From Methanothrix sp. (GTDB lineage Archaea > Halobacteriota > Methanosarcinia > Methanotrichales > Methanotrichaceae), in contig JBAXWY010000016.1 of assembly GCA_037128175.1 (NCBI GenBank), positions 1 through 53,417 of the forward strand: a stretch of DNA of 53,417 bases, in the 5' to 3' direction. Of the stretch, positions 1 to 53,417 are shown one piece after another; position 1 is the stretch's first letter; the number at the start of each line of letters is the position of its first letter. A program made the position numbers and the translations under genes. The notes under the pieces are model-generated. The model saw nothing but the letters and a program-made list of their open reading frames with translations. It searched no databases and was not told the origin of the DNA.

Positions 1-260
1 ATGATAACGCTACTGTGCTTGATTCAACTTATGCGTATGGTTGGAACGGCAAAGGCGCCGCTTTAGTCCACCTAGAGAGGATGGATGAAGCACTGAAAGC
101 CTACAATAATGCGACTAATCTTGATAATAGTTCTGCATTTTACTGGGCAGGTAAAGGTTGGGCACTTCAAGTGTCAAAACGATATGATGAGGCTCTGCAA
201 GCTTATGATAACGCTACTGTGCTTGATTCAACTTATGCGTATGGTTGGAACGGCAAAGGT
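1..260 (+). repeat. Identical ~56-bp direct repeat within the TPR coding region (1-56 and 205-260)
   Basis: atgataacgctactgtgcttgattcaacttatgcgtatggttggaacggcaaagg occurs twice, 204 bp (two TPR units) apart. Confidence 0.9.
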
Positions 261-1670
261 GCAGCTCTCAAAGGCCTTAACCTATCAGCGGAAGCAGCTA
301 TGGCCTCATCCATAAGCAGGTCCCTCGATATTTCTCCCGTTAAAAAATATGGCTTTTTTATTTTGATTTTATTCATTTTTTCCGCGTTCTCGATCTTTGG
401 ATATAAGCAATTCATGATGGGCAGAACACGACTAGCAGAGACTGTCATTTTCATGAACGCAATGGGATACCTAGCCTTCCTTTGGATACTCTCCGGCTTC
501 CTTGATTCCTGGCTATTGGCTAAGGTCCTTTTTATAGGATTGGCTGTAGCTACTCTGACCTACTTTTTAAGCGAATTAGTCGCAACCCCCTCATCTCAAT
601 GGCAGGACCAAATAGCCCTTGTTGTATCGGAGTCAACGGCAAAATATCTGCCCAAATATGTGACAACAAATTTATCCCAGTTAAATTTCTTAGGACCGTT
701 ATGCATTTTCATCCTATTTTTCGCGTTTTGCACGCTCTTCTTTTTTTTAATAATCTACCAGCAGGATGATTCAGCCCTGCAGATTTTCAGATTTGGGCTG
801 ATAATCATAATATTTTTCGATCTACTTGCTGCCTTGCCACTGATATTGGTTAAAAGATCCCAGAACCTCGGCCCAGATACACGCAATATGATCTTCGTCA
901 GCCTCTTTGGCATACTGCTTCTCAACTCGTTGATTTTTCTGGTCTTCTACTGGAGCATGGACTATATCCCAGATGGGGCTATTTCGTTAGGCGATATCGA
1001 ACTCTCTATCACGCCAACAGTCTTTGCTTTCATGATCTGTTCCTTCATAGCGCTTGTGATGGCTCCCTATATCTCCGGATGGAGAGTATCCAAGAAATGG
1101 AGAATAGTCCTGCTGGAAAAGAGGCTAAAGACTCTAGAGGAGCTACTGGATATCCTTGAGCTATGCAAGCCAACTGAATACAGCTCCCGTCTCAAAGCAC
1201 TTATCGAAAAGATCGAATCCAACATTCGTGATTTCAGAGTAGCATATACTCTTTTTCCGGAGCATATCGTCGATTCGCAAGGCCGGATAAAGCTGGAAGT
1301 GACTATCTGTGGCCCCGGCCTTCTGACTATGGACCCGCGACTTTTTCATCTGCAGGCTCTTGGCTCTCTGAAGAGCAACCTTCTGACCAATTTAGACCAT
1401 TTGGAGGGCATCTGGGGTGGAGATGATGCACTCACTCAAAAGGCCAATGAACTTGCCGGCTTTTATCGCATCCGAAAGGATGAGATCTGGCGGCAGATCG
1501 AGGAAGAGAAGAAGACTAGGCTCTCCCTATGGGTAGATCTATCACCAATCATCTACACTATGATCACAGTTTTCTTTAGCGTGATGCTACGATACATGAT
1601 AGAATCCAGCGATGCCAAAGAGATGGTTCTAGAAATGGTGAAGATGATCCCCGTAGCTCCACCGATATGA
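1..1670 (+). CDS. TPR-repeat multi-pass membrane protein (5'-partial, runs in from window edge)
   Basis: N-terminal 34-aa TPR units (WNGKGAAL...YDEALQAYDNA) followed by several hydrophobic TM segments; ORF 15..1670 is open upstream. Confidence 0.8.
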   Translation, partial: DNATVLDSTYAYGWNGKGAALVHLERMDEALKAYNNATNLDNSSAFYWAGKGWALQVSKRYDEALQAYDNATVLDSTYAYGWNGKGAALKGLNLSAEAAMASSISRSLDISPVKKYGFFILILFIFSAFSIFGYKQFMMGRTRLAETVIFMNAMGYLAFLWILSGFLDSWLLAKVLFIGLAVATLTYFLSELVATPSSQWQDQIALVVSESTAKYLPKYVTTNLSQLNFLGPLCIFILFFAFCTLFFFLIIYQQDDSALQIFRFGLIIIIFFDLLAALPLILVKRSQNLGPDTRNMIFVSLFGILLLNSLIFLVFYWSMDYIPDGAISLGDIELSITPTVFAFMICSFIALVMAPYISGWRVSKKWRIVLLEKRLKTLEELLDILELCKPTEYSSRLKALIEKIESNIRDFRVAYTLFPEHIVDSQGRIKLEVTICGPGLLTMDPRLFHLQALGSLKSNLLTNLDHLEGIWGGDDALTQKANELAGFYRIRKDEIWRQIEEEKKTRLSLWVDLSPIIYTMITVFFSVMLRYMIESSDAKEMVLEMVKMIPVAPPI

Positions 1671-1745
1671 AGACCGCTAAGGCAAACGATGATGTAGAGG
1701 GTGTACGAGAGGATGACAGAAAGGGCCCAGGCCTTTTGGTGCAAC

Positions 1746-2216
1746 TCACCAAATCAACGATTTGATTCCATCGAGATGCATTACCGGCATATCCTTTCCA
1801 GCACAATACCAAAACAATGGTGCATCATCTGTGAGCAGCAGCTTATCTCGGTCCACTGTACTCAGGAGCGATGCATCGGTTATCCCAAAACGAGGAAGCT
1901 CACTTCTTTTAAAAATCTCATCCTTGGCGACATATTCTTCCCAAAGGCCAACGAGAAGAACTATGGATCGGCGAATGAAGATCGAGTAATGTTCCTCCTT
2001 TAGCCTTCTTCTGGCCAAATTAGAGGCTTCGGCCAGAACTTGAGGCGTGACATAGACCGTTTTAAAGCTGGATAGATACCTGATGAGCAGCAAAAACTCA
2101 TACTCGTCATAGCTAAACCGGGAAAGATAGCGCTTATCATAGGAGCCAACCAGATAGAGCAGAAGCGGCCCGGTATCGATGACGATTTCTCTAAACCGGG
2201 ATAGCCTTGGATTCAT
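1746..2216 (-). CDS. PIN-domain (VapC-like) ribonuclease toxin
   Basis: IVIDTG...VTPQVLAE...GITDASLL...LLTDD acidic PIN motifs; 156 aa. Confidence 0.8.
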   Translation of the reverse strand: MNPRLSRFREIVIDTGPLLLYLVGSYDKRYLSRFSYDEYEFLLLIRYLSSFKTVYVTPQVLAEASNLARRRLKEEHYSIFIRRSIVLLVGLWEEYVAKDEIFKRSELPRFGITDASLLSTVDRDKLLLTDDAPLFWYCAGKDMPVMHLDGIKSLIW

Positions 2217-2538
2217 CCCGCTTGACCTCTTTCAGTTCCCCAGACAGATCCAGTTTTACCGTGTACCTGCGCTTATTTTGAGAAAATATACCATCCTTCA
2301 CCTCACAGGTTATGAGGTAATATCCTTCCTTTTCCAGAGCTTCCACCAGGCCAAATCCAATGAGGTTTGTGGGAGGCACTCCTGCTGCCCTGGCAAAGTC
2401 ATCCTCGCCATATAGTTTGCTGAAATAGCTCTTTACTGTCTCAATGGCATCCTTTGTCGTAATCTTTGGCATCATATCATCCATCTCCTTTTGCCATAAT
2501 AAATTTTTCATCCTTCCTGTCTCGTCCATGGCAGCCAC
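2191..2538 (-). CDS. Small hypothetical protein, probable partner/antitoxin of the PIN toxin (true start may be ~2475)
   Basis: Overlaps the start of the PIN gene in the same orientation; ~95-115 aa. Confidence 0.55.
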   Translation of the reverse strand: MAAMDETGRMKNLLWQKEMDDMMPKITTKDAIETVKSYFSKLYGEDDFARAAGVPPTNLIGFGLVEALEKEGYYLITCEVKDGIFSQNKRRYTVKLDLSGELKEVKRDESKAIPV

Positions 2539-2602
2539 GATATCTCAAGTTGTCTGCCGACTCAATTATCACTGAAACCGCCTCCAATCGCTTAGCTTAA
2601 TA

Positions 2603-3148
2603 ATGAAAAACAAAGAGATAACAGTTATGTCAGCATCGAGAAAAAGGGAGACTAAAGAGACCAACGTTGAAGTCATTCTAGAGATCGAGGGAAATGGCAT
2701 TATCCAGGTCGATACGGGAATCGAGCTTCTGGATGAAATCCTGTCAGCCATGGCCAGTGGCGCGGGATTTGATCTGACCGTCAAGGCCCGGGGCGACTTG
2801 GAAACGGGCGACCATCACACCACTGAAGACACCGCCATCACCTTTGGCAACGCTCTCGCTCAGGAGATCAAAAGCGGCATAGGAAGCTCAATGGTCCCCT
2901 CAGGCCAGGCATTGGCAGCAGCCGCCGTGCGCTTCGGCGAGCCGGGCTATCAGGGCAATTTCGATTTGCAGTCCCAGGCCGTTGGAGGCATGAGCCTGGA
3001 GAACTTCAGCCACTTCCTGCGCGCCTTAGCCTACAATGGCCGGTTCAATCTGTTCATCTCCGCAGAAGGAGGCGACGATCGGAGTAAGATTGAGGCCATG
3101 AGCACGGCGCTGGGAAGAGCGATAAAGAAGGCGGCGCGGGACAGTTGA
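2603..3148 (+). CDS. Imidazoleglycerol-phosphate dehydratase (HisB)-like protein with degenerate active site
   Basis: RETKETNV, DTGI and GDLETGDHHTTED are HisB signatures; the DHML and second NxHHxxE motifs are altered. Confidence 0.8.
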   Translation: MKNKEITVMSASRKRETKETNVEVILEIEGNGIIQVDTGIELLDEILSAMASGAGFDLTVKARGDLETGDHHTTEDTAITFGNALAQEIKSGIGSSMVPSGQALAAAAVRFGEPGYQGNFDLQSQAVGGMSLENFSHFLRALAYNGRFNLFISAEGGDDRSKIEAMSTALGRAIKKAARDS

Positions 3149-3320
3149 GGCTGCATAAGCCTATTGATTATTATAATATTATAAGCACAAATTGGTAATC
3201 CATTCTTCCAGGGTTTTGCGAGTCGTCGGCCCTGCGGGCCTCCCGCGATAAGGTTGGGCGCCGCTCCAGGCCGCGGCCTGCCAAGGCCGTTGACAGTTTT
3301 GCATCGTTTCAAAAAATGGA

Positions 3321-6275
3321 CTATCTCCTGCGCCGGGCGTAGGCTCCGGCTGCCAGGACAACAATGGTGGCTAAAAAGCCCAGGCTAGGACTCTTCTTTG
3401 CCCCCTTATCGCTCAGAGCGATGGTTATGGTGCCGTTGGAAATGGTCTCGGGCTTAAAGCCGCTCGTGCCGGTCACATTCAGTTCGATTGTATCATTTGC
3501 CAGGGCTTTGTTGCTCACCGCAAAGGTGAGATTAGCAGCGGCGCAGCCCGGCGGGAGGAGAACGCCGATCATTCCGTTCTTCGCGTCCACCTGCCAGGTG
3601 GATTTGCACTCTCCGGTGATGCCCGTGGCCTTTAGCTTGGCGGCATCATAAGAGATGTTAATCCTCTTCTCGCCATTGGACTTAGGGGCCTGGAGTGGAA
3701 TGGATACATCCCCCCCGGCAAATGCCTGTGTATGAGCCAGAGATACGCCACGCATTTCGGCAGGAGTGACATTTATGAACTCTCCGAATGTCTGAAGGGC
3801 ATTGACGACATTTTCCACTCTCACCCGCAGCTCATATCGACCGCTCTTGGCCCCAACCACAACAGCATGCGGTTCCAAAGTATCAAGATTGCCTTGCAGG
3901 GTATGATTGATGCCGCTTGGAACCAATTTGCCGTTGCTTACATCAAGAAACTGCAGAACGCTCTTTTCTGGCTCAATCTTGATGAACTGCATTCGAGCAG
4001 TGCTGTTGGCCAGCATAGCGTCATAATCAAGCGTGCTATTGAGTCGCTTATACTCGCCGCTGGAGACGTAATATGTGGACGCACTGTCCAGTATTGCACC
4101 AATTCTTCCATTCGTTTCAAATATCACGCCGACCTGTTGGGCGGGTGTAGATGGGCTCAGGTACAGCAATCCCGGCACAGGATTGCCGCTCCCATCCAGG
4201 ACAGGGCTCCGATCATCGCTCAGTTGCATAGTCGTAGCATTCCATCTCCAGGCAAAGCCCCATAAATCGCCTGAACCCTGGGCAAGCCCTGTGAGATCTC
4301 TGGAGACGACGGTTCTGTTGCTTGAATCCAAGATGTCTGCGGTTACCAGACGAATCTCGGCAGCTTTGACAATCATCGAGAAATTGGCAGATGCCGAAGA
4401 GATAACATTTGCGGGAAGTGCAATTTTCGGGGGCGCGGGTCTCGGGACCACATATTTTTTGGAATAGAGATAGTATCGCAGGGTATCGTTATCTGCAATC
4501 CGAATATCCATATTGGGGGCCAGGGAAACGGTAGAGTCGCTATTTAAATTGACGGTTTCGTCGTTAGCCATAATTATTACATAGGGTATGGATGTAGACA
4601 TGATCTGGAGCTTTCCGATACCAAGCCCCGCTTCCACAGGCAGCAAAAACTGATCTGATATTTGGAAGATTCCGTCGATGGTCGCAAATCCCAGGCTTCC
4701 ATTGCTAAAGATATTATTTACATGCAGCTTGATTATCGGCATGTCACTTACATCGCCCAAATCTTTCTTGAAAATGTAAGTTGTGTTTGACTTTACGATA
4801 GAGCTGTCCTGCAAAATACCATTCTTAGTAAGCTGGACAAAGATCTTATCCTTTTCAACATCTCTGATCCAGACTTCATAGCCTTCTTGCAGCGAATAGT
4901 TTCCTGCCGCAGCATTTCCCTGAACTACTTCGCTATCAATCAGCACCCGTCCGATCTTTTCGTGATCAAAAAGATTTAATGATGATTGCTTGCCGTCCAC
5001 AGATCGGTCGTATCCTGCGAACCACATTTCGCCCAGGAAAGGCACGACATAATATGACCCCCAGGGCATAAAATCATACTCTTTAGACCTCATGGTTGCA
5101 GTGTACTGAAATCCATCCAAAATTACCGTTCCGTTTAAGACCTTTGGAGCGGTGGGCGGCAGAACCCTTCTTCCATTTACATTGTGAAGCGACAGCGTCT
5201 CAGAGCCGAATTGATCTTCAGAGCCGAATTGATTTTCAGAGCCTAGCCGTTTCTCCGGGTCCATGAAAAAGTTAGTATAATTCCCTGAGTTCCATCTTGC
5301 TGCCAGTGGTGAAGGATATTCCCCATACATGCCGGAAATTACTCGATTGCCATTGAACGTCGGGCCCCTAATTTCATGCACACCGTAATCATAGATGCCT
5401 CCTTCCGGATAGTAAATCAAATCTGTACTGTCCGCAACTCTTAGCACAAATCCAGTCGCCAGAAGAACCTGGCTGTTCTTTATCAGTGTTAGAGACCTTT
5501 CATTTCGAAATTCAATGCCATCATCTGCGAGGGACGAAAGCTTCATATTATCCAGCCTGCCTCCCTCAAAAAGCGTGACAATGGGATTGTCACTAACCTG
5601 AAAGATCCCGTCCACCTCGGCAAATCCAGAATTCTCGCCGCTCATGGCATTGAGCAGATGCACCAAAATTATGGGAACTTCATCAATTTTATAAACATAG
5701 GTTCCGCCCATGCTGACGATTGCGGCATGAACTGGTTTGCCGTTCTTCAAGAGAACGAAATTAACAACGTTGCTTTTCAGAGAGATCTCTGCCACAGCCA
5801 GAACATAGCCATCCATAAGAGGCAGTGTTTTATTGTAGGTCAAAGTGTACTCGTCTCTCGCATCTACGAGCACCTTTCTAAGTGCTCCTTTTTCAAGAGA
5901 GCTCACTTCTTTCGTGAAGTTGCTTTCCGGATAACCGGCGAAATAGGGCTCGCCCAGAAATGCCACTGCCTGGAAGCTGCCCCAGGGTTCATACTCAAAC
6001 CGCTGCGACCATGTCTTTGAGGAATAGACAATATGCTCTTTCTCCGCGGTCCTTCCCTGTAGATCTACGAGAAGCTCCTCGCCTCCCTGATCTTTGTCCA
6101 GGTCATAGAAGAACCAACCGAAGTCATTCGCCCGCCAGATTCCACTGCCTTCACTGAAATGGCCCCGCACAAAGGCCGCTTCCACCGGCTCCTGCGCTGT
6201 GGCGCTCGAAACCAGCCCAAAAAGCAAGATCAACATTGCTGCTGCGGCTATAAACCAGTCTGTCCTGATCTCCAT
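3321..6275 (-). CDS. S-layer domain protein (two Methanosarcinales-type S-layer domains) with PGF-CTERM-like sorting signal
   Basis: Signal peptide; duplicated W..F.FFYD / VDGIFQVSD / IDGIFQISD S-layer motifs; C-terminal KKSPSLGF-TM-RRRR. Confidence 0.75.
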   Translation of the reverse strand: MEIRTDWFIAAAAMLILLFGLVSSATAQEPVEAAFVRGHFSEGSGIWRANDFGWFFYDLDKDQGGEELLVDLQGRTAEKEHIVYSSKTWSQRFEYEPWGSFQAVAFLGEPYFAGYPESNFTKEVSSLEKGALRKVLVDARDEYTLTYNKTLPLMDGYVLAVAEISLKSNVVNFVLLKNGKPVHAAIVSMGGTYVYKIDEVPIILVHLLNAMSGENSGFAEVDGIFQVSDNPIVTLFEGGRLDNMKLSSLADDGIEFRNERSLTLIKNSQVLLATGFVLRVADSTDLIYYPEGGIYDYGVHEIRGPTFNGNRVISGMYGEYPSPLAARWNSGNYTNFFMDPEKRLGSENQFGSEDQFGSETLSLHNVNGRRVLPPTAPKVLNGTVILDGFQYTATMRSKEYDFMPWGSYYVVPFLGEMWFAGYDRSVDGKQSSLNLFDHEKIGRVLIDSEVVQGNAAAGNYSLQEGYEVWIRDVEKDKIFVQLTKNGILQDSSIVKSNTTYIFKKDLGDVSDMPIIKLHVNNIFSNGSLGFATIDGIFQISDQFLLPVEAGLGIGKLQIMSTSIPYVIIMANDETVNLNSDSTVSLAPNMDIRIADNDTLRYYLYSKKYVVPRPAPPKIALPANVISSASANFSMIVKAAEIRLVTADILDSSNRTVVSRDLTGLAQGSGDLWGFAWRWNATTMQLSDDRSPVLDGSGNPVPGLLYLSPSTPAQQVGVIFETNGRIGAILDSASTYYVSSGEYKRLNSTLDYDAMLANSTARMQFIKIEPEKSVLQFLDVSNGKLVPSGINHTLQGNLDTLEPHAVVVGAKSGRYELRVRVENVVNALQTFGEFINVTPAEMRGVSLAHTQAFAGGDVSIPLQAPKSNGEKRINISYDAAKLKATGITGECKSTWQVDAKNGMIGVLLPPGCAAANLTFAVSNKALANDTIELNVTGTSGFKPETISNGTITIALSDKGAKKSPSLGFLATIVVLAAGAYARRRR

Positions 6276-6345
6276 CTACCTCTTAAGAATCATTCCTGGA
6301 TAAGCTGTATATCCTAGGGAGGATCTACAGGCAGAGCGGAGTTAG

Positions 6346-7146
6346 ATGTCATCTATTAAACACGTTGCGATATACGGCAAAGGCGGTATAGGCAAGTCGT
6401 GCACTGCCTCGAACATAGCCGCCGCCTGTGCCGAAGAGGGCCACAGGGTATTGGTGGTGGGCTGCGATCCCAAGAGCGACTCGAGCATAACACTGGTTGG
6501 CAAAAGAATTCCCACCATGATGGACCTCATCTTGGCAGGTGGAGAAATTCACGAGGAGGATGTCGTTTTTCCTGGATACAAGGGCGTTTTGTGCATTGAA
6601 GTAGGCGGCCCGGAGCCGGGCGTGGGCTGTGCCGGACGGGGCATAATTGTCGCCATTGATTTCCTGCGGAAAGTCTCCAAGGCCATGGAGAATGTGGACC
6701 TGGTGCTGTACGATGTGCCTGGGGACATCGTTTGCGGCGGATTTTCTGCGCCGATCCGAAAGGGTTTGGTGAGCCAAGCTTACATCATCACCTCTGGGGA
6801 GTACATGCCGCTTTATGCTGCGAACAATATCAGCAAAGGCCTGCGCCGCCTGAATACCCCACTGGCAGGAGTGATTTGCAACTCGCGCGAGGCTGCCGCC
6901 GGGCGGGAGAAGGATATCGCGGAAAGATTCGCTGCTGAGCTGAATAGCCGGCTGGTGGCCTTCATCCCCAAAGACCCCATTGTGCAGCAGTGCGAGAGGA
7001 AAGCGATGACGGTGATCGAAGGCGCGCCGGACTCAGAGATTGCAGAGGTCTACCGGGCCCTGGCCAGGGAGATCATGTCGGAAGCACAGCCGCGGGTGCC
7101 GCAGCCACTGAGCGATGAGAGACTTCGTGAGCTCTCTATGGAGTAA
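6346..7146 (+). CDS. cfbC: Ni-sirohydrochlorin a,c-diamide reductive cyclase ATP-dependent subunit (NifH-like, coenzyme F430 synthesis)
   Basis: [54 protein letters not shown]; directly upstream of cfbB. Confidence 0.88.
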
Positions 7147-7169
7147 AGCGATGATAGGGAGGCGATAAA

Positions 7170-8552
7170 ATGCGAGCCGACTGTCCACGCATCCTGATCG
7201 CTGGCGATCGAAGCTCCAGCGGCAAGACCACCATCGTAGCCGGTCTGCTCTCCGCGCTACGGGGCCGTAGCCTCGCGGTGCAACCCTTCAAGGTGGCCAT
7301 GGACTACATCGATCCCAGCTACCACACCTGGATCACAGGCAGAAGCTGCCGCAATCTGGACGGCTACCTCATGAAGGAGGCTGCCGTCCGGGAGATCTAC
7401 AATCATGCGGCGGAGAGCGCCGACATCGCAGTAATCGAGGGTGTGCGCGGCCTTTACGAGGGATACGATGGAGACCAGGGCAGCACGGCAGAGATTGCCA
7501 AGCTCCTCAAAACTCCGGTCATATTCGTGGTCGATGCCAGAAGCATCACGCGAAGCTGCGCAGCCATCGTTAAAGGCTACATGGACTTTGACCCAGAGGT
7601 GCAATTCAAAGGGGTAATTCTCAACAAGGTGGGGTCGGAAAGGCATGCCCAGAAGGCGATCAAGGAGATAGAGCGCTACGCAGACGTGGAAGTTGTGGGC
7701 GTCATCCGGCGAAATGAGGATATGCACCTGGCCATGCGCCACCTGGGCCTGGTACCCGTTCTGGAGGGCAAGACCCGGCATGAAGGCTTCCCGGAACGAG
7801 TGGATAAAATCCGCCGGATTGTAGAGGAAGGCCTGAACCTGGATCGCATCCTGGAAATCGCAAAGGAGGCACCGCCCCTGCCGGAGGTCGAGCCGGACCT
7901 CTACCGGCAAAATACCTATGGCCAGGGTCTACGTATCGGCGTGGCCAGAGATGAGGCATTCAACTTCTATTACCGGGACAATCTGGAGCTGATGGAGCTG
8001 GCTGGAGCGAAGGTGGTGCCCTTCAGTCCTGTGCACGACACTGCGCTTCCCCAGGTGGACGGCATCTACATCGGGGGAGGCTATCCGGAGCTGTACGCCC
8101 GGGAGCTGTCCGAGAATGCGGGCATGCGCAGCGCGCTGGAAAAGGCGCACGAGAAAGACCTGCCCATCTTCGCGGAGTGCGGCGGGCTGATGTACCTGGG
8201 CCGTGAGATCGAGTGGGACGGCGAACGGCAGGAAATGGTCGGGCTGGTGCCGGGAAAAGCTAGGCGCGGCAGCACGCGCGTGGTAAGCTACGTGCACGGC
8301 GCGATCACGCAGGGCTGCGCGCTCGGGCCCGCGGGGACAACGATCATGGGGCACGAGTTTCACCACTCCGAGATGCTGATGGATGAAAATGTCAAGTACG
8401 CCATCCGCCTGGAGCGGGGCACGGGAATTAAGGATGGCTGGGACGGCATGTGCGATGGGAATCTAGTGGCCAGCTACACCCACATCCACAGCGCATCCTT
8501 CCGGGGATTTCCAGCGGAGTTCATCAGGGCGTGCAAGAGTAGGAAGGGCTAA
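7170..8552 (+). CDS. cfbB: Ni-sirohydrochlorin a,c-diamide synthase (CobB/CbiA family)
   Basis: DRSSSGKTT, FKVAMDYIDPSYH, IEGVRGLYEG, glutaminase motif AECGGLMYL and HEFH; adjacent to cfbC. Confidence 0.85.
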   Translation: MRADCPRILIAGDRSSSGKTTIVAGLLSALRGRSLAVQPFKVAMDYIDPSYHTWITGRSCRNLDGYLMKEAAVREIYNHAAESADIAVIEGVRGLYEGYDGDQGSTAEIAKLLKTPVIFVVDARSITRSCAAIVKGYMDFDPEVQFKGVILNKVGSERHAQKAIKEIERYADVEVVGVIRRNEDMHLAMRHLGLVPVLEGKTRHEGFPERVDKIRRIVEEGLNLDRILEIAKEAPPLPEVEPDLYRQNTYGQGLRIGVARDEAFNFYYRDNLELMELAGAKVVPFSPVHDTALPQVDGIYIGGGYPELYARELSENAGMRSALEKAHEKDLPIFAECGGLMYLGREIEWDGERQEMVGLVPGKARRGSTRVVSYVHGAITQGCALGPAGTTIMGHEFHHSEMLMDENVKYAIRLERGTGIKDGWDGMCDGNLVASYTHIHSASFRGFPAEFIRACKSRKG

Positions 8553-8822
8553 TTTCGAGGTAGTCGGCGGCATTCTCATCGATGTCGGTCTCGCCTATCT
8601 TTTCGGCCTCACGCGAAGGCGCGAAGCCGCGAAGACGAGCTTCATCCAAAGCCAAACGGCAACGATGCGCCCCGCTGCAAGCAAGCGGAACATGGGAGAC
8701 GCCGCAGCATAAAAATGGAACACGTCTGAACTGATTCATCCCTAAGTTGTATACGCTGCCATTTATCCCATCTACTGCGAACTGCGGGTATTACGTTAAA
8801 TAATAAAGAAAAATATATTTAA

Positions 8823-9311
8823 TTATGTTGCTCGTCCTTGTAACCACTTCTTAACGATCCCAGGATTTCTGCACTCAGCTAAATCTATAATTTTATCAAA
8901 TGCGTTCCTTGGAAGTTTCATGGCATATGCATATCTTATTTGGCCCCGAATAAGATCAATGGGCTCTTCATTTCCAGAGGCAGTGTCTTTCAAATCGTCC
9001 CAAAAATCCTTTTTGGTAATGGGCTTTATCGAGAGATATTCCACGTTAGCAACATACGCCCGTCTCTTATCGTCATCCTCCCAGGGAATGTGATCTTCCT
9101 CTCCACTCGTCATAACATAAGCTAATCGATCTATTCCTATTCCGGACCTATAACAAACAATGAATGCTCCCTTTTTTATTTCGTTGACGTTTTTACGGCC
9201 CCAATGAGTTTTGTTGCGATTTTTTACATTAATTTCGCCTGCAACAACATTTTTATCTCGTTCAATACTATGCATACGCGTTTGATTTATCCACCAATAT
9301 TGCTGCACCAT
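8823..9311 (-). CDS. Hypothetical protein, EVE/PUA-like nucleic-acid-binding domain
   Basis: YWWINQ...NVNEIKKGAFIVCY resembles the YWWVNQ...VxxGDxVFxY N-terminal domain of modification-dependent restriction proteins; AT-rich. Confidence 0.5.
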   Translation of the reverse strand: MVQQYWWINQTRMHSIERDKNVVAGEINVKNRNKTHWGRKNVNEIKKGAFIVCYRSGIGIDRLAYVMTSGEEDHIPWEDDDKRRAYVANVEYLSIKPITKKDFWDDLKDTASGNEEPIDLIRGQIRYAYAMKLPRNAFDKIIDLAECRNPGIVKKWLQGRAT

Positions 9312-9929
9312 TTAGAGTATCCTCGCAACTCTCTAAGAAGAGCTTCATAAAGTTAAAGTTGGTGGCAATTCTGGAAATGACGGAAATAAATGGACTATTC
9401 TCTTAGATCCTGTTCTTGCTGAGCTGGCCAAGTGGAGGCAGAATAATGAAAACATGAGATTATAATATTAATATAATTTCATAAATCCCTGTAGTCAATG
9501 AGATCTTAACCAGAGGGTAGGGATTAACACATTTTTATATATCGAAGGTTAGCTGAGGTTTGTCCATATCTCATGTGAGAGCGATGTCGACGATCACATC
9601 ACGGTCAGCCCGCCTTTCGACGAGCAGAACTCAATCGGTATGATGATGCATGAAAGCATGCTCTCCTTTTTCCTCTGAGTACCATATAGATCCGCCATTT
9701 GAGGCCGCGTTCAATGGTGTTGGTTTTCATGCAGTTTGGTCCGCCTATCCAAAACCCAAAACGACCCTCAATCGAGTATCCGTTATGCACTCGTTTTGTA
9801 GCCGCCCATCCTTGCCCTGAGGCCCGGCCCAGCACGACATGTGCTTGGACACCTTCGGAACGCCTGTGGCCTTCTTCATCGCCAGACGGACTTGAACTCC
9901 ACGTTCGTGGTTTATCCTCTCCTTCGCAC

Positions 9930-10196
9930 CCTTCACAGCTTCGTGCTAAATCCTGGTTCACGCGAAGGCGCGAAGTCCCTGTGGTTATTAACGATCCTCT
10001 TTGCACTCTCTTTGAAGGTAACCGCACAGAAGTTGATCAGTAGACCAACAGGCAGGTGAAGCAGACGCAGGTATGTCAGCAACTATTTGGGGTGAACCGG
10101 GGCAACATAGACCGACTCCAGCAGCCCAGGCCCCAGGTCACGATGCAAATGAAATGCGGCATCAACCACAATAGCAGAGACTTCTTCAACATTCAT
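9930..10196 (-). pseudogene. GxxExxY pseudogene (internal deletion plus nonsense codon)
   Basis: MNVEEVSAIVVDAAFHLHRDLGPGLLESVY joined directly to VAPVHPK*LLTYLRLL...; about 53 codons, including the D..ExK motif, missing relative to 10271..10714. Confidence 0.9.
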
Positions 10197-10270
10197 TGAA
10201 CCTCAGCTTTTCTTCGCGCCTTCGCGGCTTCGCGTGAGACCGTTAACCCCAGGGATCTCACAACAGTCTT

Positions 10271-10714
10271 TCATTCTCCTTCTCCGCAGCTTTGCACGAG
10301 ATTCTTATTCACTCGAAGGCGCGAAGATGCGAAGTCCCGATGGTTGTTAACTACCCTCTTCGCTCCCTCCTTGAAAGTAGCCGCACCGAAGTTGATCAGT
10401 AGACCAATCGGCAGGTTAAGCAGGCGCAGGTAAGTCAGCAATTGTTTAGGGTGAACTGGGGCAAGGGTTTCAACGGACTTCAACTCTACAACCAGGCAGC
10501 CTTCCACCAACAAATCGACGCGAAGCCCCTCATCAAAATGCATGCCATCAAAGTCAAACGCCACAGACTTCTGGCGCTCCACCCGCAAGCCACGTCTTTC
10601 CAGCATGCGTGCAAGGACTGCCTCATAGACCGACTCCAGCAGCCCAGGCCCCAGGTCACGATGCAGATGAAATGCTGCATCTACCACAATAGCAGAGACT
10701 TCTTCCACGTCCAT
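10271..10714 (-). CDS. GxxExxY family protein (PD-(D/E)XK nuclease-like)
   Basis: LGPGLLESVYE, RVDLLVE, VELKSV, QLLTYL, GLLINFG; RBS GAGG upstream. Confidence 0.92.
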   Translation of the reverse strand: MDVEEVSAIVVDAAFHLHRDLGPGLLESVYEAVLARMLERRGLRVERQKSVAFDFDGMHFDEGLRVDLLVEGCLVVELKSVETLAPVHPKQLLTYLRLLNLPIGLLINFGAATFKEGAKRVVNNHRDFASSRLRVNKNLVQSCGEGE

Positions 10715-10789
10715 AAAACCTCAGCTTCACTTCGCGCCTTCGCGACTTCGCGTGAGACCGTCTGGCGTTCTGCTTCTCACCTGATCTTC

Positions 10790-10881
10790 GCCAGCCTCTC
10801 GTTCACCACATCCACAGCGCGTCCTTCCGGGGATTTCCTGCCAACTTCCTGCGGGCCTGCAAAAATAGGTCGTGCATTTAA
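10790..10881 (+). pseudogene. Orphan duplicate of the cfbB 3' end
   Basis: 10806-10838 matches 8480-8512 at 32/33 nt; translates HIHSASFRGFPANFLRACKNRSCI* vs cfbB HIHSASFRGFPAEFIRACKSRKG*. Confidence 0.9.
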
Positions 10882-10902
10882 CTTAAATTACAGGATTATC
10901 GA

Positions 10903-11952
10903 TCACTCCTTTTCGTACCAGAGCTTCAGCCCCGCTTCCCCCCAGTCGAAGACAGGAACGCTTCTTCGCGGATAGCCCGACTCCCGCAGGGCCTGCACCA
11001 CGAGCGGCACGGTGATGGTGGCATCAGAGAAGACCTGCACTTTGCTCGCCTCCTTCTTGACCTTGCCCCAGGAGACAGCCTCCTCGAAGGTGCAGCCGGA
11101 CAGGCCTCCCCAGTGCGGAGCGTCGGTGGTGTACTGAATGGCATAGCTGTGGCCTCCCGAGTAATCGCCTATCAATTCCGCAATGACTTCCGTCTGCTGA
11201 ATGAAGTTCTTGGGAACGCCTCCGCCGATGTAAATCACTCCTGTCTGGGCGGACTTTTCCACCATCTGGGTGATCTCGTCCACATCCTTGATGCCATCGA
11301 CCATGACGCTGTGTCCTTCGCGCAGAGCCATAACCATGCCAATTCCCCAGGAGCTGTCTCCGAAGGCAGGCACGAAGATGGGCACTCCTGCTTTATGAGC
11401 CGCGCCAAGGATTGTTGTATCAGGCAGGTCTTTTCCCACCATGTACATCAGCTCGCGTGATGAGTAGCGCCGGGCCGGGTCCAGGCTCTTCACAAAGTCA
11501 GATATGTGATTGTCGGCTTTATGCAGCTCAATCTCCGATACGAATACGTCGTAGATTCTGTCGATCTTGCATTCATTGAGATAAGCATCATCGGCGCAGG
11601 CGCTGCCCTGGTAGTGAACGATGCCCAGTCCCTCGCACAGGTCGTGAAATAGGTTGGCGCCCGTGCTGACCAGGCAGTCTACCTTTCTCTCCCGCAAAAG
11701 GTAGGCAATGAACTCGCCCAGGCCCGCGGGCACCATGGCCCCGGCGAGACCAAGGAAGATGGTAACATCCTCGTCGTGCATGCGCTTCCAGACCTTCAGA
11801 GATGCACCAAGCTGGCCTCCCTGGAAGCCCATCTTACTCATATCCTCTACCAGATCGGCAACACCCCTATCTTTCATGGGTATTGTCGTCCTTATCTTCT
11901 CGCTACTACAAATAAAATCATGACCGTGACCGTGATCCATTTTATCCCTCAA
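10903..11952 (-). CDS. Deoxyhypusine synthase family protein
   Basis: GLAGAMVPAG, VSTGANLFHD, IGGGVPKNF, GGLSGCTFEEAVSWGK with the catalytic Lys. Confidence 0.9.
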   Translation of the reverse strand: MRDKMDHGHGHDFICSSEKIRTTIPMKDRGVADLVEDMSKMGFQGGQLGASLKVWKRMHDEDVTIFLGLAGAMVPAGLGEFIAYLLRERKVDCLVSTGANLFHDLCEGLGIVHYQGSACADDAYLNECKIDRIYDVFVSEIELHKADNHISDFVKSLDPARRYSSRELMYMVGKDLPDTTILGAAHKAGVPIFVPAFGDSSWGIGMVMALREGHSVMVDGIKDVDEITQMVEKSAQTGVIYIGGGVPKNFIQQTEVIAELIGDYSGGHSYAIQYTTDAPHWGGLSGCTFEEAVSWGKVKKEASKVQVFSDATITVPLVVQALRESGYPRRSVPVFDWGEAGLKLWYEKE

Positions 11953-12025
11953 GATTTCTTCATATCAGTATCGGTATGGATGCATTTAAAGATTGTCGAT
12001 CTGGGTGACTGATCTGTACATGCAT

Positions 12026-12040
12026 GAAGCTTTATATACC
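12026..12040 (+). promoter_or_regulatory. Candidate archaeal BRE/TATA box in the DHS/speA divergent intergenic region
   Basis: gaagcTTTATATAcc about 110 bp upstream of the speA start. Confidence 0.4.
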
Positions 12041-12144
12041 AAAAAGGGCACTTTAGAAAAGTTCGATGCGATTTGGAGCGTGTGGGATAATAGCGATGAG
12101 GGCATGCGGCCTAGGGGCAGGTTTCATGGGGAAGGCGAAGTGAC

Positions 12145-14091
12145 ATGTGGAAAGCTGAAGATTCAATAGATCTCTACGGGATAGAAAATTGGGGCAATGG
12201 CTATTTTTCAGTTAATGATAAAGGTAATATTATTATATTTCCCAACAAAGACCGGGCGAGGTTCGTGGATGTTATGGACCTCATCAAGGAGATCGAAAAA
12301 TCCAGCGACCTGGAGTTTCCCGTGCTCCTCCGCTTTCCTCAGATCCTGGAAGATCGGATCAATGAGATCACAGGCGCATTTTTAGGCTCTATCGCAGAAT
12401 TCTCCTACAAAGGCACCTATCAGCCCATCTTCCCCATGAAGGTCAATCAGAGAAAAGAGGTAATCGAGTACATCATCAAATACGGAGCCCGGCACGGGAT
12501 CGGCCTGGAGGTGGGAACGAAAGCGGAGCTACTGGCAGCGCTATCCCTGGGCCTGCCCAAAGAGGCGCTCCTCATCTGCAACGGCTACAAGGACGAAGAC
12601 TATCTGCGCCTGGCTCTGAGCATCCATAATGTAAATAATATAGTAATAGTTGTCGACCTCTTCGAGGAGATTTTTGATATTCTGAAGTATGCCGAGCAGA
12701 TGGGCGTCACTCCCCGGGTGGGCATGAGAGTCAAGCTCTTTGCCCGCGGCTCCGGTCGCTGGGTGGAATCGGGTGGCGAGTCGGCCAAGTTCGGCCTGTC
12801 CACCAGCGAGGCCTTAGAGCTTATGAAGATACTGCGGGAAAAGGGTATCATAGACAGCCTGAAGATGATTCACTTTCACATCGGCTCGCAGATCACAGAT
12901 ATCAGGACCATCAAAAACGCCATGAACGAGGCGGCTCGTATCTACGCCAAGGTACGCAAGATGGCCAATATCGAGTACCTGAACGTGGGTGGCGGCCTTT
13001 CCGTGGATTACAACGGCTCCAACACGGCCACTCCCTCCAGCGCCAACTACACTCTGCGCGAGTATGCCAATGACGTGGTCTACACCGTGCAAAAGATCTG
13101 CGATGACGAAGATGTCCCCTGCCCCACCATCGTCTCGGAGAGCGGGCGGGCCATCGCTGCCTACCACAGCCTGCTCATCTTCAAGATCATCGGTCGAAAG
13201 AATGTCAAGGACTCGCTCCTGCGCACTCCCAAAGAGGAGGATCCCATTCAGATCGACGATCTGTGCAGCGCTTTTAAGGAGATCAACATCGACAACTACA
13301 AGGAGCACTATCACGACGCCTTGCAGTATCGGGACGAGCTTTATGACTCCTTCAACCTGGGCAATATCGGCCTTGAGGAGCGAGCCAAAGGCGAGACTCT
13401 CTTCGGAATGGTCTGCAAGAAGGCGGCATTCCTGGCCAAGCAGGCCGAGGACGAATCGGATGAGTTTCAGGAGCTGAAGAAGCTGGTCAGCCAGAAGTAC
13501 ATCGGCAACTTCTCTCTCTTTCAGTCCGTGCCGGATATGTGGGGTGTGGAACAGATCTTTCCCACCATCCCCCTGCATCGCTTGAACGAAATGCCCTGCG
13601 AGAGGGGGAGGATTGTAGATATCACCTGTGACTCGGACGGGGAGATCAAGCGCTATGCCGGGGACAGCGAGGGCCTGGAGTACCTGGATATGCACACCCT
13701 CCGGGAGAACGAGGACTACTACCTGGGCATCTTCTTGCTTGGTGCCTACCAGGACACCCTGGGCGACTTTCACAACCTTCTGGGATGCGCTCACGAGGTG
13801 CACGTCATGGCTGACAGCGACGACTGGTACATCTGCCAGAAGGTGGAGGGCGACACCTGCCTGAAGCTCCTGGACTTCTTCAACTACGAGACCAAGGACT
13901 ACATCTGGGAGATCATGGACCGCTGCGTGGACAAGCATTTATGCATCCCTAAGAAAGAGCTGGAGCGGATTGAATCACAGCTCAACCGGACGCTGAAGGG
14001 CTATACCTACTTCATCACCAAGCCCAACGGAGCGAAGGGGAAAGAGACTGAGAAGGAGAGGAGTTTGAGCGACAGCATGCTCAAGAGCTAG
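12145..14091 (+). CDS. speA: Biosynthetic arginine decarboxylase (PLP-dependent, bacterial SpeA type)
   Basis: WGNGYFSVN, LRFPQIL, PMKVNQ (PLP Lys), HFHIGSQI, SESGRA, DITCDSDG, GAYQDTLGDFHNL; 648 aa. Confidence 0.92.
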   Translation: MWKAEDSIDLYGIENWGNGYFSVNDKGNIIIFPNKDRARFVDVMDLIKEIEKSSDLEFPVLLRFPQILEDRINEITGAFLGSIAEFSYKGTYQPIFPMKVNQRKEVIEYIIKYGARHGIGLEVGTKAELLAALSLGLPKEALLICNGYKDEDYLRLALSIHNVNNIVIVVDLFEEIFDILKYAEQMGVTPRVGMRVKLFARGSGRWVESGGESAKFGLSTSEALELMKILREKGIIDSLKMIHFHIGSQITDIRTIKNAMNEAARIYAKVRKMANIEYLNVGGGLSVDYNGSNTATPSSANYTLREYANDVVYTVQKICDDEDVPCPTIVSESGRAIAAYHSLLIFKIIGRKNVKDSLLRTPKEEDPIQIDDLCSAFKEINIDNYKEHYHDALQYRDELYDSFNLGNIGLEERAKGETLFGMVCKKAAFLAKQAEDESDEFQELKKLVSQKYIGNFSLFQSVPDMWGVEQIFPTIPLHRLNEMPCERGRIVDITCDSDGEIKRYAGDSEGLEYLDMHTLRENEDYYLGIFLLGAYQDTLGDFHNLLGCAHEVHVMADSDDWYICQKVEGDTCLKLLDFFNYETKDYIWEIMDRCVDKHLCIPKKELERIESQLNRTLKGYTYFITKPNGAKGKETEKERSLSDSMLKS

Positions 14092-14169
14092 GCTTTGGCA
14101 GAGATTAGATCGGCATAAGGGTTTTTCGCACAATAGTTTTAACTTCCCGGACCGCGCCAGAAGTGCTCG

Positions 14170-16104
14170 ATGCTTACAGCCGAAGAGAAGAAAATGGCGC
14201 AAAAGATCCTGGCGCTGCCGGGGTTTATCGCAGGCATGGTTGCCGTTGCTATCGGCTGCATCTTTCTCCTCTTCGCATTGCCCTCATTGGGCCGGCCGGG
14301 AGAGCTGGACTATGCCTTCTCCCAAGCGGCGGGTGCCTTTCTCATCATTCTGCTGGGGCTTTGCGGCATTTTGGCCGCCGCCCTGGCCTGGCCCAGCCGC
14401 AAAGCGGAGCATGCGCTGCTCTTTTTAGGCGGCCTGTTCTCCCTCTCCATCTTTACGGCTTTGGCGCTTTTCCGGGAGTGGACGGCCTGTGCTATTATTA
14501 TAATGATAGTAGCTGTTACCGGGATGGCTGTGCGCCGCCCGAGAGATGCGGCCCGCAATCTTCTCCTCTTTGCCGGTCTATTCGGCTTTCCCCTCACCCA
14601 GGCGGCCATAACTTTGCTTCCCTACGGCTGGAAGACCTGGTCGATATCCGGGCCTCTCTTTCTCTTCAGCGGCCTGGCTCTCTCCTTTTCGGGAGATTTC
14701 AGTCGCTTGCCTCTGCTCTCCGGCAAGGTCGGACGGAAGTGGGGCTACTTTGTCTATGCTCTGGGGAGTCTGGCATTAATTGTCCTGGTCATAGGCGCTC
14801 TTGCTTACCTTCCCAATCAGGCCGGCCCCGGACAGGTCAGCACAGCTGCCAAATTTGAGCCGAGTTTAAACGGCACGCCAGGACAGGCAGAGCTGAAGGA
14901 CTGCGGTTGTAACGGCAGATCTTCGCAAAATCAGCAAGATTCGACTTCTTTGAATAGGAGCCGCGAGGACGAGAATCCAGATGACAGGCAGGATGATAAT
15001 CTCAGGGCAAAAATTCTTTCTCCCGGGGATGTGCGCACCTTTCCGCGCGGGGAGGCTGTGCTCTTTTCGGCTGCGCCATGCGGCCAAAAGCCTTTGCGCT
15101 ACCTGTGGCGGTCAAGCCTGGATGGCATCATCGGCAGGAACGAATCTTTCCAGATGAAGAACCTCAGCCTGGGATGGCATAATATCACCCTTACGATCAC
15201 CAACGCCAGCGGCGTTGCCTCTACCTTCGTGGAAATCGGTATCGCAAAACCCTGGATTTGCGGCAAAGTCAATCCCAGGCCGAAATACTATCCACTGGAC
15301 ACCCCCTGTCAAGACATCTGGCCTGATGCACCGGAGCAGTGCCAGCAGATGGAGGTCTGCCATCCCGACCTGGACTGGATTGTGGAAGAGACCATCAATG
15401 CCTGCAAAAACTCGACAGGGGACCGAAAAAAGTGCCGGGGCCTGTACATCATCAACTCCTTTGGACCAGAGGCCCGCTATATGCAGGGCTATGCACTTTT
15501 CAAGGCCTGCTGCTCCGGCTATCCGGAGTGCACTCGCATGTGCAGTTCGAGCCTGGCCGGGACCTGCTCCTTTAAGGAAGGCTTCAACAGAAACGTCGCC
15601 AACCTCTCCTGCCGGCCCGGGGAGTGGGGTGTCTCCGCCTGGCACTCAGACACGAACATGAGCGAGAACAGTGCCGTGATGGGCATGTTTCCCACCCACG
15701 CCACAGTCAACATTCTACAGACGGGCGTATGCATCGATTATGCGGCGGCGCTGACCACAATGCTACGAAAGGCCGGCTATAATAGCAGCGAGGTCTTCAG
15801 CACCGGAAGCACGGGCTATGATCTGCCCCTAGTGGGAAATCATCCCGGCCATGCCTACAATCTGGTGCTTCTGCCCGGCGACACAAAGTACCACATCGTG
15901 GACACCACGGGCAATGGCGACGGCATAAATTTGGGGGGCGTGCCGGGATACTTCCGCTTCACTGGCTGCTTTTTGGGAAAGCCGGCAGATATCCGGGTAA
16001 TGGACTGGTGGGTGGGCTACTGCAATATGATCTCGCCCCAGAGCTACAATGATGCCGGCGATGCGACCACTCCAAAAAAAGAGAAAATTTACGGATGCAC
16101 TTGA
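14170..16104 (+). CDS. Membrane-anchored protein with PKD-like and transglutaminase-like (Cys-His-Asp) domains
   Basis: N-terminal TM helices; YLWRSSLDG...LSLGWHNITLTITN PKD-like segment; GVCIDYAAAL / GHAYN / IVD triad; Cys-rich linker. Confidence 0.7.
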   Translation: MLTAEEKKMAQKILALPGFIAGMVAVAIGCIFLLFALPSLGRPGELDYAFSQAAGAFLIILLGLCGILAAALAWPSRKAEHALLFLGGLFSLSIFTALALFREWTACAIIIMIVAVTGMAVRRPRDAARNLLLFAGLFGFPLTQAAITLLPYGWKTWSISGPLFLFSGLALSFSGDFSRLPLLSGKVGRKWGYFVYALGSLALIVLVIGALAYLPNQAGPGQVSTAAKFEPSLNGTPGQAELKDCGCNGRSSQNQQDSTSLNRSREDENPDDRQDDNLRAKILSPGDVRTFPRGEAVLFSAAPCGQKPLRYLWRSSLDGIIGRNESFQMKNLSLGWHNITLTITNASGVASTFVEIGIAKPWICGKVNPRPKYYPLDTPCQDIWPDAPEQCQQMEVCHPDLDWIVEETINACKNSTGDRKKCRGLYIINSFGPEARYMQGYALFKACCSGYPECTRMCSSSLAGTCSFKEGFNRNVANLSCRPGEWGVSAWHSDTNMSENSAVMGMFPTHATVNILQTGVCIDYAAALTTMLRKAGYNSSEVFSTGSTGYDLPLVGNHPGHAYNLVLLPGDTKYHIVDTTGNGDGINLGGVPGYFRFTGCFLGKPADIRVMDWWVGYCNMISPQSYNDAGDATTPKKEKIYGCT

Positions 16105-16157
16105 TTCAGGCTTTCCACTTTATCATATTGCCCTTCATCTTTAATATCCGGGTTCGT

Positions 16158-16622
16158 TCAGGCCGGAACTGGTGCCGCCATGGATTGCTGCATACTCTTT
16201 TCCATGGTTGCATCGAGTGCGGTGCGCATCTCCTGCTTTTGCGCCTCCTCGAAGCTGCCGTTCTCCAAGAGGTCCTCCATCATGCCGCTGATGATGTCAT
16301 CCATGACCTCCACCTTAAAGTAAAGCCGCTGCCTTTGTGCGTAGTAGTAATTCATCTGCAATTGCAGAACGGGATTTGCGGCAGCTTGCTCGTTATTGGT
16401 AAGGTCAGCCAGTTCATCATCTGCCTTTTTAGCTTTATCCTTGACCTTATTGTAAAGGCCAAACCAGGAGAGAATAGCCGCGGAGTCCAGCTTGGAGAGC
16501 TTGGGCATCATGCGCCCAAACCTCTGGGAGAGCTTGATCAGATCCTCATTAGCAGATCGAATGGCATCTTGATGGCGGGCAATGTCGGAGCCGTATTTTG
16601 CAAATTCTGGGTTCTTAGACAT
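16158..16622 (-). CDS. Hypothetical alpha-helical protein
   Basis: 154-aa ORF with AGGTGA RBS upstream and normal codon usage. Confidence 0.7.
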   Translation of the reverse strand: MSKNPEFAKYGSDIARHQDAIRSANEDLIKLSQRFGRMMPKLSKLDSAAILSWFGLYNKVKDKAKKADDELADLTNNEQAAANPVLQLQMNYYYAQRQRLYFKVEVMDDIISGMMEDLLENGSFEEAQKQEMRTALDATMEKSMQQSMAAPVPA

Positions 16623-16963
16623 CTATATCACCTAACGCGGAATTATTACTCAAACAACACAGGATAGTAGAGGATAATAAGGTGGAGCCGCGCGGGGCGA
16701 AAGTGATCGGCAATAGAGAGCGCATAAATATCAAAGAAGATGAATGGCAAATGATCCGCAAATAAAATTGTGCAGGGGAATATAATATGAGTAGCAGTAG
16801 CAACAACATCACTCGTGTGCGCCGTCTCTGCCACCAGCTTTGCAATTCCTCTTGCGTCGAAGACAAGCGGCAGGGCAGACATGTTGAGCTTCTGCGCCTT
16901 CGGCCTCACTGGTCCGTTTTAAAAAAGGAGGAGCAGATTGTCAAGATCGACCAGGGAGAGAAT

Positions 16964-17446
16964 ATGCCCTTCGACATCTCCCTGCCCCTGCCCGCCCGAG
17001 ACGAGCGCGAAGGCTCAGACTCGGGAGTGGGGCTCTTTTGGGAGCGGTTCCAATGCAGGCAATGCGGCCTGTGCTGCTATACACCAGGGGCTGGCCTATA
17101 CCTCGATAAAGAGGATTTTGAAAGGATTGCGGAGCGCGTGGGAAAGAAGAGACTAAAAGCCCTCTGCCGGTACGAAAAGGCTCTGCAAGCCTGGGTGCTG
17201 AAGCAACCCTGTCCGTTTTATGACCTAAACGTAGGATGCTCCATCTATGAGATCCGGCCCCTTACCTGCACCAAATACCCACTTCACCCGCCCCTGCAAG
17301 AGATGCCCTACAACCTGGCCGTCGATGCCTTCTGCCCGGCAGCGCGCGTTCTGGCCAAGGAGACCCTGGGCTGGTGGATCATCTGCGAGAACAACTGGGC
17401 CGCAATACATCAAAAATTGGCCCTCGATCAGAGCAAAAAGTCCTGA
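16964..17446 (+). CDS. YkgJ/CxxCxxCC family zinc- or Fe-S-binding protein
   Basis: FQCRQCGLCC...PCPF...CSIYEIRPLTCTKYP; start placed at the ATG after GGGAGAG. Confidence 0.85.
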   Translation: MPFDISLPLPARDEREGSDSGVGLFWERFQCRQCGLCCYTPGAGLYLDKEDFERIAERVGKKRLKALCRYEKALQAWVLKQPCPFYDLNVGCSIYEIRPLTCTKYPLHPPLQEMPYNLAVDAFCPAARVLAKETLGWWIICENNWAAIHQKLALDQSKKS

Positions 17447-18231
17447 ATCCATTCTATTCGATAGGACCTTCCTTCTTCATTGAGACTATAATGGTCTGCA
17501 TTATACCATTGAATGGATTTAGGATTGCTACCCGCTTCATAATATTCCAGGAATTTCTGCCTGGGAAAAAAGACATCCTTACTACCGAATTGGAAGAACA
17601 GGACTGAAGGTGCGGCATTTTTTATGTAGCGCAGGGGGTCGATCGGTTCCATGATCTTTTTATATTTTTCCAGCTCGTCTCCGACAAGGGTGGGCATGTT
17701 GAGAAGGGCCACATCCGTGAAGCTTCCCACGCCCGCCATCAGCACGCTGGCTTTTATCCTCTTGTCCACACCTGACATAATCCCACCAAAAAGAGCACCG
17801 AAACTGTGGCCGACGAATGCTATCCGGTTAATATCCACGCTCGGCAGCGAAGCGATCAGATCAATGGCGCGGCGTATATCAATGGCAATCTCGATGAACC
17901 AGTCACGCACATCTTCCGGCCGTCCGCTGGCTCTTTCGCCAAACAAAGCACCATCGGCCCAGGGTGCATCAATGAGTAGGCAGGTCGCGTTAGCCTTCGC
18001 CAGAATTATCGCTTCATCCAAAAAGGAAGATCTGTTTCCTGGGCCGGGATGCACGAAGATAACGCCCGCAAATGGGCCTTTTCCGGGAGGTGCAACCAGA
18101 TAAGCTCTGATTCGTCCACCTTTTACGCCAGCATAGCTGATATCGTGCACAAAGATGCCGTTTCGGTATTCAATTCCAACTTCTTCTTGGTTTAGCGGGG
18201 CCTTTTGGTTGTAGGAAAATGTCTCATTCAA
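17428..18231 (-). CDS. Alpha/beta hydrolase (esterase/peptidase S9-like)
   Basis: GHSFG nucleophile elbow, GSKDVF Asp and ADH His. Confidence 0.82.
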   Translation of the reverse strand: MNETFSYNQKAPLNQEEVGIEYRNGIFVHDISYAGVKGGRIRAYLVAPPGKGPFAGVIFVHPGPGNRSSFLDEAIILAKANATCLLIDAPWADGALFGERASGRPEDVRDWFIEIAIDIRRAIDLIASLPSVDINRIAFVGHSFGALFGGIMSGVDKRIKASVLMAGVGSFTDVALLNMPTLVGDELEKYKKIMEPIDPLRYIKNAAPSVLFFQFGSKDVFFPRQKFLEYYEAGSNPKSIQWYNADHYSLNEEGRSYRIEWIQDFLL

Positions 18232-18442
18232 ATCTGTTTCACTTCCATTCCTTTAATATTTGTCTGCATGCGTTGGAACATGCTCAATCATCGATATTGA
18301 GCTTTCCTGCGAAAAATTCCTCCATAGCTTTTTCGCATCTATCTTCCTGCGGCCAATCGCCTTAGAGTACCTCATCGCCCTGAAATTATGATCCCGCATG
18401 GAAAAAGATTAATCATTGATGATAGTTTAATTAGTCCTAAGG

Positions 18443-18895
18443 ATGGGCATTATGGTCGAAGGAACGAAGGACGGCTGTATCTTCTGCGAGATTATCGAAG
18501 AGAAAGCATCTTGCTGCAAGATCTATGAGGACGAACTCTCTTTAGCCATACTCGATATCAACCCCTTCTCAAAAGGGCACTGCCTGGTCATTCCCAAGAG
18601 GCACGTGCCCTGGTGGCATGAGCTCTCCGAGGGGGAGAATGCCAGCCTCTTTCGAGTGGCAAAGATCGTGGCTGAGAAGATGATGAAGGCCTTGAATCCT
18701 GACTTTGTCTGCATGTATGCCCGGGGAAGAAGAATTCCGCATACCCACATCTTCCTCGTACCCACATGCAGCGGTGATGTGCTGGACAGATTCTTCAATG
18801 CACTGGAAGGCTTCCAGGAATCGCCACCCAAGCTTGCGGCTTTGCGAGAGAAAAATTCCATGGAAGATGTAGCTGAGCTTCTCAGGAAAACGTAA
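18443..18895 (+). CDS. HIT family nucleotide hydrolase
   Basis: CIFCEI, LDINPFSKGHCLVIPKRH, PHTHIFLVP. Confidence 0.88.
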   Translation: MGIMVEGTKDGCIFCEIIEEKASCCKIYEDELSLAILDINPFSKGHCLVIPKRHVPWWHELSEGENASLFRVAKIVAEKMMKALNPDFVCMYARGRRIPHTHIFLVPTCSGDVLDRFFNALEGFQESPPKLAALREKNSMEDVAELLRKT

Positions 18896-18952
18896 ATTAT
18901 ATGATAAGGAGTAAGGAGCCAGGCCCCTCACTTCCTAATTCACGGAGGAGAC

Positions 18953-19867
18953 TTACTTCTTGGCGGTCTTCTCGTGTTTGAGCAGGCAAAGAGGTCCCCG
19001 GAGGTAGACATACCAGTAGAGCGCCGCCACGAAGAGGGCAGCTCCCACGATGTTGCCGAGGGTGACGGGGATGAGGTTTGTCACAAAGAAGTTGTACCAT
19101 CCATTGCTGCCGGCCAGGTTTGCCGTGGCCACATTGGCCGTGGCCAGCTTGGCAGCAATGGCCGGATTGTTGGCGGCAAAGATGCCCAGGGGAATGAAGA
19201 ACATATTGGCTACGCTATGCTCAAAGCCGATGGCGACGAACGCCATGATGGGAAACCAGCAGGCGAATATCTTGCTGATCACATCTTCCGAGCTTATGGC
19301 CAGCCAGACGGCCAGGCAGACCAGCCAGTTGCAGCCCACGCCGCGCAGGAAGGCAGTTTCGAAGTCCAGGCCGCACTTGGTATTGGCTACAGTTGACGCC
19401 CATCCCGCCCAGGGCATATTATCAAAAAATCCGCAAAGGTATGCCAGGAAAAAGGCTACGAAGATAGATCCCAGAAAATTGCCCACATAGACCAGCGACC
19501 AATTTTTAATCAATCCCTTGACGGTGGCCTCGCCATTGAGCAGGCTGATGGGCGCAAACATGCAGTTTCCCGTGAACAGCTCCGAGCCCGCGATTACGAC
19601 CAACATCAGGCCTACAGGAAACACGGCACCGGCAGCGAACTTAATCAGGCCGGCTGGGAGAGCGATCTTCCAGATTCCGCCGTCCGGGTCGGTGATGGTG
19701 CCGTTGGAGAGGCCCCCGGCCACAATCTCGCTCAAAAGGGCTCCAAAGGCGATGTAGGCTCCGGCTAAAAAACCCAAGATCAGGAGCTTTTGCCATGTTA
19801 TGTTGCATTTCGTGCATCCGGCAGCGATGGCTGCCTTGGCGATATCAGCGGGAACTTTGAATGCCAT
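18953..19867 (-). CDS. fdhC: Formate/nitrite transporter
   Basis: LGFLAGAYIAFG, FPVGL, GSELFTGN, CNWLVCLAVW, GFEHSVANM; downstream of fdh. Confidence 0.9.
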   Translation of the reverse strand: MAFKVPADIAKAAIAAGCTKCNITWQKLLILGFLAGAYIAFGALLSEIVAGGLSNGTITDPDGGIWKIALPAGLIKFAAGAVFPVGLMLVVIAGSELFTGNCMFAPISLLNGEATVKGLIKNWSLVYVGNFLGSIFVAFFLAYLCGFFDNMPWAGWASTVANTKCGLDFETAFLRGVGCNWLVCLAVWLAISSEDVISKIFACWFPIMAFVAIGFEHSVANMFFIPLGIFAANNPAIAAKLATANVATANLAGSNGWYNFFVTNLIPVTLGNIVGAALFVAALYWYVYLRGPLCLLKHEKTAKK

Positions 19868-20131
19868 ATTCTCCCTCCACGACGGGCGACTAACAGATTG
19901 GCCATGAATGTCCTAATTGTTTTTCCATGGCACCAGCGGTCAATGCCAACGCTTTGCGGATCGCTCGTAAGGTGGCCACTGCTTGCCTACTTGAGGTGTA
20001 AAAAGCTTGCGGTTGCAGCCGGCAAATTATGAAATAGCATGAAAAAATAAGAACAATCATTAAAAACTATGACGAAAAATAGTTAGAATTGATGGTTTAG
20101 ATACCAGCGGGAATGAAGAGGCCAGCCGGAA

Positions 20132-21064
20132 TCAGTCCGCCCCAGAACCACACACACTGTGACCTTCATGGCCCTCATGTTGGGCGATAAGATTTCGTTT
20201 AGCCGGATTGAAGCTCTTCTTGGGCTTGCTGTCCATCAATTTATGCCAGTTGTCTCTCTCCCAGATGTTGAATGATTTATCCTCTTCCGGAATAAGCTGG
20301 CGCAGCCTTAAGACCAGCCCGTCCCAGTTGACGGCGTGTCCTCTGAAATCCGGGCCGTCCACGCAGGCGAACTTGGTCTTGCCATCTATTTCCACCCGGC
20401 AGGCACCGCACATGCCTGTGCCGTCCACCATGAGGGGGGTGAGGCTGACCACCGTCTCCACGCCCGCAGCTCGTGAGGCGTCTGAAGAGACCTTCATCAT
20501 GAAGGGACAACCGTGGGCAAAGATCCTGTCTATTTTCTTTCCCGACGCCAGCTCCTGCTCGATGAAGTCATTGGCCCAGGCAGTCTTGCCGCAGCCTGTT
20601 ACCACATGAACCTCGTCGCTGTGTTCCTTGAGCTTATCCACCCAGAAGATGAAGTCCGGACCGCGGCCTTCCACGACGGTGATCACGTAGTTGCCCTTCT
20701 CCTTGAGAGCCTTTATGAGCGGCAGAGTAGGTCCGGCGCCAAAGCAGCCACAGGCGCAGATGACTCTCCCGAAGTTCTCAATCTCTGTGGGCGCACCCAG
20801 GGGGCCGGCGATGTTGGTAACGCATTCGCCTTCTTTCATGGCGGACAGCTTGGCGGTGCTGGTGCCCAGGACGTAGAAGACAATGTCCACGGTGCCCTCT
20901 TTTTCGTCCCATCCGGCCAGGCCCATGGGGATCCTCTCCCCTTTCTCGTCCACCCGAATGATTGCAAACTGACCCGGCTTCGCCGTGAGGGCAATCTTGG
21001 GAGCTTTAAACTTCATGTAGATGATATTGGGAGCTACGGTCTCCTTGGTTATGATCTCGTACAT
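20132..21064 (-). CDS. nfnA: NfnA/SudB-like FAD/NAD-binding 2Fe-2S subunit
   Basis: AKPGQFAIIRVDEKGERIP, GPLG, MVDGTGMCGACRV, ACVDGPDF. Confidence 0.8.
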   Translation of the reverse strand: MYEIITKETVAPNIIYMKFKAPKIALTAKPGQFAIIRVDEKGERIPMGLAGWDEKEGTVDIVFYVLGTSTAKLSAMKEGECVTNIAGPLGAPTEIENFGRVICACGCFGAGPTLPLIKALKEKGNYVITVVEGRGPDFIFWVDKLKEHSDEVHVVTGCGKTAWANDFIEQELASGKKIDRIFAHGCPFMMKVSSDASRAAGVETVVSLTPLMVDGTGMCGACRVEIDGKTKFACVDGPDFRGHAVNWDGLVLRLRQLIPEEDKSFNIWERDNWHKLMDSKPKKSFNPAKRNLIAQHEGHEGHSVCGSGAD

Positions 21065-21066
21065 CT

Positions 21067-23838
21067 CTAGCCTCCTCTAATCTTGTTCAGCTTCACGGCA
21101 CAGACCTTTAGCTCCGGGATCTTGGCCACGGGGTCCAGGGCCGGATTGGTAAGGACGTTGGTGGGCGTCTCGGAGAAATGGAAGGTCATAAAGACCACAC
21201 CTACCGGCGACTTTTCCGTGGTTCTGGCTTTGGCTCTGACTCTTCCCCGGCGGGAGGAGACCTCGATCAGCTCGCCATCAACAATACCCAAAGTGAGGGC
21301 GTCTTCTGGATTCATCTCCACCAGCTCCTCACCCCGCAGAATGTTGAGGTCGCCCACTTTTCTCGTCATGGTTCCGGTGTGATACTGACAGAGAACTCTG
21401 CCCGTGGTAAGAATGAAGGGATACTCCAGATCAGGCAGCTCCATGGAAGGCCGGTAATCGACCACATTGAACTTGCCAAGGCCCCTCGTGAACTGGCCTT
21501 TATGCAGATACTGAGTTCCCGGATGCTCCATATTGGGGCAGGGCCACTGCAAGCCGTCGTCCTCCAGCCGCTCATAGCTTATGCCCCCGTAACTGGGAGC
21601 AAGCTTGGCTACCTCAGACATGATCTCGGAGGGATGGTCATAGCTAAACTGGTCCTTAAAGCCCATGCGAGCCGCCAGAGCGTCCAGGATCATCCAGTCG
21701 GGCATGGACTCGCCCGCGGGCTGTAGCGCCTTTCTGACCCTCTGCACCCGGCGCTCCGTGTTGGTAAAGGTTCCATCCTTCTCCAGGCTGGTGGTTGCCG
21801 GCAGGACCACGTCTGCCAGAGCAGCGGTCTCGGATAAAAATATGTCCTGCACCACCAGAAACTCCAGGGCCTTCAAGGCCTCCACCACGTGGCTGCAGTC
21901 CGGATCGCTAACGACCGGGTTTTCTCCCATGATGTACATGGCCCGGATCTTGCCTTCCTTTGCGGCATTCATCAACTCGACCAACGTTTGGCCGGGCTTT
22001 TCCGGCAAAGCCGCCCCCCAGGCCAGCTCGAACTTCTTTCGCAGATCTGGATTGGTCACCGCCTGGTAGGCCGGCAGGAGATTGGGCAAGGCACCCATGT
22101 CGCAAGAGCCCTGCACATTGTTCTGGCCACGCAAGGGATTGATGCCCGAGGAGGGCTTTCCAAGGTTGCCGGTCATCATGGCCAGATTGGCCAGGGTGAA
22201 GATGTTGTCCACACCATGAGAGTGCTGAGTGATGCCCATGGAATAGATTATGGAGGAAGGATTGCCCCTGGCATAGAGCCGGGCAGCATCTCGGATCAGC
22301 TCGGACTTGACACCAGTAATGCGTGCCGCGTCAGATGGGGACAACTCCAGAAGAGAGGCTTTGAACTCAGGGAAGCCCTCCGTCCGTTCCGAGATGAAGC
22401 TCTCATCCATTAGCTTCTCTTCCAGGATTATGCGGCACATCTCCAGGACGAGAGGCACATCCGTTCCCGGGGTCTGGCGCAGCCAGACATCAGCGATCTT
22501 GCACAGGTCGATCCAGCGGGGATTGGCCACGATGATCTTGGCTCCCTTCCTTTTCGCCTCTTTGATCTTGAGGGCGATGATGGGATGCTGCTCGCTGGTG
22601 TTCGAACCGATGATGAAGATGCATCCGGCGTCCGCCAACTCTGAAATGGAGTTGGTCATGGCACCGCTGCCGAAAGCCAGGGCCAGGGCGGAGACGGTCG
22701 AGGCATGGCAGAGCCTTGCACAGTGATCTACGTTGTTGGTCTGCATAACCAGCCGGGCAAACTTCTGGGCCAGATAATTTTCCTCATTGCTGCACTTGGC
22801 CGAGGAGAGGAAGGCAAAGCAATCGCCCTTGTAGCCATTCAATTTTCCGGCCACCAGATCCAGAGCCTCTTCCCAGGTTGCCGGCACCAGTTTGCCGTTT
22901 TTCCTGATGAGAGGCACAGTGAGCCGCTCCGGGCTCTCCACGAAGCCGAGACCAAAGCGGCCCTTGACGCAGAGCTGGCCGTTGTTGGGCAGGCAGTCAC
23001 GTTTGCCTCTCACCCTCACTATCCGGTTGTCCAGGACGCCTACCTCTATCCGGCAGCCCACGCCGCAGTAGGGGCAAACCGTGTCCGTGCTCCTTTCCGC
23101 CCTTTGCCATTTCTCAGAGCGGGCGAAGAGAGCGCCGGTGGGGCAGATATCGACACATGTACCGCAGAACTTGCAGTCCGAGTCCTGCAGGGATTCGGGG
23201 CCTATCCAGTGCATGCGGTGAAAATCTGGATTGCTGTTGAGGACACCTTCGCCGCGCACCTCCTGGCAAGCACGCACGCAGCGGCCGCACAGGATGCAAA
23301 GATTGTAATTGCGGTCAAAGAAGGGCTCCCTTAAAATGGGTCTATTCTTAAAAGCGATCTCATATCTGACCTTTTCCAGTCCCACGAACTGCACGGCCTG
23401 TTGCAGCTCGCATTCCCCGTTCTTGAGGCAGTACTTGCAGCCTACCGTCACCGGGAACTTTCTCATGCACTCGCGCAGGTCGCTGCATTCGTTCCTCCTT
23501 TCGCAAAAGAGGCAACTGGTGGGATGATTGGTGAGGGCTAAGAGCATCTCCAGGGTATTTCTTCTCATCTCCTGCAGCTCCTCTGTCCTGGTCTCTACCA
23601 CCATTCCCTCTTCCGCCTGGGTATCGCAGGCAGTGGGATAGTAATCCAGGCCCTTTACAGAGACAATGCACAGCTTGCATGAGCCAATGGGCTTGAGGTC
23701 CGGGTGGTCGCAAAGTGCTGGTACATAAGAACCCGCTTTTCGGGCTGCATCGAGAATGGTAGCTCCCTCTGGGACCACTACCTCTCGATCATCGATGGTC
23801 AGTCTAATTTCAATCATGTTCCCAACCGCGCCGGGCAA
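21067..23838 (-). CDS. fdhF: Formate dehydrogenase alpha subunit (Mo/W-bis-PGD, Cys ligand) with N-terminal Fe-S domains; start probably ATG ~23817
   Basis: N-terminal 2Fe-2S and 4Fe-4S motifs, CPYCGVGC, CARLCHAS, LRGQNNVQG, KIPELKVCAV. Confidence 0.92.
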   Translation of the reverse strand: MPGAVGNMIEIRLTIDDREVVVPEGATILDAARKAGSYVPALCDHPDLKPIGSCKLCIVSVKGLDYYPTACDTQAEEGMVVETRTEELQEMRRNTLEMLLALTNHPTSCLFCERRNECSDLRECMRKFPVTVGCKYCLKNGECELQQAVQFVGLEKVRYEIAFKNRPILREPFFDRNYNLCILCGRCVRACQEVRGEGVLNSNPDFHRMHWIGPESLQDSDCKFCGTCVDICPTGALFARSEKWQRAERSTDTVCPYCGVGCRIEVGVLDNRIVRVRGKRDCLPNNGQLCVKGRFGLGFVESPERLTVPLIRKNGKLVPATWEEALDLVAGKLNGYKGDCFAFLSSAKCSNEENYLAQKFARLVMQTNNVDHCARLCHASTVSALALAFGSGAMTNSISELADAGCIFIIGSNTSEQHPIIALKIKEAKRKGAKIIVANPRWIDLCKIADVWLRQTPGTDVPLVLEMCRIILEEKLMDESFISERTEGFPEFKASLLELSPSDAARITGVKSELIRDAARLYARGNPSSIIYSMGITQHSHGVDNIFTLANLAMMTGNLGKPSSGINPLRGQNNVQGSCDMGALPNLLPAYQAVTNPDLRKKFELAWGAALPEKPGQTLVELMNAAKEGKIRAMYIMGENPVVSDPDCSHVVEALKALEFLVVQDIFLSETAALADVVLPATTSLEKDGTFTNTERRVQRVRKALQPAGESMPDWMILDALAARMGFKDQFSYDHPSEIMSEVAKLAPSYGGISYERLEDDGLQWPCPNMEHPGTQYLHKGQFTRGLGKFNVVDYRPSMELPDLEYPFILTTGRVLCQYHTGTMTRKVGDLNILRGEELVEMNPEDALTLGIVDGELIEVSSRRGRVRAKARTTEKSPVGVVFMTFHFSETPTNVLTNPALDPVAKIPELKVCAVKLNKIRGG

Positions 23839-24074
23839 TGTTGTGGATTAATTGTATTAGAACATTACTCTGAAACGTGGATTCTGTAGAGTCCAGAAAT
23901 TATTTCGCCTCCCATGAACGTCTCGGATTGGCCTGGCAGGTGCAGTCCGACCCCTTTGCTCTCACCAAGCAAATTAATAAAAATTGGTATATTGTTAAAA
24001 TGAGTTCGTATAAATTATAAGCGCAGTGTTCCAGGTTTTCTGGAACATTGCCCTCCCAGTTTAGTAGTGTCGCA

Positions 24075-25322
24075 TCATAGCCTGTCCTTGCATTCCTGGC
24101 ATTGTGCAAAAATTCCTATCTGCTGGCCTTGCGGGGTGGTGATGGAAGAAATGCCCTGTTCAATTAATGTAATCACCAAGGAGCCGCCATATTCAAAGTG
24201 ACCGAGCTTCTCACCCTTATAAACGGGCACCGGGTTATTCGCGGTCACATTCGAGAACTTGTTTTCAAATACGACCGAGCCAATTGTATCCAGGCCTACC
24301 GGGATCATCGCCACATAGCCGTATTCCTTTGTTTTGATCACCAGGTAGCCGCGGCGGAACTGTTCGAAGACACTATAGTTGGCGCCATAACCGAAATTTC
24401 TGGCATTATAGAAGGCGGCAAAGTCCTTGATGCCCCAGTAGGCACCGGCTACATCCTCGTTTGACTCCACTACATTGCCCGATACCACTGAATGGTAATG
24501 GTGGTAGGTGGTGGGCATCAGTATGCAGGAAATCGCGGTGCCGTTCTCGAAATACTTGGCATATTTGGATCCGTTCAACAGCTCTGTGACATTCAGCATC
24601 TGGTTCAGCTTTGTTGGAATCTTAACACCCGGCGTCAGCGGCTCGATCATGTTCAGTACGCAGTCTGTCGGTGAGACCAGAACGGAGTCATCAAGAGGGC
24701 TGGCGACCGTTCGCGTGCCGGGCAAAAGATCGCGAATAAAGAACTGATTGAACGACTTGAATCCATCCGGCGGAATGATATATTGTTCCATACGAATCGA
24801 GGGATCGGCCATCCATTGCTTAATGGTGACATTTGACTCCGGGCTCTCCAGGAATTTGCCCCGGGCCTCGACAAATTGACGGGTCCAGTTTAATCCAGGC
24901 TCCTCGCCAACGATCTTCTGGCCAAATTCATTCTTGTAATAGAACCAGGTGAACTTCTCAATGTAATTGAATTCATCCTGTGCACCGCTGGGCGTCGGCG
25001 TCAATTGGTACCATTCGCTAAAGAACTGGAGAAGATCGTCGAAATTCTTGCCCTTCCACGGGTTTACTGCGGTGGGGTTGGGCCACAGGTCGGCTGTATT
25101 GGGGTCTGGATCTTTCATGTTGGCAAATGCCTTATCCATAGTAGTTCGAAATTCCGTGTTACTGTCGTATAGGTCCCTCAACGCTGCTATTGGCGATGTT
25201 TCCTGGACATCCTGCGCCATCACAGGGGTTGATACTGGGACAATTGGATTTTGCGGCGCGCCAAATACTGTTGGTATAGTCAACACCGCAACCAAAAAGG
25301 CTAGCATCATTATTATTTTCAT
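24075..25322 (-). CDS. Phosphatidylserine decarboxylase-family (pyruvoyl) protein with predicted signal peptide
   Basis: SFNQFFIR, SPTDC, YHHYHS, FEYGGS autocleavage motif; MKIIMMLAFLVAVLTIPTVFGA leader. Confidence 0.8.
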   Translation of the reverse strand: MKIIMMLAFLVAVLTIPTVFGAPQNPIVPVSTPVMAQDVQETSPIAALRDLYDSNTEFRTTMDKAFANMKDPDPNTADLWPNPTAVNPWKGKNFDDLLQFFSEWYQLTPTPSGAQDEFNYIEKFTWFYYKNEFGQKIVGEEPGLNWTRQFVEARGKFLESPESNVTIKQWMADPSIRMEQYIIPPDGFKSFNQFFIRDLLPGTRTVASPLDDSVLVSPTDCVLNMIEPLTPGVKIPTKLNQMLNVTELLNGSKYAKYFENGTAISCILMPTTYHHYHSVVSGNVVESNEDVAGAYWGIKDFAAFYNARNFGYGANYSVFEQFRRGYLVIKTKEYGYVAMIPVGLDTIGSVVFENKFSNVTANNPVPVYKGEKLGHFEYGGSLVITLIEQGISSITTPQGQQIGIFAQCQECKDRL

Positions 25323-25595
25323 ATTCGAAAACCCACCTGAAACTTTTATTAACATTGATGATATTTGTTTAAGTGTTTTATGGTGCAAATCGCCCCATCG
25401 ATCGCAAGGGCATTATCAGACATCACCAAATTGTTTAAATTAGGCGTTATGCAGCATGTTGGATATAAATAGTGGCCAATAGCCTAATCTTAGAAAATTG
25501 GCATTCGGGAAGGCAAAATCTTATTTAGATCCTGGGTTCTTTCCCCAAGCATAAGGATGATCAGCCAGAAGAGATCTTAGCCCCAGAGGCGCGGT

Positions 25596-27011
25596 GTGGA
25601 AAAGATGTCCAGCAAGATTAATTTAAACCGGGTGGAGATGCCCAAGCAATCTCCCGAAAAGAGGAAAAGCAACTTTCAGGAGGTTGCCCTGGGCTATAGT
25701 CCAGAGCAGGCAGCAGAAGAGGCGGGCAGATGTCTTCAATGCAAGAAGCCCAAGTGCATTGAAGGCTGTCCGGTGGGCGTGGAGATCCCCAGCTTCATTT
25801 GTGCCCTGCGCGATGGAGACATGCCAAAAGCGGCGCGGTCCCTCAAGAGAAAGAACAGCCTGCCCGGAATATGCGGCCGGGTCTGTCCCCAGGAGGTGCA
25901 GTGCGAGTGCAAATGCGTCCTGGCCAAGAAGGGAGCGCCCGTGGCCATCGGCCGTCTGGAGCGTTATGTGGCCGATTGGGAGCTATGCCAGGCAGAGAGG
26001 CTCAAGTGCGAGATCGCGCCGGCCACGGGAAAGAAGGTCGCCGTGGTGGGCTGTGGTCCGGCGGGATTGACGGTGGCCGCTGACATGGCCAAGTTCGGGC
26101 ACAAAGTTACCATCTTCGAGGCGCTGCATGATGGCGGAGGCGTCCTGGTCTACGGCATTCCCGAGTTTCGCCTGCCTAAAGGCATCGTCCGGGCGGAGAT
26201 CGAATACGTCCAATCATTGGGAGCCGAGCTGGAGCTGGACTCAGTAGTAGGCAGACAGGTGCAGGTAGAGGGGCTGCTCAAAGGGGATTACGACGGCGTA
26301 TTCCTGGGAATAGGCGCAGGGGCTCCCCATTTTCTCAATGTTCCCGGCGAAAACCTGAGCGGCGTTTACTCTGCCAACGAATATCTGACCCGAGTCAACC
26401 TGATGAAGGCCTACAAGTTCCCGGAATACGATACTCCTATCAAAAAGGGCAAGAAGGTAGCAGTGGTGGGCGGCGGAAACGTGGCCATGGATGCAGCCCG
26501 CTCTGCCATGCGTCTGGGGGCGGATGAAGTGCACGTTGTCTATCGCCGCTCTCGCGAGGAGATGCCGGCCCGCCTGGAAGAGGTGGAGAACGCCATGGAA
26601 GAGGATGTGATCTTTGACTTCCTCACCAACCCCACGCGCTTTTTGGGCGACGAACGGGGCATGGTAAAGGCCATGGAGGTCGTTGAAATGGAGCTGGGCG
26701 AGCCCGATGCCTCGGGAAGGCGCAGCCCGCGGGTGAAGAAGGGCTCGGAGCACATAGTCGATGTGGATACGGTGGTCATTGCGGTGGGCACAGTGCCTAA
26801 TCCCCTCATCGCCAGCAGTACGCCGGAGCTTAAGACCACCAAATGGGGCACGCTCGTGATAGATGAGCGGGGCCGCACCACCATGGAAGGGGTCTGGGCC
26901 GGGGGAGACATCACCAGCGGCGGAGCCACAGTGATCAGCGCCATGGGCGAGGGCAAGACTGCGGCAGCGGACATGGACAAGTGGCTGAAGACGGATGGGA
27001 AGTGGTGCTGA
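25596..27011 (+). CDS. nfnB: NfnB/SudA (GltD-like) NADPH-dependent flavoprotein
   Basis: EAGRCLQCKKPKCIEGCPV, CGRVCPQEVQCE, YGIPEFRLP, GGGNVAMDAAR, AGGDITSGGATVISAMG. Confidence 0.82.
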   Translation: MEKMSSKINLNRVEMPKQSPEKRKSNFQEVALGYSPEQAAEEAGRCLQCKKPKCIEGCPVGVEIPSFICALRDGDMPKAARSLKRKNSLPGICGRVCPQEVQCECKCVLAKKGAPVAIGRLERYVADWELCQAERLKCEIAPATGKKVAVVGCGPAGLTVAADMAKFGHKVTIFEALHDGGGVLVYGIPEFRLPKGIVRAEIEYVQSLGAELELDSVVGRQVQVEGLLKGDYDGVFLGIGAGAPHFLNVPGENLSGVYSANEYLTRVNLMKAYKFPEYDTPIKKGKKVAVVGGGNVAMDAARSAMRLGADEVHVVYRRSREEMPARLEEVENAMEEDVIFDFLTNPTRFLGDERGMVKAMEVVEMELGEPDASGRRSPRVKKGSEHIVDVDTVVIAVGTVPNPLIASSTPELKTTKWGTLVIDERGRTTMEGVWAGGDITSGGATVISAMGEGKTAAADMDKWLKTDGKWC

Positions 27012-27484
27012 AGAAGAGTTACTATATATTTATATATTTTTATGTATATTTTGATTAGTAGTATTAATAACAAATTTTGTAGTACTTATGTCTGAAACCA
27101 TCTGATCCTTTCCCATCAAGTACTCATCAAGCAATCACGCCTCACCTGGGATTGGCCCAGAATGGAATGTAGCGCATCAACTTAGGGGCCGCATCTGGGT
27201 CGTAGGGCAGCACGACACCGACATAAACCGCTTCATGGATAAGCCGTGAGGCGAATATCGCTGTTTTTTGGCTCAATTCCGAACCGCTCACGAATAGAGG
27301 TGTTATTGATTTCTAGTATTAAGCACGAAATATAATAAAAACCAATTCAATAGAATTTATTAAAAACGATTCAATATTATCCTGCTAAAAATATGAGGCC
27401 TCTGCGTCCCTATAATGGGCTCTTGCCCGAGGGGAGGGGCGCAAAGCACCTCTGCTTCTGTTGGTGGTTTTGATCTAATCTTAT

Positions 27485-28741
27485 CTAAACCCAGCCGCGT
27501 ATCTTCATGGCCTCGACGACACGTGCCACAGCTACGGTGTAGGCAGCCTGACGCATGTTTACCTTGTACTTCTTGGAGGCGGCTAGAACTGCCTGGTAGG
27601 CCTCTGTCATCCTCTCATCGAGCCGTGTGTAGACCTCATCGAGGGTCCAGTTGTAGCGGGCGATGTTCTGAACCATCTCAAAGTAAGAGACGGTCACACC
27701 GCCGGCGTTGGCCAGGAAGTCGGGAATGACATGCACCTTGTTCTGGAAGAGGATGGCGTCAGCTTCCGGTGTGGTGGGGCCGTTGGCCAGCTCAATGATG
27801 ACCTTGGCCTTGATCTTGCCGGCGTTATCCTTGGTTATGACGTTCTCTAATGCGGCTGCAATGAGAATGTCTACATCCAGCTCCAGGATCTCTTCATTGC
27901 TGATCTTCTTGGCGCCGGGGATATTGGCGACCGTGGAGGTCTCCGCCTTGACGCGGGCTGCCACATCGGCCTCTATGCCGGCGGCATTGAACGCGCCGCC
28001 CTTGGAGTCGCTGACGGCGACTACCTTGCTGCCGAAGAGCTCTTTGACCAGAGAATGGGCAAAGCTGCCGGCATTGCCGTATCCCTGAATGGCTACAGTG
28101 GACTTGGCCAGGTTGATGTTAAGCTCCTTGGCTGCCTCTCGAAGGGTGAACAGGCCGCCGCGTGCTGTGGAGTCGCCCCTTCCCAGGGACCCGCCCACGA
28201 CCAGAGGCTTGCCTGTGATCATGCCAAAGCTGTTTGAGCCGACATGTTTGGAGTACTGATCCATCATCCAGGCCATCATCTGAGGAGTGGTGTAAACATC
28301 AGGTGCGGGGACGTCCTTCGCCGGGCCGATGTTTTCCCACAGCATATCGACGTAGCCACGGCAGAGGCGCTCCTGCTCGCCCATGGACAATTCCTTGGGG
28401 TTGCAGATGACTCCGCCTTTGCCGCCGCCCAGGGGCAGGCCGAGAAGAGAGCACTTCCAGGTCATCCAGGCAGAGAGAGCCCGCACGGTGTCCACGGTCT
28501 CATCAGGATGGAAGCGAATGCCGCCTTTGCAGGGGCCCAGAGCATCGTTATATTGAACTCTAAAGCCCTGGAAGATCTTCAGGCTGCCGTCGTCCATGCG
28601 TACCGGGATAGATACGTGGAACTCTCGCCTGGGGTGCCTGAGAAACTCATGCACTCCGGCATCCAGGTTCAGAATCTTTGCACAATCGGCGAGTTGTTTC
28701 TGGGATATCTCAAAGGGATTCGGTTTGGACATTTTTAGCAT
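27485..28741 (-). CDS. gdhA: Glutamate dehydrogenase
   Basis: GPCKGGIRFHP, MTWKC, GGGKGG, DVPAPD, QGYGNAG, ELANGPTT, PDFLANAGGV. Confidence 0.95.
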   Translation of the reverse strand: MLKMSKPNPFEISQKQLADCAKILNLDAGVHEFLRHPRREFHVSIPVRMDDGSLKIFQGFRVQYNDALGPCKGGIRFHPDETVDTVRALSAWMTWKCSLLGLPLGGGKGGVICNPKELSMGEQERLCRGYVDMLWENIGPAKDVPAPDVYTTPQMMAWMMDQYSKHVGSNSFGMITGKPLVVGGSLGRGDSTARGGLFTLREAAKELNINLAKSTVAIQGYGNAGSFAHSLVKELFGSKVVAVSDSKGGAFNAAGIEADVAARVKAETSTVANIPGAKKISNEEILELDVDILIAAALENVITKDNAGKIKAKVIIELANGPTTPEADAILFQNKVHVIPDFLANAGGVTVSYFEMVQNIARYNWTLDEVYTRLDERMTEAYQAVLAASKKYKVNMRQAAYTVAVARVVEAMKIRGWV

Positions 28742-29042
28742 CTCCGTTTAGCATCTACCCAAATCTTTATGTTTGACTGATGATAGCCTCTGTCCATCCT
28801 TAGCTATTTAAAAATTATGGGTTAACTTTATAAACTATGAAGGAGGCCGGAAATGCCATGGTGGCCTATTTAAGCTTTTGCAATTAATAAATTTGATATA
28901 AGAAATAAGGATATTAAGACCTCATTGGATATTAGTATTGTCATAGCAATCCGAATTCGTAAAAAATCATAATAAAACTTAGTTACTAAATTTTAATTGC
29001 ATGCCGAAATATGGGTTGGCCCAACAATGCTGCTTCGCAGAA

Positions 29043-29058
29043 CGGAAAAGCTTTTCCG
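29043..29058. promoter_or_regulatory. Perfect 16-bp palindrome matching the NrpR operator consensus GGAA-N6-TTCC
   Basis: CGGAAAAGCTTTTCCG between divergent gdhA and hisH. Confidence 0.45.
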
Positions 29059-29116
29059 GCGACCAGTGCCAAATGCGATAGGATCAATTGATGCAAATGC
29101 AAGAAGGATAAAAACG

Positions 29117-29722
29117 ATGACGATTGCCATAGTGGATTACGGGATGGGCAACCTGTTCAGCATCTATAACGCTCTGGACTACGTGGGTGGCTCACCGAAG
29201 ATTATAAGCGAGCCCGATGAACTTGCCGGAGTAGGGGGCATTGTGGTTCCGGGCGTGGGGGCCTTTGGGCAATGCATGGATCGACTCTGCCGCTTCGAAG
29301 GTGCTCTTAATAGTGCGCGAGAATGTGGAACCCCCATCTTTGCCATTTGCATAGGGCTACAGGTCCTCTTTGAGGAGAGCGAAGAAAGCCCTGCCGCCCG
29401 AGGATTGGGATGGATTAAGGGAAGAGTGGTAAAGCTGCCTTTGTCGGTTATGATACCTCAAATGGGCTGGAACAGCCTTTCCATCAAGCGCCCGGTAGAG
29501 ATGCTGCAGGGGATCGAAGACGGCGATATGTTCTATTTTGTGCATTCCTATTACGGGCAGCCTGAAGACAAATCACGAATCGTTGCTACGACGGAGCATG
29601 GGGTGGATGTCACTGCGGCAATAGCCCGGGATAATCTCTTTGCCACTCAGTTTCACCCCGAGAAGTCGGGTGCCAAGGGCCTGAGAATCCTGGAGAACTT
29701 TGTGAGGGCCATACGATGTTAG
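29117..29722 (+). CDS. hisH: Imidazole glycerol phosphate synthase glutaminase subunit
   Basis: [39 protein letters not shown]. Confidence 0.95.
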
Positions 29723-30528
29723 CGAGAAGAATCATTCCCTGTTTGGACTGCGACATGGGTGTGCCGGGCGGTCGAGTTGTCAAGGGCATCGAGTTTCAGC
29801 AGATAAGGTATGCAGGGGTTCCGTGGGAGCTGGCCGGCCAATACTATGAGGATGGTGCCGATGAGATCGTCTTTTTGGACATCACGGCATCTCACGAGCG
29901 AAGGGAGACCATGACCAGCGTCATTAAAAAGACCTCGCGGTCGGTCTTTGTGCCACTAGCTGTAGGCGGCGGCATAAATGGTGTGGAGCCTGCAAGAGAG
30001 GTCTTCAATGCCGGGGCTGACAAGATCACTTTGAACACCTCTGCCCTAAAACGCCCTGAGCTGATCAGCGAGATATCCGATCGATATGGAAATCAGGCAG
30101 TAGTACTGGCCATCGATGCCAAGCGGCGCTACACATTAGAAGAAGGCCGGCACATTGTGCAAACTGAGCAAGGAGCCTGCTGGTTTGAATGCTCCTTTTA
30201 TGGGGGCAGGCAGTTTACAGGTATTGACGCCATCGCCTGGGCAAGCAGAGCAGTGTCCCTGGGAGCGGGAGAGATTCTTCTCACCAGCATGGACCGGGAT
30301 GGGACCTATGACGGCTTCGACATCCCTCTCACAAACGCCGTGGCCAAAAGGGTGAATGTGCCTGTGATCGCATCAGGAGGCTGCGCCAGCCCTGATCACA
30401 TGCTGGAGGTCTTCAAGAAGACCGATGCATCGGCTGCACTGGCGGCGAGCATCTTTCACTTCGGTGAGTGGAATGTCCGCAATGTCAAGACATATCTCAA
30501 AGAGAGGGGCGTGAACGTGCGCATCTGA
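29716..30528 (+). CDS. hisF: Imidazole glycerol phosphate synthase cyclase subunit
   Basis: [46 protein letters not shown]. Confidence 0.95.
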
Positions 30529-30588
30529 GTGAGATTTATCTAAAGAGCTAGAAAACAAAAACAGTAGGACGGAGAGGATATATCAGAA

Positions 30589-30843
30589 ATGGTGCACATA
30601 GAGCTTACCAAGGCCCCCTGCAATCAGACCCTGGAAGTCATGACAGTTAGTGATGCCAGTTGGGAGAAGAGATTTGAGTCCATGGGCATAAGGAAAGGAA
30701 GGCACATACGCAAAATTGCCTCTCAGCCTTTTGGCGGGCCGGTAGTAATTGAGGTAAACGGCTCGAAGATATCATTGGGCCGCAATATTGCGGCAAAAAT
30801 CGAGGTGGAGGTACTTGCCCGCCCCCCTCCCGATTTAATCTAG
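30589..30843 (+). CDS. feoA: FeoA family protein
   Basis: RFESMGIRKG...QPFGGPVVIEVNGSKISLGRNIAAKIEVE SH3-like FeoA pattern. Confidence 0.85.
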   Translation: MVHIELTKAPCNQTLEVMTVSDASWEKRFESMGIRKGRHIRKIASQPFGGPVVIEVNGSKISLGRNIAAKIEVEVLARPPPDLI

Positions 30844-31229
30844 GTTGCTATGAGTTGCTTTAGCCTCTGGATGCTCTCCATAGCCTGGGCAGACTCGTGC
30901 AGCTTCTCATCCTCGAAATGCTTTATGATCGCATCAATGCCCGCTTTTAGCGAGTAGACCTTCATTGGTCTGCCTTTGCCTTCGCGCTTGATTTCTTTCT
31001 CTTCTATCCAGCTGTTTTCACGCAGGGTACGCATGGCAATGCTCACTTCCGGCTGCCGCAAGTCGGAGCCCATCTCTATTTCGCGAGATGAAGCTTCATC
31101 CACATTAGCCAGAAAGGTTATGAGCGTTGCAACGTTGCGCGGAACGCTCAGGGATCGAAGCGTTTCGACAAATTCCATGTCCTTGTCATCCAGGATCTTT
31201 ACAGTGGACTCTTTCATAATCGGCACCAT
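30840..31229 (-). CDS. Archaeal winged-HTH transcriptional regulator
   Basis: SREIEMGSDLRQPEVSIAM...GKGRPMKVYSL. Confidence 0.8.
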   Translation of the reverse strand: MVPIMKESTVKILDDKDMEFVETLRSLSVPRNVATLITFLANVDEASSREIEMGSDLRQPEVSIAMRTLRENSWIEEKEIKREGKGRPMKVYSLKAGIDAIIKHFEDEKLHESAQAMESIQRLKQLIAT

Positions 31230-31619
31230 ATTTTTCTTGTCACAAATACGTAATGATATAAATAATTTGTTTTGAAAGGGAATATCTTTAATTTTACTTA
31301 ATTAGACTAATACATTAGATAATAACTTTAAAAGCAAACGGCATTTACATTTAGGTGTCTACCCAGGTAAGAATGCATTGAGTTGAGATTTTATATTTTT
31401 GACAATTTCCAAATGCCCATTAATGGTGTTGCACCGCCAGGGTGATTTTGCCGGAACTTACCCGAGCCAGTATCAGAATGAGATTAAATAATTAATTGAG
31501 AAAGAATAGATATGTATTCGATCGTAATATTATTTATAAGGAAAATTATTATACGGCACAGATAGCTCGCCGCGATTGTCACCTGCAATATATATTCCCT
31601 CGCAGGCTAATGTATCATC

Positions 31620-32183
31620 ATGATATCCATAATGGTCCGCGAGAAGGATCTCAATGAGCTGGCCCGAACCGAAGTTAGAAATCTCCCCGGGGCCCTCTTT
31701 GCCGGGACCAGCCCTCTTCTGCGCCCCTTTATGAAGAAGCTGGAAGCGCTGCTCCCCCAAGAAAACAAAGGACGCGGGGACAGCTACGTGCTCTGTGCGC
31801 TTCGCACTCACATTGACCTGGTGCATGCCGACGAGAGCCAGATTATCGTGAAGAGCGGCGAGTTGGAGGTGATGATTCGTCGCGAAGAGCTGGGCGAATT
31901 GATTGGAGAGAGATACCCCACCACGAGCCACCATCGCCTCAACCTGCCCGGCCTTTTATTCCTGCAAAGCAGCCCCTCTCTCCAGGCAGCCAGCGTCATT
32001 CTGCTGCGCCGGGAGCACAGGTTGCACATTCCGGATGGACCGAGGACCATGCGCTACATCTTCCACATGGGTGTGGCAGCCATTGATGCGGATAAGGAGA
32101 GGATAATCGTTTACTTCGACCCGGAAAGGTTGCCCAAAAGGGCCGACGGCTCCTCGGTACTGGGGCAGAAAATCGAACCGTAA
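31620..32183 (+). CDS. Hypothetical protein
   Basis: 187-aa ORF with genome-typical codon usage downstream of an AT-rich promoter region. Confidence 0.65.
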   Translation: MISIMVREKDLNELARTEVRNLPGALFAGTSPLLRPFMKKLEALLPQENKGRGDSYVLCALRTHIDLVHADESQIIVKSGELEVMIRREELGELIGERYPTTSHHRLNLPGLLFLQSSPSLQAASVILLRREHRLHIPDGPRTMRYIFHMGVAAIDADKERIIVYFDPERLPKRADGSSVLGQKIEP

Positions 32184-32245
32184 TTTCGCGAGGTGCAGGA
32201 AAAGTAAAAGTTAATGTCGAAAGCTATGCCCCAAAAAGTAAATAG

Positions 32246-33421
32246 CTAAATTATCATGCTTTTTAGCCCCCAGAGCAGTTTCGGGTTAAGCCGGAAGAGA
32301 ACGCGCAGCATGCCGGGCAGGTCCATCTTGGTTATGTCCTCCTTGGCCAGAGATCCGAGGAGCTGATTTAGGTCATTATCGGTAAGCTTGACGAAGAACT
32401 CCTTGAACTGGAAGCTCTTAGCTATCGTCTTACCGAAATCGTCTCGCCAACGGTCCTCGTACTCTTGCAGTCCCGTACGGCGGACATTGCCTGCGGCTAT
32501 GGCCTTTGCTGCCACCTCTCCGGCAATGACTCCCGCCCGCATGGCATTGAGAATGCCTCCGCCCGTGAGCGGATCGGTCTGATGAGCCGCATCTCCCACC
32601 AGCATCACACCGTTTGCAATTGCAGAGTCAATGGGCCCGGAACAGGGGTCTCCGCCCACGACCATCTCCACCACTTTGCCATTGGGAAAGCGAGATTTCA
32701 TGAATTGGCGCAGCAGCCGCATAGCTTCGCCGCCCTTGGACCGCGACCCCTGAATCCCGAGGCCAATGTTGGCCAGCTTCTCGCCCTTGGGAAACGACCA
32801 GGCATATCCTGAGGGAGCGATGCTGTTTCCCAAAAAGAACTCGGTGTATTCGTCATCAATGGATGCATCATGCACCAGGAACTGGGCGCAAGATTCGATA
32901 TCTTGCAGCTTCAACGTGGTATCAATGCCCGCCCAGCGTCCCACCTTGGACTCCACTCCGTCCGCACCGATGATCAGGGGCGCCTCGATCTGCAGGGGCT
33001 CGCCGATGCGAAGTGCGGACACTCCAGAAATGACTCCGTCCTTCTTTAGCAGACCCAAAGCCCTGGTCTTAACAAAGATCTTGGCCCCTGCCTGGGCTGC
33101 CTGCATGGCAAGGCCTCGATCAAAGATCTTCCTCTCCAGAACGTAGCCCACCTCGTCGCCGCTCTTGTCCTCGGACATGACAATGCTCGTCCCGTCCGGT
33201 GCATAGATTCTAGCGCCCTTTACCTCGGAAGAAATCCATTCCGGCTCGGGCTTCATCATGCGGCATAAGGCCCTCTTGCTAACGCCCTCCGCACAGCGTA
33301 CAGGATCGCCGATCTCCTGGCGTTTTTCCAGCATGACGACCTTGAGGCCGGCGAGAGCTGCCGTCTTGGCGGCCATTGATCCACCAGGCCCCCCACCTAC
33401 CACGATCAAGTCGCACTTCAT
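32246..33421 (-). CDS. Digeranylgeranylglycerophospholipid reductase (geranylgeranyl reductase)
   Basis: VVGGGPGGS, EIGDPVRCAEG, IGADGVES, PSGYAWSFPKG, VGDAAHQTDPLTGGGI. Confidence 0.9.
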   Translation of the reverse strand: MKCDLIVVGGGPGGSMAAKTAALAGLKVVMLEKRQEIGDPVRCAEGVSKRALCRMMKPEPEWISSEVKGARIYAPDGTSIVMSEDKSGDEVGYVLERKIFDRGLAMQAAQAGAKIFVKTRALGLLKKDGVISGVSALRIGEPLQIEAPLIIGADGVESKVGRWAGIDTTLKLQDIESCAQFLVHDASIDDEYTEFFLGNSIAPSGYAWSFPKGEKLANIGLGIQGSRSKGGEAMRLLRQFMKSRFPNGKVVEMVVGGDPCSGPIDSAIANGVMLVGDAAHQTDPLTGGGILNAMRAGVIAGEVAAKAIAAGNVRRTGLQEYEDRWRDDFGKTIAKSFQFKEFFVKLTDNDLNQLLGSLAKEDITKMDLPGMLRVLFRLNPKLLWGLKSMII

Positions 33422-33588
33422 GCCTTGACCTCCAGAGCTCCAACCGGACATATCTTGGTGCACAGGCTGCACTCCTTACACTCTGCCGAGACCTCGAGCC
33501 AGGTCTCCACCAGCTCCAGGGCACATGTCGGGCATACTCCGACGCAGGCACCGCAGTAGCAGCATTTGTATCTGTTGACGGTAAGCAT
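33418..33588 (-). CDS. 2x[4Fe-4S] ferredoxin, 56 aa (absent from the ORF track)
   Basis: Hand translation MLTVNRYKCCYCGACVGVCPTCALELVETWLEVSAECKECSLCTKICPVGALEVKA*; ATGA overlap with the GGR start. Confidence 0.92.
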   Translation of the reverse strand: MLTVNRYKCCYCGACVGVCPTCALELVETWLEVSAECKECSLCTKICPVGALEVKA

Positions 33589-33599
33589 GAGATCACATC

Positions 33600-33866
33600 C
33601 TATTTTATTTCAAAACCCTCGTACCCTTTGCTTTCCAACTCGGAGAACTCCATCCCCAGGATTATGGCTCCACTGGGTCCGGACTTCATGGCTTTGAGCA
33701 ATTCCCCTACGCTCTTTCTCTCTCCCTCCAGCATAGCCTCCACCCCACCGCCGGGAATGTTTCTCACAAAGCCATTCACCCCCAGAGCCCGGGCCCGCTC
33801 TTGAGTAAAGGCACGATAGAAAACACCCTGCACTCGACCCGAGATACGAACGTGCACCGCGATCAT
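33600..33866 (-). CDS. acyP: Acylphosphatase
   Basis: ISGRVQGVFYR, GFVRNIPGGGVEA. Confidence 0.92.
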   Translation of the reverse strand: MIAVHVRISGRVQGVFYRAFTQERARALGVNGFVRNIPGGGVEAMLEGERKSVGELLKAMKSGPSGAIILGMEFSELESKGYEGFEIK

Positions 33867-34531
33867 TTTCTGGCTCCCGTCACCAGGTCTTCTAAAGCCT
33901 TGCGCTGGTCTTTTGCCTTGATAATTCCGGAAGCGAGCAAGACCCCAACCGATCCCAGTTCTAGAGCGCTTCTCAGATCTTCGCCGTGTGTTATTCCCGC
34001 ACCGCAGAGCACACCTACCTCCGGTGCGATGCGTTTGACGGCATCAACGGACTGTGAAATGATCAGTGGATTGGCCTTGGATACAGGAATGCCGCTGCCG
34101 ATCAGCTCGGGCGGCTCTACCGCCACATAGTCCGGCTCCAGTGCGGCCGAGGCGCGTGTAGTGGCCACGTTGTTGGTACAGACGATCGTCTTTAGGCCAG
34201 CCTGGCGGCAGGCAGAGATGGAGGCCTCAATATCAGCCAGCTTGAGCCTTCGCTCGGAGTGGTTGATGAGAGATCCGACAGCTCCCGCAGCTTTCAAGGA
34301 TGCAGCAGTCACATGGCCCGTAAAGCCGCCATATCCAACCCCGTCTACATGCTGAGCATAGACCGGTATCTTAACGGCTTTTGAGATGATCTGGATATCG
34401 GCTACCTGGGGCACAACCACTATTTGTACTGAATAATCCCTGGAAACGTCCTCGCAGATCTCCGCCAGGCGTAGAGCCTCCGGACCGGTCGATTCACGAT
34501 AGGTCTTGAAGTTGAGCACGATTAAGGTCAT
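33863..34531 (-). CDS. tpiA: Triosephosphate isomerase (archaeal type)
   Basis: LNFKTY, LINHSERR, AVEPPELIGSG, LCGAGI, GVLLASG. Confidence 0.95.
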   Translation of the reverse strand: MTLIVLNFKTYRESTGPEALRLAEICEDVSRDYSVQIVVVPQVADIQIISKAVKIPVYAQHVDGVGYGGFTGHVTAASLKAAGAVGSLINHSERRLKLADIEASISACRQAGLKTIVCTNNVATTRASAALEPDYVAVEPPELIGSGIPVSKANPLIISQSVDAVKRIAPEVGVLCGAGITHGEDLRSALELGSVGVLLASGIIKAKDQRKALEDLVTGARK

Positions 34532-34804
34532 AATCTCCCTCGCAGCACTTGTGTAATCTCAGTTAGCATATATATTTTGGCTGCATTCGGCTAGCACGTC
34601 ATTATAATATTTTTCATAAACTTCATTGTGAAGGCACTCTCCGGTAAAGATCATCCTTATGGCTCCCCGAAAGATAAAAACAATCAACGGGAGCATGCCC
34701 TTTTCCAGATTGTGAATCATATGGTAGAGCAGGCCGGAGGGCTGGGAATAGTCCAATTTTACCAGCTCTAAATCCTTGTGACAAGACAGAAAGCTCTCTA
34801 GAAT

Positions 34805-35353
34805 CTATAGATCATGAATTACCTTAACCCTCAGCTTTGAGAAGTCATCTTTGATCTCAACCAGGAAGCCCATGCCGTCAAAGATCTCCTCCAACTCAAT
34901 GCGCACGAATTTCTTGGGCGCATCCGAGCCGAAGATGAGGGTGAACTCATTCTTGCCGGTCTTGCTCATATTAAAGAGGTTGCAGATCTCAAGTCTTCTC
35001 AAGATGCTCTCCGCATTGAAGAGCTTGTGTTTGAACTGCTCGGCATGAGCCCGGCAGACCTCTTTATGCATATTCCAGAACTTTTCCTTGTCCGGATGAG
35101 TTTCAATGAAGCTTAGAAACATTATCCAGTGATCGATATCCAGGATAACATGCTCGCCTGCTGACAGCATTTCTGCATGGGTGTAAACCTTCTTGTCCTC
35201 GGCGAAGTCAAAAAGCATCTTGTGTTTGCCAAAGAACTTCAGGGACTCTCGCATCAGCTCGCTCTGGGACATGCCCAGGTCTTCCTTCATCTTCTTGGAC
35301 AGGCCGGTCGTCTCTTCATCTAACGCGATGGTAATTCTTTCCGGTGACTTCAT
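34805..35353 (-). CDS. Ribbon-helix-helix (CopG-like) domain regulator
   Basis: PERITIALDEE...MSQSELMRESL N-terminal RHH followed by a conserved-looking C-terminal domain. Confidence 0.7.
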   Translation of the reverse strand: MKSPERITIALDEETTGLSKKMKEDLGMSQSELMRESLKFFGKHKMLFDFAEDKKVYTHAEMLSAGEHVILDIDHWIMFLSFIETHPDKEKFWNMHKEVCRAHAEQFKHKLFNAESILRRLEICNLFNMSKTGKNEFTLIFGSDAPKKFVRIELEEIFDGMGFLVEIKDDFSKLRVKVIHDL

Positions 35354-35704
35354 TTCATCCCCTGCATTTATCTCTACCAATACAGTCCCCCTTATGCTAT
35401 ATTACCTTTATCAAGCATTATCTTTTTATGCTGACGCCGGAATACGTATTCCTAGCACTCTTGCGCCGATGGTGCCATCAATGTAGACCGACATTGTTAA
35501 ATTCAAACGAGAAATAATCCTATATCATGGACTCTTGGATGAAGGATGGAAAAAAGTACAGCGAAAATGACACAAAAAAGCTGGAGAAAGGATCAGGCTA
35601 TGTCAAGGTCTGGACACTGATCAGCAACTGGCTCTACAGGGTAGTATCCTGGTAATCTGAGCCAATACCTGGGGCCGTCAAAAACGCATATATTTATATT
35701 ATCC

Positions 35705-36811
35705 CTATTTTGCGTTTATTATCTCGCTTATCACTGCCGTTCTCGTCTTTAGCTGGTCCATTACTTCGTCTCTGCCTGATCCCGTGGCGAATATGGACAG
35801 GATTGGATAGTCTGCGGCTATTCGCGATCCCTTCCCAGGAACATCTGCCGTCCAGTCTCTGACCAGATCCGCCTCAATGGTCAGATCGCGGGTGGCATAG
35901 ACTATGATTCTGCCTGCGGTGCAACTTGTTTGGGCCGGACGCTCGGGAAGCCTTCCCAAAAAGGATTGCAGATGAGCCTGGAAGACATTGTCTCCGCCGG
36001 ACAGTTCCACAGTATCAAGGCTGCCCTGAAAGCGGCTATTGACCTCGACCACCACGGGACCTTTTTCGGTGAGCAAAAAATCAACTCCATTGCTGCCCAC
36101 GAGCCCCAGCTTCGCTATAATCTCTTCTGCCATCTGCCCTATGCCGCATTGCGGGAGAGCGAGGGGCGTGATGTTCCCGCTGTACCTGAACCCTTTCGCC
36201 CCGGCCCAGGAGAGGCCGATGAGCTGCTCGTTGACGGCAATGGCACGCGCGGCGCGACCATTCCCAATGACCGAGACACTAGCGGGACAGCCAATGATCA
36301 GTTCCTGGGCGATCAGGTCATCCTCTATGCCCTCATGCATGCTTTTTCCCGTGCTCTCATGCATTTTAAGCTCTGAAGGCTTCTCAACTATCCTGCATCC
36401 CACCCCTCCAGCGCCCTTGCGCGGCTTGACCAGGAAGGGAAAACGCAGATTATCCACGACATCGGCAATCTCTGTCTTTATGAAGGGAAAGCCCTGCTCT
36501 TCCAGCCAGCCAGCCAGCCAGAGCTTATCTGAGACCTGAGCTGTTTTTTCAGGCGGGTTATTGAGCACAGGCACTCCTTGAACAGACGCCTCTTCCAGGC
36601 CCGGTCCCAGCACGACGGCATCAGGACGAAACTTTTCCACATAAAACAAAAGAAGCTCTTTTGCCCCGTCGCGCGGCATTTTAGCCGTCTCTTTTGCCCA
36701 TCTGGCCAGATCCACATCGCAGTAACAATCAACCGCGAAGACCTCATGGCCGGCCCGGCTAGCGGAAAAGGCAATGTGTCTGATGTTGATGCCAATTACT
36801 AATATTCTCAT
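35705..36811 (-). CDS. ATP-grasp domain protein (archaeal/C1-cofactor-associated type)
   Basis: VKPRKGAGG, QELIIG, GSNGVDF, EVNSRFQGS. Confidence 0.8.
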   Translation of the reverse strand: MRILVIGINIRHIAFSASRAGHEVFAVDCYCDVDLARWAKETAKMPRDGAKELLLFYVEKFRPDAVVLGPGLEEASVQGVPVLNNPPEKTAQVSDKLWLAGWLEEQGFPFIKTEIADVVDNLRFPFLVKPRKGAGGVGCRIVEKPSELKMHESTGKSMHEGIEDDLIAQELIIGCPASVSVIGNGRAARAIAVNEQLIGLSWAGAKGFRYSGNITPLALPQCGIGQMAEEIIAKLGLVGSNGVDFLLTEKGPVVVEVNSRFQGSLDTVELSGGDNVFQAHLQSFLGRLPERPAQTSCTAGRIIVYATRDLTIEADLVRDWTADVPGKGSRIAADYPILSIFATGSGRDEVMDQLKTRTAVISEIINAK

Positions 36812-37353
36812 AGATTTTCTTTTTCCGGGCAGTATTCCGGATACAATACCTGTTTTCCTCTAGCCGTGGGCACAATCTTAAGACCGTCCTCAAATGCCAG
36901 ATGAAGCTCCCGGCCCATAAAGAGCCGATCCAGGAAGACCGCCAGTGCCGCCACCTCGGAATGGGGCTGGTTGCCCACGGCCACATTCCAGTCCGCCAGA
37001 TCGTACATCTCGGCAGGAACCTTCTCTGCACCCACCGCGACCAGGATGTTCTCACATTCGCGAATCTCGTCGATCACATCGGGCAGGTTGGAGCCGTACA
37101 TGGTGAGGTGAACTACCTTTCCTCCCGCCTCCTTCCAGCGCACCGTCTCTCCCTTCCAGGAGACATCCGGCCGGAGGCGAAAGACTCCACCCCAGCGTTT
37201 CGCCACATCGGCCAGGCTCTCTTCCACGTGAGGGTCGCGCCCAGAGAGGAGCATCTCTTCCGCTCCAAAGGCTCTGGCCACCAGGCCAACGTGGGTGGTG
37301 ATCCTCTTGTCTCTCTCCGGCCGGTGGCCGATGCGTAAAACCACGACTCGCAT
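36808..37353 (-). CDS. trm56: tRNA (cytidine56-2'-O)-methyltransferase
   Basis: LRIGHRPERDKRITTHVGLVARAFGA, HLTMYG, VGAEKVP, NQPHSEVAALA. Confidence 0.93.
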   Translation of the reverse strand: MRVVVLRIGHRPERDKRITTHVGLVARAFGAEEMLLSGRDPHVEESLADVAKRWGGVFRLRPDVSWKGETVRWKEAGGKVVHLTMYGSNLPDVIDEIRECENILVAVGAEKVPAEMYDLADWNVAVGNQPHSEVAALAVFLDRLFMGRELHLAFEDGLKIVPTARGKQVLYPEYCPEKENL

Positions 37354-37457
37354 GCCCCCCTGGAGGAGCGGCATCTTATTTATTGGCTTGCATATCTATG
37401 CGCCGCAACTGGACCCTTGCAAAATAGCTAAATTCCAATGGTGCGTCAATCTCCAGG

Positions 37458-39590
37458 ATGAACCTGTGCGAGATTTGCCTGGGCAAGGGCTACCTGGTGG
37501 TAGGAGAGAAGCCCTGTCCCAACTGCAGTGGCAGCGGAAAGACCGAGTCCATCTCCCTGGGAGAGGCATCGGATAAGGATATGAAGGAGCTTATTGATAG
37601 CGGCTCCACGAAATGCAGCGTCTGCCAAGGCTCGGGCAAGACGCCGGTTACAGAGAGCTGCCCGACCTGCGAGGGCCTGGGGCGCGAGTACCTGTGCGTG
37701 GTGTGCAAGTCCAAGCTCACCAGCAAAAAAGAGCTATGCGAACGCTGTGCCAAAAAGCCGCTCGTGCATATTCTCGATCCTGCTTGTGATGTCAGAGATG
37801 TCGTTGTAGGCGAGATTTATCAGGGAAAGGTCAATGGCCTGGCCAGCTTTGGGGCCTTTGTGGATCTATCCGAGAGCGTGAGGGGCCTCGCCCATAACAA
37901 GTACCTGAAGAGCAAGCCTGAGGTGGGCGACAGCATATTCGTTACGGTGCGAAATATTCTTCCTAACGGCAACATTGAGCTGGAGCCGGCCGAGCTGAAG
38001 GAGTACAACACTTTTGAGGTGGAAAAGGAGCTTCCCATATCTAAGACCTCGGATCTGCAAAAGCTGGTGGGTAAGCAGATCATGATCAAGGGGGAGGTCA
38101 TCCAGGTCAAGCAGACGGGGGGGCCTACCATCTTCACCATCGCGGACGATTGCGGACTGGTCTTTTGTGCCGCCTTTGAGCGGGCCGGTGTGCGGGCCTA
38201 CGCCGATATCGACAACGAGATGATGGTGCGCGTCATTGGCGAGGTAAGCCTGCGCAACAATCAGGTTCAGGTCGAGATCAAGTCCATGAAGCGCCTTTGG
38301 GGTGGAGAGGCATCCACGGTCAAGGACCTGATTGAACTGTCGATTGACAGACGCGCTGAGCCATCCGAGACCGAGTTTCTGGTGAAAAGCGAGATCATGA
38401 CCAGGCTCATGCCGGCCATGAAGCAAGTGGCCAAGGAGATTCGCCGGGCGGTTCTCAAGTCCCAGCCCATCGTTGTCCGCCATCACGCCGATGCCGACGG
38501 CATCACTGCAGCGGTCGCCATTGAGATGGCCATTTTGCCGCTCATCACAGAGGTAGGCGGGCCTGATGCCGAATACCACAACTACCGGCGCGCCCCCAGC
38601 AAAGCGCCCTTTTACGAGCTGGAGGATGTGACCAAGGATCTGACCTACGCTCTGGAGGATCAGACCCGGCACGGCCAGAAGATGCCGCTTATCGTTTTGA
38701 TGGACAACGGCTCCACGGAAGAGGATGTTCCGGCCATGCGCCAGGCTCAGGTCTACGGAATGGATATGCTGGTCGTAGATCACCATCATCCCCACAAGAT
38801 CGTGGACCAGTATCTTATTGCTCATGTCAATCCCGCGCACGCCGGCGGCGACTTCGGGTTGACCACGGGCATGCTGGCCACAGAGATCGCCCGCATGATC
38901 TACCCTGCCGTGGAGAGCAAGATCAAGCACTTCCCGGCGGTTTCAGCCGTGGGTGACCGGAGCGAGGCGCCAGAGGCGGCAGCCTACATAAAGCTGGTCG
39001 AGGACAAGTACAGCCGGGAGGACCTGAAGAAGGTCGCGTTAGCCCTGGATTACGAGGCATTCTGGCAGCGTTTCAATGACGGACGGGGGCTGATAAACGA
39101 CATTTTATGCCTGGGCCGGCTGGACCGCCACCAGAGGATTGTGGAGCTTTTGTGCGAGCAGGCCAATGCCGCCATTGACGAGCAACTGCGGGCCAGCATG
39201 GGCAATGTGAAGAGCACGCGTCTTCCCAATGGCATTATCATGAATGTGCTGGATGTGGAGAACTTCGCCCACAAGTTCACCTTCCCTCCGCCCGGCAAGA
39301 CCAGTGGCGAGGTGCACGACCGGCTCTGCAAGAAGTATGCCGGAAAGCCCGTTGTCACCATTGGCTACGGACCGGACTTTGCCGTGCTGCGCAGCAAAGC
39401 CGTAAAGATGAACATTCCCCAGATGGTCAAAGAGCTGATGGAGGAGATTCCCAATGGCGGCGTCTCCGGCGGAGGGCATCTGGTAGTGGGATCGATCAAG
39501 TTCGTAGGCGGCATGAGAAAAGATGTGCTGGCCAAGCTGGCCGAGAAGATCGCTGCCTGCGGGGTGGACGAGCCTGCAAAGGACGGATAG
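37458..39590 (+). CDS. Archaeal RecJ-like DHH exonuclease with DnaJ-type Zn finger, S1 and OB domains
   Basis: CxxCxGxG repeats, FGAFVDL S1 motif, RHHADADG, DNGS, VDHHH, GGGHLVVGSI. Confidence 0.9.
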   Translation: MNLCEICLGKGYLVVGEKPCPNCSGSGKTESISLGEASDKDMKELIDSGSTKCSVCQGSGKTPVTESCPTCEGLGREYLCVVCKSKLTSKKELCERCAKKPLVHILDPACDVRDVVVGEIYQGKVNGLASFGAFVDLSESVRGLAHNKYLKSKPEVGDSIFVTVRNILPNGNIELEPAELKEYNTFEVEKELPISKTSDLQKLVGKQIMIKGEVIQVKQTGGPTIFTIADDCGLVFCAAFERAGVRAYADIDNEMMVRVIGEVSLRNNQVQVEIKSMKRLWGGEASTVKDLIELSIDRRAEPSETEFLVKSEIMTRLMPAMKQVAKEIRRAVLKSQPIVVRHHADADGITAAVAIEMAILPLITEVGGPDAEYHNYRRAPSKAPFYELEDVTKDLTYALEDQTRHGQKMPLIVLMDNGSTEEDVPAMRQAQVYGMDMLVVDHHHPHKIVDQYLIAHVNPAHAGGDFGLTTGMLATEIARMIYPAVESKIKHFPAVSAVGDRSEAPEAAAYIKLVEDKYSREDLKKVALALDYEAFWQRFNDGRGLINDILCLGRLDRHQRIVELLCEQANAAIDEQLRASMGNVKSTRLPNGIIMNVLDVENFAHKFTFPPPGKTSGEVHDRLCKKYAGKPVVTIGYGPDFAVLRSKAVKMNIPQMVKELMEEIPNGGVSGGGHLVVGSIKFVGGMRKDVLAKLAEKIAACGVDEPAKDG

Positions 39591-39621
39591 ACGGCGGGCC
39601 GGGCCCGGGCGTCTTTTCTTT
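39590..39621 (+). terminator. GC hairpin followed by a T-rich run
   Basis: gacggcgggccgggcccgggcgtc-ttttcttt immediately after the stop codon. Confidence 0.5.
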
Positions 39622-39643
39622 ATCGGCGGTTTTGCAGTGTTTT

Positions 39644-39793
39644 TTAGGATGTTGCCTTTTTCAGGATTTCCTCAACGTCATCAAAATAGCCTGGCTGCTG
39701 TATCTCTTCAAGTTCTTCCGGTGTGAAGAAGTCCTGCATTCTTCGATAGGTAACAATCGAGGCAGATCGCCCATTTATTATTACCTGATCCAT
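39644..39793 (-). CDS. Small hypothetical protein, 49 aa (absent from the ORF track)
   Basis: MDQVIINGRSASIVTYRRMQDFFTPEELEEIQQPGYFDDVEEILKKATS*, preceded by GGGGG. Confidence 0.4.
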   Translation of the reverse strand: MDQVIINGRSASIVTYRRMQDFFTPEELEEIQQPGYFDDVEEILKKATS

Positions 39794-39866
39794 TTATACA
39801 GCCCCCAGTCCACGTCTTCTGCTAATTCTTCTCTCATTCGGACGGCTTGTATGGTTTTGGTGAGAA

Positions 39867-42800
39867 TTATTCTGATTTCCCCCAGGCCCTCTCCACCAGC
39901 CCCCAGCCGCGATCTTTGGCGTAGCTCTGCAGGACCTCCTGCACTAGGACCATAAACTGCTCCTGAGTTAAGCTAAGCTGCGCGGCCAGCCTCTCCACCA
40001 GCGGCTCGACGTTCTTCACATCATCGCTCTTGATGCTCCTTAAAACTATAGCGGCAAGGGCCATGAGCCGCAGACCTTCTTGCATCTTATCCTGCTGCAC
40101 AGCCAGAGCGCCGAGCTGGAAGAAGGCGCCCGCTTCCGCTGGTCTATCGGCCAGCTCTTGATTGATCAAAAGGGCTTTTTGGAAGCGATCAACTGCCGCC
40201 TCTTTCTCCCCGGCCTGAGAATGTATCATGCCCAGACTGTGCAAAATAGCGGCCTCGCCGGCCCGATCGCCCATCTCTGCAAAGAGCGGCAGAACCTCTG
40301 CATACTCAGCACCAGCCGACGGGAAGTCGCCCTTCTCCAGATCGAGGCTGGCCAGGTTGAAGAGGGCAAAAGCCTCGCCTTTACTGTCTCCGGCTGTTTT
40401 AAGAAGTTCCATTGATTTCACAAGCCCCTGGCGAGCGGCATCATAATCACACCTGCTCATATCCAGGCGGGCCATCTCCTGCAAAGCTGCGGCTTCCCCC
40501 TTCAAATCACCCAGGCTCTTCATGATCTCAACAATCTTCTGCAGCTTCTCGGCAGCAGCCGCGTTCTCGCCTTTCAACATGTCAATGGAGGCCAAACGGC
40601 TTATGCTGGCAGCTTCCCCAGACTGGTCACCGGCGTTATGAAATGCATCCGCAGCCTTTTGCAGGCTCTCTTTGGCCAGGTCATATTTTTCCAGGTGCAG
40701 GAGAGCCGTGCCTAGATCGTGGTAGGCGGCAGCGTCCGGAGCGATTTGCAGGGCCCGCCCGTACCACTCTGCCGCCTTTCTGTATTCGCCCTGATCCAGA
40801 TAGGCTCGGCCGATCCAGACAGTGGGGCCGGACGATTGCCGGTCCAGATCCAGTAGTTCCTGATTAAGCCTTATCAGTTCGTAGTAGTAACCGCGCCTCT
40901 GCAGGTAGCCACTGATGCTGGCTGTTACAGCGATGGCATTGCCTTGATCCTCGGCCGCCAGATAGTGCCCGCGTGCCTCCAGCAAGACATCTAAGCGGGA
41001 GAGGCGAAGCTCCGCTGAGCGCCCGGCCTTTGCCAGGTATCTCAGAAAATCGCCCGCCGCCTTTTGCGCGGCGTGCTGTTCCTGCGGGCTTAAGGCCGCC
41101 TGGAGTTCGACGCGAATGGATGAGGGCACCGCCCACAGCTCTCCCACCGGATAAGCTAAAGATAGACCCTGCCACTCGCCGGCATTGGCGGCGGCCTGCT
41201 CTGCCGTCAGGCCACAAACGGCGGCTAGACCTGCCGGGCTCATGGCAATGTTGTAGACCGCGGCCTGCGAAAGAGCACGGCCGGAGGCAGAGCCCAAACG
41301 AGAGGTGAGCTTGGCCAGAGGATCTTCGTTTGCAGCGAGATCTCCCCCGCTCAAGGCCTTGCCTGTTTGGGCCAGGCGAGAAGGAAGGCCCGAAGCGGCA
41401 GTATGATGCGTGGCAAGCTGGGCATAAGTGATCTCGCCTTTTTTATAACGATCCGCCAGGCCTTCATCCCGAAGAAGATATCTAATGAATGCCGCCTGGC
41501 CCAGGCCCTCCAGCTTCCACTGCACCGCGCGGGCCGGCAAGGTCAGGGCATCGGCAGGCAAAGCCCTACAGGTGATGATGGCACGTCCTGCGGTCATGCC
41601 TTTTAGCATCTGCAGGTAGAACTCGGCCAGATCCGGGTCAGAAATTTTGCAGGTCTTGCCATCCAGGTCCAGACCATCCCAAACCATCAGAATGCGAGAG
41701 GCTTTCAGCATTTCCAGCAAGCTATGCAGCCGCTCTCTGACGGTGCGCCTCGGGTCCTTGAGGGATTCGTCACCCATTCCGCTCAAATGGCCCACTGCCG
41801 CCTCCAGCAGCCTGACGGAAGTTATGCGGTTATGTGGCGAGCTGTAAATGGGCAGAACGCTGTAGCCGGGCTCGAGCAGGCAGGCAAGATGGACAGCAAG
41901 CGCGCTCTTGCCCACACCATCTGGACCGGTGATGATCAGAGCCTGCGCACCACCCTCTCGCAAGGCGGGCAGGAGTCGCTCTAGATCGCGTCTCCGGTCC
42001 ACAAAACACTCCGCCCGCCCTTCCTCCGTCAGGCCCGGCAGGACGAGCAGCTTCGGGGCGAGGGGGACTGACGTAGCTCTCTTTTGAGAGTCGTAGATCT
42101 TTGGCGGATCATAGATCGAGTACAGCGCAGGAACTGAAACGGGCGCAGGAGCTGGAACAGGAGATGCAGCGACCTCCCGGAGCACGGATAGCAGCGCTTC
42201 ATCCATTGATTGACCGGCGACCAGGGCCCGGTATAGGGGCTTGGTGGCAGCAGTCGGTGCATCCCAGGCCACGGCCAGAGGAATGCTCTCCGCCAGCCTC
42301 TGGCAGAGCAGATGTAGAGCTAAGGGGGGTTCGCTCTGCCGACCACTCAGAATGATGCCCACAAGGCCGGAGTCCTTCAGGGCCGCGGCCAGCTCCTCAG
42401 CCGACCTTAGATCGGCCCGGCCCGCCTGTCCCTGCATAGAGAATACCGCACCGCTACTGGTCACTTTCCCCTGGCCTGCCAGGTGCACCAGATGGGGGCG
42501 GAAGGTCTCTACCTTGTTCAACAGCTCCTCCCAGGTGCCGCTCTCAGAGATGACGACTGTCATGTCCAGCCCCTCAGCCACCTTTTGGATCGACTGCTCT
42601 TCTTCTTCAAAGTCCAACGGCTCAGCGGCCAAAAAAAGTACGCGCAGCGGCCCCGGCGAAAGCTTCGTCGAGGAGGCAATAAGCCCGTACGCTGCCTTTG
42701 GCAGGCGAATGATGCCGAAGCTCTCATTGCCGCCCGGCTGCCTGGAAAGATGGAGCAGCTCCCAGGGCAGTTGCAGCACCTCCGGGATGGACGAGGCAAC

Positions 42801-43088
42801 CGTCAGCCGTGCACCCGGCAGGATCATAGCTGCAAAATCCTGCCCGCTTGACTCCAGGAAGAGATGAATTAATCCGTCCCGAAGGATGGGCAGATAGCTT
42901 TTAGCTCTGGCCAGACCTGTGCCCTGTAAAAGAGAGAAGTACTGAGATGCGGTCTCCAGTACCTGCTGAGTCTGAACTGGGTTAAGCGTTCTCTCTGCCA
43001 CGACATTGCCCTCAATCAGGATTTTATAGGCAAAGGTCCTGGCGGCGGCAGTCCCCGCCTCCGAAACCGTGATTGTGATATTTTGCAT
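39867..43088 (-). CDS. CHAT-like + STAND/NB-ARC ATPase + TPR protein
   Basis: LPWELL and PLRVLFLAAEP CHAT pattern; Walker A GPDGVGKS; Walker B LMVWDGLD; C-terminal TPRs. Confidence 0.82.
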   Translation of the reverse strand: MQNITITVSEAGTAAARTFAYKILIEGNVVAERTLNPVQTQQVLETASQYFSLLQGTGLARAKSYLPILRDGLIHLFLESSGQDFAAMILPGARLTVASSIPEVLQLPWELLHLSRQPGGNESFGIIRLPKAAYGLIASSTKLSPGPLRVLFLAAEPLDFEEEEQSIQKVAEGLDMTVVISESGTWEELLNKVETFRPHLVHLAGQGKVTSSGAVFSMQGQAGRADLRSAEELAAALKDSGLVGIILSGRQSEPPLALHLLCQRLAESIPLAVAWDAPTAATKPLYRALVAGQSMDEALLSVLREVAASPVPAPAPVSVPALYSIYDPPKIYDSQKRATSVPLAPKLLVLPGLTEEGRAECFVDRRRDLERLLPALREGGAQALIITGPDGVGKSALAVHLACLLEPGYSVLPIYSSPHNRITSVRLLEAAVGHLSGMGDESLKDPRRTVRERLHSLLEMLKASRILMVWDGLDLDGKTCKISDPDLAEFYLQMLKGMTAGRAIITCRALPADALTLPARAVQWKLEGLGQAAFIRYLLRDEGLADRYKKGEITYAQLATHHTAASGLPSRLAQTGKALSGGDLAANEDPLAKLTSRLGSASGRALSQAAVYNIAMSPAGLAAVCGLTAEQAAANAGEWQGLSLAYPVGELWAVPSSIRVELQAALSPQEQHAAQKAAGDFLRYLAKAGRSAELRLSRLDVLLEARGHYLAAEDQGNAIAVTASISGYLQRRGYYYELIRLNQELLDLDRQSSGPTVWIGRAYLDQGEYRKAAEWYGRALQIAPDAAAYHDLGTALLHLEKYDLAKESLQKAADAFHNAGDQSGEAASISRLASIDMLKGENAAAAEKLQKIVEIMKSLGDLKGEAAALQEMARLDMSRCDYDAARQGLVKSMELLKTAGDSKGEAFALFNLASLDLEKGDFPSAGAEYAEVLPLFAEMGDRAGEAAILHSLGMIHSQAGEKEAAVDRFQKALLINQELADRPAEAGAFFQLGALAVQQDKMQEGLRLMALAAIVLRSIKSDDVKNVEPLVERLAAQLSLTQEQFMVLVQEVLQSYAKDRGWGLVERAWGKSE

Positions 43089-43126
43089 CTTTGCTCATCC
43101 TTGCATTTTTAATTTTTATTATTACT

Positions 43127-43237
43127 TTATTCCAGGGCAGTTCGGGACTTCAGCTCGCAATAGTCCTTGGGCCCCAGATGCACGACCACTTCCCTGACCC
43201 CTGTGATATTGCTTTTTATTGAGCGTTCCACATCCTC
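43127..43237 (-). pseudogene. Orphan 3' fragment resembling a cation diffusion facilitator C-terminal dimerisation domain
   Basis: EDVERSIKSNITGVREVVVHLGPKDYCELKSRTALE*; no parent gene upstream; abuts the CGCGAAG repeat. Confidence 0.45.
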
Positions 43238-43239
43238 TT

Positions 43240-43285
43240 CTTCGCGGCTTCACGCGAGATTCAGGGTATCACGCGAAGGCGCGAA
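43240..43285. repeat. Solo inverted pair of the GxxExxY-associated CGCGAAG repeat
   Basis: cttcgcggcttcacgcgaga...tcacgcgaaggcgcgaa, same unit as at 8608, 9958, 10212, 10309 and 10730. Confidence 0.75.
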
Positions 43286-43315
43286 TGAGACCGGGCACTT
43301 TCCCTATGCCCGGAG

Positions 43316-43978
43316 CTAAATCACAGTTATCACTGTGGGCAGGCCCCGGCCCCGCAGATCCTCCTCTGCCAAGACCCTGCGGTTGCCTTCCCGATCCACG
43401 AGTGTCAAATTCCGCAGATGCCACTCACCCGTCTCATTGCTAGGGGGAAGAAGCATCTGTGCGCCGTAATATCCATCTTTGGCATTTCCCGAGGTGAGGC
43501 TCTGAGAAGAGAAGAGCGCGGATGCATCTTCTCCCCGCGGACCGGAAAATATCGCCTCTGCCGCCCAAACAGCCTGGTCGTCGATAAGGTGGGCTGTCAG
43601 GTTGATGAGCTGGGGCCAGGCGGCGAAGAGCTGCTGCGGCTGGAAAGCAAATCCCGCTACGTTAGGCGACTGATCATCGGCCAGGGCGCTTGCGCCGCCG
43701 ATTTGGGGCGGGGCGAGGGGATCGGCAGCGCCATTGGAGGAAAAACTTTCGCTGCTGCTTCCAATCTTTATGGTCTTCTCAATGGAAAAGGAGCCCACCA
43801 GGTCCTCCACGCTCTTGCCGTAGGCAGAGGCCGGGGCCGCGAGGGCGAGAAGAAGGAGAAGAACGAGAGCTAGAATTCTAGTATGCAAACTGGGTTCACC
43901 CTTAGTGCGGTTGGCAGACGGAGACAAAAATCTTTTCCCTGGCTGAACTAATAAGCGGGCTAGAAGACCTGGAGACAA
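43316..43978 (-). CDS. Secreted hypothetical protein (start probably ~43888)
   Basis: RILALVLLLLLALAAPASA signal peptide; GEWHLRNLTLVDREGN Ig-like segment. Confidence 0.65.
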   Translation of the reverse strand: MSPGLLARLLVQPGKRFLSPSANRTKGEPSLHTRILALVLLLLLALAAPASAYGKSVEDLVGSFSIEKTIKIGSSSESFSSNGAADPLAPPQIGGASALADDQSPNVAGFAFQPQQLFAAWPQLINLTAHLIDDQAVWAAEAIFSGPRGEDASALFSSQSLTSGNAKDGYYGAQMLLPPSNETGEWHLRNLTLVDREGNRRVLAEEDLRGRGLPTVITVI

Positions 43979-44016
43979 AAAAGAAGTTTTGGAATATAAT
44001 CATGATATAATCGAGA

Positions 44017-44472
44017 TCACACGATGTCACAGACGAAGTACATCTTTCCCGTATCTCGCATGGCTTTGATGGGAATGCCCAGCTTCAAGGTATCAATCTT
44101 CACGTGCTCGGGATTAAATGGATCTCTGCCACCTACACCTTTTCCAATCTTGAATGAACCCGCGAGTTCGCTGGCTGATTGGGCGGAGGAGGCACCTGCG
44201 GTAACCATGGGTGCAACACCGGCCATCTCGCTAATGTCAGCGACTACAATCGGTTTGCCATTCACAGTGCTTAGATTCTGAGCGGTATGAATTGCTGCCC
44301 CAATATTTAATGCAGCATCTTTAGAATCATTTGCAGGTGTGGTATTGTTCAGAATAGTGCTATTCAATGTGACATTATTCGCGGTGGCATTGGTCTCCTG
44401 AGCGGTCACGGCAAATGTTGCCGCCATTGCCAGAATCAAGATGCCTGCAAGATATATGAACTGCTTATTCAT
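44017..44472 (-). CDS. Secreted, probably N-glycosylated hypothetical protein
   Basis: Signal peptide and multiple N-x-S/T sequons; resembles the neighbouring gene. Confidence 0.7.
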   Translation of the reverse strand: MNKQFIYLAGILILAMAATFAVTAQETNATANNVTLNSTILNNTTPANDSKDAALNIGAAIHTAQNLSTVNGKPIVVADISEMAGVAPMVTAGASSAQSASELAGSFKIGKGVGGRDPFNPEHVKIDTLKLGIPIKAMRDTGKMYFVCDIV

Positions 44473-44582
44473 GTTTGTCCTCAGGTGGGGGAAGATAGCT
44501 TAGTAGCATATCAAATTAACCATTCCAAAAAATATATCCTGGGAACGCCCAGGAATCCGTTCGCAATACGGATGCAGAGATC

Positions 44583-45164
44583 TCAGATTTTGTTGACGAA
44601 AAAAGGCAAAGCGCTCAGGTCCATTATTGTCTTGGCAGGCAGGCCGACTTCGTAAGCACCCTGGGCCAGGGCTTTACCGTCGATTGAGAATTGGTTGGGG
44701 GTTTTTCCGATGCCGCCAATGGCAATGACCGTCCTTTGGGGTGACCCTATCTGCATTGCCCCAGGCTGCAAGACCGGGCTGGCTGTAATCGGCTCAGCAA
44801 CTGCTGTGATATTCTCAGACATAGTGGTATTTTGAGCAGGAGCTGTCTCGTTTTGAACTGCGATTACCTCTATCTGAGTGGGCGCAGTCTCATTTTGCAC
44901 CGGTACGGTCTCATTTTGGACAGGAATAATCTCACTTGCAGCCAAGACGGACTCATTTTCCGCAGAAACGGTCTCGTTCAGGGCCGTCTCATTAGCAGTC
45001 TCGGTCGGCAAAATTGGAGCTTCAATCAATGTGGTGTTATTGAGCAACGTTGTGTTGTTCAGGGTAGCATTATTCAACGCCGTCGTGTTCTCCTCTGCGG
45101 AGACGGCGAGGATGGCAGCCAACATGAACAGAACGCCTGCAAATTGGACAAATCTTTTACTCAT
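44583..45164 (-). CDS. Secreted, probably N-glycosylated hypothetical protein with VQNET repeats
   Basis: Signal peptide and dense NxT sequons. Confidence 0.7.
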   Translation of the reverse strand: MSKRFVQFAGVLFMLAAILAVSAEENTTALNNATLNNTTLLNNTTLIEAPILPTETANETALNETVSAENESVLAASEIIPVQNETVPVQNETAPTQIEVIAVQNETAPAQNTTMSENITAVAEPITASPVLQPGAMQIGSPQRTVIAIGGIGKTPNQFSIDGKALAQGAYEVGLPAKTIMDLSALPFFVNKI

Positions 45165-45207
45165 ATAATTCCTCAGCTTAATGGCATAGCTTGGGGGTTT
45201 ATCAATT

Positions 45208-45963
45208 CTATGCTCTCTTTATCTTGCCGTCATCCTCTCCCAGATCACAGCTCTCACTGGTGACAAAGCCACCATCCGTGCGCCTCATCTCGCAGACGAG
45301 CTTGCCGTCCACAATGCGCAGGATGCGGTCCGTCTTCTCGGCCAGTGCCATGTCATGCGTCACTAAAATGAAGGTCTGGTTGATCTTTCGGTTCAGCTCC
45401 CGCAGCAGGTTATAGATGAGTTCGGAGCTCTTTGTGTCCAGGTTGCCGGTCAGCTCATCGCCGATCACTATGGACGGCCCGTTGGCCAGGGCCCGGGCCA
45501 CGGCTACTCGCTGGTTCTGGCCGCCGGAGAGCTGATTGGGCCGGTTGTCCCGCCGATCGGCCAGGCCCACCGCAGACAGGAGTTCCAGGGCCCTCTCTTT
45601 AGCGGCAGCTTTGCTCTTTTTGGCGATGAGCATGGGCATCATGACGTTCTCTAAAGCGGAGAACTCCGGGATGAGGTGATGGTACTGAAAGACGAAGCCC
45701 AGCTCCTGATTGCGCAGCCTTGCTCGCTCCTCCGGGCTGGCCCGGCTGACATCTATCCCTTTGAGAAAGATCTGGCCGACGCTAGGCGTGTCCAGAAGGC
45801 CGATCATGTTGAGCAGCGTGCTCTTTCCGCTGCCGCTGGGGCCCACAATGGCTACAAACTCGCCCGCCTTGATTTTGACGCTGACGCCGTCTAAGGCCCG
45901 TACCTCTACGCCGTTTCCATAGATCTTGCTCAGATCTTTGAGCACAATTATGTCGTCACTCAC
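45208..45963 (-). CDS. ABC transporter ATP-binding protein (LolD/MacB-like)
   Basis: GPSGSGKST, LSGGQNQRVA, DELTGNLD, VTHD. Confidence 0.92.
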   Translation of the reverse strand: MSDDIIVLKDLSKIYGNGVEVRALDGVSVKIKAGEFVAIVGPSGSGKSTLLNMIGLLDTPSVGQIFLKGIDVSRASPEERARLRNQELGFVFQYHHLIPEFSALENVMMPMLIAKKSKAAAKERALELLSAVGLADRRDNRPNQLSGGQNQRVAVARALANGPSIVIGDELTGNLDTKSSELIYNLLRELNRKINQTFILVTHDMALAEKTDRILRIVDGKLVCEMRRTDGGFVTSESCDLGEDDGKIKRA

Positions 45964-47113
45964 TTGCTATCGCCTCCACGGGATCAAGCCTTGCGGCCGC
46001 GTAGGCCGGATAAATTCCGGCTATGAAGTTTAGGGCCAGGGCAAAGATCATGGCGTAGACAAAGTACTCCGGGCGGGCTACGATAAGCACCCCGGCTTTG
46101 CTGCCGGTGCTTGTCACATCCAGGGGAAGAAGTGATATCAGCTTAGCCAGGCCAAGGCCGAGCAAGCAGCCTAGAGCCCCAGCCGGCACGCTGATGAGCA
46201 TATTCTCCAGCAAGAATATCTTGAGGATGGAGCGTCTTTCCGCTCCCAGGGCCATGAGGATGCCGATCTCCTTTTTCCGTCTGCTGACCACCATGATCGT
46301 CGTATTGGCTATTACAAAGGCCGATATTAATAGTATGAATATGTAGAAGAGCATGTTTGTCACATTTTGATTGCCCACGAATCTGGCTATCTCTTTGCTG
46401 AAGTCCTGCCAGCTGGTGGTCTTGTATGGGCTCTTTCCATTCAACTCCCTACTTATGGCCGGAGCATTTGCGAAATCCACAAGTTTCACGCCTATCTCGG
46501 AGACCACATCGCCCTGGCCGATAAGCTCTTGGGATGTGTCCAGAGAGATGTAGACCAGTGTCTCATCCTTGACGGTTCCCTTTTCCAGCAGACCGATGAC
46601 CTTCAGCCGCACGGAATTGTTCTTAAAATAGAGATAGAAGTCCCCGCCTGGCCTGATCTTGAGGTTCTGTGCCAATTTCGCACCCAGTATGGCTCCCTTC
46701 TTACTGAATATCAGGTCGGAGAAGTTGCCGGAGATCATAGACTCCTGGACACCCATGAGCTGATTCTCCTCTTCAGGGTGCACACCCACAAATTCCACTC
46801 CCTGCACCCGGTCCTGGAAACGCACGGCTCCCTGGCCTACCAGCCGGGGCGAGACAGATAAAACGCCCGGATAATCTGCCGTCGTCTCGGAGAGCGTCCG
46901 GTACATATTGATGTAGCTTTCTGTATTCTTGGGATTGATTATGAGGTGCGCATTTTTCTCGATCGTATTCTCCAGGATCTGCACCCTCACCCCTTCCGTA
47001 AGTCCCAGAGACATGATGATGATGCCTACTGCGATGGCGACAGAGATCATAGTGAAGGCGGTGCCCCTCCGGTTGGTCGTCACATGCCGCCTGGCAATAT
47101 CAAGTTCGAACAT
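45956..47113 (-). CDS. FtsX/LolE-like ABC permease
   Basis: N-terminal TM, large periplasmic-type domain, RKKEIGILMALGA, AARLDPVEAI. Confidence 0.88.
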   Translation of the reverse strand: MFELDIARRHVTTNRRGTAFTMISVAIAVGIIIMSLGLTEGVRVQILENTIEKNAHLIINPKNTESYINMYRTLSETTADYPGVLSVSPRLVGQGAVRFQDRVQGVEFVGVHPEEENQLMGVQESMISGNFSDLIFSKKGAILGAKLAQNLKIRPGGDFYLYFKNNSVRLKVIGLLEKGTVKDETLVYISLDTSQELIGQGDVVSEIGVKLVDFANAPAISRELNGKSPYKTTSWQDFSKEIARFVGNQNVTNMLFYIFILLISAFVIANTTIMVVSRRKKEIGILMALGAERRSILKIFLLENMLISVPAGALGCLLGLGLAKLISLLPLDVTSTGSKAGVLIVARPEYFVYAMIFALALNFIAGIYPAYAAARLDPVEAIASE

Positions 47114-47124
47114 CTCCTCCGCCC

Positions 47125-48291
47125 TCAGCCGCCCCGCAAGGCCATGACCGGATCGAGCCGGGAGGCTTTTCTTGCCGGATAGACGGCTGCCACTATGCTC
47201 AAAGCTACTGCCCAAAAGACGAGCAAGAAAATCTCCCAGGGGTTTATGATGAGAGGCAGAGTGGTTATCTCGCTTCCTCCGGCTGCTATCTCAAAGGGCA
47301 CATTTCCCAGAAGTAGCACACCAGCCAGGCCGAGAGCGGTGCCTGCTGCCGCGCCCATTAAACCCAGAATGGCGCTCTCCGCCAGAAAGATATCCCGGAT
47401 ATTCGATCTCTTGGCACCCATGGCCATGAGCATGCCGATCTCTCTTGTCTTCTCCACCACGAGCAGGTTCATGATGCTGGCCACGCCGAAAAAGGCCACC
47501 ACCATAAAGAGCAGGACCGAGAATCTGGTCCAAAAGCCGCCGATGTTTATGGCCCGCATGATCTCAGGATTGTTCTCTTGCCAGCTTAATGCATTGTAGC
47601 CCCAGGTGGAGATCTGGGCGGCCAGCCCTTTTGCGGAGCCGATGTCCTGCAAGCTGATCTCAACGGCATTTATCACATCCCCCTTATCACGAAAATTGCG
47701 GGCCGTCTTCAAGGAGACAAAGGCTACTCTTTCATCCAGAGGCGTGCCGGTAAAAAAGATGCAGGTAACGGTTAGATCGGTTGCTCTTGCATTGGGAAAC
47801 GTGGCGTAGACCTTATCACCCAATTTGATATCCAGATTCTCGGCTAAGGTACGGCCCAATGCAGCATTACCCGTTTGCTGGATGCTGCCGAAATCGCCCT
47901 GCACCATTGATGCGCCGATCTTGTAGATCTTGTCCATTTCCAGAGGGTCTGATCCCTTCAGCAGAGCGTTTTTAGTCTTGTCTTTGCGAGACAGTGTGGC
48001 TGTGGTCGAGAGGGATGCCGCACGGGATTTTATGCCCGGCAGTGTCCCGATCCTATCCAGAAGGCCCTTGTAGAGGTGAATGAATTCCTCGCCTGGCTCT
48101 GGCTTGACTACAACATGGGGAAGCTTCTCTTCCACAAGGCCCGTGAGAATCTGCTGCTGGCCGGTGACAAGAGATGTGAAGATAACCGAGATGCTCACCG
48201 CTAAAGCTACCGCCAGCACAGAGAGAATGGTCTGGCGTCTTCGGGAGATTATGTGCCTGATGGCAATGGTCACGGCCAGATTATCGATCAT
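47125..48291 (-). CDS. FtsX/LolC-like ABC permease
   Basis: EKTREIGMLMAMGA, YPARKASRLDPVMAL. Confidence 0.88.
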   Translation of the reverse strand: MIDNLAVTIAIRHIISRRRQTILSVLAVALAVSISVIFTSLVTGQQQILTGLVEEKLPHVVVKPEPGEEFIHLYKGLLDRIGTLPGIKSRAASLSTTATLSRKDKTKNALLKGSDPLEMDKIYKIGASMVQGDFGSIQQTGNAALGRTLAENLDIKLGDKVYATFPNARATDLTVTCIFFTGTPLDERVAFVSLKTARNFRDKGDVINAVEISLQDIGSAKGLAAQISTWGYNALSWQENNPEIMRAINIGGFWTRFSVLLFMVVAFFGVASIMNLLVVEKTREIGMLMAMGAKRSNIRDIFLAESAILGLMGAAAGTALGLAGVLLLGNVPFEIAAGGSEITTLPLIINPWEIFLLVFWAVALSIVAAVYPARKASRLDPVMALRGG

Positions 48292-48417
48292 CTAGCTTTG
48301 ACTTGATAGTAATTTGTTTTCATGTTTTTCTATCTCAAATTTGGCATATGCAACGTCATACATTTTCTATCGCCATTTTATTGCCCGGATTCTAAATGCG
48401 GGAAAAGAATATAAAAC

Positions 48418-48597
48418 TACTTGCTCGCGGCCTCCACAATCCCGATCTCCTCCTCCGCCAGCCCATAAAACCGGGCCCCGCATCGATCTGCCCGTCCGTG
48501 GCCTCGATCTGGCCGCTGTCGGGCGGTTTTTTCGTGAGGCTTGCCAGCTTTCGGGAAGCCGTTTATGCAAGGCGAGCAACCGAGTTTGGAAAACCAA
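48418..48597 (-). repeat. Array repeat R1: degenerate Type IIG RM C-terminus fragment
   Basis: Across frameshifts encodes LLALHKRLPE..PHEKT..QIEATDGQID..YGLAEEEIGIVE. Confidence 0.88.
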
Positions 48598-48620
48598 TGA
48601 ATGCTGATATGATTTCCGGT

Positions 48621-49187
48621 TTATAATAGTCTCAAGTAGTCCATTATCTCATTTGTTGTGTAAACTTTGACTACACTCTGCTTTTTCATATGCGTGTCAT
48701 TGCTCCAAATTGGACAATTCAAGGACATGGCTAGCGCCACAAAGAAGGAATCATCAATATCAATATCTTGCATAATCTCTTTGGCTTTAGCCTTGAATGT
48801 CTCTTTGTGTCCAAAAGAAGTGAAACGGCGGCGGCGCACCCGCGCAGCAAGCTGCGGGGCATCCAAGGCGCCGCCGCATGAAGGTGGAACCAGGTTAAGC
48901 TGATCCAAACCTAAGCTGAATAAGCATGCCCTTTATCCCCGATGCAAGCATCGGGGTATTGCTTTAAAAATAAAATCGATTCTGCTGAAAACAATCTCAC
49001 TCAAATAATTCAGAGATTGCTCGTCTAATTTTGACTTGCGTAAAATTTCGCTTTTGTGTGTCTCTATCTCAATTTTGGCATAGTCAGCCGAGTACATCTT
49101 GAAGGGCGATAAGAAAATGATCTTTCGAGTAAGGCCATTTTTGAGAAGCGAAGCGATGAGTACATTTGTATCTAATACTATCTCCAT
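48621..49187 (-). pseudogene. PIN-domain toxin interrupted by a 150-bp insertion
   Basis: MEIVLDTNVLIAS...SRIDFI + SFGHKETF...DIDDSFFVALA...WSND; removing 48820-48969 restores a 138-aa frame. Confidence 0.88.
48820..48969 (-). mobile_element. Non-autonomous IS200/IS605-type mini-element (palindrome-associated)
   Basis: Inserted 3' of TTAT and ends in TCAC (boundary can slide by up to 2 nt); subterminal hairpins ccccgatgc-aa-gcatcgggg and cgcagc-aa-gctgcg. Confidence 0.8.
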
Positions 49188-49420
49188 CCCAGCTTCTCCA
49201 TTATGTCTCTCTTCATCCTATGATCAAGATCATTAACATCTTCTTCTGTAAGTTCGCTGTCCTTGAGAAGATCGTCAAATAGCATTAAAATAAATAGATC
49301 GTTTTTTATATCTTCTTTTATCTGATTCTCTAACCTTTTGCGTACCAGCAGATCGAGATCTTTATTCGACCTAATTCTTATCTCAATCTCTTGGGGAAGC
49401 TCGACTTCTATCGTCATCAT
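49178..49420 (-). CDS. Putative antitoxin
   Basis: 80 aa, MTIEVELPQEIE start, acidic, overlaps the PIN start. Confidence 0.7.
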   Translation of the reverse strand: MMTIEVELPQEIEIRIRSNKDLDLLVRKRLENQIKEDIKNDLFILMLFDDLLKDSELTEEDVNDLDHRMKRDIMEKLGWR

Positions 49421-49507
49421 TTATCGATAAATAGAAGACATGGTTGAGATATAAATCTAACCGTAATTAATTTTTTTCTACGCCCATGGACTTAATTCTC
49501 TCCATCA

Positions 49508-49783
49508 TTAATTTGTGGGCGGAAGGAATCTGATATCAAGTTTCCTCCATAGCTCGATCAAAGAGGCGATCATCTCCATTTTATGAGGATCGCTTCCCTC
49601 TTTTTCGCGAGTCAGACTTTTAAAAACAGTCTCCGCAAGTACTGAGAATGGGACACAAAGCTCTAGCGCGGGGTGATTATCGATGTGATCCAGAAGGCTG
49701 GAGGCTAGACGCACATTTCTTTCTCTTTTATCCTGACCGACAGAAAAGAAGAAAATGTCAGAATCAACTGCTACATGTTTCAT
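49508..49783 (-). pseudogene. 3'-truncated PIN-domain toxin
   Basis: VAVDSD...VPFSVLAE; stops at 91 aa, whereas the paralog at 52915 continues to the C-terminal D..TTD motifs. Confidence 0.75.
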
Positions 49784-49938
49784 TTCTTATGGAATGCTTT
49801 CTTGATTCGTTCCCTGGTTGCAAGAGCTTCCTCTTTGGTTACTGCCCAAACTATATTGCCGTTGATATCCACGGCGCCGCCATAGGGAAGCTGGTTTTTC
49901 TCCGAATCGTATCTTTGGCCAACTACTTCTTCAGTCAT
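49780..49938 (-). CDS. Putative antitoxin, 52 aa
   Basis: MTEEVVGQRYDSEK...; ATGA overlap with the PIN gene. Confidence 0.6.
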   Translation of the reverse strand: MTEEVVGQRYDSEKNQLPYGGAVDINGNIVWAVTKEEALATRERIKKAFHKK

Positions 49939-49996
49939 TCTTTTCCTTGGTCCAGGTTTTGATTCATGAAAAGAAATAGTTTTTCGTCGGATTCCT

Positions 49997-50215
49997 TTAT
50001 CCGCTCGCCGCTTCCACAATCCCGATCTCCTCCTTCGTCAGCCCATAAAGCCGTGCCCCCGTCGATCTGCCCGTTCGTGGCTTCGATCTGGCCGCTTGCA
50101 GAGCAGTCTTTTCGTGGGGCGTGCCAGGCTTTCGGGGAGCTGTTTATGTAAGGAGAGCGTCTAGCACCACCAGGGAGACCAGGCGAACGTGACGGGCGAC
50201 GTCTTCGGAATGATC
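49997..50215 (-). repeat. Array repeat R2: degenerate Type IIG RM C-terminus fragment
   Basis: EDVARHVRLVSLV..LHKQLPE..PHEKTALQ..QIEATNGQID..LYGLTKEEIGIVE. Confidence 0.9.
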
Positions 50216-50235
50216 CAATAAATAAAAATTATTTT

Positions 50236-50595
50236 TTAATATAAGATATAACTCTCTCTGCCCTGATCAAAAGCATCCTGAGACATTGAAGACAAACCAC
50301 TGATTGAATCGTCATAATCTGCTCTATTACGATGATTTCGCAGACGTCTTAATTCCAAGGCCAGTTTCCTTCCATTGCTTCTCTTGCCTAAGCTGTAGAG
50401 CTGGCTAATGACATAACTGTTGACGCTTTCATCAGGGATGGGCTTGTGCTCCACATCTCTTAGATGGTTTCTAGCGATACAAAAGGCCGCATAGTATGCC
50501 CTGCTAATTGATGAGCGAAGCCTTGCTTCATCTTTCTCACCTGGTGATGCCAGACTTTTTGCCAGGCTCAAGTAGCGACACCAGTCGAAGCCTAT
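50236..50595 (-). pseudogene. HEPN-domain toxin, probably inactivated
   Basis: FDWCRYL..RSSISRAYYAAF..LRNHRNRADY; the expected ATGA start overlap reads ATAG; apparent +1 frameshift near the C-terminus. Confidence 0.72.
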
Positions 50596-50963
50596 TCGTA
50601 CTCCACCTGAATGAGCAGCTTTGAGTCTGATGCATCGGAGGCATTGAGCCACCAATTATCGTCTAGTTGATCCAGTTTATCAATGGCATCTAGCGGCAAT
50701 AGGTCGGTGCAGATGTAGATCACCAACTGTTTTTCGCCAATCTCGTCCGGATCAGTCACGACTTCTAAAAATAGAATCTCTGAAGGGAAATAATTTCGTA
50801 TTCGATGGTAGGCCTCCATCAGCAAAGGCAAAAGATGCGGATTACTGCCAACAAAGTCGTACACATCTTTCACAGTCTTTAGTGTGTATTTGTTATTGAG
50901 GAGTACCATGTCATGATTTAGCTTGGTATCTCCTCGATCTACGACATCCACCTCAGTGATCAT
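50592..50963 (-). CDS. HEPN-associated partner protein (putative antitoxin)
   Basis: LLPLLMEAY..YFP..LEVVTDPDE..LDDNWWL; coupled to the HEPN gene. Confidence 0.65.
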   Translation of the reverse strand: MITEVDVVDRGDTKLNHDMVLLNNKYTLKTVKDVYDFVGSNPHLLPLLMEAYHRIRNYFPSEILFLEVVTDPDEIGEKQLVIYICTDLLPLDAIDKLDQLDDNWWLNASDASDSKLLIQVEYE

Positions 50964-51039
50964 CTGAATTTCCCAACGCCTGGCTTGGAATAAATAGATT
51001 TCATCGGCTAGGAAATCAACTGCATTACCTGGCTTCCCG

Positions 51040-51177
51040 CTTCCACAATCCCGATCTCCTCCTCCGTCAGCCCATAAAGCCGGCCCCCCGTCGATCTGCC
51101 CGTCCGTGGCCTCGATCTGGCCGCTTGCAGGGCAGTCTTTTCGTGAGGCGTGTCGGTTTCGGGGAGCTGTTTATGCA
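51040..51177 (-). repeat. Array repeat R3: degenerate Type IIG RM C-terminus fragment
   Basis: HKQLPETDTPHEKTALQ..QIEATDGQID..LYGLTEEEIGIVE. Confidence 0.9.
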
Positions 51178-51252
51178 TAAGGATTATCCTTTGACGATCG
51201 CAAGGTTAAAATTGAATCAGCCCATTAGTGGAACAAGGGGGAATAGTGTAAC

Positions 51253-51513
51253 GTGCCGTTTACTAAAGTTGATGAAAAAGGCAGAATGGTTCTACCTAAT
51301 GAGATCAGGCGCAAGATGAAAATCGCTCCGGGTGATGAATTTGTTGTGGACGAGGTCGGGCCGGACACAATTATAATTAGAAAAGTGGATGTGCGAGCTA
51401 TGATTCAGGATGCGATTGAACGTGCCAAGTCCGTAGACCTCGACAAGCTCCAAAAAGAGATGAACGAAGAGGGAAACAGAGTTGCCAGAAAGATATACAA
51501 GGTTCTTGATTGA
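51253..51513 (+). CDS. AbrB/MazE/SpoVT-type antitoxin
   Basis: TKVDEKGRMVLPNEIRRKMKIAPGDEF. Confidence 0.88.
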   Translation: MPFTKVDEKGRMVLPNEIRRKMKIAPGDEFVVDEVGPDTIIIRKVDVRAMIQDAIERAKSVDLDKLQKEMNEEGNRVARKIYKVLD

Positions 51514-51895
51514 CTCCAATCTTTTTATAGCAGCGGTAAAGAGCGGTTGGACGAAGAGTTCGGAGCTTCTCTCTGTTCTCCTGGATGGCTCTTTCGAACT
51601 GGTTGCCAACAAATCTTTGCTTGCGGAGTATGAGAAATATGCTCAGCAACTTGATGCGCAATATATCTTCTTTTACATGAAGAGCCGGATTATTTTGATT
51701 GATCTGTCCGAAGACGAGGTACAAAGATGCAAGCCATTCTTTCCTGAAAGTCAGGCATCTGATGTGGTTCATGCTGCAACTTGTCTTCATACCGCAGCAG
51801 TCCTGATCACAAATGATAAACATTTTGATAAAATAAGAGATGCCGATCTCATAAGAGTTTGGTGCATCTCCGAGGCCATTAAAAATCTGCTCTGA
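51482..51895 (+). CDS. PIN-domain (VapC-like) toxin
   Basis: LIDSNLFI..LLAEY..SDVVHAATC..LITNDKHF. Confidence 0.88.
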   Translation: MPERYTRFLIDSNLFIAAVKSGWTKSSELLSVLLDGSFELVANKSLLAEYEKYAQQLDAQYIFFYMKSRIILIDLSEDEVQRCKPFFPESQASDVVHAATCLHTAAVLITNDKHFDKIRDADLIRVWCISEAIKNLL

Positions 51896-51917
51896 ATACC
51901 TCAAACAGGATTATCGT

Positions 51918-52140
51918 TCAACCATTTTGCATTGCAGCATCTTCCACAATCCCAATCTTCTCTTCCGTCAATGCGTAAAGCTCGTAGACCAGCGCATCGA
52001 TCAGGCCGCTTGCCAGGGCGGTCTTTTCGTGAGGCGTGCTGACTTTCGGGGAGCTGTTTATGCAAGGCGAGCATTTGCTCCACCTGGGAGACCATGCGAA
52101 CGTTGTCGGCGACGTCGGCGGGATCGGAGAAATCGATGGT
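51918..52140 (-). repeat. Array repeat R4: least-degenerate Type IIG RM C-terminus fragment
   Basis: TIDFSDPADVADNVRMVSQVEQMLALHKQLPE/TPHEKTAL..IDALVYELYALTEEKIGIVE. Confidence 0.92.
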
Positions 52141-52166
52141 TAGAGCCGAAGAAATTTCAGTTCGCT

Positions 52167-52439
52167 TTACATATTATTATAAGCATGATCATGATGATCG
52201 AAGTTTTGAAACTCTATCCTTTTTTCGTTTGCGAAGACTTGATAGATGATAACCCAATGCTTGGCTACATGCGTGCTCTGTTTCCCCGCTAAGTTTCCAC
52301 TTAAATTTTCGCCTATTTCGGGGTTTGCAGCAATTTCCTCGACCCTTTTAAGAACTCTCTCCCTCAAAGGTGTATTCTTTTTTGTCAAGCGTTTAAAATT
52401 TCTTTGAAACTGTGGGGCAAAATCAAGATGAAAGATCAT
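52167..52439 (-). CDS. RelE/ParE/YafQ-family toxin
   Basis: FAPQFQRNFKRL..NPEIGENLSGNLAG..HWVIIY..HHDHAY; 90 aa. Confidence 0.85.
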   Translation of the reverse strand: MIFHLDFAPQFQRNFKRLTKKNTPLRERVLKRVEEIAANPEIGENLSGNLAGKQSTHVAKHWVIIYQVFANEKRIEFQNFDHHDHAYNNM

Positions 52440-52600
52440 AGATCGCGTAGATAGGCGATTGCGTCCTCCACTTTATCAAATCGCTTCGCCAGACCCATTT
52501 TGCATTCCCTGGCGCCTTTTAAAGTTCCGGCAACAATGCGCTCATCTTCTTCAAGAGGCACCGTTTTCTTTGCTGGCACCTTGGATATTTTCGCTTTCAT
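52436..52600 (-). CDS. Putative antitoxin of the RelE toxin, 54 aa (absent from the ORF track)
   Basis: MKAKISKVPAKKTVPLEEDERIVAGTLKGARECKMGLAKRFDKVEDAIAYLRDL*; ATGA overlap with the toxin start. Confidence 0.75.
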   Translation of the reverse strand: MKAKISKVPAKKTVPLEEDERIVAGTLKGARECKMGLAKRFDKVEDAIAYLRDL

Positions 52601-52659
52601 CTCTGATCGCCTGATTTAAACATGGATTTAATGCTTTTAAAAACTTTCGCCAAAGGCTT

Positions 52660-52867
52660 CTAGCTTCTCGCCGCCTCCACAATCCGGATCTCCACCTCCG
52701 TCAGCCCATAAAGCCGGGCCCCCGTCGATCTGCCTGTCCGTGGCCTCGATCTGGCCGCTTGCAGGGTAGTCTTTTCGTGAGGCGCGCCTGGCTTTTGGGG
52801 AGCTGTTTATGCAAGGCGAGCGTCTAGCACCACCCAGGGAGACCATGCGAACGTGGCGGGCGGCCTC
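52660..52867 (-). repeat. Array repeat R5: degenerate Type IIG RM C-terminus fragment
   Basis: AARHVRMVSL..LALHKQLP..PHEKTTLQ..QIEATDRQID..LYGLTEVEIRIVE. Confidence 0.9.
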
Positions 52868-52914
52868 TTGTGGATTGCAGAATTAATAATTGATCTGAAG
52901 CTTCATCAGTTTTA

Positions 52915-53361
52915 TCACAAACCTATCGTTTTCCGAGCATCTTTCAGCGAGACAATTTTGAGCTGAAAGCCTTCTGGAACCTGATAGTGCCGAAGAATTT
53001 TGTCGGTCGTAATAAGAAAGTCCATACCGTAAGCTAACGAGTATCCAAGATGGGTTCGATCCGTAGGCTGCATTCGATCTTGGCATTCTTCAACAAGATT
53101 CCAGCAAATTTCGGCGGCTTCATCGCTCGGCAGAAGAAAACGGATCTCCAGTTTTCTCCACAGCTCTATCAAAGCCGAGATCTGCTCCAGTTTCTGCGGA
53201 TCTTTGCTTTCCTTCTCGATGGTTATGGTTTTGAAGACGGTTTCAGCCAGAACGGAGAACGGAACGCAAAGTTCAAGATCTGGATGATTATCGATGTGCT
53301 CCAGAAGGCTGGAGGCTAGACGCACATTTCTTTCTCTTTTATCCTGGCCGACAGAAAAGAA
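52915..53361 (-). pseudogene. PIN-domain toxin lacking its N-terminal ~11 codons (paralog of 49508..49783)
   Basis: Near-identical DNA to 49690-49750 ends abruptly at ~53361; retains PTDRTHL..LITTD. Confidence 0.7.
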
Positions 53362-53417
53362 GGGCTCTTCGCTATTTCCAGTTGCTAACCTCAGGTTACT
53401 ATGTTTTTCCAGTTGTT

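Follow-up and report, generated by a model that had tools for sequence, protein, structure and literature searches.

The last codons of cfbB were found to occur twice in a Methanothrix genome (G000; GenBank assembly GCA_037128175.1, a metagenome assembly of 98 contigs), once in the intact gene and once as a start-less orphan beyond 2.3 kb of additional DNA. The orphan is probably the original cfbB end, of the type carried by the sister species G012, which was displaced when recombination brought a piece of the equivalent locus of a different Methanothrix lineage into a chromosome in which cfbB adjoined the deoxyhypusine synthase (DHS) gene. The stranded end is most likely a scar of recombination with a related lineage's locus; a GxxExxY island able to move by itself is unlikely to have left it. 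The window analysed was the whole 53,417-nt contig JBAXWY010000016.1, and all coordinates refer to it.

The cfbB gene and its duplicated 3' end

The intact cfbB gene (7170–8552, forward strand) encodes a Ni-sirohydrochlorin a,c-diamide synthase of 460 residues, which ends in translation with HIHSASFRGFPAEFIRACKSRKG*. The protein was identified as CfbB by its match to NF033195 (F430_CfbB; 650.9 bits against a cut-off of 560) and by the adjoining cfbC gene (6346–7146), which gave 406.5 bits against a cut-off of 402 in a profile search. The first-pass annotation had reported that the last ~25 codons of cfbB are present twice around a shared core of 32/33 nt, and both observations were confirmed. 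The duplication is a direct repeat of 64 nt on the forward strand, with copies at 8480–8543 and 10806–10869 that are 83% identical. The 11 mismatches are distributed as one in the first 33 nt and ten in the last 31, and a 32/33 direct match would be expected by chance ~2e-9 times in the window. The first 33 nt of the left copy encode the core HIHSASFRGFP, which is conserved in the cfbB of all 17 relatives checked with 0–6 mismatches of 32. The divergence after the core had been described as mostly synonymous or conservative; this did not hold, as the two copies disagree at 5 of 12 aligned tail residues and the orphan extends one residue further.

The orphan (10806–10881, forward strand) consists of 24 codons and a stop, reads HIHSASFRGFPANFLRACKNRSCI* and has no start codon. 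It begins ~73 nt ahead of the cfbB end, and no open reading frame of at least 30 residues in the ORF list terminates at its end. The orphan stop lies 21 nt from the stop of the native convergent neighbour, the DHS gene (10903–11952, reverse strand; NF002006, 483.9 bits against a cut-off of 434). When the cfbB tails of the relatives were compared they sorted into AEF-like and ANF-like types; the final ~40 nt of the intact gene are AEF-type and the orphan is ANF-type.

Contents of the insert

Between the two copies the first-pass annotation had placed an EVE-like gene, a GxxExxY pseudogene and an intact GxxExxY gene, bracketed by inverted CGCGAAG repeats, with no integrase. Each of these elements was recovered, the first of them at the level of fold. 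Immediately downstream of cfbB are 56 nt (8553–8608, forward strand) which, from their similarity to other Methanothrix lineages, appear to be the imported native spacer of an AEF-type cfbB. This overlaps a left CGCGAAG array of three units with a period of 8 nt (8604–8641), and is followed by an AT-rich segment (8740–9600) with 38% GC compared to 51% for the genome.

A gene at 8823–9311 on the reverse strand encodes a stand-alone protein of 162 residues, which had no match in Pfam (E up to 1, and therefore none to the Pfam EVE family), NCBIfam or PADLOC and whose 15 homologues are all unnamed or 'hypothetical'. The AF2 model of the protein was confident (pLDDT 92.5), and the top Foldseek match was the EVE-HNH enzyme VcaM4I (6yex; E 6e-10, TMq 0.74), with further matches to the EVE proteins 2eve, 1zce and THYN1 and to YTH domains. 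These matches to EVE/YTH/ASCH-type folds support the description 'EVE-like' at fold level, and the protein is predicted to be a PUA-like domain of this type.

The GxxExxY pseudogene forms a unit at 9958–10242 (reverse strand) with flanking arrays at 9958–9983 and 10205–10242; the pseudogene itself spans ~9990–10196 and contains one TAG stop. The blocks that it shares with the intact copy adjoin one another in the pseudogene (9961–10105 and 10106–10243) but are 159 nt apart in the intact copy (10320–10464 and 10624–10761), and the pseudogene therefore lacks those 159 nt. The intact GxxExxY/PDDEXK_3 gene (10271–10714, reverse strand) was assigned to its family by TIGR04256 (129.8 bits against a cut-off of 35) and PF13366 (E 2.7e-37), and its translation contains a GLLESVY motif and a D...ELK motif. 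The 3' end of this gene runs into an array at 10309–10342. A right CGCGAAG array lies at 10723–10760, and the left array is inverted relative to both this array (84% complementary) and that at 10205–10242 (87%).

The genome has 6 matches to the integrase family PF00589, none of them on the 53-kb contig. No integrase or recombinase domain, and no recombinase independent of GxxExxY, was detected among the island ORFs with Pfam, NCBIfam and PADLOC, and the island had no match in plasmid and phage collections.

The right end of the insert is a remnant of a PRiA4_ORF3 gene (10777–10813, reverse strand, 37 nt) that comprises the stop and the last 11 codons (DVVNERLAKIR*). Full PRiA4_ORF3 genes adjoin cfbB in G059, G052, G001, G010 and other relatives, and the remnant aligns with their 3' ends; the family assignment is based on the copy in G006 (PF07929, E 2.9e-69). 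The G000 genome contained no PRiA4_ORF3 copy above the cut-off. The joint between the remnant and the orphan is illegitimate in character, at an 8-nt microhomology CCACATCC (10806–10813) that is common to the PRiA4_ORF3 3' end and to cfbB, and PRiA4_ORF3 alleles reading ..TCACCACATCCGCGTCG are present in G001 and G010. The right joint falls inside a truncated PRiA4_ORF3 and not at a cut site in cfbB, while the left junction lies inside cfbB homology.

Comparison with relatives

The neighbourhood of the cfbB 3' end was compared in 52 relatives. An empty site was found in three of these, the sister species G012, G043 and G042, in which cfbB ends ..PANFLRACKNRSC/RM* and DHS lies 28 nt downstream. 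The endings, ..KNRSCM* or ..KNRSRM*, agree with the prediction of the first-pass annotation that an empty cfbB–DHS site would carry a KNRSCI-like end. Positions 6605–8543 and 10806–14052 of the window are collinear with G012, and the overlap between the two segments is exactly the 64-nt repeat. The orphan with the sequence beyond it (10806–10950) is 96.6% identical to the cfbB end and downstream region of G012, and a similar query aligned at 97.3% over 226 nt. The body of cfbB is also G012-like, with 89–100% identity per 100-nt window; in the last window it drops to 90%, below the 93% of G013. A tree built from 15 cfbB bodies placed G000 as sister to G012 and G013 as sister to the pair, with 100/99 at both forks. 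G000 thus has an intact cfbB with a 3' end unlike that of its closest relatives, whose version is stranded downstream with no start codon.

The DNA at the left end of the insert resembles the same locus in other lineages. Positions 8400–8612 align to G006 at 87% identity up to the stop of its PRiA4_ORF3, which directly abuts, and also to G013 (82%) and G065 (79%). A full PRiA4_ORF3 gene convergent to cfbB is present in 14 of the 52 relatives. The order in G065 is cfbB, spacer, array, GxxExxY (88% amino acid identity), array and full PRiA4_ORF3, and positions 10309–10816 are 82.5% identical to this genome. On these comparisons the incoming segment, the PRiA4_ORF3 remnant included, is homologous to the corresponding locus of other lineages and not to any entry of the plasmid and phage collections. 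No orphan or duplicated cfbB end was found in G065 despite the GxxExxY cassette beside cfbB, and the AEF-type tails of G006 and G001 have no downstream orphan at an E value of 1e-3.

A second breakpoint was present in G013 and G016, where an AEF-type cfbB is followed by the spacer, a whole PRiA4_ORF3 and then an orphan. This orphan begins ~235 nt ahead of the cfbB end, unlike that of G000, and neither genome has GxxExxY despite its cfbB orphan. In G016 the orphan, together with an acylphosphatase-like gene downstream of it, resembles the genuine cfbB end of G010 and G059. The anatomy of the G000 locus, the homologies of its parts, the empty sites and this second breakpoint are regarded as established.

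Probable displacement of the cfbB end by recombination

From these comparisons we infer as follows which way the DNA moved, in how many steps and by what kind of recombination. The imported piece would extend from inside cfbB to 10813 and would have brought the donor's AEF cfbB tail with its native 56-nt spacer, the accessory DNA that had accumulated in the donor cfbB–PRiA4_ORF3 spacer (the EVE-like gene and two array-flanked GxxExxY units) and the final 11 codons of PRiA4_ORF3. On this account the GxxExxY genes and CGCGAAG arrays would be passengers of the donor spacer. The left junction would be a homologous crossover, either within the HIHSASFRGFP core or upstream of it, where informative sites are too few to place it. 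The right junction would be an illegitimate joint at CCACATCC between the donor PRiA4_ORF3 3' end and the recipient cfbB. Both could have arisen in one step, by homology-facilitated illegitimate recombination, or in two, through an intermediate like G013 or G016, in which PRiA4_ORF3 was still whole and the orphan longer, before a microhomology-mediated deletion took place. The survival of an intact cfbB would be explained by the nature of the donor DNA, which supplied a cfbB allele of its own, and by the loss of any recombinant lacking cfbB or DHS. The suggestion of the first-pass annotation that the incoming DNA carried its own cfbB end is supported by this reading, with the empty sites of G012, G043 and G042 pointing to the orphan as the displaced native end. 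The comparisons gave no near-identical donor; the imported tail and spacer have their closest counterparts at 79–87% identity, and either the event is old or the donor lineage has yet to be sampled.

The polarity of the event could be different, as the three species with 'empty' sites could have lost an insert by recombination between the direct repeats, and an AEF tail with an orphan is seen in G013 too, the sister of G000 and G012. A variant nested within the displacement explanation, in which the displacement is old and common to G013 and G016, is possible but rather unlikely. The ancestor of G013, G000 and G012 would have had an AEF-tailed cfbB, spacer, whole PRiA4_ORF3 and long orphan; a deletion of ~0.85 kb in G000 would later have joined CACCACATCC of PRiA4_ORF3 to CACCCACATCC of the orphan, and G012, G043 and G042 would have lost the whole insert by direct-repeat recombination, which regenerates an ANF-tailed cfbB. 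The branching order of the cfbB tree, the arrangement in G013, with its AEF tail and an orphan beyond PRiA4_ORF3, and the junction ..gcaaaaATCATGGGGCACGAG common to G013 and G016 are consistent with this history, and the microhomology at the G000 joint suits a deletion equally well. However, the PRiA4_ORF3 remnant and spacer of G000 are nearer to those of G059, G052 and G006 than to those of G013 or G016. The G016 orphan is followed by an acylphosphatase-like gene and not by DHS, and the DHS genes of G016, G001 and G015 have no adjoining orphan. The variant also requires three separate losses, or one that took place in a common ancestor of G012, G043 and G042 not shared by G000, and the G013 contig stops within its orphan. 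In both displacement events an AEF tail replaces an ANF tail; this repetition may be due to chance or could hint at a directional process.

Mobile elements as alternatives to displacement

An intact target on one side and a displaced end on the other, between direct repeats, is the classic attL/attR picture, and elements that target tRNA genes integrate in this manner. The locus could accordingly be read as the remnant of a site-specific integrative element, in which a since-lost integrase joined an attP mimicking the cfbB end to the cfbB 3' end, with the 33-nt core as the att core. Here the accessory DNA between the repeat copies measures 2.3 kb and is AT-rich in part, and the intact target lies to its left and the displaced end to its right. 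This reading was judged improbable and is disfavoured by the lack of an integrase on the contig, or of a GxxExxY-independent recombinase among the island ORFs, and by breakpoints that vary between genomes, ~73 nt before the cfbB end in G000 and ~235 nt in G013 and G016. The core is moreover conserved in cfbB across the genus with or without an insert, both arms are homologous to relatives' chromosomes, the right arm being a truncated neighbour gene, and the plasmid and phage collections gave no match.

The first-pass annotation had favoured a discrete GxxExxY island with homing-like mobility, in which cleavage of the cfbB end by the PD-(D/E)XK nuclease leads to copying of the island with a resistant cfbB-end allele. 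The patchy distribution of GxxExxY (14 of 59 genomes of the genus), its intact D...ExK motif and its association with its own arrays, the only two CGCGAAG x3 arrays of G065 being those that flank its GxxExxY copy, fit such mobility. Direct repeats of at least 30 nt also flank 13 of 15 GxxExxY loci, but many of the repeats contain period-8 arrays and none was established as a gene end; L099, the one locus inspected in detail, was a messy array of glycosyltransferase paralogues. Homing was considered highly improbable and the proposal was set aside. The cassette of G065 lies beside cfbB with no duplicated end, G013 and G016 have the orphan with no GxxExxY, and the core is ordinary conserved coding sequence. 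Besides those of G000 and G065, the 13 other GxxExxY loci examined in the genus are all away from cfbB, and the gene itself occupies an intergenic spacer. The position of the right joint in PRiA4_ORF3, and not at a cfbB cut site, also argues against it.

The CGCGAAG repeats also speak against a discrete island: they belong to 214 dispersed period-8 arrays in G000, and some facing pairs of arrays bracket housekeeping genes such as SepRS and a MoaA-like gene. Counts of heptamers in the arrangement X-N-X were 73 for CGCGAAG, 55 for CACAGAG and 52 for CACAAAG, compared to at most 5 for unrelated heptamers. At all 15 GxxExxY loci at least two heptamers of one family were present within 250 nt, and the families track the protein clades, an agreement that amounts to only ~3–4 independent contrasts as related loci share labels.

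Soundness of the assembly

The junctions are not an assembly artefact, as contigs from other runs cross both. Two records of X1 span 7800–10135 (record 1) and 10636–11600 (record 7) with 0 differences, record 23 of X7 spans 10753–10940 with 0 differences, and record 31 of X8, from another study, spans 10637–10973 with 3 differences. X1 and X3 are possibly the source sample, while X7 and X8 were not flagged as such. A chimera of two co-occurring strains is scarcely credible even for a metagenome assembly of many contigs from runs in which related Methanothrix strains co-occur, given that the 8 nt shared at the right joint would not suffice for an assembler to connect two strains, that the X7 and X8 contigs bridge this joint, and that a 76.5-kb record, possibly from the same sample, is 100% identical over 10167–14261.

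Comparison with known systems

REP and REPIN sequences are short palindromic intergenic repeats, and the associated RAYT gene, which is flanked by inverted copies, encodes an IS200/IS605-type tyrosine transposase. The CGCGAAG arrays resemble these in being dispersed, intergenic, palindromic and present in many copies, in the placement of a small gene between inverted repeats of one family, and perhaps in a correspondence between gene clade and repeat family. The flanked gene is however a PD-(D/E)XK GxxExxY protein (PF13366) and not a Y1 transposase of the IS200/IS605 type, and 7 of 8 genomes rich in CGCGAAG arrays have no GxxExxY flanked by CGCGAAG.

The cfbB locus shares with integrase-mediated 3'-end integration the flanking direct repeats and an insert-borne sequence that keeps the target intact. 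It differs in having no integrase, a repeat that is ordinary conserved coding sequence, variable breakpoints, and insert ends that are relatives' chromosomal sequence.

The closest parallel is with the C-terminal displacement of Rhs, CdiA and T6SS effectors, known from 'orphan' toxin tips and immunity arrays. An account of T6SS effector-immunity arrays and Rhs tips (PMC5361080) gives the same displacement logic and proposes homology-facilitated illegitimate recombination. These systems and cfbB have in common a conserved 5' body to which a variable 3' end has been newly attached, an old 3' end left just downstream with no start codon, a switch point where a conserved coding motif ends or begins, and incoming DNA that is a relative's homologous locus, with one homologous and one illegitimate junction in the model. 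Unlike these systems, cfbB is an archaeal housekeeping gene of cofactor biosynthesis and not a polymorphic toxin; it has no immunity gene and no obvious gain from the new tail, and there is one orphan rather than an array, with an EVE-like gene and GxxExxY cassettes as passengers. Displacement of 3' ends is already known at Rhs, CDI and T6SS loci, and cfbB would add another example.

As a separate observation, repeated gene-end-like segments are present at 48.4–53.4 kb of the window.

Duplication of the cfbB end and the empty site in relatives

The window constitutes contig C16 of a 2.96 Mb assembly in 98 contigs (genome G000), and the records closest to it bear the names Methanothrix sp. or Methanotrichaceae MAG. 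The F430-synthesis gene cfbB (7170-8552, + strand), with cfbC immediately upstream, is intact and scored 650.9 bits against NF033195 (cut-off 560). The last 64 nt of cfbB, ending 9 nt short of the stop codon, recur as a direct repeat at 10806-10869 with 83% identity; of the 11 mismatches, 1 falls within the first 33 nt and 10 within the last 31. This orphan cfbB end (10806-10881, + strand) lacks a start codon, translates as HIHSASFRGFPANFLRACKNRSCI* and has its stop 21 nt from the stop of a convergent deoxyhypusine synthase (DHS) gene. The first-pass annotation had described a duplicated cfbB end with accessory DNA between the copies, and this was confirmed: the repeat, genes and arrays are present, and the junctions are crossed by contigs of four public sequencing runs, two of which were not flagged as a possible source and one of which comes from another study.

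Window regions 6605-8543 and 10806-14052 are collinear with G012, the closest relative (cfbB protein 97% identical), and in G012 the overlap between these alignments is precisely the 64-nt repeat. In G012, G043 and G042 cfbB ends in ..PANFLRACKNRSCM or ..SRM and DHS lies 28 nt downstream. The empty site predicted from an insertion at the cfbB end therefore exists in these three genomes, which identifies the orphan as the native cfbB end. Their DHS-adjacent tail (..ACKNRSCM*) is the same as the ..ACKNR* type of G059, G015 and G010 up to GCCTGCAAAAATAG and diverges thereafter (compared at loci L031, L044, L048, L047, L004 and L006). From this alignment, the breakpoint of the rearrangement that placed DHS beside cfbB seems to lie 2 nt ahead of the former stop codon, so that the ORF gained three codons.

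Probable origin of the inserted segment

The 33-nt "core" of the repeat is the HIHSASFRGFP-coding stretch of cfbB, which has 0-6 mismatches in 32 positions in 17 of 17 relatives checked and is not peculiar to this locus. Beyond the core the cfbB tails vary across the genus and form two types, AEF-like (as in the window cfbB) and ANF-like (as in the orphan). In other lineages the 56 nt behind the new cfbB stop (8553-8608) occur natively as the spacer downstream of cfbB; window 8400-8612 matched G006 at 87%, and there the spacer leads directly into the stop codon of a convergent gene. This neighbour belongs to the PRiA4_ORF3 family (PF07929, E 2.9e-69). Neighbourhoods were fetched for 52 relatives, and in 14 of them the gene is found downstream of cfbB, either directly adjoining cfbB or behind an acylphosphatase-like gene or other small genes.

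A PRiA4_ORF3 remnant of 37 nt, consisting of the stop and last 11 codons (DVVNERLAKIR*; 10777-10813), abuts the orphan in the window, and no PRiA4_ORF3 above cut-off was found anywhere in the G000 genome. The joint between remnant and orphan, CCACATCC, is an 8-mer common to PRiA4_ORF3 and cfbB, its context being ..TTCACCACATCCGCGTCG in PRiA4_ORF3 alleles and ..TACACCCACATCCACAGCGC in cfbB. Taken together, the spacer match, the remnant and the shared 8-mer indicate an imported segment with an illegitimate right junction at the level of microhomology. Judged by these comparisons, the DNA between a point inside cfbB and 10813 reproduces the cfbB-to-PRiA4_ORF3 region of a different Methanothrix lineage. 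A close donor did not turn up; the imported tail and spacer showed 79-87% identity to their best matches. The island gave no blastn match in plasmid and phage collections.

A second breakpoint in G013 and G016

A search of 59 genus genomes for extra cfbB ends gave a second high-identity fragment in G000 and G016, and examining the fetched loci with higher sensitivity revealed an orphan in G013 as well. A second cfbB end suggested by tblastn in G052 was a contig break within the real gene and was rejected. The order in both G016 and G013 is cfbB with an AEF-type tail, spacer, a complete PRiA4_ORF3 with about 75 nt of the sequence upstream of it, and the orphan. These orphans, located just upstream of the whole PRiA4_ORF3 (859-1041 of L041, G016:C31; 1-280 of L032, G013:C271), start about 235 nt ahead of the cfbB end and share the junction ..gcaaaaATCATGGGGCACGAG. 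The breakpoint is therefore not fixed, and, GxxExxY being absent from both genomes, the phenomenon is independent of GxxExxY. In G010 and G059 the true cfbB end and its neighbour resemble the G016 orphan and the acylphosphatase-like gene that follows it. The G016 orphan has lost an internal stretch between GGGGCACG repeats, and the G013 orphan is interrupted by a CGCGAAG element at the contig end.

Proposed mechanism of gene-end displacement

In the simplest account, a divergent allele of this locus would have recombined with the resident one and displaced its 3' end, through a homologous crossover in cfbB on the left and an illegitimate joint downstream on the right. PMC5361080 proposes homology-facilitated illegitimate recombination for the orphan arrays found at Rhs, CDI and T6SS effector-immunity loci, and the cfbB scar would follow the same pattern of homologous crossover plus illegitimate joint. 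The feature is most probably a recombinational gene-end displacement scar, a known kind of event met here in an unusual host and gene; selection accounts for the intactness of both cfbB and DHS.

The G000 arrangement could have formed in one step or through a G013/G016-like intermediate followed by microhomology-mediated deletion. An intermediate is favoured by the cfbB-body tree, which places G013 as sister to G000 and G012 with 100/99 support (15 of the first 18 genus members; G003, G007, G009 and G017 omitted as truncated or frameshifted). However, the G000 remnant and spacer are more like those of G059, G052 and G006 than those of G013, and no orphan lies beside DHS in G016, G001 or G015. 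Contigs of the public runs, which in X7 and X8 cover the region only in part, contained no 8543-to-10806 joint and hence no empty-site variant. The joints that they do contain sit within CGCGAAG arrays and carry foreign letters, and so stem from other array loci. A metagenome pattern scan with the ANF tail and DHS spacer returned one record, 100% identical to the window, and no intermediate or empty-site form from other populations.

The first-pass annotation had proposed that a GxxExxY island brought its own gene end into cfbB, with the GxxExxY protein a candidate for homing-like mobility. Its view of the orphan as the native end is borne out by the empty sites, but homing driven by GxxExxY is disfavoured: G065 has the cassette without the scar, G013 and G016 have the scar without the cassette, and the position of the joint also argues against it. 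An integrase-type element is likewise disfavoured: the contig lacks an integrase, relatives carry the arms as chromosomal sequence and the "core" as conserved coding sequence, and the breakpoint is variable. Insertion of casposon or integrase type, judged against the general features of casposons, was rejected as there is no Cas1, no integrase and no fixed breakpoint. A chimeric assembly is very unlikely, the joint being only 8 nt and bridged by contigs of other runs.

The cfbB scar is a clean, base-resolved natural displacement of a gene end between the alleles of two lineages in a methanogenic archaeon, with one homologous junction and the other at microhomology, in which the gene for the essential cofactor F430 stays intact. 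It shows exchange of chromosomal segments among Methanothrix species. For annotation, neighbours in relatives should be checked before duplicated gene ends around accessory DNA are called att sites or homing footprints.

Accessory genes in the cfbB-PRiA4_ORF3 spacer

Compared with G006, the extra DNA is 8609-10775, sited exactly between the spacer and the PRiA4_ORF3 stop. Between the repeat copies are a 162-aa ORF with no sequence-family match and a predicted EVE/PUA-like fold, a GxxExxY pseudogene, an intact GxxExxY gene and inverted CGCGAAG arrays. G065 has a simpler and otherwise intact layout of cfbB, spacer, array, GxxExxY (88% identical), array and whole PRiA4_ORF3, without an orphan; window 10309-10816 matched it at 82.5%. 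In G013 this place is occupied by genes for an NYN-domain protein and a UPF0175 protein. These two layouts indicate that the spacer downstream of cfbB is a variable spot that gathers small accessory genes (GxxExxY, EVE-like, NYN plus UPF0175). The GxxExxY units are passengers that arrived with the spacer.

The stand-alone EVE-like gene is housed in a region (8740-9600) of 38% GC, compared to 51% for the genome. The 15 homologues of its product are all unnamed or hypothetical and include one from a Methanothrix MAG; several are 250-259 aa long and match only about half of the query. With PADLOC, the EVE-like ORF, a 140-aa ORF and PRiA4_ORF3 had no match, and GxxExxY had only a marginal one to Cas4 (E 0.0096).

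Period-8 arrays and GxxExxY genes

The arrays consist of a heptamer (CGCGAAG, CACAGAG, CACAAAG or CGCAGAG; consensus CRCRRAG+N) at period 8, often in palindromic pairs with a loop of about 25 nt, and in the window they lie at 8604-8641, 9958-9983, 10205-10242, 10309-10342 and 10723-10760. About 20 CGCGAAG copies are directly followed by a conserved tail some 35 nt long (..TCAAAACATTGGTTTATTTCGGCCTCGCTGTACTAG). G000 contains 51 CGCGAAG array loci and 214 CRCRRAG-type period-8 arrays in all. An automatic search of every CGCGAAG array found no adjacent small "cargo" ORF at most of them. Facing pairs of arrays also enclose ordinary genes, among them SepRS and a MoaA-like radical-SAM gene. The CGCGAAG repeats are not specific to the island. 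Across the genus, 23 of 59 genomes contain CGCGAAG x3 arrays, eight of them in 18-32 copies, and a reversed-pattern control gave none; the pattern CACAAAGNCACAAAGNNCACAAAG gave 0-6 matches per genome, being too strict to compare with these counts. A scan at gathering thresholds found no Rfam family anywhere in the window, so the arrays do not belong to a described RNA. Literature searches with REP and MITE terms found no description of such repeats in Methanothrix or Methanosaeta, and nothing was found on GxxExxY mobility.

GxxExxY was found in 14 of 59 genomes (21 matches). After partial or stop-containing copies had been dropped from loci L080-L100, 15 loci were examined, each with at least two heptamers of a single family within 250 nt of the GxxExxY gene. 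The flanking family follows the GxxExxY protein clade at 15 of 15 loci, a concordance that contains few independent contrasts: CGCGAAG in G000 and G065, CACAGAG/CGCAGAG in a six-member clade and G054, and CACAAAG in the rest. G012 has two GxxExxY clades, each with its own heptamer family, and the only two CGCGAAG x3 arrays of G065 are both around its GxxExxY gene. Eight genomes are rich in CGCGAAG arrays, and seven of them have no GxxExxY flanked by this heptamer.

In REP-RAYT systems a repeat family and its associated gene go together, and the pairing of each GxxExxY clade with its own flanking heptamer family resembles this. A RAYT/REP-like relationship between arrays and GxxExxY may serve as a lead only; that the GxxExxY PD-(D/E)XK proteins would be cognate to the period-8 CRCRRAG-N arrays, in a nuclease-based counterpart of RAYT-REPIN, is improbable. 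If GxxExxY binds or cuts the arrays, it could spread or act on these repeats, and it would also help to turn array-rich spacers such as cfbB-PRiA4_ORF3 into recombination hot spots, an effect that would link it indirectly to the cfbB scar. The roughly 200 period-8 arrays per genome, tracking GxxExxY clades, may merit separate study.

Direct repeats of at least 30 nt flank 13 of the 15 GxxExxY loci, and many contain period-8 arrays. At L099 (G012:C1:260699-264049), GxxExxY and two small ORFs, HicB/HicA-like by eye, lie between two 90%-identical 356-nt copies of what appears by eye to be the 5' part of a GT2-like glycosyltransferase gene. A third, divergent glycosyltransferase paralogue lies between the copies, making this another accessory patch flanked by duplicated gene parts.

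Other repeats in the window

Window 48417-53362 contains 3-5 repeated segments arrayed at a spacing of 0.7-1.9 kb; they are 50-234 nt long and 60-92% identical, and the copies resemble repeated gene ends on the minus strand. This array is probably the "RM-repeat array" of the first-pass annotation. At 1-266 a 62-nt segment is repeated at 204-nt spacing with 97% identity, within the 5' flank of a 984-aa ORF region; a surface protein with repeat domains is the probable explanation.
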